Shown one piece after another: positions 1 through 64,000 of a stretch of 64,000 nt of DNA. The notes below the pieces were generated by a model. That model was given only the letters and a program-made list of their open reading frames with translations. It was not told the origin of the DNA and made no database searches. Both the position numbers and the translations under genes were made by a program. The stretch is from Flaccisagitta enflata (Eukaryota). The DNA is taken from NCBI GenBank assembly GCA_965153355.1, contig OZ231126.1:48980001-49044000 (forward strand), written 5' to 3'. Every line of letters begins with the position of its first letter. Positions within the stretch are counted from its first letter, which is position 1.

Positions 1-281
1 TAACGTTTGCAAGACCATTCGACCGGGCGACGGACAAAAACGACCAACAGTGCAACAGACGGACGAACACGTTAAAAGAAAGTAATACAACTAAAGACTT
101 GAACGAGAGGTTCTTAACGACGGCTGTTAATGACGTTTTGCATCCGAATTTAACGTCACTCGATTGATGTTAAGCGCAGGTGGCAGGCTGATATTTACAG
201 CCAATTTATCTTTTTTCAATTCCGCAACAAGGAATTCTAATAAGTGCCCAGTCGCAAGAACTACTTAACAGACAATTTATG

Positions 282-282
<1 letters not shown>

Positions 283-327
<45 letters not shown>

Positions 328-396
328 CTCTCTCTTTCTTTCTCTCTCTCTTTCTTTCTCTCTTTTTCTCTTTCTTTCTTTCTTTCTTTCTTTTTT

Positions 397-444
<48 letters not shown>

Positions 445-563
445 GCTTGCTCTTGCTTGCTCTTGCTTGCTTGCTTGCGTTCTTGCTTGCTTGCTTGCTT
501 GATTGCTTTCTTTTTTTTTTCTGTTTTGTTTCTTTTGTTTTTTTTTTCTTTCTTTCTTCTTTC
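283..563. repeat. (TTTC)n / (CTTG)n microsatellite
   Basis: Visible tetranucleotide repeats; source of the spurious ORFs at 206-783. Confidence 0.95.
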
Positions 564-859
564 ATTTTTTCTCATTTTCCCCTCATGCCCTCGACTTTTT
601 AATGCTTCTATGTCTGTCGGTCCGTTAGTAGTTCTAATTCAGCTATTACTGACTTTCATGGGTGGTTTTCCGCATGACTGCTCCTGCGCAAATGCATGGG
701 TAGCCAATGTAACTAACGTGTGCTTAACTTGGGTATCCGTATTTCCGGCCTGGCCATATTGGGCGTCGGGTGGGGGCCTCTAGCATTTCTCGTACAAATG
801 TTTCGTTGACCTATTGAATCTGTGCCCCTGTCCACCCGCGCGCATCTAAGGGACCCGTT

Positions 860-1077
860 TAACAGCTGTTAAAGTATTATTGTCACAGCAAGACTTACAG
901 TAAAACTGCAAAAAGCACATTTTTAGATGGCTCACTTAGATAGAATTTTAACTGAAGTGTTTTGATTCCTTTAGGCTATTATGGTTAAAATCTCATTTGA
1001 CTGGGCCAACTAGAAGTATGTTTTTAATAGAATTACTTTATTTGTCGCTGTGACAAAAATTGTTGAACAGGTGTTAT
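860..1077. mobile_element. small MITE-like inverted-repeat element
   Basis: aacagctgttaaagtattattgtcacagc at left mirrors gctgtgacaaaaattgttgaacaggtgtt at right. Confidence 0.45.
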
Positions 1078-1199
1078 CCTGCCTAGTTTCATCCCTTATA
1101 CTATCCTCTGTCTTCCATCTGTTAATCATTTGAATTTAATGCGTTGGGTTGCCCATCTCTCCCATTTCCTTATCCTCCTCTTCATCCTCCTCCTCGTCC

Positions 1200-1466
1200 G
1201 GCGCCTCGCAAAAATTCAGATCTCACAACCAGGGCTGTTCCAAACTGATGGAATCTGCTCAGACGCACAAGTTCGAACCCGTCGTCGACCCAGCGGACAC
1301 TTCATCCTCCAAGGCTGCTGCGGCTGCGGCTGCGGCTGCAGCTGCGGCCAAAGCTGCGGAAAACAGATCCACGTTCAAATGCCCTTTTTGCGGACTGAAA
1401 AATCTGGACTCAACGAATCTCGTCAAGCATTGTAACGAAAAACATCAGGACAGCACTACTCAAGTG
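1200..1466 (+). CDS. RNF166: internal exon of an RNF166/RNF114-family RING-UIM E3 ligase (C2HC tail plus zf-Di19 C2H2), partial
   Basis: KFRSHNQGCSKL...HKFEPVV...NRSTFKCPFCGLKNLDSTNLVKHCNEKH...QV resembles RNF166 NRSTFACPYCGARNLDQQELVKHC; donor gtatgg at 1467; polypyrimidine tract 1152-1199, exact acceptor uncertain; next exon (CPICSAMPWGDP type) not found. Confidence 0.8.
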
Positions 1467-1529
<63 letters not shown>

Positions 1530-1649
1530 AAGCACGATGGTATCTCATCAAAATCGGCGATTTTCGATAGTTCCTTCAATGATCTATCCACCCGAAGGGG
1601 GAAAGGTTGGGGCTTTCTGGCAGGGGTTTTAAAGGGGGATTTTGCAAAT

Positions 1650-2288
1650 TATTGAAGGAACTATTGAAGGAACTATTGAAGGAACTATTGAAGGAACTAT
1701 TGAAAGAACTATTGAAGGAACTATTGAAAGAACTATTGAAGGAACTATTGAAGGAACTATTGGTCAACCAAGTTCCCTCAATGTTTAATCCAGTACCCTC
1801 AATGTTTAACCCAGTTCCTTCAATGTTTAACCCAGTTCCTTCAATCTATAACCCAGTTCCTTCAATCTATAACCCAGTTCCTTCAATCTCAAACCCAGTT
1901 CCTTCAATCTCAAACCCAGTTCCTTCAATCTCAAACCCAGTTCCTTCAATCTCAAACCCAGTTCCTTCAATGTTTGACCCAGTTCCTTCAATGTTTGACC
2001 CAGTTCCTTCAATCTATATCCCAGTTCCTTCAATCTATAACCCAGTTCCTTCAATCTATAACCCAGTTCCTTCAATCTATAACCCAGTTCCCTCAATCGA
2101 TAACCCAGTTCCTTCAATCAATAACCCAGTTCCTTCAATCTATAACCCAGTTCCTTCAATCTATAACCCAGTTCATTCATCTATGAACTAGTTCCTTCAA
2201 TCTATAACTTGGATTCCTTCAATCATAACCAGTTCCTTCAATCTATAACAGTTCCTTCAATCTATAACCAGTTCCTTCAATCTATAAC
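1650..2288. repeat. 12-bp (ATTGAAGGAACT)n array followed by 21-bp (ACCCAGTTCCTTCAATCTATA)n array
   Basis: Tandem units read directly; the 12-mer is the reverse complement of the 21-mer core. Confidence 0.95.
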
Positions 2289-2954
2289 CGTGGGCAGGGG
2301 TAGTGATGGAAAAGTTCACTAGGGTATTTGGGCAGGAACAGTGAGTTCAAAACGCTTAAAAACGCCGAAAATAGGGGCCGATTAATCGATTGACCTTTGA
2401 CTGACTGACGGACGGACGGACAAAGTGGGGTGTAGACTGTAGAGTCACGTAGTTTTCGACAAAAAAAAAAACGGACTGAAGAACCGACAAACAGACAAAC
2501 ATGACTTCTTATTGACGCGCGAAGATGCATGCGTAAATGATAACAATAAAACAACGAACCTTCGTGTCCATCTGTAACTCTGCGTAAATAACGCTAATTT
2601 GCATATCGTTGTCTTTTGATGATCACTTCAAAATAGACCGACTAGTCATCAGACGCTCTCCAACTCGCGCGAACATTTTTCTCGTGAGACCTAATGTTCA
2701 TTGTTAATTACCCCAAATGGACCAGCGTAGATATGAAGAAGGTAAAATACAAAGAGGGGAAATAGTGAATCTATCGGTCAGAACCGAAGTTTTAAACATC
2801 TCGAATTCGGAATAATCCATCAAGATCCACAATTGAAATTGAATTGAATTGAAATCATCTTGTTACGCAATTTTCGAATGAACATGTTTTGGAAGGCGGC
2901 CGAAGAGCCGCCCCACAATCCTTTGAAACGCGACGCGGATGACGATTGAGCTAG

Positions 2955-5900
2955 TAGTCCAGTTCCTTACGGGAGGAATCAAAAGTATATCGGCGTTTTT
3001 GGAGGAAGTTTCCAAAATTTGCATACAGGTACAGTTTTTGATGCTGAACAACATGGAAAGAGCCACTCGGCCAAAAAATGGCATGGCCTTTTAAAAAAAT
3101 GCGTTTTTCTGAAAAAAATTTGGGAAAAATGGCGCTGACGCCACACCGTTTGAGCCAATGCTATAAAAATTTCAGGGAAGGAAACTACATGTTTTGTTTA
3201 CTTGCATACCAAATTTTAGCAAAATCCGTCAAGTAGAAGCGGAGATATGGCGTTTCAAAGTCTAGGCCTGTTTTTCAAAAAAGGGCTATGTTTCATTTTT
3301 TGGGCAAAAAATAGAATTTTTTGAGCCAGATGCCCAAAATCTTCCATATTGATGCCAAATGTCCATATGCACTTGGAAAAAAAAACGGCATTAAAGTTTG
3401 TGCCCTATTTTGGCCTAAACGGCTAAAAAAAAACAAAAAAATGTTGCAAATTTTATTTCTTTTCTAAATCTTGGTATTTTTCAAAAATACCAAACACTGG
3501 ATGCCAATGGTGGGAATCATACCATGAATATAAAGATAACCAAGGTTTCAGGACACTGGCCAGTCTGAAAGAACAGAAAAATATTTTCAAATATTTAAAA
3601 AATGCAAAATTTTTTTTGAACTCTTGGATACCCATGGCTTTTTGGCACCGCTGAGCTCTCCAAACGACTTGAGCTAATAAACCAAATTTGGCATGTGTCT
3701 CAGACATCCATGCAACTTCATGCTAAATTTAGCTCTCTAGGTCAATTTTTAGTCTGGTTTTTAGAAAAAAATATTTCAAAAAATGGGCTAAAAAACACAA
3801 AAAACTGGTTTTTTGGCCATATTTGCGTGCTAAGTGATAAAACCATCAATTTTTTTTTTGTACAGGTGATCAATGAGTCTAGGATGCACCATCATGCAAA
3901 ATAGAAGTGCCTGAGATTGGGCAGGTTTTTAAAAATCACTTTTAAATTTTTCCAAAATTTTGAATTTTTGTGATTTTGGTACCTAGCCTCATTTTTTGGT
4001 CAAGATTTTGATGGAAAAATACCAAATTTGATACACATGATCCAGGACACCTACACTTGCTTCAACTAACATTTCATACATGTGGTTGAAGTATAAGATT
4101 GGAAAAATTAACCTCAGGACCCTGAAAAAATTCAATTTTTTTGAATTTTTAGTAAAAAAACAGCTATAACTTGACAATAAACAATACTATTCTCACTAAA
4201 TTTGGTCAGTGGAAGTTAATTCCAACATATGACGAGGAAATAAAAAAAATTGGCAGATTTTTTAAAAATTTTCAAAAATTTGGTCCAAAATAGCCTTTTT
4301 TGGCCAAAATTGCCCTAAAAATGGGATTTTTTCACCTATACCAGCCAAAAGCTTCCTCTATCACCTCCATTTTTCTCACTCAGGCTCTACACTCACACAT
4401 AAAACTAGCATGCAAAATTTTGAGTTCTATCATGGAAAACTAGCCCAGAACACCGTTTTTCGCTGAAAAAATCACTAGTTGGGTTGATGATCTATAAGCC
4501 ACACAGGAATTTTTCCTCCTCCCTCCGCGCCGCCCACCCAGGCCTATTTCAGCCTTAGCCTATCCCAAAAGTTTCCTGAGCCCAAATCCTAGTCTTGAGG
4601 CCTGAGGCTGGGATTTGACCCTCAAGACAAGGATTTGGGCCTCAAGGCTGGGATATGGGCGGAGGCTGAGATATGGGGCCTGAGGTAGGGGTGGCTGGAG
4701 GAGGAGGAGGAGAAGGAGAAAGTCTCCTGTGTGAAAGCATAGGTCATTGACCCTTCTGGGCTGCTGGGCTAAAAAGGAAGAAGAAAATCCCCCATGTGTA
4801 TGAAAGCATAAGTATTAGACCCCTTTGGGACCGCTGCCCAAAAGAAGAAGAAGAATAGTCGCAAAAGCGTGTCCTACCTAAGAAAGTTAAAGCTAAAGTT
4901 GAGGGTGAGCAGGGCAGCGGCCCTGAAAGGGTCGATGACCTATGCTTTCACTCATGGGGATTTTCTTCTCCTCCTTCTCCTCCGTCCATCCTCCTCAAAT
5001 CTCCAGGCCACCCAGGGCCTGTAACCAGTCTCTGGCCCAAAACCCAGTCTTGAGGCCCAAATTCAGCCTCCCAAGGCCCAAATCAGCCTCAAAGCTCAAA
5101 TCCTAGCCTGGAGGCTCAGATTTGGGCCCAAGATTGGGATCTGGGCCTTGGCTGAGATTTTGGACCTTGAGGCTGAGATTGACATCAAGACTGAAACCTG
5201 GGCCTCCAGGCTAGGATTGGGGCCTTGGGGCCAGGATTTGGGCCTGGAGGCTTAGACTAGCCTCAAGACTGGATTTGGGCCTCAACATCAATTTAGCCTC
5301 AAACCTGGATTTGAGGGACGAGAAGAAGAAGGAGAAGAAGAAGGAGAAAACTCTACACATGTGTGAAATCACAGTCATTGACACCTTTCAGGCCGCTGCC
5401 CAAAATTGGGTAGGGTGAAAGTGCAGTAGGTTATGCATATTTTGAATTCCTAGGCTGTTGGTTGGTTGGGTGGTATGCCAGTTGGTCTGGGCAGCTAACA
5501 TGCTGAAATCATTTTGATTCACATACTTCAACTTGCTATGTCAGTTTGATGGTTGCTAAAGACATAGTGATTCTCAGAACCAATGTTATCTAGAAAATGA
5601 CTGTTTTTGGGCAGAGGCCCCAAAGGGGATGAAGTCCTGTAGAACACAGGGGACTTGCCCGCCCATCCGTTCATCCGTTCGCTTGTTAGTCCTCTCACAT
5701 CAGGTCTCTCAGGCCTCAAACCAGCCTCGTTTCCCAAATCCAGCCTCTCAGGCCTTAAATCCAGCCTCCCAGGCCTCAAATCCAGCCTCACGCTCAAATC
5801 CAGCTTCAGCCTCAAATCCAGCCTCAGGCCTCAAACTTAGCCTCAGGCCTCACCAGCCTCAGGCCTCAAATCCAGCTTCTCAGGGCTCACTGCAGCCCCT

Positions 5901-8130
5901 CAGGCCTCAACAACTTAGCCTCAGGGCCTTCATATCAGCCTTCTCAGGCCACAAATCCAAATTCTCTGGCCTCAAACTGGGCCTCTCATGCCTCAGCTAG
6001 GCCTCTCAGGCCTTAAACTAGCCATCTAAACCTCCATCTATTGCTCTCAGGCTTGTAATCAGGCCTCTGGCTTTTCAAGCCTCAAACCAGCTCTTTCAAG
6101 CTTCTCCAATTGGCATTCTCAGACCTTATATCAGCCTTCTTAGAACTCAGTTTAGGCTCTTGAATGCCTTCAGTCAGCCCTCATATCATCTCATTCACTT
6201 CTTCAGGTAGGACGAACGAAAGTCCCTCAGGTACTACAGGACTTCGTCCCTTTAGGGCTGCTGCCCGCTTCTCACCCTAATTCACAATCACTCAAAGCAG
6301 GGCAATGAGTATCGCTGAACACATATTGCCCTTTGCATGACCTGTTCAAACATTTTCAAACATTATTAGTCTTTTAGTCGTGGACCTTGCAGTGTCGCCG
6401 CAGCATGTTCACATTTTTGACCTTCTAGCGGTTTTGCCTACAGCCTGCTCAACCGTCAGTGAGACTGGACGTCGGTATCCGGCCTGCTGGAGTTTTGGTT
6501 CAAATTAGTCTTAGGTGAGATGCCAGAGAGACACTTTGCTTTCTTTGCCATTCAGGTAACAGGCAGGAATTTTTGACACTTTTGAAGAAAAAACCCTAAA
6601 AATGTGATTTTTTAGTGATTTTTCCTTGAAAAACGGTGTTCTAGGCCAGTTTTTCACATGATAGGGACCCAAAAATTTTTTTATGCTAGTTTATGTGTGA
6701 GTGTAGATTCTGAGTGAGAAAAATGAGGTGATAGAGAGGGCTTTGGCCTGCACAGGTGAAAATCCCATTTAGCAATTTTGGCCAAAGGTTATTTTTTGAC
6801 CAAATTTTTCAAAATTTTTGAAAAATCTGCTAATTTTTTTTTACTTCCTCGTCATATGTTGGAATTAACTTCCACTGACCAAATTTGGAGAGAATAGTAT
6901 CGTTTATTGTCAAGTTTTTTAGTTGAAGCATAAAAATTCAAAAAAATTGAATTTTTTTAGGGTCTTGAGGTTAATTTTTCTAATCTTATGCTTCGACCAT
7001 GTGTATGAAATTTTAGTTGAAGCAAGTGTTGGTGTCCTGGATCATGTGTACGAAATTTGGTATTTTTCCATCAAAATCTTGACCAAAAAATGAGGCTAGG
7101 TACCAAAATCACAAAAATTCAAAATTTTGGAAAAATTCAAAAGTGATTTTTTGAAAAACCTGCAATCACAGGCACTTCTATTTTTGCATGATGGTGCATC
7201 CTAGACTCATTGATCACCTATGCAAAAAAAATTGATGGTTTTATCACTTAGCACACAAATATGGCCAAAAAACCAGTTTTGTGTTTTTTAGCCCATTTTT
7301 TGAAATATTTTTTTCTAAAAACCAGACTAAAAATTGACCTAGAGTGCTAAAATTTGGCATGAAGTTGCGCATGGATGTCTAAAACTTACATGCAAAATTT
7401 GGTTTTATTAGCTCAAGTCGTTTGGGCTCAGCGGTGCCAAAAAGCCATGGGTATCCAAGAGTTCAAAAAAATTTTGGCATTTTTTAAATACTTGAAAATA
7501 TTTTTCTGTTCTTTCAGACTCCTCGCCAGTGTCCTGAAACCCTGGGGTTATGTTTATATTCATACAGAGGTATGATTCCCACCATTGGCATTTGTGCTTT
7601 TGGTATTTTTTGAAAAATAACAAAGATTTGAGAAAAGAAATAAAATTTGCAACATTTTTTTTGGGTTTTTTAGCCGTTTAGGCCAAAATAGAGCACAAAC
7701 TTTAATGCTGTTTTTTTTTCCAAGTGCATATGGACATTTGGCATCAATATGGAAGATTTTTAGCATCTGCTCAAAAAATTATATTTTTTGCCCAAAAAAT
7801 GAAACATAGCCCTTTTTTGAAAAACAGGCCTAGACTTTGAAACGCCATATCTCCGCTTCTATTTGACGGATTTTGCTAAAATTTGGTATGCAAGTAAACA
7901 AAACATGTAGTTTCCTTCCCTGAAATTTTTATGGCATTGGCTCAAACAGTGTGGCGTCAGCGCCATTTTTCCCAAATTTTTTTCAGAAAAACGCATTTTT
8001 TTAAAAGGCCATGCCATTTTTTGGCCGAGTGGCTCTTTCCATGTTGTTCAGCATCAAAAACTGTACCTGTATGCAAATTTTGGTAACTTCCTCCAAAAAC
8101 GCCGATCTGTTTCTTTAAGGTCCTGGACTA
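2955..8130. mobile_element. 5.2-kb foldback-type non-autonomous DNA transposon with ~1.5-kb inverted arms
   Basis: 2955-4477 is the reverse complement of about 6613-8130; ends TAGTCCAG...CTGGACTA, each flanked by tag (or a TA target, depending on boundary); no transposase ORF. Confidence 0.9.
4855..6345. mobile_element. copies of a minisatellite-bearing interspersed repeat family (GGGCAGCGGCCCC...GGGGCCGCTGCCC inverted ends)
   Basis: Shared leader aatagtcgcaaaagcgtt and inverted gggcagcggcccc..gatgacctatgctttcac motifs, also seen at 8408, 16813, 18284, 53153, 58096, 58709. Confidence 0.75.
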
Positions 8131-8775
8131 TAGTCATTCCTCTCTAGCCCGTAGTCGCGTAGAAAAGTACACGCGTTGGGTTAGATGATGAATCTACGGA
8201 ATCAACTACAGTTGAGCTTCAGTAGAGCGCATTTCATGTATGGGACCAAGCAAAAGGATGCACTACTGTACCACACACAAAAGGCGGGCCTACAGTTGAA
8301 ATTATATTACTGGAATGATTTGAACCGTAGAAAACGAACGCATTTGGGAGTAGTTATGCGACGAGGGAAATGATGTTAAAGCTTTACAGACAAGAAGCAG
8401 AAAAAGAAATAGTCGCAAAAGCGTTAGATGGTCAGCAGTACCCGTTGCCCCAATATGAGTGTATGTGGATGTGTGAGGGTGAGAGGGGCAGCGGCAGGGT
8501 TTGAGCCTTAATGCTGGGATGAGCCTCCAGGCTTTGGTTTATACCTTGAGGTTGTTATTTGAGCCTCAAGGTTGTTATTTGAGCCTCATGAATCATATGA
8601 GCCTTGAGGCTGGGATCTGGGGCTTGGGGCGGGGGGGTTTGAGCCTTGAGTCTGTGATTTGAGCCCTGAGAGCCCTGAGCCCTGAGCCCTGAGCCCTAAG
8701 CCCTGAGAGCCCTGAGATTTGAGCCTCAATTCAGCCTTAAGGCTGGGATTTGAGACTCAAGGCTGGGATTTGAGC

Positions 8776-9490
8776 CAGGCCTGAGAAGCCTGATTTGAGG
8801 CCTGAGAAGCCTGATTTGAGGCCTGAGAAGCCTGATTGGAGGCCTGAGAAGCCTGATTGGAGGCCTGAGAAGCCTGATTTGAGGCCTGAGAAGCCTGATT
8901 TGAGGCCTGAGAAGCCTGATTTGAGGCCTGAGAAGCCTGATTTGAGGCCTGAGAAGCCTGATTTGAGGCCTGAGAAGCCTGATTTGAGGCCTGAGAAGCC
9001 TGATTTGAGGCCTGAGAAGCCTGATTTGAGGCCTGAGAAGCCTGATTTGAGGCCTGAGAAGCCTGATTTGAGGCCTGAGAAGCCTGATTTGAGGCCTGAG
9101 AAGCCTGATTTGAGGCCTGAGAAGCCTGATTTGAGGCCTGAGAAGCCTGATTTGAGGCCTGAGAAGCCTGATTTGAGGCCTGAGAAGCCTGATTTGAGGC
9201 CTGAGAAGCCTGATTTGAGGCCTGAGAAGCCTGATTTGAGGCCTGAGAAGCCTGATTTGAGGCCTGAGAAGCCTGATTTGAGGCCTGAGAAGCCTGATTT
9301 GAGGCCTGAGAAGCCTGATTTGAGGCCTGAGAAGCCTGATTTGAGGCCTGAGAAGCCTGATTTGAGGCCTGAGAAGCCTGATTTGAGGCCTGAGAAGCCT
9401 GATTTGAGGCCTGAGAAGCCTGATTTGAGGCCTGAGAAGCCTGATTTGAGGCCTGAGAAGCCTGATTTGAGGCCTGAGAAGCCTGATTTT
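8776..9490. repeat. 21-bp minisatellite (AGGCCTGAGAAGCCTGATTTG)n
   Basis: Over 30 nearly identical units; produces the RPEKPDL pseudo-ORF. Confidence 0.97.
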
Positions 9491-9932
9491 TTTTAAAGGA
9501 AAACTCGCTAACTTTTTTGTTTGATGAGATTTTGCATTAATTTAATCTGTTAACTACCCCAAGTGACATGTACTATTAGGTGAATCATTTGTTTTTGGTA
9601 AAAACAATGACCATTTTTTTGCTCCTGGCGAAACTGTAGTGTCACGATAATTTTCATTGTGTCGTAACAAGACCGACTACACGGACCACCAGTTACGGAC
9701 GGGTGGGCAGGGGCAGTAATGCAGAAACCTCTCGCAACTTAACATTTCAGACCGACCGATCTACACAGCAACGTATTGATTCGCATGTCCGCGAGTAGTA
9801 AGCGAATGTAATGAAAAAGATGAAAATCCTAGCATTATACGACAGTTTTTCCCTACTGCGAGAGCCGCCTTTAATGGTAAGCAAGTGTTCTTCAGTGTCC
9901 CTTGAATATTAACGTCCCTGTCCACTATCTAG

Positions 9933-12012
9933 GCACGCTGATCTTGACGCATTCGACGCGTGGTTTGGCGTCACTGCCTCTCGGCGTTTGTTTGATCCAA
10001 CGCCTAAAACTCTCCTCGTCGGCATCGATAATCCGTTCGCGCTTTCCTTACCTCCTCCCTCCTCCGCGGCCTCCTCCTTCTCCTCGGGAGTGTCTCTCCT
10101 TCGCTCATCGCGTTCATCGGCCGTGCTGTGCTTATCATGGGGCTTGGAGATCGACGCGCTATACCAACGGTTCGACTCTCTCTCGTGGCGCTCTTTTTTG
10201 TCGCATTTGGCGGAGGGAAGGCTGTTTGAGGGGGAGGCTCTCGAAACCGATACTCGTATCGTTGACCCATGTCTCGAAGAGCCGTTTATTGCTCACAGTT
10301 CCATCACTTCTGGTAAGTTAGTGGTTATTGCTGGGCGTTATTGCCCTGAATATCTTGAGTCATGATTATTGGCCAAGGTTCTTTACGTGGCAAAAGAGTG
10401 GATTTATGTTGAAAGTTGATACAGTGGAAAGACGAAAGGATGCTTAATTCCCCATGAATGCTGGTTGCCATGGAAACACATTTCCATGTATTCTCGCTAA
10501 AATATCAATATTTCGAGAGATTTTTTTTAGGGAACATTGCTAAAAATCAAATTTGCTACAACTTTCCTACAGTATGTTCTGTAATAATGTCGCTCATTTG
10601 GCCGTTGCTAGGGAGCGTATCTATGTGTGACAACCCTTAGCAACTGCTAAACGAGCGACATTCTTACAGAACATACTGTGGGAAAGTTATAGCAAATTTA
10701 ATTTTAAAAAAATGTTTCCTTAAAAAATTTCTCAAAATATTGATACTTTAGCGGGAATACATGGAAATGTGTTTCCATGGCAACCAGCTATCATGGGCAA
10801 TAAAGCATCCCTTTATAAGTCTGTTTAATATTGATACTTTAGCGGGAATACATGGAAATGTGTTTCCATGGCAACCAGCTATCATGGGCAATAAAGCATC
10901 CCTTTATAAGTCTGTTTAATATTGATACTTTAGTGGGAATACATGGAAATGTGTTTCCATGGCAGCCAGCTATCATGGGCAATAAAGCATCCCTTTATAA
11001 GTCTGTTTCAAATATCACTCCTTTGGCTTCATTTGTTTTTCTACAATGCTTGCCCCCGTTATCTCAAGTCTAGACGAGATCTACTGTATCTATTCATCGT
11101 CCAGCCCCTCGCCTTCAAATCCGTTACCCTCGCTTTCACCGTCTCATTCTCCCATACTTCCCCTTTCCAGCTGCCTTAGGTCCTCTTTGGCCGCGAACTC
11201 GGTATCCTCTGGTCGCCGTTTTGGGGTTAGACTGGAATGCCGCCAAGAAAGAAGAGATCCGGGACTTCGACGGTTCGTCACCGCAGCGCGTCGTTGCGTT
11301 AGTCACCGTCTTTCATGTTCAGGATGCAGATGACGATGGAGGACGGGGGACGGCTGCGCCAACCTCGCCAACGACAGAGAAAGAAAGAATGGATACGCAC
11401 GCGATGCTGACCTTCGTCGTAACAAACGCTGATCAGAAGCTCCGTCTTCAGCCTTACATTCCCTCCGGTTCCCCACCCGAGGAAGAGGAGGAAACGCCCG
11501 ACCGCTCTGCGTCTTTTGTGAAAGCGGAAATCGGATCGAATCAACGTCAAAACTCGACGGAAGTTGAAAAAACTGAACTGGAAAGTCCACAATGTTTAAA
11601 CGACGTACCTGCGATCCCAACCTCCGCCGATTCCGGAATTTTGGATGCTACAACGGAATCTATCTCGGAGACTGCTTCCCGTATTGACGCCGCAGAAGGA
11701 AATAACCGCCATGAACGGTCGACGTTAATGGACTCTACGTCAAGCGATTCGCTTTCTGACTTCGATCTATCGTCTTCCTATGCCTCCCCCAAAAGCCACG
11801 AATCTTCCCCAACCTCGCCCTCATTTCCGCGACGATCGGAAGATTGTTCCGTGTGCCTCTCACTTCCAGTTACCGTCGTGACGTTGCCCTGCCGTCACGC
11901 CGCGCTTTGCCCTCCGTGTCTTGAGCGACTGAGAGATCGACGATGTCCCGTATGCAGAGGCGTAATTCAAACTCATTTCGAATTAGACGTCGCGTACAAT
12001 GTGATCTCATGA
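9933..12012 (+). CDS. CGRRF1: CGRRF1-like RING-finger protein; exons 9933-10312 and 11171-12012; 5' (TM-coding) exon not located
   Basis: NPFAL..GVSL..CLSWG and GPLWPRTRYPLVAVL recall CGRRF1 NPFGL..CYWG and GTVPRSRYPLVALL; C-terminal RING CSVC..LPCRHAALCPPC..CPVCR; phase-1 intron gtaagt...ttccag keeps the frame. Confidence 0.8.
10421..11086. mobile_element. Tc1/mariner-type MITE copy in the CGRRF1 intron with a triplicated 91-bp internal unit
   Basis: Homologous to the element at 61272-61844; right end caagtctagacgagatctactg-ta. Confidence 0.8.
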
Positions 12013-12233
12013 CGCTTGGAATTGCCAATTCCAGTGTAAATGTAGAATTGTCATTTGTTTTCCGCTATTACCGTCGTCGTTTCCAACTCATTCCTCAGTG
12101 GAAAATTTGTATGGTTAATTTTTTAGCTCACATCAACTAATTTTACCGCCGTATTGGGTCAACAAGCTGAATTGACAAAAACCCTCGCGTGGATCATAGC
12201 TTTCTGAATTTCTAAACACTTAAATGCGAGGTT

Positions 12234-12817
12234 ATGCCCGACTCTGACGCTGGCATCGCTCCCAAAACTATGGCTACTAGCGCATCCGGGTCACAAACTG
12301 TCCTCCAAGTCGAAGGGTCCGGTGGAAGAGAAGGAGCCGCCTCACCTGCAGTGTTGAAATTAAAGCTGAAAAAGCCGCCCCCTTCGCGTCGAGTGCAGTG
12401 GACTGAAGATACTGTCGACAATGAGCATATGAACAAAAAGGTAACCCTGGCGAGCACGAGTTTCCAGGCGTGTATAAAGTTGACCGCCCCTGCGAATTTC
12501 TTCTGGATAGCAGCGCGAGCGTTTTAGCAAATTTTTACTCTGCCCATTTTCAAAACTACTCTCATTTTATCGGCTTGACAATCTTCATTCTCCTTTTTTT
12601 TCAGAAATCAAAATGCTGTTGCGTTTACAAGAAACCCTTGAAGTTTGGTGAAAGCGAAAGCGAAGACAGCGATAGCGATTGTGAGCATTGTTCTCATCAC
12701 ACGCCGAAAGACTTTGTTGCAGCGAGAGACGGCGAGGGAAACCGGCGAGATGACGAAAAAAACGAAAGCAAAAATGATGGAGGTGGAGGGTGTAACGGGG
12801 TTGGAGGTGGTCATTGA
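12234..12817 (+). CDS. PPP1R11: protein phosphatase 1 inhibitor-3; exons 12234-12440 and 12605-12817
   Basis: Spliced product contains LKLKKPPPSRRVQWTEDTVDNEHMNKK|KSKCCCVYKKP, the RVxW plus KSKCC signature of Ypi1/PPP1R11; phase-0 intron gtaacc...tttcag. Confidence 0.95.
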
Positions 12818-13001
12818 TCATTATCTTTTCTGGTGGATAGGACAAAAGGATGTAAATAAACAAATTTTCCTACCTTCTCGATTGGTGGAACGCTTGAATC
12901 ATTCTTATGTACTTATTTTCGACACGCGATTAGTTCCCACCAATATTGACTGAATAAGGTTCCAACGCTGAATTGTGGATAACTTTTGTCGCCTCACCCA
13001 G

Positions 13002-13511
13002 AGGGTCACGGCGCCAGCGTGGATTCAGCCGCGCCCTCAGGATATTCACGCAGAACGAGGAAAAGTTGCAATGAAAGTAAAGAGGCGGAAGAGCGTAAGA
13101 TCGAGCGAGATCTGTTAAAGCGTGGACGTGAAGGTGAGTGACTGAGATGAAGGGTCGGATCGACAGGCCTACGTGGCCACTGATCAATGCGATGCTTTGA
13201 CGGACTGACGGACCCATCAGTACCTGTTTGGTCGACCAACCAACTAGGCGACCGACCCACAAGAATAATCCCAAGTGAACTGGCGGACCAACCCATCACT
13301 CGGGTTTTCATACCGACGCTCTAGCCGACGATCGGTAGTGCCGTCTACGACGATCTGTCGATCCATCTACGGCGTTCAGTACTTGTGTATTCCATCTCAA
13401 CTCTCTGATTTAGAATTCATCGCGGAATGCATGTCGGAGGATCGGAATGAGGCAAATCGGAATTGCAACTCAAGGTGTAAATCTCCTTTTCTTTCATCGG
13501 AAAACGATTAA
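13002..13511 (+). other. two phase-compatible putative exons (13002-13133, 13414-13511) of unknown identity
   Basis: Acceptor cctcacccag, donor gtgagt at 13134, acceptor ctgatttag; spliced frame is open to TAA 13511; no upstream start codon found. Confidence 0.4.
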
Positions 13512-13687
13512 GATTTAGCGGCAAGTAGAGTTGAATCATTTTTCCGGACAAGGATGACTAAATTAGATGCCCTCGATGCTCATATTCCACGGCAATAAAC
13601 AGTAAAACTTATCGCCATCCTTTTCCACCCACCCAAACCCTTTATCAACGTTCCGGAGCAGAACCGTCACGCTCTATCCAGCCAGTA

Positions 13688-14023
13688 ATGGCTACCCTAG
13701 GCCGCAACTACGCAACGAGAATGCGTCTACTGCCTCGTCTAATTCTGGCGCCTCCTCGTCAACTGGCGTCGTATCGTTCTGCCGACGCGCCACGAGGAAA
13801 AATACTCAAGAAAACTCCAAGTCAGATTTTGATCGGACTCGTTTACCGCATCCCTTGGCCTTGCTCCCTCCACGTTACTTTCATCCCACATTTCCGAGGA
13901 GACACAATTGGGTTTCACGGAATGGAACACACTCAAATTAATCCCTGGGTCTTTGATTTTTATCACCGAATCTTATTCCGTCGAAATGGAGCTTGCATTA
14001 TTCCAGGAGAAATGTATCACTGA
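13688..14023 (+). CDS. small ORF with mitochondrial-presequence-like N-terminus, possibly frameshifted COX8-like
   Basis: MATLGRNYATRMRLLPRLILAPPRQLASYRS is Arg-rich and lacks acidic residues; acceptor-like ctatccag just before ATG; family resemblance is weak. Confidence 0.35.
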   Translation: MATLGRNYATRMRLLPRLILAPPRQLASYRSADAPRGKILKKTPSQILIGLVYRIPWPCSLHVTFIPHFRGDTIGFHGMEHTQINPWVFDFYHRILFRRNGACIIPGEMYH

Positions 14024-14919
14024 ATTTTTTTGAAAGCCCAAGTAAACTTGTTTTTCTTCATTTCCTAGACTTGATTTTTTTTTTCTAGCAAGGATGAATT
14101 TACACATCACATGTAAACTACATACGTCGGAAACAATGGCTAAGGAGGAGAGAGATCCTACGTGATTTTAGGCGTAACTTACACTAGGACAAAGACAAAA
14201 TTAGCAACCATGCCATGTCCATTGTGCGGCATGTGACATGACTACATGTTCATTTCTACGCGAGAATTTGAAGGGAAACTAGGTAAGTGCCATTGGTTTC
14301 TCTAAAGTCTAAAAATGTTTACATGCTGTCGGTGGAATGTTATTGTCGCATGCTCGGTCTGAACATTCCAGTGTGGGAAATGAGACGGAATCCATGGGTG
14401 AATATAAATTTGTGTCCATCATAGGGAAGGTCCGTTATCGGCGGTTTCGTTCGATCAGGGTTCAGCTGTGTTGGGAATAAATTGTTAAAAGGAATGTGTG
14501 ATCCCTTCATAATAGGCGTATGTGTCTAAGTTTTCTTCTGTCATAGGGAGGTTCCTTAGAATGGGAGGTTCATTGCAGTTCATATCTCACTTCTCTATCA
14601 GGGATGAGTAATTATCTGCTTATGTTTTGGGAGGTTAATTCTATAATTCTTTTTCCTGGTTCTTTTATCGCGACCGAAAGTTAACCAACTTTTGGCACAG
14701 AAACGATCAACAATCTCGCCTTGTCTTTGGCTCAAAATCTATTCTGTAATCGAGAGGGAAAAAGGACAGACAACATTTGAGGGCAACCAGCCAACTAACT
14801 AGGAGTTGTAACCGAACAAGTGGACAAGGAACAAATTCTTCTTTTTTAATAATCAAAGCTCTCTGCGCTCCCTGCGCTTTTTCATTCAAAGAGAAAAAAA
14901 AATAGTCATGCGCGCATTT

Positions 14920-15537
14920 CATACCATCTTGGTCAAAAATATCGTCTCACCTTTATAGCTAATTTGAGATAAACTACTAAAAAAATCATATTAAAATCAG
15001 TGACCATTGGAAAGAGCTTCAAAGAATCTTCAAAATGCCATCAAGCAGAGTTCAGTAGCTAAATTCGTTTAGATTTTAGAGCTAAAAGAGTAAAAACATT
15101 CACATCAACAAAGAACAGAAAATATGCAAAAAAATAAAGGGAAAAATATTGATCTGTTAATTTTTATTTTTTGGGGCTTCTGATGAAAAAATTATATATA
15201 AATCGGTGACCATTAGAAAGAGCTTCAAAAAATCTGCCTAATGACACCAAGCAGATTTTTTTAGCTCAAACCGTTTGGATTTTATAAAAAGATGAATATA
15301 CATTGGTTTGAAAATGCCAATGAAAAAAAAATTGTATAAAAATCAAAGGACTTGTTATATAAAATTGTTTAAAAATCCTCCATCTATGTTTTCCCAAATG
15401 ATTACAAATGATATTTAGTACCTAGAAAGCCTAGATAAAACATTGCTACAAAAAAAAATTTAATTTATTGCAAAAAATAATAGCAACAAATGACTTCATT
15501 GTTTTACTGAGACGATATTTTTGACCAAGATGGTATG
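14920..15537. mobile_element. MITE with 30-bp perfect TIRs
   Basis: cataccatcttggtcaaaaatatcgtctca ... tgagacgatatttttgaccaagatggtatg; flanks cattt/catta. Confidence 0.9.
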
Positions 15538-15881
15538 CATTATCACGTTTCCGTTTGTCATATGAATGGAGCTCCAAACAAAGAAAATTATCGCTGCTGG
15601 AATCCAAACATAGCAACTTGAAATTCAGAGTGAGTTTTCGACTTGTGTGATAAGTTTAAGATACCTTTCAATTCAAACGTCTCGAATCAATTTCATTTCC
15701 CAGTGTTCGCCGACGGTTTTCATTAGATACTCGTGAAAAGAACGCTCTCGATTCGTGAGTAAAAGGATTTGCGAATCTCATCGCGCATCTCGACTACTAC
15801 TACACGCTCGCATGCGACTTTGACGCTTGTCCGTGGTTCTGCGCCCCTCCTACGTCTCTTTGTCGCGCGCCTGCGGCGAAG

Positions 15882-18800
15882 ATGACGTCTCAAGCTACGA
15901 TGGCGATCAAGTCGTCGTCTCACGCGCATTGGATGGCGGCATCTGGCCAGTGGAAGCAAGTGGAGAAAAATTTAGAGAAGTTGGGTAACACTTCGCTGCA
16001 ATCCATTCTAACCGTTTTCGACTCTGGCATTAACGAGGAACAGGCTTGGGCCATTTGCTTTCAAGCCGCTAGGAATCTCTCTAAAGTTTGGGCCGCGTCC
16101 AAGGTTAGTGTCGGGAACCAGTAAATCAGTAATGACTCATTTGATCCGTGGTTGCGTTTGATTTCATTTGTCTCGATTTATCACCTTTTTTCGTCTAGGG
16201 TGGGGATTTTCCGTCATTCGCTAACAGTGACGCGTTGTGCATGCACAAGGATGGATCGGTCACCGTGTCTCCTCCGTATCCATCTGTCGAAGACGACGAA
16301 GTCTTGAAATTCGCTACATCCGAATTTCAGCTAGTTTCCTGCTTAGGTAAGGCCACAAGTCGGTAACTAACGACGTTTCTTCGTATTCAATCTATGCATT
16401 GGTCCGTCCGTCCGTCCGTGATTTCCTTTGCTTTTTACTTATTTCCTTTTTCTTGGGAAGGTTACGCGGTTTACCAAGCATTGGACCACGGTCTTCAAGC
16501 GGAACAAGAACGAAACCTCAGTGACCCACTCAACACTTTGATAAACAATATGACTGCCAGCGGCGAAATCGCGCTGGATGAAGGTTAGATACTAGGATTT
16601 GAAAAACAAGTGACGCGGGGTCACAACATCGTTGCGGTCGGGTGGGCAGGGGCATCCAACCCCCACTCACACCCCAACCCACCCCCATACTCAAACATAC
16701 ACAAAACGCATTTAAAACGCTCATTTCCCCATTTTTAACTCCAAGGAATGACGGATCGAAGGACAGACAGACGGGCCGACAGTCTCTTAGAGAGTTGCGT
16801 GTCCGCAACAAGAATAGTCGCAAAAGCGTTAGATGGGCAGCGGTACCCAGTTCCTGCCTAAGTAGGTTGTTCTGGAAGTTGATGGGGAAGCGGGGCAGCG
16901 GCCCCAAAGGGGTCGATGACTTATGCTTTCACACATATGTGGAATTTTCTCCTTCTTCCCCTCCTTCATCCCCCCCCTCAAAACCTAGTCTCGAGGCCCA
17001 AATTCCAGTCTCGAGGCCCAAATTCCAGTCTCGAGGCCCCAATTCCAGTCTCGAGGCCCCAATTCCAGTCTCGAGGCCCCAATTCCAGTCTCGAGGCCCC
17101 AATTCCAGTCTCGAGGCCCCCATTCCAGTCTCGAGGCCCCCATTCCAGTCTCGAGGCCCCCATTCCAGTCTCGAGGCCCCCATTCCAGTCTCGAGGCCCC
17201 CATTCCAGTCTCGAGGCCCCCATTCCAGTCTCGAGGCCCCCATTCCAGTCTCGAGGCCCCCATTCCAGTCTCGAGGCCCCCATTCCAGTCTCGAGGCCCC
17301 CATTCCAGCCCCCATTCCAGTCTCGAGGCCCCCATTCCAGCCCCCATTCCAGTCTCGAGGCCCCCATTCCAGCCCCTATTCCAGTCTCGAGGCCCCATTC
17401 CAGTCTCGAGGCCCCCATTCCAGTCTCGAGGCCCCCATTCCAGTCTCGAGGCCCCCCTTCCAGTCTCGAGGCCCCCATTCCAGTCTCGAGGCCCCCATTC
17501 CAGTCTCGAGGCCCCCATTCCAGTCTCGAGGCCCCCATTCCAGTCTCGAGGCCCCCATTCCAGTCTCGAGGCCCCCATTCCAGTCTCGAGGCCCCCATTT
17601 CCAGTCTCGGGCCCTATTCCAGTCTCGAGGCCCATATTCCAGTCTCGAGGCTCCCATTCCAGTCTCGAGGCCCTATTCCAGTCTCGAGGCCCTATTCCAG
17701 TCTCGAGGCTCCCATTCAGTCTCAGGCCCCTATTCCAGTCTCGAGGCCCCCATTCCAGTCTCGAGGCCCCATTCCAGTCTCGCTTATTCCAGTCTCGAGG
17801 CCCCATTCCAGTCTCGAGGCCCCATTCCAGTCTCGAGGCCCCCATTCCAGTCTCGAGGCCCCCATTCCAGTCTCGAGGCCCCCATTCCAGTCTCGAGGCC
17901 CCCATTCCAGTCTCGAGGCCCCCATTCCAGTCTCGAGGCCCCCATTCCAGTCTCGAGGCCCCCATTCCAGTCTCGAGGCCCCCATTCCAGTCTCGAGGCC
18001 CCCATTCCAGTCTCGAGGCCCCCATTCCAGTCTCGAGGCCCCCATTCCAGTCTCGAGGCCCCCATTCCAGTCTCGAGGCCCCCATTCCAGTCTCGAGGCC
18101 CCCATTCCAGTCTCGAGGCCCCCATTCCAGTCTCGAGGCCCCCATTCCAGTCTCGAGGCCCCCATTCCAGGAAAGCAGCCCCAATCTCAACCTCCAGGCT
18201 GGGATTTGGGCCTTGATACTGGGCTTTAAGGGGGTGGGGGAGGAGGAGGAGGAGGAGAAGGAGAAAATTCCCCATATATGTGTAATAGTCGCATAAGCAT
18301 TAGATGGTCAGCGGTGTCGTGCCAGGGCTGCCTAAGTAGTTTGGGCTTGATATTGAAGGGGGAGCAGGGCAGCGGCCCCGAAGGGGTCGATGACCTATGC
18401 TTTCACGCTTTGGGGAATTTTCTTCTCCTCCTCCTCCTCTGTCCCCCCCTCAAACCCCAGTCTCCAGGCCCAAATCCCAGTCTCCAGGCCCAAATCCAAG
18501 ACTCGAGGCCCAAATCCTAGCCTCAAGGCCCAAATCCTTGCCTGGAGGCTGAGATATGGACCTCGAGGCTGAGATGTGGGCGCCGAGGTTGGGGCGTGGG
18601 CCTCTCAGCTGGAATCTGGGCCTCCCAGCTAGGATTTGGGCCTCCCAGCTAGGATTTGGGCCTCGAGACTGGGATTCGGGCCTTGAGACTGAAATTTGGG
18701 CCACGAGACTGGGCGTTGAGGGGGGGTATGAAGAAGGAGAAGGAGGAGAAAATTCCCCATATGTGTGAAAGCATAGGTCATCGTCCCTCTCGGGGCCGCT

Positions 18801-21403
18801 GCCAAAAAGCATAGGTCATTGACGCTTTTGCGGACTTTTTTTCCGATTTGCCCAATATTTGTTTGACGTTTTACCCATGGACCTCGCACTAATCTACATT
18901 CGTCGATCTTCAATAAATTTCTTTTTTTTCGGTTGTTAATCGTATCTTGCTATCACACTTCCCCACTGCCGCTTTTCCCCAAACTCTTAACGCAGATGAC
19001 GAAGGATTCGAGGGTCCGATTTACGAATTTTCTTTGTCCGAGGTGATGAAAATGGCGGCTGATCATTTGGGCACACCCTCGGACGCCCGCCTTCACTACA
19101 AAGCCGTTTGTCGCGCGCTCGTCAGCGAAGCCATCGAGTTGGTGGAGTTCTTGAAAAAAATTAAATCTTCCTCAGAACGGACGACTTTGCGAGATCAGGT
19201 AACATATGATCGGTTGGGATGGCATTTTACCATTGCCTCTGACAGCCAATCCGGGGTAAGAATGACATTACTGTTTGTTTTTTGTTTTGTTTTGTTTTGT
19301 TTTTTTTTTGCAGTTTTGCCAATTCACATGAAGAATACAAGAGAGGCAAATCTTTCCTGGAGCGCTTTTTGAGTAATTCTCAAAATCAGAATAAATTAGA
19401 CCCATTTTCAATGCAGATTCTACTGGGGTGTGTTGACTCAATTTTTGATTCCATATTGTTAATCTAGGCAAAATTCTCTTTTTGATAGGTCGCACTCTAT
19501 ACTTTTGCAAAGAATTGAAATTTTCATTTTTTTGTATCACCGTTTCAAAAAAGTAATGGTGGCTAAAAATATGAAAACTTAATTTCTGTACTAAACCATA
19601 AAGCGTGACCTATCAAATGAAAGGAAATTTTGCTTAGAATAACAATATGGAATCATGAAATTAGGCAATACAACTCACAAGAATCTGCATTACCACGACC
19701 TTTCCTGTAGGTGAAAAATCGATCTTTTTCAAAAAGCGCCCTAGGAAAGATTTCCCTCTCGATTGTTCTTGTATTGTACACATATGAAATCGGCAAAACA
19801 GCAAAAAAAAACCAGAGTAATGTCATTCTTACCCTGGGTCGGCTGTCAGATAGTAGTGGTAAGTGAATGGTTCTATATGACGATTTCTTGTGTTCATTTG
19901 AAATGCTTCCGACGAAGATCCGAGCTCTTCTCAGAATTGGCGGTCTCTTCTTTCACTTTCTCATTTGAGCGATTTTTGCCATTCTCTTTCCAAGTCTCCC
20001 GCGGCGATTACCCCCCTCATTTGGCTTTAGATTTTCCTATTTCCTAATTACGCCCGATTTCAATTGGCAGTTCCTCCATTTTTTGGCCGTTTTTACCTTT
20101 TATCTGGATTGCATTCAGCTGGCGCTTTTAACAATTCACCTTTTATATTTAACCAACTGATCTCTTAAACACCTTGACCTCGCTAAGTATGCAACCCCGG
20201 GAAACAGTAAAATTGCGGATGTTGGGAGATGATGCGGAAAGGAGCGTTTTAACAATTTTTGTATCTTTCGCTACCGACGGACGAACTGACGGATGGATGG
20301 TTAGGGCTCCTTAAACAAGTGCCTGTCCACAACTATTAAGGCCCTGGCGGCCTTTTGTTTTACCAGACGTTAAAAGTTGTTTTTATCTGTCATACAAAGT
20401 AACTATTTACGGTTTTCGAGGTTTTCAGTGAAAAGCAACGCTTAATTCCCTTTTTAGTCGCGTGCTACGCGACTCTACACCCCGCTTTGTCGGTCCGTCC
20501 GTCCGTCGGTCCGTCCGTCCGTCACACTTTACTTTTTCGGCGTTTATGGGGTTTTTGGCTATATCGCTCCTGCCCAAATGCTCCACTGACCTCAAATATG
20601 GCCCCTGCCCTCCCGCACGCGACTGGGGTAGCCGTGTATCCGGCCTTGTTAGTTGCGGACACGCAACTCTATAAGAGGCTTTGTCCGTCCGTCGGTCGGT
20701 CCGTCCGTCCGTAACCATCGAGTCGAAAAGTGGGAAAACGCGCATTTCCGCCCCTGCCTACCCGTCCGCAACTGATGGCCGTGTATCCGGCCTTGTTTTC
20801 TTTCTCTCGTCGTTTGCAGTTGTCTCTAATTTTTCTCGCTTTCTATTCTTATTTTGCTCTCAAAATTCTCGACTGCGATGGTCTCTCAAGGTCTAAACTG
20901 TATGTCATCCGTTTTTTCGGAGCATCAGTAAACGTTTTTTTTTTACTCTATAAGGTTAGGCACTCGCTCTAAATTACAATAGTTGCTTCTTTTTTCTTAG
21001 GAAACCGAGGCGGAAGAGCTTGCCGACTTGGGAAAAGAAGACTGGGCTCGATTATGGATTCAGGTATTCAATCTAGTTTGAAGGGAAAACTTGTTGAGAT
21101 CAACCTCTGATATGATTGCGTTATGGCTCGACAAACATCGTCTAAGTTTCTGCCCACTGCACTGATCTAGCCTTATCGCATGAAGTAACACTGCCAATTG
21201 TTTTTCTGTATTTTCAGGTTATTCGAGAACTGCGTAATGGCGTTAAGTTAAAGCACGTATCGGAAAGCGACGTTCGCCGCCCTCTTTACGAATTCGCCCT
21301 CACGCCGTACGAGATCCTGATGGACGACATCCGGTCGAGGAGATGGAATCTCAACAAGGTCGTCCCGGACGACGTAGCTGACAATCCCGATGGAACAAAG
21401 AAG
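15882..21403 (+). CDS. SPIRE: Spire actin nucleator, 5' part (KIND domain plus first WH2 motifs); exons 15882-16103, 16199-16346, 16461-16583, 18996-19198, 21001-21063, 21218-21403
   Basis: [75 protein letters not shown] are Spire motifs; all introns GT-AG with consistent phases; remaining WH2s, Spir-box and FYVE are absent. Confidence 0.93.
16985..18170. repeat. 20-bp minisatellite (CATTCCAGTCTCGAGGCCCC)n inside an interspersed element in Spire intron 3
   Basis: About 1.2 kb of tandem units; source of the six-frame pseudo-ORFs at 16642-18275. Confidence 0.97.
19229..19860. mobile_element. hairpin MITE in Spire intron 4
   Basis: tctgacagccaatccggggtaagaatgacattac mirrored by gtaatgtcattcttaccctgggtcggctgtcaga; interior also self-complementary. 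Confidence 0.85.
20451..20798 (+). mobile_element. two tandem DINE-1/HINE-like (Helentron-associated) short elements
   Basis: T-run, terminal hairpin (AGTCGCGTGCTACGCGACT or AGTTGCGGACACGCAACT), (GTCC)n microsatellite, end ggccttgtt; related copies near 16605, 22607, 27444, 29836, 31511, 32290, 37316, 46408, 52827, 57747, 60742. Confidence 0.7.
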
Positions 21404-22924
21404 GTGAGCTTGTTACCAACCCTGGCTAATAGAATTTATTTGGAAGTCCAGAACTGCGACATTGAAGACGATAACACACCTCGAAGGTAACCAACACTCC
21501 TTGCCACATTGAAGTTCTTTATACTTAAACTCAGAATGTCTTAGAGAACATACACATTTTTCTATTTTTCTGTGAGACGAGACGTCTAAGTAAAGGAATG
21601 TCTCCTCCAAATCTGGAGCCTGTCCGATATGACGGTTTTTTGGCCGTTGCTCAAAGCGAACAACGAGATCCAAAGTACAGTTTTTCCTCTGTGCATGTTT
21701 TTTTCGCTATCCTTGCTCGACCGGGCCTCTCCTTTGTATCAAATCTCGAGTGAATTAAGTATAGGTAGTCTCATTTCGTCTTTAATTCGAAACATACACT
21801 CGTAAAGTTGAATGTTTTGCTTGCGAATGTCGGCTTATTTCCCGGTTTCTAACTCAGTAAACCTGCCTTTCCGTCTTTCTTTCTGTCTGACAATCAGTTT
21901 GTCTACCCGTTACGAAACTGCTCTCGACAATTTTGCGCTTCTCTGTGTAAATGATTGCATTCAAAACAACCCACCTGGGTATCTATCAAGAATAAGAGAG
22001 AGAGAAAAAAAAAAAGAGAAAAAAAAAGATAATGAAAACGAAAGAAGAAAAACAAAAACGATGAAAAAAGAAATAAAACCGCCGTAAGAAAATTTGAGTG
22101 GAATTTGATTTTGGTTCAATCCATTCGTGCAATTCTCCTGTATTTATCTTTTGACAGTCGTCTGACCCTCGAGAATCGCTGAATCAGGTTTGGTAAAATG
22201 CGTTCAAATTCAAATAGATATCTGAGCTCGTTTTTTTTTTTCTAGCTTTTAGTGCCAAGGAATATGGTTACTTCAGGGAATGTAAAAAAAATTTTTGAAA
22301 AAAAAACGGTTTTAAACCGGTTTTTATCAGTTTTTTTTATAAAAGCTCGTTTTTTTCAAAACTTTATTGCGTATTATCTAAAAATGACCTTTCTTAACCA
22401 TATTCTATATGTGTATACTATTTTAAAGCATTCTAAAAGGATTGCTATGAGGTTATGGTGTTTGTAGGCCATTGAGGGCGGTCCTGAGCCTATTTGGTAC
22501 TGGCATTATTGCTCACAGAAACTGAACTTATTTTTCTAGTAGCGATTGGACATTGGTCACTAGTAAGTAGTTGATTTCCAAGATCTCAGCTTCAATGATT
22601 GATAAAAACAAGGCCAACACCTATAAGTCGCGTGCAAGACTTATATTTAGAATGACTCAGAATGACTTAAAATGACTTATTATACTCTTATATGACCTAA
22701 ATTTCCCTAAAGAAATAAAATTGATAAGAAAGTAAAGTGTGAATGACCAACCGACCGACCGACAGACAGACAAAGCGGGGTGTAGAGTCGCGTGCACGCG
22801 ACTAAAAAAGAAAAAAAAAAAGAAAGGCTGAAAAACTAAATGCCACATCGTAGTTACCTAAGTGAAAATATACCCGGCTACTCGATCAGACCCGGCTACT
22901 CGATCAGACCATAATGGCATAACT

Positions 22925-23690
22925 TGAAGTCCATCAGTCCATCAGTCCATCATGGCATACCTGGAAGTCCATGATGGCATACTTGGTAGTCCATGATGGC
23001 ATACTTGGAAGTCCATGATGGCATACCTGGAAGTCCATGATGGCATACCTGGAAGTCCATGATGGCATACCTGGAAGTCCATGATGGCATACCTGGAAGT
23101 CCATGATACATAACTGAAGTCCATGATGGCATACCAGTCCATGATGGCATACCTGGAAGTCCATGATGGCATACCTGGAAGTCCATGATGGTGATACTCT
23201 GGAAGTCCATGATGGCATACCTGAAGTCCATGATGGCATACCTAAGTCCATGATGGCATACCTGGAAGTCCATGATGGCATACCTGGAAGTCCATGATGG
23301 CATACCTGGAAGTCCATGATGGCATACCTGGAAGTCCATGATGGCATACCTGGAAGTCCATGATGGCATACCTGGAAGTCCATGATGGCATACCTGGAAG
23401 TCCATGATGGCATACCTGGAAGTGCATGATGGCATACCTGGAAGTGCATGATGGCCTACCTGGAAGTGCATGATGGCCTACCTGGAAGTGCATGATGGCC
23501 TACCTGGAAGTGCATGATGGCCTACCTGGAAGTGCATGATGGCCTACCTGGAAGTCCATGATGGCCTACCTGGAAGTGCATGATGGCATACCTGGAAGTG
23601 CATGATGGCATACCTGGAAGTCCATGATGGCATACCTGGAAGTCCATGATGGCATACCTGGAAGTCCATGATGGCATACCTGGAAGTCCA
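22925..23690. repeat. 22-bp minisatellite (CATGATGGCATACCTGGAAGTC)n
   Basis: Tandem units read directly; lies within a larger repeat-like segment (~22866-24375) that also has internal direct repeats. Confidence 0.95.
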
Positions 23691-24443
23691 ACAAAATTTC
23701 TAAAAAAAAAAAATATTCAAAAAAATTTCAAAAAAAAAAATTTCAAAAAAAAAAAAAAAAAATTTCAAAAAGAAAATTAATAAAAAAAAAAGTCCAGGTA
23801 ATGATGTTACTAGTTTACATAAATCATAAATACCCTTATATATATTTTCTTAACCAATACTCAGAATTTACTGAAATCTTGCAGAGGAGCTTTGATTGCT
23901 GCACTGAACTTTCACAACGAGTTTGAACGGCATTGGTGAAACTTTACTACCATTCCCATATGTAAATTTATATGTAAATTTACTTTACTACCCTTCCCAT
24001 ATGTAAATTGCAACAGTCCAGGAATCAATATTACTAGCAAAATACCCTAATATCTTCTAAACCAATACTCAGAATTATCTGAAATCTTGCAGGGCCTTCA
24101 CAACAAGTTTGAACAACATTGGTGTATCTTTACTACCCTTCCCCAATGTAAATTGCACAGTCCATGAATTAATAATACTACAAAAATAATAGGCAAAGGG
24201 TATTTAATATTTATGAATGTTGTTGAAAGTTGGTACACAGGTGAGTAATGCCCTAAAAATAATACTGACCAAGTTTCATCAACATCTGAGTTGTGTTTCT
24301 CAAGTTTTTATGGGTTGACACAATAAATAAACTACGAACAAACAACGACTCACTACACGATCAAGGCTATATTATAGACCACATCGAGAAATAACTCGAT
24401 GTGGCCAAAAGAAAAAAAATATGGATCTATTCTTTTCACGCAG

Positions 24444-26014
24444 GATCGGGATCGATATGTCACCGGCGAGTTTCGTTTTCGTCACGGATACGGGAAGGGA
24501 AATCCGCGAAAAATGGTGCAAACTTGGGCCGAAAAGGAGATGCGGAATTTGTCCAGGATGTATCAAGTGGGAATCCTGTGTCCCGAGCCTTTTGTCCTGC
24601 GTGGTCACGTGCTGCTCATGAATTTTCTAGGTAAGGATCTTTCATGGAGCGACATTGACCATGCGCAGATTATCTAAGATTTAGGAAAACTAGCTAGGAC
24701 TAGTAGCGAGCCGGTCCAGGATGGTGATTCTTAATGTGGCGTCACAGTCACAGTGCCTATGGTGCGTATGATCGTGGCCTGAACATATTCAGAGGTTTAC
24801 AAATGATGTTTCTAGACAAACACTCATTTCGCCAAAAAGCTCCAATCCTGTTTCCCCCCTCTTCCCTTTTTCTTCCGCAGGCACCGACGGTTGGCCGGCG
24901 CCGCTTTTAAAAGACGTAGAATTGAGCGAGGAGAAAGCCCGAGAGTTGTACCCTCAGTGCGTCCGGATGATGCGTCTCATGTTCCAGGAGGCGAAACTCG
25001 TCCACGCCGATTTGTCTGAGTTCAACATGCTCTATCACGAGGGCAAAGTTTACTTCATCGACGTCTCGCAATCTGTGGAAATGGACCATCCCAACGCCCT
25101 CGAGTTTTTGAGAAAAGACTGCAACAACGTCAACGAGTTTTTCCGTCGAAAAAACGTGGCGGTGCTGACGTTGAAGGGGTTGTTTGACTTTGTCACCGAT
25201 CCTACCATCACTAGCGACAACGTCGATCGCTATCTCGAGGAAGCGCAGGTGAGACGTGGAACTGAATCGAATTGAATTGAAAGATATTTATTGTAAATGA
25301 AATTAAAAACTGAACTGGCCGCTTGTCAATTGTGTTTCTGAATTTGTACCGTTCATCTTTGACTAGAGACTTCTAGTCCCTTTCTTCCGTTTTCCAAGGT
25401 TTTCATGATGTGATCCCACCTTTCTTTCATTCCCATTTCTTTGCAAATCAAAACTCCTCAAAATTTCTCGCCCTTTCTAGAAACGTATCGAGGCCGGTCT
25501 CGGTGACGACGCGACCAACGAGGAGCAAGTGGCCGAGGAGGTTTTCAAACGGACGTTCATCCCCCAAAAGATGGACGAAGTCATCAACTACCAGAAAGAC
25601 GCCAGACGAGCGCAAAGCGGAGAATCCGTTCAGTATCTAAGCTTCTTAGGGCTAAAAGGGGATCTGAGCGTCAACGAAAAACCGGAACTATTGGGGGAGA
25701 GTGAGGAAGAGGAGGAGCAGGAAGAGGTTTCGGAAAGGAAGAAAGATGAGCAGGCGAAGGAGAACAAGGAAGAGAGAAACGAAGAAGAATCCGAATCGGG
25801 CGATGATGATGAGAACGAAGAAGATGATGATGAAGACGATAAGGATCCCGAAAAAGCCAAAAAAGCAGCCGAGAGGAGAGACATGTCGCCGGAATCGTGG
25901 AAGCGACATAAAAAGGAACTCAAATTGGAACGGAGAGAGAAATTGAAAGATAAGATTCCCAAGCACGTGAAAAAACGAAAAGAAAAATTAGGGAAAGAGA
26001 GGAAGAAAAAGTAG
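24444..26014 (+). CDS. RIOK1: RIO kinase 1, 3' part; exons 24444-24630, 24881-25248, 25481-26014
   Basis: [58 protein letters not shown]-terminal [12 protein letters not shown]; phase-consistent GT-AG introns; N-terminal exons absent. Confidence 0.96.
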
Positions 26015-26122
26015 AATTATTCTTTTTAGCTTTTTAAGTCTTGTTTGCGCAAATTGTTTTTGTTTTGTTAACAGTTTTCTATAAAAATCAATTTGTTTTT
26101 CCTCGCTTTCTAGAGAAAAAAA

Positions 26123-26914
26123 ATGCTTAACATTCTCATTAGCATAATTCGTCATGGACAAACTGACTGTAACGCGCGCGGTGTCCTGCAAGGACAGATG
26201 GAGACATCCCTCAATTCTACGGGGCGGGAGGAGGCGGAGAAACTCGGAGCCAGACTAAAAAATCAACGCTTCACGCACATTTACTCGAGCAACTTGGAGC
26301 GAGCCGTGGATACGGCGCGCCTAGTTTTGGGGCGCAACGTCGCTACCGCCGATGAAGCCAAAGACTCGATGGTTTTCGACGCGCGTCTGCGGGAAAGAAG
26401 TTTCGGAGATTACGAAGGTAAACCCAAGGAGGAGTTGGCCGCTCGACACACGGCCGCCGCCCAGGAGAAAGACTATCCCGGCAAACGGCATTTCGTGCCG
26501 GAGAACGGGGAATCCACGGCGGAAGTGTACGCCCGCGCGCGAGAATTTCTTATCGAAATTTGTCTAGCGATCGGCAACGAGAAGAGGAAAGCCGATATTG
26601 TTGAAGATGATGATGTGTCTGTGCTAATTTCGACGCACGGCGGCGTCGCTATCGAGTTGTTCGCCTTTCTGGTGAAGGAACTTCATTGTCCTCCTCCCGA
26701 CGGTAAATCCGCGTCTAGAATGATCGCCATTCCCGGCAACACCGCCTTATCTACTTTCCGCGTTACTCTAAACCTCGAAGATGTCGTTCGAAGGGAATTG
26801 ACTGAAGTGGTGTCCAGACCGGCGTATCTTTTCGCCGACTGCGCGTGTTTGACGATCCACGATCGAAGTCATTGCGAGAATGAAGCACAAAATGAAGTTG
26901 AGAAAACCGGCTGA
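26123..26914 (+). CDS. TIGAR: TIGAR-like histidine phosphatase (fructose-2,6-bisphosphatase), intronless
   Basis: RHGQT..N, FTHIYSSNLERA, DARLRERSFG..EGK and STHGG catalytic motifs of the histidine phosphatase superfamily. Confidence 0.85.
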   Translation: MLNILISIIRHGQTDCNARGVLQGQMETSLNSTGREEAEKLGARLKNQRFTHIYSSNLERAVDTARLVLGRNVATADEAKDSMVFDARLRERSFGDYEGKPKEELAARHTAAAQEKDYPGKRHFVPENGESTAEVYARAREFLIEICLAIGNEKRKADIVEDDDVSVLISTHGGVAIELFAFLVKELHCPPPDGKSASRMIAIPGNTALSTFRVTLNLEDVVRRELTEVVSRPAYLFADCACLTIHDRSHCENEAQNEVEKTG

Positions 26915-27144
26915 CGCTGGCGAAAGCTTTGAACTTGGTATGAGTCCCCCCACTTCCATTAATTTATTTCTATGCACAACGTGTTTTGTGTCGTTCAGTT
27001 GTTTACACTTAGTTTGAGTTAATTCTTGAGTTCGCACCACCGCCTTTTATGGTGCTTAAGTCTGCCTAGGCAAAAATTTTATTTGTATCCTCTTGTTTTG
27101 CGAACTTTGGAAGTCTCAAATACACATGTCAGTAGAAATCCAAA

Positions 27145-27379
27145 GATGTCCAGTGATCTCCTCGCGACCAAACATTCCATGATCGAGAATATTTTCGAAA
27201 AAGTCCGTCGTCATTATCAAGCGCACAAATCACCAACGGCAACTCCAGACGATACTGACAAAGACTTATCTTCCAACCCAAGACCAGTACAAAATGTGAT
27301 CAGCGACGAGCTTCTCTCCGATCTCTTCTTCCTCTTTCAAACAAAATCAAGATATTGCGGACATACTAACTATAGATAA
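27145..27379 (+). CDS. possible ZSWIM7/SWS1 N-terminal fragment, truncated before the SWIM zinc finger
   Basis: MSSDLL..MIENIFEKVRRHYQ...ISDELLSDLFFLFQ recalls ZSWIM7 VVEELLSEM...IPDEYLLSLKFLFG; resemblance ends near 27340 with no donor site. Confidence 0.4.
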
Positions 27380-27755
27380 ATAGCTAGACCTTCCTTGACA
27401 CTGTTTTCCAAACAAGGACAACGGCGTCGAGACGGACGACAAATAACAAGTGACGCGGGGTCACAATATCGTTGTGTACGGGTGGGCAGGGGCGTCCATC
27501 CCCCATCCATACTCTATGTCCCACACACACATACAAAGAAAGCATCTACAACGATCGGTTTCCAACTATTCGACTTGTGCACACTTATCCAACAGACGGA
27601 CCAACGGATGGACCAACGGACCGACGGACAAAGCCTCCTATAGAGTTGCGTGCCCGCAACCAAAAACCACATCTATACTTTAAAACATTGACCATCATTA
27701 AGAAACAACGACCACTGTAAAGTTCATAGGATGTCTTATCAAATTTCCACACAAC

Positions 27756-31296
<3,541 letters not shown>

Positions 31297-32129
31297 GACG
31301 TAGTTCAATGCTTATTGTTTGTTCTTTTTAAAAAACGTTCACACTGCAAACGAATTTTTGGCGATAAATTCAATGTTTTTCCTGATTTGATTATTTTGTT
31401 GAACCAAATAAAATAGTAACTAAGAGTAAGCCAATAATAAATTTTCCGGGCACTCGAGCCACGGCCAGTTTGGCAAATCCCAAATTTAGAATTTAATGCG
31501 AATGACTCATTAACAAGGCCGGATACACGGCTACCCCAGTCGGGTGCGGGTGGGCAGGGGATAAAATTGAGGTCAGTGGAACATTTGGGAAGGAGCAATA
31601 AGGCCAAAACCCCCATTAACGCCAAAAAATAAAGCGTGACGGACCGACGGATGGACAGATAGACCGACGGACCGACGGACGGACCGATAAAGCGGGGTGT
31701 AGAGTCGCGTAGCACGCGACTAAAAAGTGATTGGATCGCACGAATTCTGATTTCGGATCCAATGAAATAAAAGAGTTCGAGCGTTTTCAATGTCATCCAG
31801 TTTGTTGGTCGGTTTGTCGGTTTGTCGGTTGTCGACCAATTCTAAAAATGCCCACATTTAACGATATTCGGCTTAACACTTGAATCTACAAAGAGGAATC
31901 AGAAAGTAGAAAAAGAAGAGCAAATAATAAAGAGAAGTTTTTTTTCTCTATTTCCTTCTCCAAATTTGGCGAAAAAAAAAAGAAATTGAATTTGTGCGAG
32001 CAAAGACGAAGATTAAGGAGAAAATCAATTTTGTTGATTGTAGGCAGAAAGAATGGCGTGGCTGTGTGGAGAAAGCCAACGAGTTTCATTTCAACTTGTA
32101 GTTATAGAGTGCATGTTTTAAACAGACGT

Positions 32130-32184
32130 TGACGTCATAGCAGTTTGTATCAACGCCGCCTCTTCCCTTGGTCACCGCAGCAAC
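32130..32184. promoter_or_regulatory. CRE palindrome (TGACGTCA) plus X-box-like site upstream of GULP1
   Basis: TGACGTCA at 32130-32137; GTCACCGCAGCAAC at 32171-32184 fits GTNRCC(N0-3)RGYAAC; about 850 bp upstream of the GULP1 ATG. Confidence 0.3.
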
Positions 32185-34326
32185 GCCCCTGTCCATGACA
32201 CAGCGGGAAATCATGAATCAGGTCTCAGTGCATTGTCCGACGGCAAAGAAAGATCACCTATCTAATCTTCCAGCTCCCCCTTTTAAGAATTTTTAGTTGC
32301 GGTCACGCAACTCTATAAGAGGCTTTGTCCGTCCGTCCGTCCGTCCGTCCGTCCGTCCGTCCGTCCGTCCGTCCGTCCGTCCGTCCGTCCGTCCGTCCGT
32401 CCGTCCATCGGTCCGTCTGTGGTGATCGAGTTGGAAAGTGTGAGAACCCGCATTTCCGCCCCTGCCCACCCGTCCGCAACTGGTATTGGCCAGGTATCCG
32501 GCCTTGTTGAATCTTTGTCGATTGTACTTTTTTAATTTTTTATTTCCGCTTGTTTAAAAGAATTATCTTCTTCTGCCGATCTTATCAGGCTTTACAAAAA
32601 CACGAAGCCTTGTTCAAACTCATTTTACGAAGAATGGCATTGAGCTGATTAAAAACAATACCGGGTCGCGTTACACGGTTTCAGAAATTGTAAAGAATGG
32701 CTGTCTTAAAATGAATGTATACATAAGCTAGAAATTCATTAATATTTAGGTTTTTTTTTAGAAATCTATCAACTTTTAGTTTAACTAGACAGTGTCAACA
32801 CTGATCTGGAAAGTTGGTCTTTCGTCCAAGCTATTGTTTGAAAGAACTACAAGAAATACTTTTTAATGATTTATTGTATTACAGTTTTAGATCAAATCAA
32901 AACAAACAAAATGTATTGATACTTCATTGTTTATCCTAAACTACCAATATTTTTTTTTTTATTCGAACACCCGGTAAAGTAGGAATTGGTGTTTTTCAGT
33001 CGCGGACTCGCGATTCATGAAGTGACTTTTTCCATCAGTCGCCCTTGCCCCCCATCTCAGGCAACTAATCATCCTTCCCATGCCTGAAATAAGCCCTCTC
33101 AAGCCTGAAATTTTATCCCTCAGACTTGGAATCCGCCTCTTCTATAACAAATAGTCCTCTAAGGCTTCTCAGGCCCAGGTAGTCTAATTAGCCATTAAAG
33201 CCAGTATGTCACCTCTCTAAGGTCTCAAATGAGCCTTTTTAGGACATTTGGAAATTCATTCAACTTTTTAAGGACATTTGGAAATTCATTCCAGGACTTC
33301 GGCCTTTTGGCGCCGCTGCCCAACTCTCGCTCCACTTCTTTAGATGATCAGTGCAAGCAGGGCATCGGTACGCATGAGTTTACATTCTTGGCCTTGTTAA
33401 ACAAAGAAGAAAAATCGTGCATTCGTTCGTTTCTCCTTAAGTTCAATGAATTTGTTTTAATCTGATTTTAAAACCTTATTTGACTAATTTCTTCCTGTTT
33501 CGAGCATGGTTATGTAAATTTCTTGGCCAAGACAACGCATGCCTGCGACGGTGCGAGTTATGCGACTAAAAGAAGTCGTGCAGTCAATTGATTTGCACGC
33601 GAAATCAATCGTGTGCTTGCGGTTCTACATAACTTAATATATATGTCATATCAGTCAGACGATCAGTCGTTTGGTTTGTCATGTCAGTCTGCAACACTTT
33701 GCTTTTCCTCTCTTTTTTGGGGGGGACTGTGAGCAGTTTTTTGTATCACAGCCCCTACCTATTTACCAATACGGTTTTGCCTCACTGCCCCTGACCCTGC
33801 CCTCCGCGCGCGACTTGTTTTTAAAATAAAACATCACACATAATGTGATTATGAATAACACAAACAAAACTTGAAAATTGTAAAACGCTTTGTCCCCCAG
33901 CCTTTAAAGTATTCATAGCCTCAGAGGCCTTACCATACGCAAGATGTCGAAAAGAAAGAAAGAAAAGTCGCCGATAAATACCGAATGGTAATGGTGGAAA
34001 GTGAAAATATTTTGTTGCCGGTACGAAAATCTGGAGACAATAGGGTGAAAAAAAAAGGAAACCGGCAGTGACGTTAGCCTTGCAATGCGAGTGACGACGA
34101 TGGAAAAGGGGAATCGCGGCGGCCGAAAATAAACGCCGACCGAAAACTTTGCCGACCCGCAATGACGACCGGAAACGGCATCGGTCGGAAATGACGCCGA
34201 TCAAAAGCGGTAGCGGTCGGAAATGACGCCGACCGGTAGCGGCATCGGTCGGAAATGACGCCGATCAGAAGCGGTAGCGGTCGGCAATATTGTTTCGAAG
34301 AACCCACAACAGCTGTGATCACGCAA

Positions 34327-34385
<59 letters not shown>

Positions 34386-35108
34386 AACTAGACAGTAACG
34401 GGACACCAGAGTCAGAAAGAGACTAAAAGAAAGAGACAGAGTGTCGGAAAGACAGAGATTGAATAGGCGAAACTTTCATCAGGCTGTTAAGCAGAATGAC
34501 AGACACAGACCGCTTATAGGAATAGTGTGAGACTAGACTAAGTTTGGAATCGTTGGTCAAGATGTTGCTTTTTTTCTAGTATTTTTTTTCGATGTGAGAG
34601 ATATCTTGATAAAGAGATTGTCTTCGCTTGAAAGGGACAGCAACTACTACTCTCTGACGATCTCTCACTGGTTCTAAAGGTCGCTTCTTCTCTTTTTCAG
34701 TTTTCTCATTTAATCAAATTTTCTTATCTTCAGGTTTTTTTTTCTTTTCCCATTCTTTCTGTTTTTCTTTTTTCCCATTTTCGTCATCTTTTTTAAGTAT
34801 CTCACTCGTCCTGGCTTTTTTTCTCAATCTTTCTTTATTCTTTCTTTTCTATAATGTTTTTTCTTTCGTTCTCATCATTTTTGTCAGTTTTTTTTTCTCT
34901 ATTTTCTCTCTTTCTTTCCTGATTTCGTCCTTTCTTTCTTTCTAATTTCTTCTACCCTTCTTTTGCCCCCAGCTTCTGTTTTTTCCTCTTGTTTCTATCG
35001 GTCAGTTTGTCATTTACAATTTCAGTGTGTCTGTCTGTTTGTTTGTTTGTTTGAGGGTTTGCCGGTTCGTCAGTACATTTGTCTGTCTGTTCTTCTCTGG
35101 CCTTTCGT

Positions 35109-35201
<93 letters not shown>

Positions 35202-35369
35202 TTTTCTCCCGAAAATGGAAGAATAAAGAAGAGGTTTCAAAGGTTTCTTTTAAATCTCTTTATATTAGTTAAAGATCCTTTCTTTGCGTTCAAAAAGTTT
35301 TTGTGTGTTCCGTCGTGTTTATTTGTTCATTCATCCCGCAACCTAGGGAAATGAGAGAGGAAGAGAGAG

Positions 35370-35445
<76 letters not shown>

Positions 35446-36209
35446 GTACTCGATTGCTCAAAGAATTCGTTGATTATTGAGAAACTGCACATTCCTGTCC
35501 TCCTGGTTGTTTTCCTACTCTTTTACTTTCTTACCCCCCGACCAACAGCGTTCTTTCCCTTTTAAGGCAGCGGCCTGGACGACGATCAGTTTGATGAAGA
35601 ATGATCTTGTGAATACGTTTTCAACCCTTTTAAAACCCTTTTAAACACCTTAATCCCTCTTTCAATTTTAAAAATTTTTAACTGTCGGTGCTTTATGCAT
35701 TCATTCGACGATCAACCCGGCGTATGTTTTCGGCTACATGACCTTATTTGACATGCTCAGCCTCAGGGCGTTTCATTCCTCCACGTAAAGTCGACATTCG
35801 CGTCCTCACTTGACAGTGCGAAGGGAAAAGGACGGACTGAACTCACAGTTACGGTCTTACGCACCGACCTATTGGGTCGACGCCGAGAGTAGAGCTCTGA
35901 ACCAGTCTCTTGAGTTGCGTTGGTAATTCTGAAAATGTCTACGTTCGGCTAAAATTTATGTTTTCATTACTTTGTTTGTAAAAATGGTTTATTTACTTAA
36001 CTTGACTCAAAGAAAAAAATCTCGGAGAAAACAAGCTGAAATTAAGGACGAGGGAAATAAAGAATTATTTTACACAGCTCTGTTACTCTTTTTAGTCGCG
36101 GCCTAGCGACTCTATAAGAAGCATTTGTTAGTTCCCGTCCGTCCCTCCATGATGCTCGAGTGGGAAAGTGGGAAATAGCGCATTTTATGTTTATTTCTAT
36201 TTCCTTTTG

Positions 36210-36271
<62 letters not shown>

Positions 36272-38631
36272 TTTTTTTTCTTTTTTTTTTCTTTTTCCTT
36301 TTCCTTTTCCTTTTCCTTTTTCTTCTTCCTTTTCTTTTTCTTGTCTTTTTCTTTTGTTTTCCTTTTTTTTCTTTTGTTTATCTGTTGTTTTCTTTCCTTT
36401 TCCTTTTTCTTTTTCTTTTTCTTTTCTTTTTTCTCATTTCCTCCCTATTTTTTTGCCTTTCTTTTTCTTTACTGATTTTTTTTCTTTTTCTTTATCTCTT
36501 TTTTTTCTCTCTCTCTCTTTCTCTTTCTTTATTTTTTTCTCTTTTCTTTGTCTTTTTGTTACTCTTCTTTTTTTTTTTACATTTTATAAAGTTATAAAGT
36601 TTATAAAGTTTTACACTGACTTTTTCTTGAGTTGGTAAAAAAACGCAAGGCAGTAACTTGGAAGGATGAAGAGGAAGCGATAGAGTAAACAAGCCTGATC
36701 AGGCAACGATGCGTCCTGATTGTGTCACTGCGTGGAGTGATCTGCGCGCTGAGAATGTGTGATTTATGGGAGGGGATTGATGGACAGAGACTCTTCCTAG
36801 AAAGGAGCCACTAAAAACACGTTAATCATCATTTGATCCATTGTGAGATCTTGCCGAGGCTGAAAAGAGCCACGAAATGCAAATTTTGCACAGGCGTAAT
36901 AGATGGACCGATGGATCGACGGACCGACGAACAGACATACGGACACCGGTCCCTTTGGGGCCGCCGCTCAAAAGGGAGAAAATGTACATTCAAAAATGTG
37001 TAGGCTATTTTCACGCTGTGATGAGACTTAACAGTAATTAGAACGTGTTCTAATGACCCTGTGAACTCGTCCAGTTGAGATGAAGAGAACGAGGACGGAG
37101 AGAAAAAGCAGGATGCGGTTTCAAGAAAGAAAAACACTCTCCATCTGCTCCGCTTTAAATACCCCCATCAACCGACCCTAGATCGAGTATCAACGAACCC
37201 CCGAAACTTGGGCCAGCTCTGTGCTCTAAAGCGGTTGATTCACTTCCCTCCTCCACCTACCCGTCTCCCTCTCCCCCCTTCCCCCCTCTCCCATTACACT
37301 GTCCTCGTTGAATGATCAAGTGACGTGGGGTCACAATATCGTTGCGGACGGGTGGGCAGGGGCATCCAACCCCCATCCACACCCCAACCCACCTCCCACA
37401 CTCAAACATACACAAAAAGTATCTAAAGCGCTCATTTTCCCACTTTTCAACTCAATGACCCCCGACGGACCAACGGACCAATGGACGGACCAAGCCTCTT
37501 ATAGAGTTGCGCGTCCGCAACTCAAAATACCGGACTTACGGCGCCCTCAACAACTAGAAGGGATTGTTTGATCATATATTTTTTTCAATGAAGCAATGTT
37601 GTTCCAAGTCATATATTTTAAGTCTCTGTGAATTGCGCAACATTAGAATACGTTTTGTTACTATTAGTATACTAAATGCATGACGAATTTGTTATTGATG
37701 GAATACAATGCAAATGTTTTTTACAACACCATCAACCACTTAGCTTAAATTGCTACTAACATTAACATCTCACAATGCTTCAAATCTATCTAAAACAATA
37801 CCATCGCCGCTTTCATGGAAGACTGCCAACTCACTTTCATCGGAACCCCCCCCCCCGGCCCCAATCCTTCACCTATCTCCAACCCCAGAACCGAGCACCG
37901 TTGGCGTTCTCTCCCCCCCCCCCCCGTTCCCTCTCATCTTTTTCCTCGTAGCATTAATCAATCCAATGTCAGTCATTTTAAAAAGTAACCAGCACGGTTA
38001 TAAATGCTTCTTAACGAAGGTTGATGGAAAAGATGTGAGCGGTTTGCTTCAAGACCGAAGACAGTTCAATTGAAAAATGACTTGATAATATCACTAGACT
38101 ATGAATGCCACGCTGGATGATGACTCGCATAGTTAACCACCTCCCTCCTCCGACTTTGTACCCACTAGTAAAGGCAATTTGATACAATTTCTCTTTGTTA
38201 GACGCAATCACGCAGTCGGCCCGTCATTCGGTAGAGCCTTCGGTTTGTCGCTCCATCATTCGGTTTGAAAATTAGAAATTTTTACTCGCTTATGCTTTTG
38301 AAAACACTGCCCCAGTTCTGCCCATGCCCAACAATGTAACAACTACAACAACAACAACCGACGCCTAGGTTTCAATCAACATGACACGTGGCACAGTTAA
38401 GACATTCGATAGTTTACTTGATGTCATGACCTTGACCCCATCAAAATGTTGCATAATTCTACAGGGCGTACTACCTCGTTTTAGGTGGAGTGCGATTTCC
38501 TCTTTTGGCATCAAATTCTATTACACGAGCTGAACAACTCTAGCGGTAGGAGCCATGGATGTAGGGGAGCACCAAAATTTGCCACATAAACCTAGCATTC
38601 CAAGACCGAGTGAGGTTCAAGACCAACTTAA

Positions 38632-41058
38632 CCTTGGCGTCATAAAAAAATGGCGGATTTTTAAAACCTATTTTAACAAACTTAATTTGAGAGAAACTAA
38701 GGAAAATTGGTGATGTCTAGAAAGCTCTTCCAAAGATCTTTCATTTGAGTTGTGTTGCAACATTGTCGCTCAAATGGTTTAGACGCTACACCAATTTGAA
38801 AAACACTTCTCTTTTTTCACCCTTACGGTGTGTCAGCGATCATAACTTAAACATAATCTCTTAAAAATTGTACTTAACCTTATCCGATTAAGATGAAATT
38901 TGATGTAGTGGTACAACATATCTGCCTTTAACAGCTCCAAAAATTTCATCCAAAACGGACAACTTTTACTATCATTTTCACCATGCGAAAGATTTTAATG
39001 TTGGTTTGCAAAACTGTGGTTTGAAAGAATCAGTGATTGGATTTTATTGAGCGTTTTGTTCATGAATATATGGTTAGAATTGTGAAAAATCTATGACAGT
39101 TTTAGAGTGCTTTCAAAGTTCTATATTTAGGGCCCTCTCCCATAGAAGTAAACTGGGTGTGAGCTCAAATAATTCAGAAATAAGCAAGTTTTTTTTTTAA
39201 ATTGCATCATTTTTCAAGAATTTGGATGAGGGTTAGTAAAGGAACATGCAAAAACCATAGTAAAAAATTTCCGATTCTCACAAAAATTGAACCAGTATAA
39301 GTAGACACACAGTTTAGACATCACTGAAAATTTGAAGGCAATCGGACAAAATCTTCTATCATTTTGGTAATAATGAAATTATAAGCAGACTTTTTTTAAT
39401 GACACACCGTCAAAGTAAACAAGGCCAACACCTATAAGTCGCGTGCGAGACTTACTTAATTACGTAATCGCCTAATTGTATGAGTACGTTATTTCCTGTA
39501 TTGACGATAACAACTATAACTTCCTATTGACCTATAATTGCCTATAATGTCCTATAATTACCTATAATAACCTATAATTACCTATAATTACCCATACTTA
39601 AATAATGACCTATAAGTACCTATAAAGACCTATAATTACCTTTTATTACATTTGGACCAATAATTACCTATAATGATATATGATTACCAATTATTACCTG
39701 TAATAACATAATGACCTATAATTACCCATAATGACCTATGATTACCTATAATTACCTATAATTACCCATAATTAAATACTGACCTATAAGTACCTATAAA
39801 GACCTATGATCACCTATGATTACATATGGACCAATAATTACCTATAATGACTTATTATTACCCATAATTACCCATAATTACCTATAATAACATAATGACC
39901 TATAATTACCTATAATGACCTTTGATTACTTATAACTACCTATAATTACATAATGACCTATAATTACCTTTAATGACCTTTGATCACCTATAATTACATA
40001 ATGACCTATAATTACCTATAAATACCTATAATGACCTATAATTTCCTATAATTACCTTTATTTACCTATGATTATATACTGACCTATAATTACCAAAAAT
40101 GACCTACAATTGCATAATAATCTATAATTACCCTTAATGACCTATAATTACCTATAATTACATAATGACCTATAATAACCTATAATGACCTATGATTACC
40201 TATAATGACCTATGATTACCTATAATTGCATAATAACCTATGATTACCTATGATTACCAAAATTGCATAATGACCTATAATTACCTATAACGACTATACT
40301 ACGCGAATTTAGAAAATGACTGATATGATATGAAATGACTTTAATTGACTTAAATTGACTTATACTGACTTATACTGACTTAAATTGACTTAAAATGAGT
40401 TAGAATGACTTGAATTTACCTGAAATGACTTGAATATACCAAAAATGAGTTAAATTGACTTAAAATGACCAAAATTGACTTAAACAAACTAAAATTCAAA
40501 AATGACATAAAATGACTTAAATTGACCTATACTGCCTTTAATTGACTTATACTGAGTTAAACTGACTTAAATTGACTTGAATTTACTTAAAATGACTTAA
40601 AATGACCTAGATTGACTTAAATTGACTAAAATTCAATAATGACTCAAATGACTTAATTTGACTTAAAGTGACTTAAAATGACTTAAAATGACTTAAAATG
40701 ATCTAATTTGACTCAAAATCACTTAATTGACTTGAAATGACTTGATAGGAATAAAACGAATAAAAAAAGTAAAATGGGGACCGACCGACCAACCGACCGA
40801 CCGACCAACCGACCGACCGACCGACCGACCGACCGACGGACAAAGCGGGGTATAGAGTCGCGTGCACGCGACTAAAAAATAGAGGTTTTGTTTAAATCAC
40901 TCTAATTTCTAAACGGTTTGAGCTACTATGTCCAGACACGACTCAAATGAAAGATCTTTCAAAGAGCTTTCCAATCATCACCAATTTTTCTTAGTTTCTC
41001 TTGAATTAAGATGGTTAAAATAGGTTTTAAAAATCCGCCATTTTTTATGACGCCAAGG
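38632..41058. mobile_element. piggyBac-like non-autonomous element with nested HINE-like insertion
   Basis: TTAA-CCTTGGCGTCATAAAAAAATGGCGG ... CCGCCATTTTTTATGACGCCAAGG-TTAT; inverted arms of roughly 150 bp. Confidence 0.75.
39418..40877 (-). mobile_element. HINE-like element expanded by 11-bp (ATTACCTATAA) and 10-bp (AAATGACTTA) minisatellites
   Basis: Same ends as the 200-bp copy at 22607-22808 (aacaaggccaacacctataagtcgcgtgc ... agtcgcgtgcacgcgactaaaa). Confidence 0.8.
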
Positions 41059-41811
41059 TTATGAAAAAAATGAAAATTAAAAAAAAAATGAAACTTTCTA
41101 CTTTTTGCATCATTCATGATTGAAATCTCTCATCTAAAAGTTTTAAGGTGCGACCAAGTACCTCTATAACTGGCTGTGTCCATCAATTGGTTGGTCAGTC
41201 GGTCGGTCGATCTGTTGGTTGGGTAACGCATTTGTTTGACAATCCACATGTTGTTGGCCCACTCACACTCAATTACTGTCTCTAAGTCGATGTACTGTTG
41301 AATAAAGCGGTGAATTTCCATTTGTCTGGGGAAGAGGTAGGGGGAGAGGGAGAGGGTTGATGGCTTGAGAGGGCTGATTTAACGCCACAGAAGGTTGATT
41401 CTGGGCTTCAGAGACTGAATTCAGGCCTCAGTGGTCTGGATTAGAGCTTCAGCACGACAGAGCTGATCTCTGACTCAGAATTGACGGAGTTGACTCCAAT
41501 CCTGTAAAGGCTGTGTTCAGCACTGTGAGGACTAAAATCAGTTTTCACAAAATGGGCGGATAACCATTAACACAGTTGATAAATTCAGTACAATTTTAAA
41601 TATCATCAGTATTTATGGGTATGTGTTCAATTTGATATTGCGATGTAAAAAACGTTACTAGACTAAACCATTTTAACCCAATGCTGTCAATTGTGGTCAT
41701 GATTAGGTTAAATCTTTATGAAAATCTTGGATAAAAATTAATGGATTTTGGACCTATCACTCCTGGAATAACTGCCCTCAATTTCTGCCCATACTTCCTT
41801 TTATGCGAAAC

Positions 41812-44800
41812 TAACTATATTTTTCTTTGTCAACATGAAAGTTTTCTCTAGGTGGCGCCCCCCTATCTTGGGTGTTTTTGCATGGGGAATCCATTGGTGA
41901 AGTCAAAAATGCAAAAAAACGATGTTTAGAACTTGCCCTGGCCCGGTAACGAGCATATATGACCTTTTCACTCATTTTTTGCCATTTTTTGTCAGTTTTC
42001 AAAGATGAAGTTGCATTTAAATCACAAAAATTGCATAAATATACCTCCAATAGATGAATTTAGTCCACATGAAACATTTATGAGCAGCTTGGCCCTCTTA
42101 TGGGGGAATAATTGGCTCTTAGGGCCCCGTATTGAGCATTTTTTGAACAAATAAGCAGTAAATAATCGATTTTTCTTCATTTATTGGTATAATCCTCCTT
42201 ACTCAATCTCTATGTTATGTTAAATTGATAGAGAATTTTTCAAAGCCCAAATGTTGCATGGGGCTGAGCAGGGGAAGGGGTTATCAGGCATTTCAGCCAA
42301 GGCATCATTGAAAAAAAAGTCCATAAATAACAAACATAATAATACTTATAAGTCGCATGCAAGACTTACATTTAGAATGGCTAATACAGTATGATTTTTC
42401 TTTACTGCAATGAAAGATAAGGACATTATGCAAAAACTACAGTACGAGAATCGAAGAATTGACCAACTCCAGGGAAGCGATATCTGCCAAACCGCTAGGA
42501 ATCAAGCTAAAATTTTTTACCCCATTACGCACCTATAGGTCCTCTATATTGCATAAGGTTTTGGAGCGAATCCGAAAATTTCATTTTTTTTTTTACAATA
42601 AAAATTTTTTCAGTTTTTTGCTGATTTTAACCACAAAAATTACACATGAAAAAAATTCTTTCATATGTATATTAGTAAGACACATTTACATAAAATTCAT
42701 TTTTTGTTGGAGATTTTCCGCCCATTTTTGGGTCAACGACACCCAAAACTCAAAAAACACAAAAAGTGAAATATCTCCTCAGGTTTTCAATAAAATCTTC
42801 TGATTTTTGGTGTGGTAGTAGTTTTTGGACTCACTAATGAGTGTGCAAAATTTCAGTTCTTCAAAAAAATTTTTGACACAGTTATGAAATTTTGAAATTT
42901 TCACAAAATGCAATGTAAGAGGCTTTACCCTCCAAAATTTTGTTTTGAAATAAAAAATTTTGCCAATTGTTATTTTTTGACATAGTTAATGATAAATTAG
43001 GAGTTTATGAAAAGAATTTTTAACTAGCCCTCTTAGAAAATTTTTTTTCTTCTCAAAAATCGTGAAAATGACCTCTTTTTTAAAGTTGAATAAAAATTGT
43101 TCCTGTCATCCGATCATCTTCATTTTTGGTGGAGTTGTTACCTATTATCTACCCTAACTTCACCTAAAATTTGAGCTTACTGCGCCAAACGGTTAAGGAT
43201 ATATTGACGTTCAAAGTTACTTTGTCAGAGCAAAATCAGCAAATTTAGCATTTTGGCCATTTTTGAGCTTGCATAAAATTTCATTTTTTCTTCCAGAGAC
43301 CTCCATTTTTGCTGAAGTTACTCAGGTTTAAGCATATATTCATATTCCAAAATTTCACACTTGTCAGCCAAGCCGTTTTAGGGATATGATGGTCCAAAGT
43401 TTTAAAAAACGCCAATTTTTCAACAAAAATTACAATGAAAATTTTTCCAAAAAATTTGAAAAAAAAGTTGTCCTCAAGGTTTTGAATCTGGGTGAATAAG
43501 ATAATTCCCAATTGTGTTGAACCCCCTTTTGGAAACCATTTTATGAAAATTTTTTGCTTATTTTTTTCCCTAAAATTTGGTTGAAAAATTGGCGTTTTTT
43601 AAAACTTTGGACCATCATATCCCTAAAACAGCTTGGCTGACAAGTGTGAAATTTTGGAATATGAATATATGCTTAAACCCGAGTAACTTCAGCCAAAATG
43701 GAGGTCTCTGGAAAAAAATGAAATTTTATGCAAGCTCAAAATGGCCAATTTTGCTGATTTTGCTCTGACAAAGTAACTTTGAACATCAATATCTCCACAA
43801 CCGTTTGGCGCAGTGAGCTCAAATTTTAGGTGAAGTTAGGGTAGATAATAGGTAACAACTAAACCAAAAATGAAGATGATCAGATGACAGGAACAGTTTT
43901 TATTCAACTTTAAAAAAGGGGTCATTTTCACGATTTTTGAGAAAAAAAAAATTTTCTAAGAGGGCTAGTTAAAAATTTTTTTTCAGGAACTCCTAATTTA
44001 TAATTAACTATGTCAAAAAATAACAATCGGCAAATTTTTTTATTTTAAAAAAAAATTTGGGAAGGTAAAACCTCTTACATTGCATTTTGTGAATATTTCA
44101 AAATTTCATAACTGTGTCAAAATTTTTTTTGAAGAACTAAAATTTTGCACACTTATTAGTGAGTCCAAAAACTACTACCACACCAAAAATCAGAAGATTT
44201 TATTGAAAACCTGAGGAGATATTTCACTTTTTGTGTTTTTTGAGTTTTGGGTGCCATAGCCCCAAAAATGGGCGGAAAATCTCCAACAAAAAATGAACTT
44301 TATGTAAATGTGTCTTACTAATATACATATGAAAGAATTTTTTTTGTGCGTAATTTTTGTGGTTAAAATCATTTTTTTTGTAAAAAAAAAATGAAATTCT
44401 CGGATTCGCTCCAAAACCTTATGCAATATAGAGGACCTATAGGTGCATAATAGGGTAAAAAATTTAGATTGATTCCTAGCGGTTTGGCAGATATCGCTTC
44501 CCTGGAGTTGGTCAATTCTTTGATTCTCGTACTGTAGACAAGCTAGCCAAATTCTGAAAGAAGCCTCTGGAAGATGAGAGTTTGCAGTTTTTTGCTGGAA
44601 GATTTCAAGGATTTTCTGGAAAAGATATGATCATTCTGATACTTGTGCCACTGTTAATGAGATTCTGCAAATTTAGAAATTTAGGAAAATTGTAGAAATA
44701 TTGGTTGAACTGTTTTTCTCTAAATCGCTCTCATTTCTGAACCAGTGTGCTTATGTTTAAGGATAATGTAGAAGCATTTTTTTGTAATTTAGCCTTGTTT

Positions 44801-47129
44801 AAAGATATTGTTGTAAATATTGTTTATTTTAATTTATTCAGCTTTACCTGACAATTAAATCAAGTAACCAAGTAATCAGGCACTTAACATTAAATCTATT
44901 ATCATTTACTCAAATCAACTTTCATTAGCCCACAACTGCCCAAACCTAGCCTCTTCAATATTCAATCTTTTTCAAAATTTTCAATATTTGGACCCCCCAT
45001 GTTCATCCTAGGTCTCCTGAAGTTGTCCAATTTGGCCATTTCAACTGAGGAAATTCACCCCTATGTTCAACAGGACATTGGCCCCTTAGAGCCTCTGCCC
45101 TACTCTCACCCAACTTCTGCAGCTAAACACCACAAGCAATCTTCAAATGACTATTTCTCTTTCATTTCCTCTTCATCAATGTTTTTTTCCCCATCTGTTT
45201 CTTTTTCCCCCCACCTCTCATTTCTCTACCTTTTGTTGCTACTCAACCTTTTCCTTTCCCCTACAAATAAATGCCTTCAGAGTGAGTAAAATGGTCTGTA
45301 ACAAGTAACCCTGGAATATGATATTATAATGGATAGGTGGGCAGGGGCATACAATCCCCATTCCCTTTTACACATACTCACACGCAAACACACACACACA
45401 CACACAATTCCAAAAACAAATTGTTTAATGCAAGGTATCACACTTGTTGACAATAAACAGTTTATTGTGAAAGTCATCACTTTTTGCTTGAGTAATGCTC
45501 ATACCTAGGCCTCAAATTTATCAATTTCCTATCATGAAACAGGGTTACTGGAGATATATATCTCGGGTGACCTTTGTTTACAGTAAACAGTTTATCACAA
45601 AATCATCCCTTTTTTGCTTGAATAATGTTCATATCAAGGCAAAATTTGTTTATTTACTATTATGAGACAGCACTACTTGAGTAAAATGTCTCAGGTGACC
45701 TTGATTATTCAAAAACTGCCCACTTCTGCAAGATAAACCATCAAAAGGAATCTTATCACCTAAGACTACGTAAGCTCTTATCAATGCACGCTCATGCCTA
45801 TCTAGTGGGGCATTGCATGTCAGGTTCCCTCCAGGCTGATCTGTCAGCCTGTAGCAGTCCTGTCGTCTTTGCCCCCATTTACATTACCAAATTCCTGTGA
45901 TCTAACAAATCTTCCTCCTCCACTCTCCTAGATTTGCTCTCCCAACAGCCTAGTTCACTCATCAACGCCATCCATGAAGATATCCGTGTTTCCATGCCTT
46001 CCTTACGCCTGCAATTTGCAGAACGTCGACCTGAAGGCTGTTGGGAGTTGGATAATGGGACGGAGGACCCCTTACAAGACACTCAGATATCATCTCATAT
46101 TGTCTTATTCAACAATCTTATCCGAACTGTTTCTTATCTGGTTTGCAGCTTTCAAGCTTCCAACAACAAAAGTGGATTTCCCTTTCGTTTTATAATCATG
46201 CCGTTATTCTAAAGTCGCTTTTATCCATTATGTTTTAACTGCACTATATAGGGTTTTTGGCTTACTTGCAATCCATCTGGAAAAATAACTGAAATCAATT
46301 GTACTCGCCTAGACTAGATACCCAGAGAAATACATGTATTTCATTTCATTATTGATTTACACTATGCCATGTCCAAATGATTGGTCAGTTCATCAGCTAA
46401 ACTTGACTTTTTAGTCGCGTGGACGCGACTCTACATTCCACTTTGTCTGTCCATCCATCCCTCTGTTGGTTGGTTTGTCAGTCCCACACTTGAACTTTTT
46501 TTTAACAATTTCATTTTTTCAAGTCATTTAAGGTTATTTTAGGGTATACCAAGTCATTCTATGTCATTCTAAATGTAAGTCTGGCACGCAACTTATAAAT
46601 ATTAACCGTGTTTGTTATGGGTTTTTTTTTCAATGATGCCCCGGCTGAAATACCTGCTAACCTCTTCCCCTGCTCAGCCCCATGCAACATTTGGGCTTTT
46701 GAAAAATTCTTTATCAATTTAACATAACAAAGAGATTGAGTAAGGAGGATTATACCAATAAATGAAGAAAAATCGATAATTTACTGCTTATTTGTTCAAA
46801 AAATGCTTAATACGGGGCCCTAAGAGCCAATTATTCCCCCATAAGAGAGCCAAGCTGCTCATAAATGTTTCAGGTTGACTAAATTCATCTATTGGAGGTA
46901 AATTTATGCAATTTTTGTGATTTAGATGCAACTTCATCTTTGAAAACTGACAAAAATTGCAAAAAATGAGTGAAAAGGTCATATATGCTCGTTACCGGGC
47001 CAGGGCAAGTTCTAAACATCCTTTTTTTGCATTTTTGACTTCACCAATGGATTCCCCATGCAAAAACACCCAAGATAGGGGGGCGCCACCTAGAGAAAAC
47101 TTTCATGTTGACAAAAAAAAATATAGTTA
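41812..47129. mobile_element. Mutator-like (MULE/foldback) non-autonomous element with ~550-bp TIRs and 9-bp TSD
   Basis: TSD ATGCGAAAC at 41803-41811 and 47130-47138; 41812-42380 mirrors about 46565-47129. Confidence 0.9.
42440..44534. mobile_element. 2.1-kb palindromic Tc1/mariner-type foldback nested in the MULE
   Basis: TA-CAGTACGAGAATC...GATTCTCGTACTG-TA; ~1-kb near-perfect arms with a short centre near 43430-43570. Confidence 0.9.
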
Positions 47130-47969
47130 ATGCGAAACATCATTTGATTTTGTTAATCAACTAAGTGTAGGGAATCTATGTTTAAAATTTAAAAACAACA
47201 GGCTTGGGAATTTTAAACTTGTTTTTTCTTTCCAAGAATTGACTGTAGTTATTCTCTGATGAGAACATGTGAGAGGTGCTATTAGGCTCCAAAGCCAGGT
47301 CTCAGTAGGCTGGATTGGAGCCTCAGGCGTCAGGGGGACAGATGGACGGACTTACAGAGTACAGACGTATCGAAATTCGCCCCTGCACCTTTATCTAGCA
47401 AACCTCATCATTTATACACCCTGTAGTAAAAATGATAACTTTCAAAGATCAAAACCAAGAAGGAAAGACATGGATGTGAGCCAAAAAGTGAGAAATCTTA
47501 CAATGAATTGAGTACAGGAACGGTCGCCTATTCATACGTTCCACCTGATTCAGTAGAAAATGAACAAGCCCGATCGGGCAACTAGATGCGTCATCTGCGT
47601 GATATAAGAAGAGGCGTAACGGACCGACGGACCAACGGACCGACGGACCGACGGACCAACGGACCGACGGACCGACGGACCGACGGATGGACGGACAGAC
47701 CCACTTATAGAGATGCGATGACGCATCTAAAAAGATGTAAGCAAAAAAGTTGAATCGGTCCTTCAATTACCCAGTCTTTTTTTTTGGGCGCGATCAATTT
47801 GTTTTAGGTTGTGCCTACTTTACATTGTCCACGTACACAATGGCAATGCACTTTGTGTTAGTGACATAGTTTGTCTTTGTTGCACTCAGTATTTCCACCA
47901 AATTGATAAGAGAGAGAGAGATATAAGAGAGAGAGAGAGAGAGAGAGCGAGAGCGAGAGCGAGAGCGAG

Positions 47970-48003
<34 letters not shown>

Positions 48004-48008
48004 ACAGA

Positions 48009-48063
<55 letters not shown>

Positions 48064-49279
48064 ACACACACACACACACACACACACTCAAAGACAGAGG
48101 ACAGAGGAAAAAGAGACACTTAAAGACAGAGATTGGATAACAAAAACAGACAACCAATCAACCAGACATCATGAGATGCACACACAGAAAAACACACTGA
48201 AAAAAAGAGACACCCATTTACGACTTTTTTCCGGTCGGCGATTAGCCGCCTTTATTGGTACATACTTTACATTGTCCACGTACACCATGCACATTGTGTT
48301 AGTGACATAGTTTGTCTTTGTTGCACTTAGTACTTCCACCAATTTGTCTGTTTCTACACTTCTCTTTCTCTGTCTGTCTGTCTGTCTGTCTGTCTGACTC
48401 TATCTCTCTCTCCTTCTCTCTTTCTCTGTCTGTTTTTCTTTGGCAGCCATCGATAAAAGGAGGAAACGTGAGGAGACATTGGCATCCCAGATTTATTGTA
48501 ATTTTGTAACGCTAACAGCAGATACAGTACGTCATGTGGCATTTCCGACTCTCATGTGTCATGCTTTAAAGTAGACGTATTTCAGCTACATAATGGTTTA
48601 AGAAAAAATGGTTTAACAAAAATTGTAAAGGGTGTGCAATTTTTCCATGATTAAATTTTTTTAAAAATCTCATTTTTTTCTCGATAAAAAAACATGTAAC
48701 GCAACAGTCAACATTATAAATGTATAGTTGGTGCAATCAAAAACTCTACTGTTAAAGAATCTTGAGTCACAGTGATTGACTGGCCTTGCATTGTTTTGGT
48801 TTCTTTCTTCTTCTTTTCATTTTTTTCATTTTATGCCTATCATTAAAGTTTAAGTGGTTTTAACTGTAAGACGTAACGTTGTTTCTATCGCCAACCGGGT
48901 TGTTTTTGTTACTGATCTCATCGGATCGACCATAAAGGGCAATATCAAAAAAAACAAAACTGAACAAATAAGTCGTTCTAGATAAATCTGCTTTTGAACA
49001 ATGTCGATGAAAAATAAAAGCAAGTTAGATTCTTTTCATATTTGAAGCACTTAGCCCCATATCGTGTTGAACCTCGTATTTTATAATTATTGAATCGTTC
49101 GAAAGCCCAGATTTCATCAAGCATAGACCTATTACGATAAGGGTTGCGCTTTGCAGCTATATGCATGTTGCTGCATCATAGAGAGCAACAACATTCAAGA
49201 GCAAAAAAAAGAATTAAGTAAACAATGGGGCAACCACGGTAACGACCTCGACACTTTAACGAAGAGAGCGACGAGAAAA

Positions 49280-49672
<393 letters not shown>

Positions 49673-49695
49673 AACCCATCAACCAGAAACATAAA

Positions 49696-50470
49696 ATGGC
49701 GTCGCGATCGTCGGTCCGCGTGAAGACAAGTCATTTGATCATCGTGACGATATTCTTTTCCCTCGTCGGCGTCCAAAGCAGAACGATTCTCCCCAGTTGG
49801 ATTTCGATGGGCGGCGGCATCATCGGCGATGAGCCCGTCGACGACAAAACCTTCGACGAAGCCGTCGCGAGATTGACCGCTCAAATCGACAACGGTGACA
49901 ATAATCGGGGCGAAACCGCGACCACGACGGCGGCAGTTCCAACCGTCGCAGTGTCAGAGATTGTCACCACCGCTTTTCTCGAAACCACCACTGTTGCCCC
50001 CACCACCACGGCCACCACCACTGTTGCCCCCACCACTACGGCCACCACCACTGCTACACCCACCACTGTTGCCCCCACCACCACGGCCACCACCACTGTT
50101 GCCCCCACCACCACTGTTGCCCCCACCACCATGGCCACCACCACTGTTGCCCCCACCACTGCTACACCCACCACTGCTTCCACCACCGCTGTTTCCAAAA
50201 ACACCTCTTCGAGAACCACCACCACCACTACCTCCACCGCCGATACCACTACTGCTGCTACAACCACAGCAGCCATAACCACAGCTACCATCACCACCGC
50301 TATCCCCATCACTGCCACTGCTCTCACTACTGCCAGCACCACCACTTCTAAAGTGTCTTTGGAAGAACCTTTTAAGTTGGATTTCGATATCATGGATTAC
50401 GATATGTCAAATGAAATGCTCACCGACATGATCGCCGCTGCGGCCATGAAAATGGAGGATAGCCAATCAG
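49696..50470 (+). CDS. first exon of a secreted or membrane Thr-rich mucin-like protein
   Basis: ATG in aaaATGG context, signal-like HLIIVTIFFSLVGVQS, repeated TTTVAPTTTA units, donor gtaatg at 50471; later exons not identified. Confidence 0.7.
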
Positions 50471-50497
50471 GTAATGTTGGAGAAGGAGAAGGAAAAG

Positions 50498-50553
<56 letters not shown>

Positions 50554-51229
50554 TAGAGAGGCTGACAGACAGACAGACAGACAGAAAAGTAAATTAAACA
50601 GAGGGAGAGGAGTAAAGAAGGAAGGTAAAACGGCATGGTCGGTGTGGGATTTTAGTGCCGTTGTACCAGACAGAAGGCCGACTCGACGTTTTTTGTTATG
50701 CGTAATGATTTTAATGCTTGGGGGAAAAAACGCCGGTGAATAAGCAAATGAATGTGAGAAAATGGATTTGGTCCGTAAAGGTACAAAGCGAAAGCCTTGT
50801 AAGCACTTAATCTGAAAAACCGTCTAGTCTAAGCGTCTGCCATTCAAACTAAGGTAAGAGTAAGGCCTGATCGTCATCGATTCATACTCAATTGAGTCCA
50901 GTATTGCTATTTTACAGGCAAACTGAACATTGGGAAGGACCCAGTGTATTCTAATTACCAGTAACTACAATTACAACTGGCATTACTCCTGGATATATCG
51001 ACTATGGAAAGCCACTATTGCAAAAATCTGAACCTTTTCATGGCCATTGCTGTCTAGGAAAAAAATATACGGACACCCAACCGTGAATGTAGCAGCTAGG
51101 CCTTTATATTTAATAAAAAAAATGAGAGCAGATCAACAAACTATGACAAAAAATCTTCCACTCAAGACTAAGCAGCATTTTAAAGAAAAATTGTCATTTC
51201 ACCAAAATTTGATTTAGAGGATTTCAGTT

Positions 51230-51736
51230 GAGTGCTTCACAGAGCAAAAGTTGTTTTTTTCCTTTCACCCTCTTTACCTAATGTGGAATGGCCAATTTTA
51301 GGATTCTTAACATTTTTCTTTTTTCAAAAATTGTTAATCTTCCGTTATTTAGAAAATTGGTTTTGAAGACCTAATTTGCTTATGCAGTGGGATAAAACAA
51401 TATGCTGACATTGTTTGAATTAATTTTTGTAAATTTCTACTTTCCATAGAATTGTAATACTGTCCTTTCATAAGCTTTTTCAATGCTTATTTTCTGATAT
51501 TTCAATTTATTTTTACAAACATGATTTTCAAAAACAAATAATTGTCCTTTTTGTAACAAAAATACACAGGATTCTGCTGGATTCTGGGAAATTTGTGAGA
51601 ATTTTAAGGCCAAAACAAAAATGGGATATGAAGGAATTTTGAAAAAAGGAAAATAGTCATCTTTATGATTTTTATTCCTCCACATTACCTAAATAAGGTG
51701 AAGAGATACTCTCAACTTTTGCTGTGTGAAGCACCC
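51230..51736. mobile_element. MITE with ~24-bp TIRs
   Basis: gagtgcttcacagagcaaaagttg ... caacttttgctgtgtgaagcaccc. Confidence 0.65.
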
Positions 51737-53762
51737 AAGGATTACAGTTCAAATCATGAATGGACAATCTAAATTGAAAGAGCTCTCAATTTCAAACGAA
51801 TTGACCAAAATCACCCTGCTTTGCTGCATTAGCTCACGTTTTTCACAAATTAAAAAAAATGAAGGCCGCTTTTAAACGTATTGCTCTGAAATGATCTAAC
51901 ATCAAAAGATAACAGTACTGATTCAATGATTTTTTTGTTGTTTTTGGAGAAATTCGGGACACACTTGTTTTGGTTGAAACAATACCGTAGAAAATCCAAA
52001 CAGAAGCACGTAATAGATCAAAATACCATAAATTTGCTAAAGAATGATTTATTTGATCATATATTTCATTCAGTGAGTAAAAAGGTTAACTTTACTCCAG
52101 CTGTCCTAGATCTCGTATGGATCAATTGACCATCCGAATGAAGTGAGTGGACTCGCTCAGTTTGAGTAAAAAAAAAGGCAAAAAAAGTAATGGGTATGTT
52201 CTATTTATGTTGAAAGAGGCTCGTGTTAACCCAGGTCTTTATTTTGCCGTGAATATGAAAGGAATCGTGATCGAAGTCATTATTGAAATTAGGCAGGAAA
52301 TGCAAAGAGGGATCTATCATGTAATCCAACCAGTCTCAGATCGGATCGGTTTAAGTCTTAGGGTTCGTTGACAGTGAGCATGCACAAAGATGAAATTAGC
52401 ATTGATTCAGCATCAGCTATTTGCATACTAAACTAAAGTAAAGTGGTGCTTTTCGGATGGTGCTCCTTTTAAACGTTTTTCAGACTGATTGTGGAAAAAC
52501 AATTACAAACGAGCTCTCAACGTCTGAAGTACAAAGGCATTTAACAATTCTTTCAGTAAATGATAAAGCGGTATGAGTTCCATTCTTGTATTTGCTTTCT
52601 CACAATATTAAGCCGAACACACCTGAAATCTCCACGAAGTATCTTGGAAACGGGAGAAACACTTTCTGTCTCCTTTTCTTTGATTGGTCTCCAAGATTCC
52701 GAGAAAAAAATGATGGTTTGTACACAATTAAAAGCATAACAGAGAGAGTAACTATAACTGAGCACAGTAAACAGCTAAACAGATAGAGTGTATAGCTGAG
52801 CAGGAGAAGATGTGCAAAACCGTAGAAACAAATGACGCGGGGTCACAATATCGTTGCGGACGGGTGAGCAGGGGCGTGTAACCCCCATCCACACCCTCGC
52901 ACCCCACTGACACTCACACACACAGACAATCACAACTGCAGCGACAAAAATGCGCGTTTTTACACTTTTCAACTCGATCATCATGGACCAATGGACGGAT
53001 GGACGGACGGATGGACAAAGCCTCTTATAAAGTTGTGTGTCCGCAACTAACATTATTTATAAACCAAACAGAAGAGAGAAGCCCAAGCTTGAAAGTAAAA
53101 TGAAGTAGTAACTCTTGAAATATCTTTTTTTTTTCTTTTCTCTTTTCACTTTTTGGGCAGCAGCCCCAAAGGGGCCGATGACCTATGATTCCACATAGGG
53201 CAATTTTCTCTGGTTTCCATCCTCTTCCTCTTAGAGTCTCAAAACAAGCCTCTCAGACCCTAAATCAGGCCTTTCAGACCCCAAATCAGACCTCTCAGAC
53301 CCCAAATTTGACCCCTCCGACCCCAAATCAGGCCTTTCAGACCCTAAATGAAGTCTCTCAGACCCCAAACCACGCATCTCAGACCCTGAATCAGACCAAA
53401 AATCAGGCCTCTCAGCCCCCTAAAGCAGTATCTCAAACTGGAGAAAATTGTCCTATGTGAAATCATAGGTAATTGGCCTTTCCGGGGCCACTGCCCCTCT
53501 CATCAACTCATTCCCATATACATTAACTTAGGGGCAGCGAGTACCGCTGACCATGTAATGCTTTTGTGACTAACCTAGGGCCCGCCCCCCCCCCCAGTTG
53601 TGGGAGGTGTTTTCCCCCTCTTCACATCCCTGGGATAGCAATCTTCGCGAACATAATTGATCTCGCATGGACGAGGATAGTCTATATATAATCTTACAAA
53701 GACGATTGACTGTCTTTTGGTTTTAAAGAAAACTACATCGAACCCAGAATCTGTCAAATATT

Positions 53763-54403
53763 CACAGTGGGCCTTAATTGGATACGAGTTTTAAAAAAAT
53801 CCCCGATGGTAGTGACTTACATAAGTAGGTACATTTTATGAGAGAGAATTGATGTTGACCCTCAAAAAAAAAATTCCCCTTGAAATTTTTTTTCAAAAAT
53901 CACTAAAACACTAAATTTCTTTAAAAATATCTAGTATAAATCTTTAGGATTTATGTGTTATTAAATTTTGGCTCAAGATTCAGAAACCTGGTGAAATTTC
54001 CAATCATTTGATAGGCAGACCTGTACATCTTGCTTTCCTTCCGAGTAGCAGATATTTTTCCTGAAAAACTTCCGACTAGTCTACTAGCTATGCATTCATA
54101 TGCCTTTTCATATTTAACTATGAATGTTACATAACGTTACTACTCAACAATATCTGAAATAAGGACAAGAGCCTATGGAGCTCTAATAATTACTGGTGTT
54201 TAATCCGGACCCATCACAACTATCCTTCAAATGTCTGAAAAAATATCCCTCTTCAGAAATAATCAACAGACTGGTCAGAACATTTAGAAAATTGTCACTA
54301 ATCTCTGTCTATACATGAGAAATGCAGACCACAAGAAAACACTTGATAAATCGATTGATAGAAAGAAACTCTTTTCTTCCTGAAAAAAAAACACTCTCAA
54401 AAA

Positions 54404-54485
<82 letters not shown>

Positions 54486-54972
54486 GTTCTTCCTTCCTTC
54501 CTTCCTTCTTTCCTTCCTTCCTGCTTTTCTTCACTCCAAACCTTCCGAGTATCATTCAGCCCTTCCGAGTAGCGGCGCTACTCGCTACTACAAGATGTAC
54601 AGGTCTGTTGATAGGTCACATTATATATTTTTATATTTTAATTTTCTGAACTACCCTTATGACAAAAACAACGGTGGCCAGAAATATGGCAATTTTATTT
54701 CTTCATGAAAATATATAGTGTGACCTATTAAATGGTTGGAAATTTCACTAGGAATATGAAGTTTGCATTGGAATTTCAAAAAACATAAATGCCGAAGATT
54801 TATATAAAATATTCAAAAAATTTGACACATTTTAATGATTTTTGCAAAAATTTTCAAGGGGAATTTTTTTCTAAAAGTCAACAACAATTCTTCACTATAA
54901 AATATATCTAATAATATAAGTCGCTACCATCAGGGATTTTTTTGAACTGGTCTTCAATTAAGGCCCACTGTG
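53763..54972. mobile_element. non-autonomous element with CACAGTG termini (Transib/Chapaev-like)
   Basis: CACAGTGGGCCTTAATTG ... CAATTAAGGCCCACTGTG, imperfect arms of at least 150 bp, flanked by TATT on both sides. Confidence 0.8.
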
Positions 54973-55187
54973 TATTTGTGACTTATGCTCTTATCTCCCT
55001 ATCCCACTCCATTTACAGGGAAATGACGTCCCGGGGACAAGGAGCTCAGTGAGCTATTAAAAGGCCATTGAGTCAATGAGTGGTGAATAATACGATTGTA
55101 CAAATAATCAAATATAGTCGTAGCACCCATTATTCACTCAAAATAAAAACAGAATTGATGTCATGACACGGATTCATTTTATGATCC

Positions 55188-55788
55188 TAACAGTAGCGAC
55201 AGAAAATTCCGGACAGCATGTTTTGCTTATTGTTGCTAACCGAAAAGCTTGATCAATAAAAAATTTATGACCATTAGAAAGATCTTTGAAAAATCTCTCT
55301 AATGCCACCTTGCTGGTATCTGTGGCTTTGTTCGTTTAGAAATGGTATAGGTTTGAAGAAAAATATCACCATTTGGAAAAGGGGCAAATATTGTCTTTTT
55401 TTTCTATTAGTAATTTTTGTCTCAACGTTTTTCTTAATAATGCAATTCAGGTTTGTCACAGCTACTTGATATCCATGAGTAAATTAAAGAGCTTCGAATT
55501 TTCTTCAAAATGGCGCCAAGAACAAATTTTTTACTCTGTGCGTTTAGTTGCGATGTTAAAACAAACAAAAAACATGAAAATTCTGTAGTGAATTCTCAAA
55601 TTCCTGACAACCTGTCTTCATTCAAATGCCCTATCTAAACGAATAAAGCTAAGACAACCAGCAACATCTCATTTGAAAGATCTTTTGCTGAGCTTCAAGA
55701 CGGTCACCGATTTTCCTTAATTTTTCTCATTGCTTGGGTGTTAAATACTGACAAACATGTTGTCCGGAATTTTCTGTCGCCACTGTTA
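55188..55788. mobile_element. MITE with ~33-bp TIRs
   Basis: taacagtagcgacagaaaattccggacagcatg ... catgttgtccggaattttctgtcgccactgtta. Confidence 0.85.
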
Positions 55789-57746
55789 TGTCTAAGACCA
55801 ATTCCAGTCGCTTCTCCCGGTTGTGTTTTTCCCTCGATGATTGTCTTTGATTATGGAGTTAAGTCCTCCCAAGCCTTCTAATGGGAAGTTGGGGCTCGGA
55901 AGTTTGGGCTGACATTGATTTGACTTCAGGACGTAAACAGCCTAGAACAGCATAGAATAGTGGACAAATGTGCTTTATTTGCTGCTTTTAGTCCAAGAAA
56001 ATACTTTTTATGAATCTTGATTCGACTTTTGGTTCTCCGTAGATTAAAGAAGGAAAGAATGAAGATTTTTTTTTTTATGAATTGTGAAAAACTTGAGAAA
56101 GTTGCGCCATTTCTAAGTTAGGAGATCTCGAGTGAAATTTGCACAAAAAATATTTTCAATGAATTCGAATCTAATGGGTCCATGTTAAAAAAACTGGCAT
56201 TAGTACTCGGATTGTTGAGTATTTGAAGAAAATTCACGTCGATAATGAAAAAAGTCTTGGATTGCTCAAAATCCTGAATTGATAGGGTTTCTATCTGAAT
56301 AGTAAATTGATCTTGTATGAGCATGTCATTTAGTTCAACTATGCATGAGTGAAATGCATGAGTGAATTTTTTAAATCAACAACGTGAAGAGGTGAATTTA
56401 ATGACTCAAAGGATTAAAATTTTAACGCAAATTTAGGAGGTATTTATCTAAATAATGATTTGATCTTTAATAAGCATGTCACATAGTTCAACTAGTGCTT
56501 GTTCGCAATAGTTTTAAATAACATAGAATAGGTAATTGAAAAAAAAGCTGAACTATGTAATTCGATTTTTTGAAACATGGGCTAATAAAGTTTTTTTTTT
56601 TTTTTTTTTTTATTTAGAGCAATTTTTTTCTTTCAAATGGTGCAAACCAGAGTTTTTTACAATCATTAGTTTTAAAGTTAAGATCTTATGTTTATTTGCG
56701 TTTTTATATTTTCCTCAAGAATGAGATATCAAGTTAATCAAGTCCATTAATGTTCTTATCTTAGAGTCTGATGCATTTTTTTCATTGTGACCTCTTTATT
56801 TTTTACGTTTATGTGATAACTGGGGTCTTGGTGAGCTGAAACAGCTCCCGCTCAGTTATCTCTTTTACTTTATTTTCTATATTTTTTGATTTTTCATATT
56901 GTTTGTATCTAAAATGTGCATATTCTTTCATGTTCGCATGTTCGCAGCATGTTCGCAAGAAACTTGAGCACTGAGTTTTGAAATTTTTTTAATTTCACCT
57001 TTTTTGCCTTTTTGGCAAATATTTCATAGTAAAAAAAGGGAAAACAATGTGAGAATAAAAAAATACTAATTCAGACAAGCATCTTTAAAATAAGCAGGCA
57101 CATTTTTTGACTCACACTAGACAGTACAATTTTTTTCCTTTTTTAGGATTTTCTCATTTTTTTTTATTTTCGCTAATTTTTCCTTTTACGGCAGCATGTA
57201 TGAAGCCCTAAAAATGAGAAAAATCTTACATTGAAAGCCTAATTATTGACATGAGTGGTAAGAGTAAGGAAAAAATACATCATCTATGTCAAAAACAAAT
57301 GTTTTTAAGTGTCCTAGTGACTATAACCAATGGCCTATATCTTGGCGATTTTCGCGATTTTTGCATGATTTTTATGATTTTCGTCTATCCGATAACTCAT
57401 TTTTGATCGAAAATGGATTATTTTTCTAAGAGATGGATACCCAATTTTTTTCTTATCCTTTCAACATTCAATAAACCCCAGATTCCGAGTTTCATAAGGA
57501 ATTTCCAAAAACAACCCTGTATGACCCCCCCTAATCTCCAGTGACCATGGAATATGATGCTTAATTTGACTGATTTTGTGAGAGAGTGGGATGCACTGAG
57601 CCAAAATATTGTATGCGAGGATATTGCTTAAACTCAAAAGTACCTATGGAAGGATGCCGTTAGGGATATCCTGGTCTTTTTTTTTTTTTTGAAACTTGAA
57701 ACGATCAATGCTTAGGAAAACCTATACTTGTGGCTTCTTTCTTAAC

Positions 57747-60398
57747 ATTTTTAGTCGTGTGATACGCGACTCTATGACCCGCTGTGTCGGTCGGTCGGTC
57801 TGTCGGTCCGTCGGTCCGTCGGTCCGCGTTAGCTTTTTTTCGTGTTTACAGGCGGTTTTTGAGTTACTGCTCCTGCCTAATTGCTCAAATAGCCTTTTTT
57901 ATCACTGCCCCTGCCCACCCGCACGCGACTTTGGTAGCCGTGTATACGGCCTTGTTGTATTCTTAAACGAACAAGGCCGGATACCTGGCTACCCTAGTCA
58001 CGTGCGGGTAGGTAGGGGCAGTGATAGAGAAGGTCACTGGGGCATTTGGGCAGGAGCAGTGAGCTCAAAAAGCTAAAAAACGCCGAAAAAGTAAAAATAG
58101 TCGCAAAAGCGTTAGGTGGTCAGCGGTACCCGTGCCCGCTAAGAGGCTGGGGCTTGCTGAGGGGGAGCAGGCAGCGGCTCCCCGAAGGGGCCGATGACGA
58201 TGCTTACACACATGGGAATTTTCTTCCTTTCCTTCTCCTGTACTTCTTCCCCAGCCTTCCAGGCCCAGATCCCAGCCTCGAGGCCCATATCCCAGCCTGG
58301 AGGCCCAAATCCCAGTCTTGAGGATCAAATCCCATCCTCAAGGCCCAAATCTCAACCCCAAGGCACAGATTCCAGTCATGAGGCCCAAATCCCTAGAGAG
58401 TGGGATCTGGGCCTTGGGGTTGAGATTTGGGCCTTGAGGGTGGAATTTGAGCCTCAAGACTGGGATATGGGCCTCCAGGCTGGGATATGGGCCTCCAGGC
58501 TGAGATATGGGCCTGGAGGCTGGGGGAGGGGGGGTACAAAGAAGAAGGAGAAGAAGGAGGAGAAAATTCCCCATATGTGTGAAAGCATGGGTCATCGACC
58601 CGTTTGGGGCCGCTGCCCAAAAGGGGACCGATCAACCAACGGATGGATGGAAGGACGGACAAAGCGGGTTGTAGAGTCGCGTAGCACGCGACTAAAAAGA
58701 GAAAAGCAATAATCGCAAAGCGTTAGGATGGTCAGCGGTACCCGTGCCCTGCTTAAGTAGGCTGTGGCTGAAGGAGGGGGAGCAGGGCAGTGGCCCCGGC
58801 GGGGCCGATGACCTATGCTTCCACATAGGGGAATCTTCTCCTGAAGCCGTCCTTCCGTCCTTCTCCCCCACCTCCCCAGCCTCCCAGGCCCATTTCTCAG
58901 CCTGGAGGCCCATAGTCCAGTTTAAATGGCCCAAATCTTGGTCTTGAGGCCCAACTCCAGAGAGGAATCTACCTTGGGATTACCAGGATTTGGGCCTTGG
59001 GATTACTCAAGAGGATTGAATTTTGGCCTCGAGGCTGGGAAATGGGCCTCCAGGCTGAGAAATGGGCCTGGAGGCTGGGGGGAGGGGGGGTACGGAGAAC
59101 AAGTCATCCAAGGATTGCACATGGTCAGCGGTACCCGTTGCCCTGCTTGGAGTGTTTAGGTGAAGACGTATGATGAGAGCAGGGCAGCGGCCCCAAAGGG
59201 CCGATGTCCTGTAGAACACAGGGGTGAGTTTCCATACATCCTGGGAAGAGTTGAGGGGGTCTGAAAAGATTTGACCATGTCTCAGAGGTTTGATTCCAGC
59301 CAATAAGGGTGAATTCAGCCCAGTGAAGGCTGATTACAACCAGGTGAGGGCTGATTTCAGGTCTGAACAGGTCGCCCAAGGGCAATATGTGGTCAGCGAT
59401 ACCCATTGCCCTGCTTTGCATGATTGTGAAATGGAATGAGAGGAAGCAGAGCAGTGGCCCCAAAGGGGACGAAGTCCTGTAGAACACAGGGGGACTTTCG
59501 TTCGTCATTCCATACGTCCGTCCATGTGTCCATTCCCCTCGGCCCCGGGCCCTCTCACACCTGAAATCGACTTCCAGGCCTGAGCTTGAGCTCTTCAGGC
59601 CTGAAATCTGCCCTCTCAGGGCCTTTATTGAAAGGGCTGATTTCAGGCCCAAGAGGACAAATTTCAGGCCTGAGAGAACAGATTTCCGGCCTAAGAGGGC
59701 AGATTTCAGGCCTGAGAAGGCAGATTCAAGGCCTGAGATGGTAGATTTCAGGTCTGAGAGGGAAATTTCAGGCCCAGAGAACATATTTCAGGGCCTGGAG
59801 AGGGTGAGACTTAGCCTGAGAGGACAAATTTCAGGTGTGAGAGGGCCTGGGGGGGGGACGAACGGACGGACGAACGGACGGAATGACGAACGAAAGTCCC
59901 CCTGTGTTCTACAGGACTTCGTCCCCTTTGGGGCCGCTGCCCAAAAGGCTGATTTCAAGCCTGAGAGAGGCAATTTCAGGTCTAAGATGGCTAATTTCAG
60001 GTCTGATTTTGGTCCAGGAGGGCTGGTTTCATGCCTGGGAACGCTAGTTTCATGCCTGAGTCCCGGGCTGGGAGGCCTGATTATCGCCCTGAGAGGCCCG
60101 ATTATGGGCCTGGCCTGAGAGGGATGATATGGGGCCTGAGAGGGATGATTTTAAGCTCTAGAGACCAGATTTCAGGCCCCGGTAGGCTGGATTAGGGCTT
60201 CAGGCCTCCAAGGGGGGGGGGACGGACGGACAGACGTACGTAAAGGTTCACCCCTGTGTTCTACAGGACATCGGCCCTTTGGGGCCGCTGCCCAAAAAAG
60301 AGGAGGAGGAGTAAAAAAAAAGGTGACTGATCAACCAACGGATGGATGGACGGACGGACAAAGCGGGTTGTAGAGTCGCGTAGCATGCGACTAAAAAG
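57747..60398. mobile_element. nested cluster of HINE-like and minisatellite-bearing elements
   Basis: Repeated family motifs (agtcgcgtagcacgcgactaaaa, gggcagcggccccaaagggg, gtcctgtagaacacagggg); 58623-58709 is duplicated near 60325-60407. Confidence 0.75.
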
Positions 60399-61271
60399 AG
60401 AAAAGCAAAAACTCAAGATATTCCTTCGTGCGACTTGAACCGAAGGAAGGCTCGATGGGCGTGAAACAAGGGGCAGACCACGGAGTCATGAGAGAGAAGG
60501 AAAGGAATTAGGAAGGGAGGTCAGCTTCAGCGCGAGTGAGAGAGAAAAACATGAAACAAATTAAGACAACAACAGGGGAGAAAATAAATTGAGACAACAA
60601 CGGGGGAGAAAACAAAGTGAGACAACAGAGAAGAAAATTGATTGAGACAACAAGGAAGAAAACAGATTGGGACAACAACAGAGAAAATAGAATAAATCAA
60701 CATCAGAGGAGGAAACAAGTTGAATTAACAAGAGGGAAGAAAAACAAGGCCGGATACACGGCCAATACCAGTTGCGAACGGGTAGGCAGGGGCGAAAATG
60801 CGCGTTTTCACACTTTTTGACTCGTTGTCACGGACCGACAGATGGACGGACAGACGGACGGATGGACGGACGGATGGACGGATGGACAGACGGACGGGTG
60901 GATGGAGGGACGGACGGACGGACGGGTGGATGGATGGACGGACGGACGGACAAAGGCTCTTATAGAGTTGCATGTCCGCAACTAAAAATTGAGACAAAAA
61001 CAGGGGAAAAAACAAATTGAAACAACAACAGGGGGAAAACAAATTGAGACAAAATTAGAGGAGAAAACACATCTAAACAATAACAGAGGAGAAAACAAGC
61101 TGAGTCAACAACAGAGGGGAAACCAAATTAGAAAATCAAGGGAGATCACAAATAGGGATAGCTGCTAAAATGGGGGAAGCTTTTCAGATAGGGTCTGGAG
61201 CCGTCACAGTGATATCAGGCATTTTTATTGATTGTTAAGATTTCATATTAAGTTGAAGACAAGGTAATGCA

Positions 61272-61844
61272 CAGTAGATGTCGTCTAGACTTGGAAATAC
61301 GGGGGAATTCATAGTAGGAAGACAAAAAAATCTGTGGGATTGATATTTGGTGTATAAACTGATAAAAAGATGGTTTTTTGATGATGGGTGTTGGTTGCCA
61401 TGGAAACACTTTTCCATGTATTTCCGCCAAAGTATCATTATTTTGGCATTTTTTTGAGGGAACATTGCTAGAAATCAAATTTGCTACAACTTTCCTACAT
61501 TATGTTCTGTAAGAATATTGCTCGCTTGGCGGTTGCTAGGGAGCGTCATACAGGGTTGTCACTATATGTTGTTTCCTAGCAATGACTAAATAAGCAATAT
61601 TCTTACAGTGCATACTATGGGAAACTTGAAGCAAATTTGATTTTAAGCAATGTTCCTTCAAAAAATTTCTCAAAATGTTTATATTTTTGCGGGAATACAT
61701 GGAAATGTGTTTCCATGGCAACCAACGCCCATCGTCAACAAAGCATCTTTTTATTAGTCTATATTCCAAATATCAATTTTTTATGTTTAACTGTCTTCCC
61801 AAAATGAATTCCCCCGCATTTCCAAGTCTAGACGACATCTACTG
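61272..61844. mobile_element. Tc1/mariner-type hairpin MITE carrying X-box motifs
   Basis: CAGTAGATGTCGTCTAGACTTGGAAAT ... ATTTCCAAGTCTAGACGACATCTACTG-TA. Confidence 0.9.
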
Positions 61845-63438
61845 TATATCTGTGTGAGATCTTTGGATCTTTGGAAAGCACTTCAAAATATCTTCCATTT
61901 GAGTTGTATCTGGCATCTGTAGCTCAATTCTTTTATGACTTATAAATTATGTTAGTTTAGTTTATGTTAAAAACCGTTCTTTTCCAAGAACAGCAAAAAG
62001 AGTCACAAATTGTTCACATGCTCTTGAGAGAAACCTAAAAAAAATGATATTAAGTCACGAAAAAATGAACTAGAGCTTGTATTTTATTTTTGCGTTACAC
62101 GTAAGCAAATAAGTCGCGTGCGGGACATAAATAACTTAGGGCAACTTAAATTGACTTTCAATAACTCAAGATGACCTGATATGACCTGAATTAACTCAAG
62201 ATGACCTGAAATGACTTTAAATAACCTAAAAAAGTCATTAACTTAATATGACTTAAAATAACATAGAATGACTTAGAATGACTTGAAATGATTTGTAATG
62301 GCATTTGGGAAGGAGCTGTCAGCTCAAAAAGCTTAAAAACATCAAAAAATTTAAAGGGCACAGACAGACCGACCGACCAACTAACCGACTGACCGACGGG
62401 CCGACCAAACGACAGAACTACGGACCGACAAAGTTGGGTGCAACTTTAAATTGTTTTTTTAACTAATGAAGTAAGTATTGTCACCACAATGAAAGGACAT
62501 GACCAAACAAAAATTTATTACCAGTAATGGCGGCTGTCGCCGTGAGGAAAAAAGTCGTAAGCGTTGGTCACTTTTCACCAAGTTTTTATTCTCAGTCTAT
62601 GCATTTTTTGATTTGTTGCTGATCAAATCAAGAGTAGTATGTATTTGATTGCACTGAAAATCAGAGAAAGATAGGACTGAGCCAAATGAGCTAGATGAGC
62701 TAAAATTGCTCAAACCAGACAACTGCTATGCTCACTGACATGCTTTCTTGTATTTGCATGCTCACATCAAATATTCATTTATTTATCCTTTAAAAAATCA
62801 GAAAAAAAAACTGAGTCAAGTGAGCTAAGTGAGCCAAAATACTTAAAAACACCCTCACAGAAGAGCACTTATGCTCACTGACATCAGTGACGTGTTTTTT
62901 TGGATCTGCTTGCTTAAATATGTATCAAAATATTAATTCATTTATCGCATTTGAAATCAGAAAAAAAAGAGCAAAATGAGCTAAATGAGCTAAATGAGCT
63001 TTAATGCTCCAAAACACCCTCACTGTTGAGTAGCTATGCTCATAAACATGTTTTCTTGTATTTGCATGTCCAACAAACATAGATACATTTTTTTATTGAT
63101 CTTATTTAAAATCAAAATAAATTAAAAAAAATTCAATTCAAATTTTTCATAAATAAATCTTTAAAAAATCATAGCCCAAAAAATATTTGTCGTAGAGCAT
63201 TCTGCTTAACGCCAAATGAAAGAGAATTATCAAATTTACTTACCTTATCAATTTTGTCCGAGGCCGCAATCAGCCGGAAGAGACCCGCAACTTCCTAATA
63301 AGAAAATGAAAACCCCGTTTCTCTCGAATATGTCAAAAAGTCGAAGACTGACTTCGACTTTTTTCCCGACTATGAGGCATCCAGGAACTGCTATCTGTTG
63401 TTTTATTCGGGAAAGCCGAGGCAGAGAACGGGAGGAAA

Positions 63439-63690
<252 letters not shown>

Positions 63691-64000
63691 GTAGGATAAT
63701 GACTTGGGAAGAGTTTTCGATATCTAAGCAAACCAAAGAGCTGTTTAGCGTGTAAAGACTAACTATAACTATCTAAGACGCACAAAGAAATAGTATTGAT
63801 CGAATCGTATTGCACTGAAGCTTTCTTAGCGCTCTCTTTGTACATGACATGTGACAACATTGCTTTATTCAAAAAAAACAAGGTCAACAAATAGTGGATC
63901 AATGGTACGCGGAAGAACCTGATTACGACTACTCAGGAACTGGCAATGTCATGAAAGCAGGTATAATTACTTAATCTGTATTTCCGCTTATCAGCGCCCC

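What the first reader, a model, noticed from the sequence alone, without database searches (positions are those of the whole stretch)
25481..27379. Candidate SL-trans-spliced operon: RIOK1 - TIGAR - ZSWIM7-like
Seen: the RIOK1 stop (26014) and TIGAR ATG (26123) are only 108 bp apart. The spacer is T-rich, has no AATAAA and no clear splice donor, and ends in a strong unpaired acceptor (gtttttcctcgctttctAG, 26113) 9 nt before the ATG. A third same-strand ORF starts 230 bp after TIGAR. Elsewhere the window has kb-scale repeat-filled introns and spacers. Known: this layout is typical of polycistronic units resolved by spliced-leader trans-splicing in nematodes, tunicates and flatworms. Inference: this animal has operons, which could be undescribed for its lineage.
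Basis: partly seen in the sequence, partly recalled or inferred. Interest (0 to 1): 0.8.

Follow-up and report, generated by a model that had tools for sequence, protein, structure and literature searches.

The report
Likely trans-spliced RIOK1–TIGAR operon pair
In this unnamed marine plankton animal the message of one gene ends exactly where the next gene's message begins with a short piece of RNA not encoded nearby, the hallmark of a spliced-leader operon, a gene layout already known from sea squirts, arrow worms and nematodes.

Summary
RIOK1 stops at 26012-26014. A 108-nt T-rich spacer ends in a strong acceptor (AG 26112-26113). The TIGAR-like ATG is at 26123, and a third same-strand ORF starts 231 nt after the TIGAR stop.

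Contigs from three marine metatranscriptomes, 97-99% identical in the listed locus pieces, add RNA evidence:
- RIOK1 is cis-spliced, and its introns have zero depth.
- In 2 of 3 runs the RIOK1 contig runs through the whole spacer to 26123 and then carries extra letters. These are A10 in the one case shown.
- In 1 of 3 runs a TIGAR contig ends exactly at 26114 and carries 25 further letters that lie nowhere in 23950-28030.
- TIGAR depth is about a third of RIOK1 depth.

So the poly(A) site of the upstream gene coincides with a used 3' splice site of the downstream gene. This matches the operons without intercistronic DNA of Ciona and the RPS14-PCNA operon of a chaetognath.

I could not read the 25 letters, so the shared spliced leader is inferred, not shown. 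No dicistronic precursor was shown either. The species is unidentified, so novelty for the lineage cannot be judged.

The ZSWIM7-like ORF is exon 1 only, and the RIOK1 5' half is absent from the window.

Verdict: probably a new member of a known kind; moderate interest.

The parts
24444..24630 (+). RIOK1 exon (RIO domain, first exon present in the window)
   Evidence: Pfam RIO1 E 6e-21. Contigs of 3 of 3 runs join it to an upstream exon that is not in the window, and to 24881 across a GT..AG intron.
24881..25248 (+). RIOK1 exon (RIO domain)
   Evidence: Pfam RIO1 E 1.2e-37. Joints 24630/24881 and 25248/25481 are seen in 3 of 3 runs. The intron bins 24635-24771 and 25320-25456 have zero depth in all three.
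25481..26014 (+). RIOK1 last coding exon with stop TAG 26012-26014
   Evidence: tblastn of the full-length relatives P0142 and P0143 covers its first 68 codons; P0145 covers codons near the C-terminus. P0166 (267 aa) is near-identical by eye (sequence printed, not aligned by a tool).
26015..26113 (+). RIOK1 3' UTR, which is at the same time the upstream splice-site region (branch point, pyrimidine tract, AG) of the TIGAR-like gene
   Evidence: Covered colinearly by RIOK1 contigs X2 record 9 and X3 record 17 at RIOK1 depth. T-rich, 53 of 108.
26068..26072 (+). Candidate branch point TTAAC, 42 nt before the acceptor G
   Evidence: Read from the sequence. Inference only.
26080..26085 (+). TATAAA, the only poly(A)-signal-like hexamer between the RIOK1 stop and the acceptor (AAGAAA/AAAAAG matches at 25980, 26003 and 26006 lie in the coding end); 29-37 nt before the RIOK1 poly(A) zone. 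Its first T is also 34 nt before 26114 (TATA-box rival).
   Evidence: Hexamer scan.
26094..26113 (+). Pyrimidine tract and AG acceptor (AG = 26112-26113)
   Evidence: 16 of 18 pyrimidines. Similar to the confirmed cis acceptor of RIOK1 at 25480 (tcgccctttctAG|A against tcgctttctAG|A). The contig match ends exactly at 26114.
26115..26123 (+). Zone in which the RIOK1 mRNA is cleaved and polyadenylated (G 26115 plus genomic A8 26116-26123)
   Evidence: X2 record 9 ends at 26123 followed by AAAAAAAAAA. X3 record 17 ends at 26123 with 12 further letters that were not shown.
26114..26122 (+). Genome-encoded 5' UTR of the TIGAR-like mRNA (9 nt), preceded in RNA by at least 25 letters not encoded nearby
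   Evidence: X1 record 5: 444 nt, of which letters 1-419 lie on 26532-26114 and 25 are left over on the 5' side. No joint to anywhere in 23950-28030 is listed.
26123..26914 (+). TIGAR-like CDS, 263 codons, no intron
   Evidence: Pfam His_Phos_1. PDB best matches 3e9c/3dcy. P0001 is 97% identical, and six further related clusters are 53-68% identical. 88 invariant columns.
26915..27110 (+). TIGAR-like 3' UTR (end approximate)
   Evidence: X1 record 6 lies on 26503-27110 and has 25 further unplaced letters. X1 depth falls from 29.4 to 7.4 between bins 26964-27100 and 27101-27237.
27146..27379 (+). Exon 1 of a ZSWIM7-like small SWIM protein; similarity to relatives ends at 27343 and the ORF then runs to a stop
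   Evidence: phmmer against P0261 gives E 2.4e-6 and 46% identity. P0261 has Pfam SWIM. Covered by X1 record 7 (27026-27340, depth 5.5). Later exons were not found.

Best explanation
RIOK1 and the TIGAR-like gene most likely form an operon without intercistronic DNA. Transcription that begins upstream runs through the RIOK1 3' UTR into the TIGAR-like gene. A given precursor then takes one of two routes. Either it is cleaved and polyadenylated at 26115-26123, guided probably by TATAAA at 26080, and gives RIOK1 mRNA. Or it is spliced at the AG 26112-26113 to a short leader RNA encoded elsewhere, most likely a spliced leader, and gives a capped TIGAR-like mRNA whose genome-encoded 5' UTR is only 9 nt. 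The RIOK1 mRNA keeps the acceptor AG and at least 2 nt beyond it, so the two outcomes exclude each other on one molecule.

Shown here: the two mRNA ends, their coincidence, cis-splicing of RIOK1, and the different abundance of the two mRNAs. Inferred: that the 25 extra letters are a leader shared by many genes, and that both mRNAs come from one promoter.
For: contigs of three marine metatranscriptomes:
(1) The listed contig pieces on the locus are 97-99% identical to the window, so this is the same species or a very close one.
(2) These are RNA, not DNA. Both RIOK1 introns are spliced out in 3 of 3 runs, and the intron bins have zero depth.
(3) RIOK1 contigs of 2 of 3 runs (X2 record 9, X3 record 17) cover the whole spacer and end at 26123 with 10 and 12 extra letters. 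Those of X2 are shown as A10.
(4) In 1 of 3 runs, X1 record 5 (444 nt, 7 differences in 419) stops matching exactly at 26114, the base after the AG, and has 25 further letters. No joint from 26114 to any place in 23950-28030 is listed, although joints with sides as short as 20-22 letters are listed elsewhere. So the letters do not come from the three RIOK1 exons or from the 2.1 kb upstream.
(5) Depth drops about threefold at the junction: X1 84-97 to 26-28, X2 27-30 to 9-17, X3 18.7 to 5.2.

the acceptor has 16 of 18 pyrimidines, and such sites occur 0.26 per kb per strand.

Inference from the assembly method: Logan contigs use 31-letter words (recalled). A contig entering a sequence shared by thousands of transcripts should stop after roughly 24-30 shared letters, which fits 25. 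A private 5' exon would normally be followed further.

a related RIOK1 (P0143, 583 aa) sits on a JGI contig of 3064 nt. A related TIGAR-like protein (P0138, 274 aa) has a longest JGI contig of 3064 nt as well. The two CDS sum to 2577 nt, so one dicistronic RNA contig would fit.

Literature, passages read: Ciona operons lack intercistronic DNA, with an ...AG-AAAAAAAA junction and mutually exclusive processing (PMC1488885). In a chaetognath, 3 nt separate the poly(A) site of RPS14 from the acceptor of PCNA (PMC2481426).
Against: - The 25 letters themselves were not shown to me: the loose-ends table listed six rows per run and this one was not among them. Their identity with the 5' ends of other genes is therefore untested.
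- Only 1 of 3 runs reaches the TIGAR 5' end. X2 and X3 contigs start at 26137 and 26145. Also, 25 letters is under the 31 that the tool itself asks for before a record counts as bridging a place.
- No piece bridging RIOK1 and TIGAR is among the 24 pieces listed out of 1050.
- No SL RNA gene is in the window, and no genome is held.
- The A-run after 26123 could in principle be oligo-dT priming on the genomic A8, or a longer genomic A-run in other haplotypes.
- A second X1 contig (record 6) also has exactly 25 unplaced letters at 27110. These are probably not poly(A), since the next genomic letters are AA and were not matched. So 25 may partly be a property of the contigs.
- The 3064-nt coincidence could not be checked.
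- An internal promoter inside RIOK1 is not excluded.
Confidence: 0.62

Rival explanations
1. Ordinary cis-splicing. The TIGAR-like gene has its own promoter and a non-coding first exon further upstream than 23950, or it borrows one of the RIOK1 5' exons that lie outside the window. That exon is spliced to the acceptor at 26113.
For: The match boundary at an AG acceptor fits cis- and trans-splicing equally. The RIOK1 5' exons are indeed somewhere outside the window, so long-range splicing happens at this locus.
Against: The leader is not encoded in the 2.1 kb upstream that was laid. A unique exon would normally let the contig run on beyond 25 letters. The RIOK1 poly(A) site sitting on the acceptor is typical of operons without intercistronic DNA.
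Confidence: 0.17
2. Independent TATA promoter. TATAAAA at 26080 acts as a TATA box, and transcription of the TIGAR-like gene starts at about 26114, 34 nt downstream. The 25 extra letters would then be a cDNA-synthesis adapter left on the reads.
For: The distance from TATAAA to 26114 (34 nt) is near the classical spacing (established knowledge; coordinates). Adapters are shared sequence, so the contig would also stop after about 25 letters.
Against: The start would by chance fall right after an AG with 16 of 18 pyrimidines before it. The mRNA would have a 9-nt 5' UTR. TATAAA is needed anyway as the poly(A) signal of RIOK1, whose mRNA ends 29-37 nt further on. The library protocol of the runs is unknown to me.
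Confidence: 0.05
3. Artefact. The 25 letters are a chimeric or divergent contig end, for example a haplotype with an indel in the spacer, and the A-run is a contig break in a variable genomic homopolymer. The two genes would then simply be close neighbours.
For: The population is polymorphic, with 2-3% differences and several indels in the UTRs (tables 3 and 4). Record 6 of the same run also has 25 unplaced letters. Only one contig carries the leader.
Against: The boundary is exact to the base at a strong acceptor. X2 and X3 contigs align through 26068-26123 without trouble. The TIGAR contig of X1 has the genomic A8, while the RIOK1 contigs of X2 and X3 have at least 18 and 20 A-positions. Depth changes threefold at the same place in 3 of 3 runs.
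Confidence: 0.1

Closest known systems
Ciona intestinalis operons without intercistronic DNA (Satou et al. 2006, PMC1488885; passages read)
   Same: [quoted passage not shown] The junction reads ...AG followed by A's. The upstream cistron has no canonical AATAAA. Processing is predicted to be mutually exclusive on one precursor.
   Different: There the leader was sequenced on full-length cDNAs and dicistronic cDNA clones were found. Here the leader is only counted (25 letters) and no precursor is shown. The RIOK1 gene tree puts this animal's clade outside the one Ciona sequence, and that tree was a quick one with a long-branch warning.
Chaetognath operons: RPS14-PCNA of Spadella cephaloptera (PMC2481426) and 1,470 validated operons of Paraspadella gotoi (PMC12460157; passages read)
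   Same: Three bases lie between the poly(A) site and the downstream acceptor. The P. gotoi operon criterion of under 250 bp between genes is met by 108, 231 and 221 nt in this window. Several SL forms are used for mono- and polycistronic genes alike. Chaetognaths are marine plankton animals with high polymorphism.
   Different: I could not show that this animal is a chaetognath. The pattern built from the published chaetognath leader ends finds nothing in the window, which says little. The supplementary operon lists were closed, so whether RIOK1-TIGAR is an operon in P. gotoi is unknown.
SL1-type operons of Caenorhabditis elegans (as described in PMC1488885)
   Same: Little or no intercistronic sequence, with the poly(A) site next to the trans-splice site.
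   Different: Those have canonical AATAAA and are a small minority among SL2-resolved operons with spacers of about 100 nt. This animal is not a nematode: its RIOK1 is about 70% identical to mollusc, cnidarian and vertebrate proteins.
Animal groups with SL trans-splicing but no reported operons: copepods, amphipods, ctenophores, rotifers (PMC7986045; copepod paper PMC4664967 seen as a search listing only)
   Same: Marine plankton animals with a leader on many mRNAs.
   Different: If the window came from one of these, the layout here would be first evidence of an operon in that group. Nothing in my calls places it there.

Membership tests
SL-resolved operon (type without intercistronic DNA) | Neighbouring genes on the same strand at very short distance (under 100-250 nt) | tested here: met
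   108 nt from the RIOK1 stop to the TIGAR ATG, and 0 nt or less between the poly(A) zone 26115-26123 and the acceptor 26113.
SL-resolved operon (type without intercistronic DNA) | The downstream mRNA begins at a 3' splice acceptor and carries 5' letters that are not colinear with the genome | tested here: met
   X1 record 5 ends its match at 26114 with 25 further letters and no joint within 23950-28030. This is 1 of 3 runs; the other two do not reach the 5' end.
SL-resolved operon (type without intercistronic DNA) | The same leader sits on many unrelated mRNAs | not testable with these tools
Protein N-termini show no leader-derived extension.
SL-resolved operon (type without intercistronic DNA) | An SL RNA gene (leader, GT donor, Sm site) in the genome | not testable with these tools
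   No genome is held. None is in the window (Rfam; pattern).
SL-resolved operon (type without intercistronic DNA) | [quoted passage not shown] | tested here: met
   RIOK1 contigs end at 26123 with A10 (X2) and with 12 letters not shown (X3); 2 of 3 runs.
SL-resolved operon (type without intercistronic DNA) | A polycistronic precursor spans both genes | tested here: inconclusive
   No bridging piece is among the 24 listed of 1050. The equal contig length of 3064 nt for a related RIOK1 and a related TIGAR-like protein is suggestive only.
TIGAR (histidine phosphatase branch 1) | His_Phos_1 domain with an RHG catalytic motif and closest similarity to TIGAR | tested here: met
   Pfam E 1.4e-35. The RHGQT motif is at residues 10-14. 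Best PDB matches are 3e9c and 3dcy over residues 1-224. An Atlas cluster named TIGAR scores 0.95. Enzyme activity was not tested.
RIOK1 | A complete RIO kinase gene | tested here: not met
   The window encodes only residues from about 213 to the end of a 581-aa protein. The N-terminal roughly 212 residues were not found at E up to 50. The transcripts are complete (P0142, 581 aa).
ZSWIM7 / SWS1 | SWIM zinc finger | tested here: not met
   ORF3 covers only the part before the finger. The finger is seen in the relative P0261 but not in the window.

The most novel reading that the evidence does not exclude
The animal belongs to a lineage in which operons have never been reported. Its RIOK1 clade falls outside the molluscs, anthozoans, echinoderms, vertebrates and chelicerates sampled. 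It would then have evolved, independently, the extreme operon form without intercistronic DNA, in which the poly(A) site of one gene overlaps the trans-splice site of the next by at least 2 nt, so that each precursor can yield only one of the two mRNAs.
Probability: 0.25. Interest if true: 0.6.

Novelty: new member of a known kind. Interest (0 to 1): 0.4.

Why it matters
Spliced-leader operons have a patchy distribution among animals, and whether they arose once or many times is still debated. A well-documented operon of the Ciona or chaetognath type in a further abundant plankton animal would add a data point. This locus, with its overlapping poly(A) and trans-splice sites, would also be a clean case for testing how the choice between the two processing routes sets the ratio of the two mRNAs, which is about 3:1 here. 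If the animal turns out to be a chaetognath or a tunicate, the finding is routine annotation.

Tried and rejected
- The raw-read RNA run X16 (organism A) is another organism. All 1215 reads laid hit only a (GGAC)n-type repeat at 27595-27650 and were only partly on it, 1213 of them at 90-95% likeness, so it says nothing on the locus.
- No whole genome is held for the window.
- I tried to read the leader from protein N-termini. All 7 related cluster representatives and all 13 members of the 97% cluster start at the same Met. A search for shorter fragments gave one protein, also without extension.
- SL RNA gene in the window: Rfam gave 0 matches at gathering thresholds and 14 sub-threshold matches (13 miRNA-type, 1 bacterial sRNA), none of them an SL RNA. 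A pattern from the published chaetognath leader ends gave 0 matches.
- The upstream-exon 30-mer and 18-mer seen in contigs are absent from the window at up to 3 mismatches.
- Species identification failed:
  - The quick RIOK1 tree (the careful search did not finish) puts the clade on a long stem outside all named groups, with a long-branch warning.
  - In the Atlas, a cluster whose commonest labelled phylum is Arthropoda (known for 35 of 82 members) scores 0.96 and the chordate TIGAR cluster 0.95, too close to use.
- Earlier findings of this scan: nothing, in 3 look-ups.
The 3064-nt contigs, and the TIGAR-cluster contigs of 1626-2932 nt, could therefore not be inspected.
- I did not search the literature for this particular gene pair.
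- A + strand ORF at 31087 with PFFKFAV is not a SWIM exon.
Full report
What is in the sequence.

The last RIOK1 coding exon is 25481-26014, with stop TAG at 26012-26014. A 108-nt spacer follows (53 T, 29 A, 13 C, 13 G). It ends in caatttgtttttcctcgctttctAG, with the AG at 26112-26113. After 9 more bases (AGAAAAAAA) comes the ATG at 26123 of an intronless 263-codon ORF that stops at 26912-26914. A third same-strand ORF has its ATG at 27146, 231 nt further on.

The spacer has no AATAAA or ATTAAA. It has one variant hexamer, TATAAA at 26080-85, and a branch-point-like TTAAC at 26068-72. The acceptor has 16 of 18 pyrimidines before it. Sites that good occur 33 times on the 128 kb of both strands, or 0.26 per kb per strand. 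One lying within 20 nt of a start codon is therefore not expected by chance. It also resembles the confirmed cis acceptor of RIOK1 at 25480.

What the genes are.

- The upstream gene is a RIO kinase: Pfam RIO1, E 1.2e-37 and 6e-21 for two exons. It is about 70% identical in one exon to RIOK1 of molluscs, cnidarians, echinoderms and vertebrates.
- The second gene is a branch-1 histidine phosphatase (His_Phos_1, E 1.4e-35). Its best solved relatives are 3e9c and 3dcy (E 2e-27 and 2e-22, aligned from residue 1 to 224, RHG motif kept). I recall these as the zebrafish and human TIGAR structures. An Atlas cluster named TIGAR scores 0.95.
- This second gene has a 97% identical relative and six further clusters at 53-68%, all from unnamed ENA, JGI or Logan records, with 88 invariant columns. 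It is a real, conserved gene.
- ORF3 is 46% identical over its first 68 residues to a 167-aa protein (P0261, E 2.4e-6) that has a SWIM finger. The label ZSWIM7-like is therefore fair for exon 1.

RNA evidence.

Fifteen RNA runs of marine metatranscriptomes from five studies hold part of the stretch, the best four holding 0.32-0.40 of its words. I laid the contigs of the best three, plus one raw-read run, on 23950-28030. The raw-read run is another organism and hits only a repeat.

In the three contig runs:
- The listed locus pieces are 97-99% identical to the window.
- Both RIOK1 introns (24631-24880 and 25249-25480, GT..AG) are spliced out in 3 of 3 runs, and the intron bins have zero depth. 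So this is RNA of this species or a very close one.
- RIOK1 contigs of X2 (record 9) and X3 (record 17) run colinearly through the entire spacer to 26123. They then carry 10 and 12 letters that do not lie on the window. Those of X2 are printed as AAAAAAAAAA.
- The genome has AG-AG-A8 there. The RIOK1 mRNA is therefore cleaved somewhere in 26115-26123, 29-37 nt after TATAAA, and it keeps the acceptor AG.
- The X1 RIOK1 contig stops at 26067 without extra letters.
- For the TIGAR-like gene, X1 record 5 (444 nt, 7 differences in 419) matches from 26532 down to exactly 26114 and has 25 further letters on its 5' side.
- No joint from 26114 to any place in the laid stretch is listed, though joints with sides of 20-22 letters are listed elsewhere. 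The letters are therefore not from the three RIOK1 exons or the 2.1 kb upstream.
- The X2 and X3 TIGAR contigs begin at 26137 and 26145 and are uninformative.
- Depth falls about threefold at the junction in all three runs: 84-97 to 26-28, 27-30 to 9-17, and 18.7 to 5.2.

Reading.

The 3' end of one mRNA and a used 3' splice site of the next gene coincide, and in fact overlap by at least 2 nt. The branch point and pyrimidine tract that the downstream splice needs lie inside the RIOK1 3' UTR, so transcripts that give TIGAR mRNA must start upstream of about 26060.

This is the anatomy described for Ciona operons. There, upstream and downstream cistrons are directly juxtaposed, the junction reads AG followed by A's, and processing is argued to be mutually exclusive on one molecule (PMC1488885, passages). 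It is also the anatomy of the chaetognath RPS14-PCNA operon, in which three bases separate the poly(A) site and the acceptor (PMC2481426, passages). In Paraspadella gotoi, 18% of genes lie in operons, defined by gaps under 250 bp (PMC12460157, passages).

The count of 25 letters fits a shared leader. With 31-letter words (recalled for Logan), a contig that enters a sequence common to thousands of transcripts should stop after some 24-30 of its letters. This is inference. A further hint is that a related RIOK1 (P0143) and a related TIGAR-like protein (P0138) both have a JGI contig of 3064 nt. That length would hold both CDS (2577 nt) plus UTRs. I could not inspect those contigs.

What is not shown.

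- I never saw the 25 letters.
- Hence a common leader, the defining feature of SL trans-splicing, is untested.
- The evidence rests on one contig, and 25 letters is below the 31 that the tool asks for before a record counts as bridging.
- Another X1 contig (record 6) also has exactly 25 unplaced letters, at 27110, and these are probably not poly(A).
- No bridging RIOK1-TIGAR piece is among the 24 listed of 1050.
- No SL RNA gene is in the window, and no genome is held.

Rivals.

- A cis-spliced far-upstream exon (0.17).
- A TATA promoter at 26080 with transcription starting at 26114 and an adapter on the cDNA (0.05). It is disfavoured by the AG and pyrimidine tract and by the 9-nt UTR.
- A contig artefact (0.10).

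The third gene and the wider window.

The ZSWIM7-like ORF is covered by one low-depth X1 contig (27026-27340, depth 5.5) that reads through from the TIGAR 3' UTR. Its best candidate acceptor (AG 27131-32) is weak, with 10 of 18 pyrimidines. Membership of the operon is therefore open.

Only exon 1 is present. Similarity to the relatives ends at 27343, no GT follows for about 70 nt, and no SWIM exon is found anywhere in the window. Likewise, the roughly 212 N-terminal residues of RIOK1, present in full-length transcripts (P0142, 581 aa), are encoded nowhere in the window. Other + strand genes do lie upstream: a RING protein, PPP1R11 and a KIND-domain gene. The block 24.4-27.4 kb is thus flanked by missing exons on both sides. 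The causes could be very long introns, a rearranged haplotype, a partial duplicate or a mis-join, and I cannot tell which. Whatever the cause, the transcripts match the spacer itself, so the junction described is that of the expressed locus.

A second close pair is RING (stop 12010-12012) and PPP1R11 (ATG 12234), 221 nt apart. It is untested by RNA.

Who the animal is.

The transcripts occur in marine metatranscriptomes of five studies (only three runs of one study were laid). The RIOK1 clade (P0142, P0143, P0145, P0264) sits on a long stem outside the molluscs, anthozoans, echinoderms, vertebrates and chelicerates in a quick tree. The careful search was unfinished, there was a long-branch warning, and 46 rows were chosen by me from the hits. 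No named close relative exists for either gene. A chaetognath would fit all this, and so would some other plankton groups. I could not decide.

According to the SLIDR/SLOPPR paper (passages), operons are described in nematodes, flatworms, tunicates, chaetognaths and Hydra. They are not reported in copepods, amphipods, ctenophores or rotifers, which do trans-splice. Novelty therefore hangs on the species.

Verdict.

This is most likely (0.62) an SL-type operon junction of the known form without intercistronic DNA. I file it as a new member of a known kind, with interest 0.4.

Noticed in passing
window 1-24443 (missing feature): The exons for the roughly 212 N-terminal residues of RIOK1, present in full-length transcripts (P0142, 581 aa), are nowhere in the window. 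Contigs splice an upstream exon onto 24444, and three other + strand genes lie in the 24 kb upstream. Possible causes are a very long intron with nested genes, a partial duplicate or a mis-join.
   Followed up: partly
window 27343-27440: The ZSWIM7-like exon 1 loses similarity to its relatives at 27343. No GT donor follows for about 70 nt, and the SWIM-finger exons are not in the window. A dispersed repeat copy starts about 100 nt further on.
   Followed up: partly
window 12010-12236: A second close same-strand pair: the RING-finger gene (stop 12010-12012) and the PPP1R11/Ypi1 gene (ATG 12234) are 221 nt apart. PPP1R11 itself has a canonical AATAAA at 12855. No RNA was laid here.
   Followed up: no
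window 27440-27700; also 16602-16809, 29835-30087 (-), 37317-37527, 52827-53050 and ten shorter matches: A dispersed repeat of about 220 nt with a (GGAC)n-like core has 16 blastn matches in the window. Depth in the bins over the laid copy (27375-27785) runs from hundreds to tens of thousands in the metatranscriptome contigs, and the (GGAC)n core also draws reads from the unrelated organism A.
   Followed up: partly
window 26123-26914 against relatives P0271, P0139, P0268: The TIGAR-like CDS has no intron here. Truncated proteins of relatives diverge into unrelated sequence after about residues 72, 78 and 150, as if introns were read through there.
   Followed up: no
window 16987-18170, 22944-23690, 9000-9489, 28141-28637, 30390-30985: Long minisatellites (20-, 22- and 21-nt units, 23-61 copies) and (GTT)n/(TGT)n arrays of about 0.5 kb are present. 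The 537-codon open frame at 16603-18213 mostly overlaps the 20-nt array (16987-18170), so it is probably repeat rather than a gene.
   Followed up: partly
window 27588-28025 and 28668-28922, minus strand: A converging gene with a PTB/PID domain (Pfam E 4e-8) and a coiled-coil C-terminal ORF. The part laid, 27786-28030, has zero depth in the three runs.
   Followed up: no
window 58853-59097, 5036-5280, 57872-58054, 58328-58447: Hairpin-forming stretches match plant miRNA precursor models far below their gathering scores, one of them (58853-59097) on both strands. They are probably inverted-repeat (MITE-like) elements.
   Followed up: no
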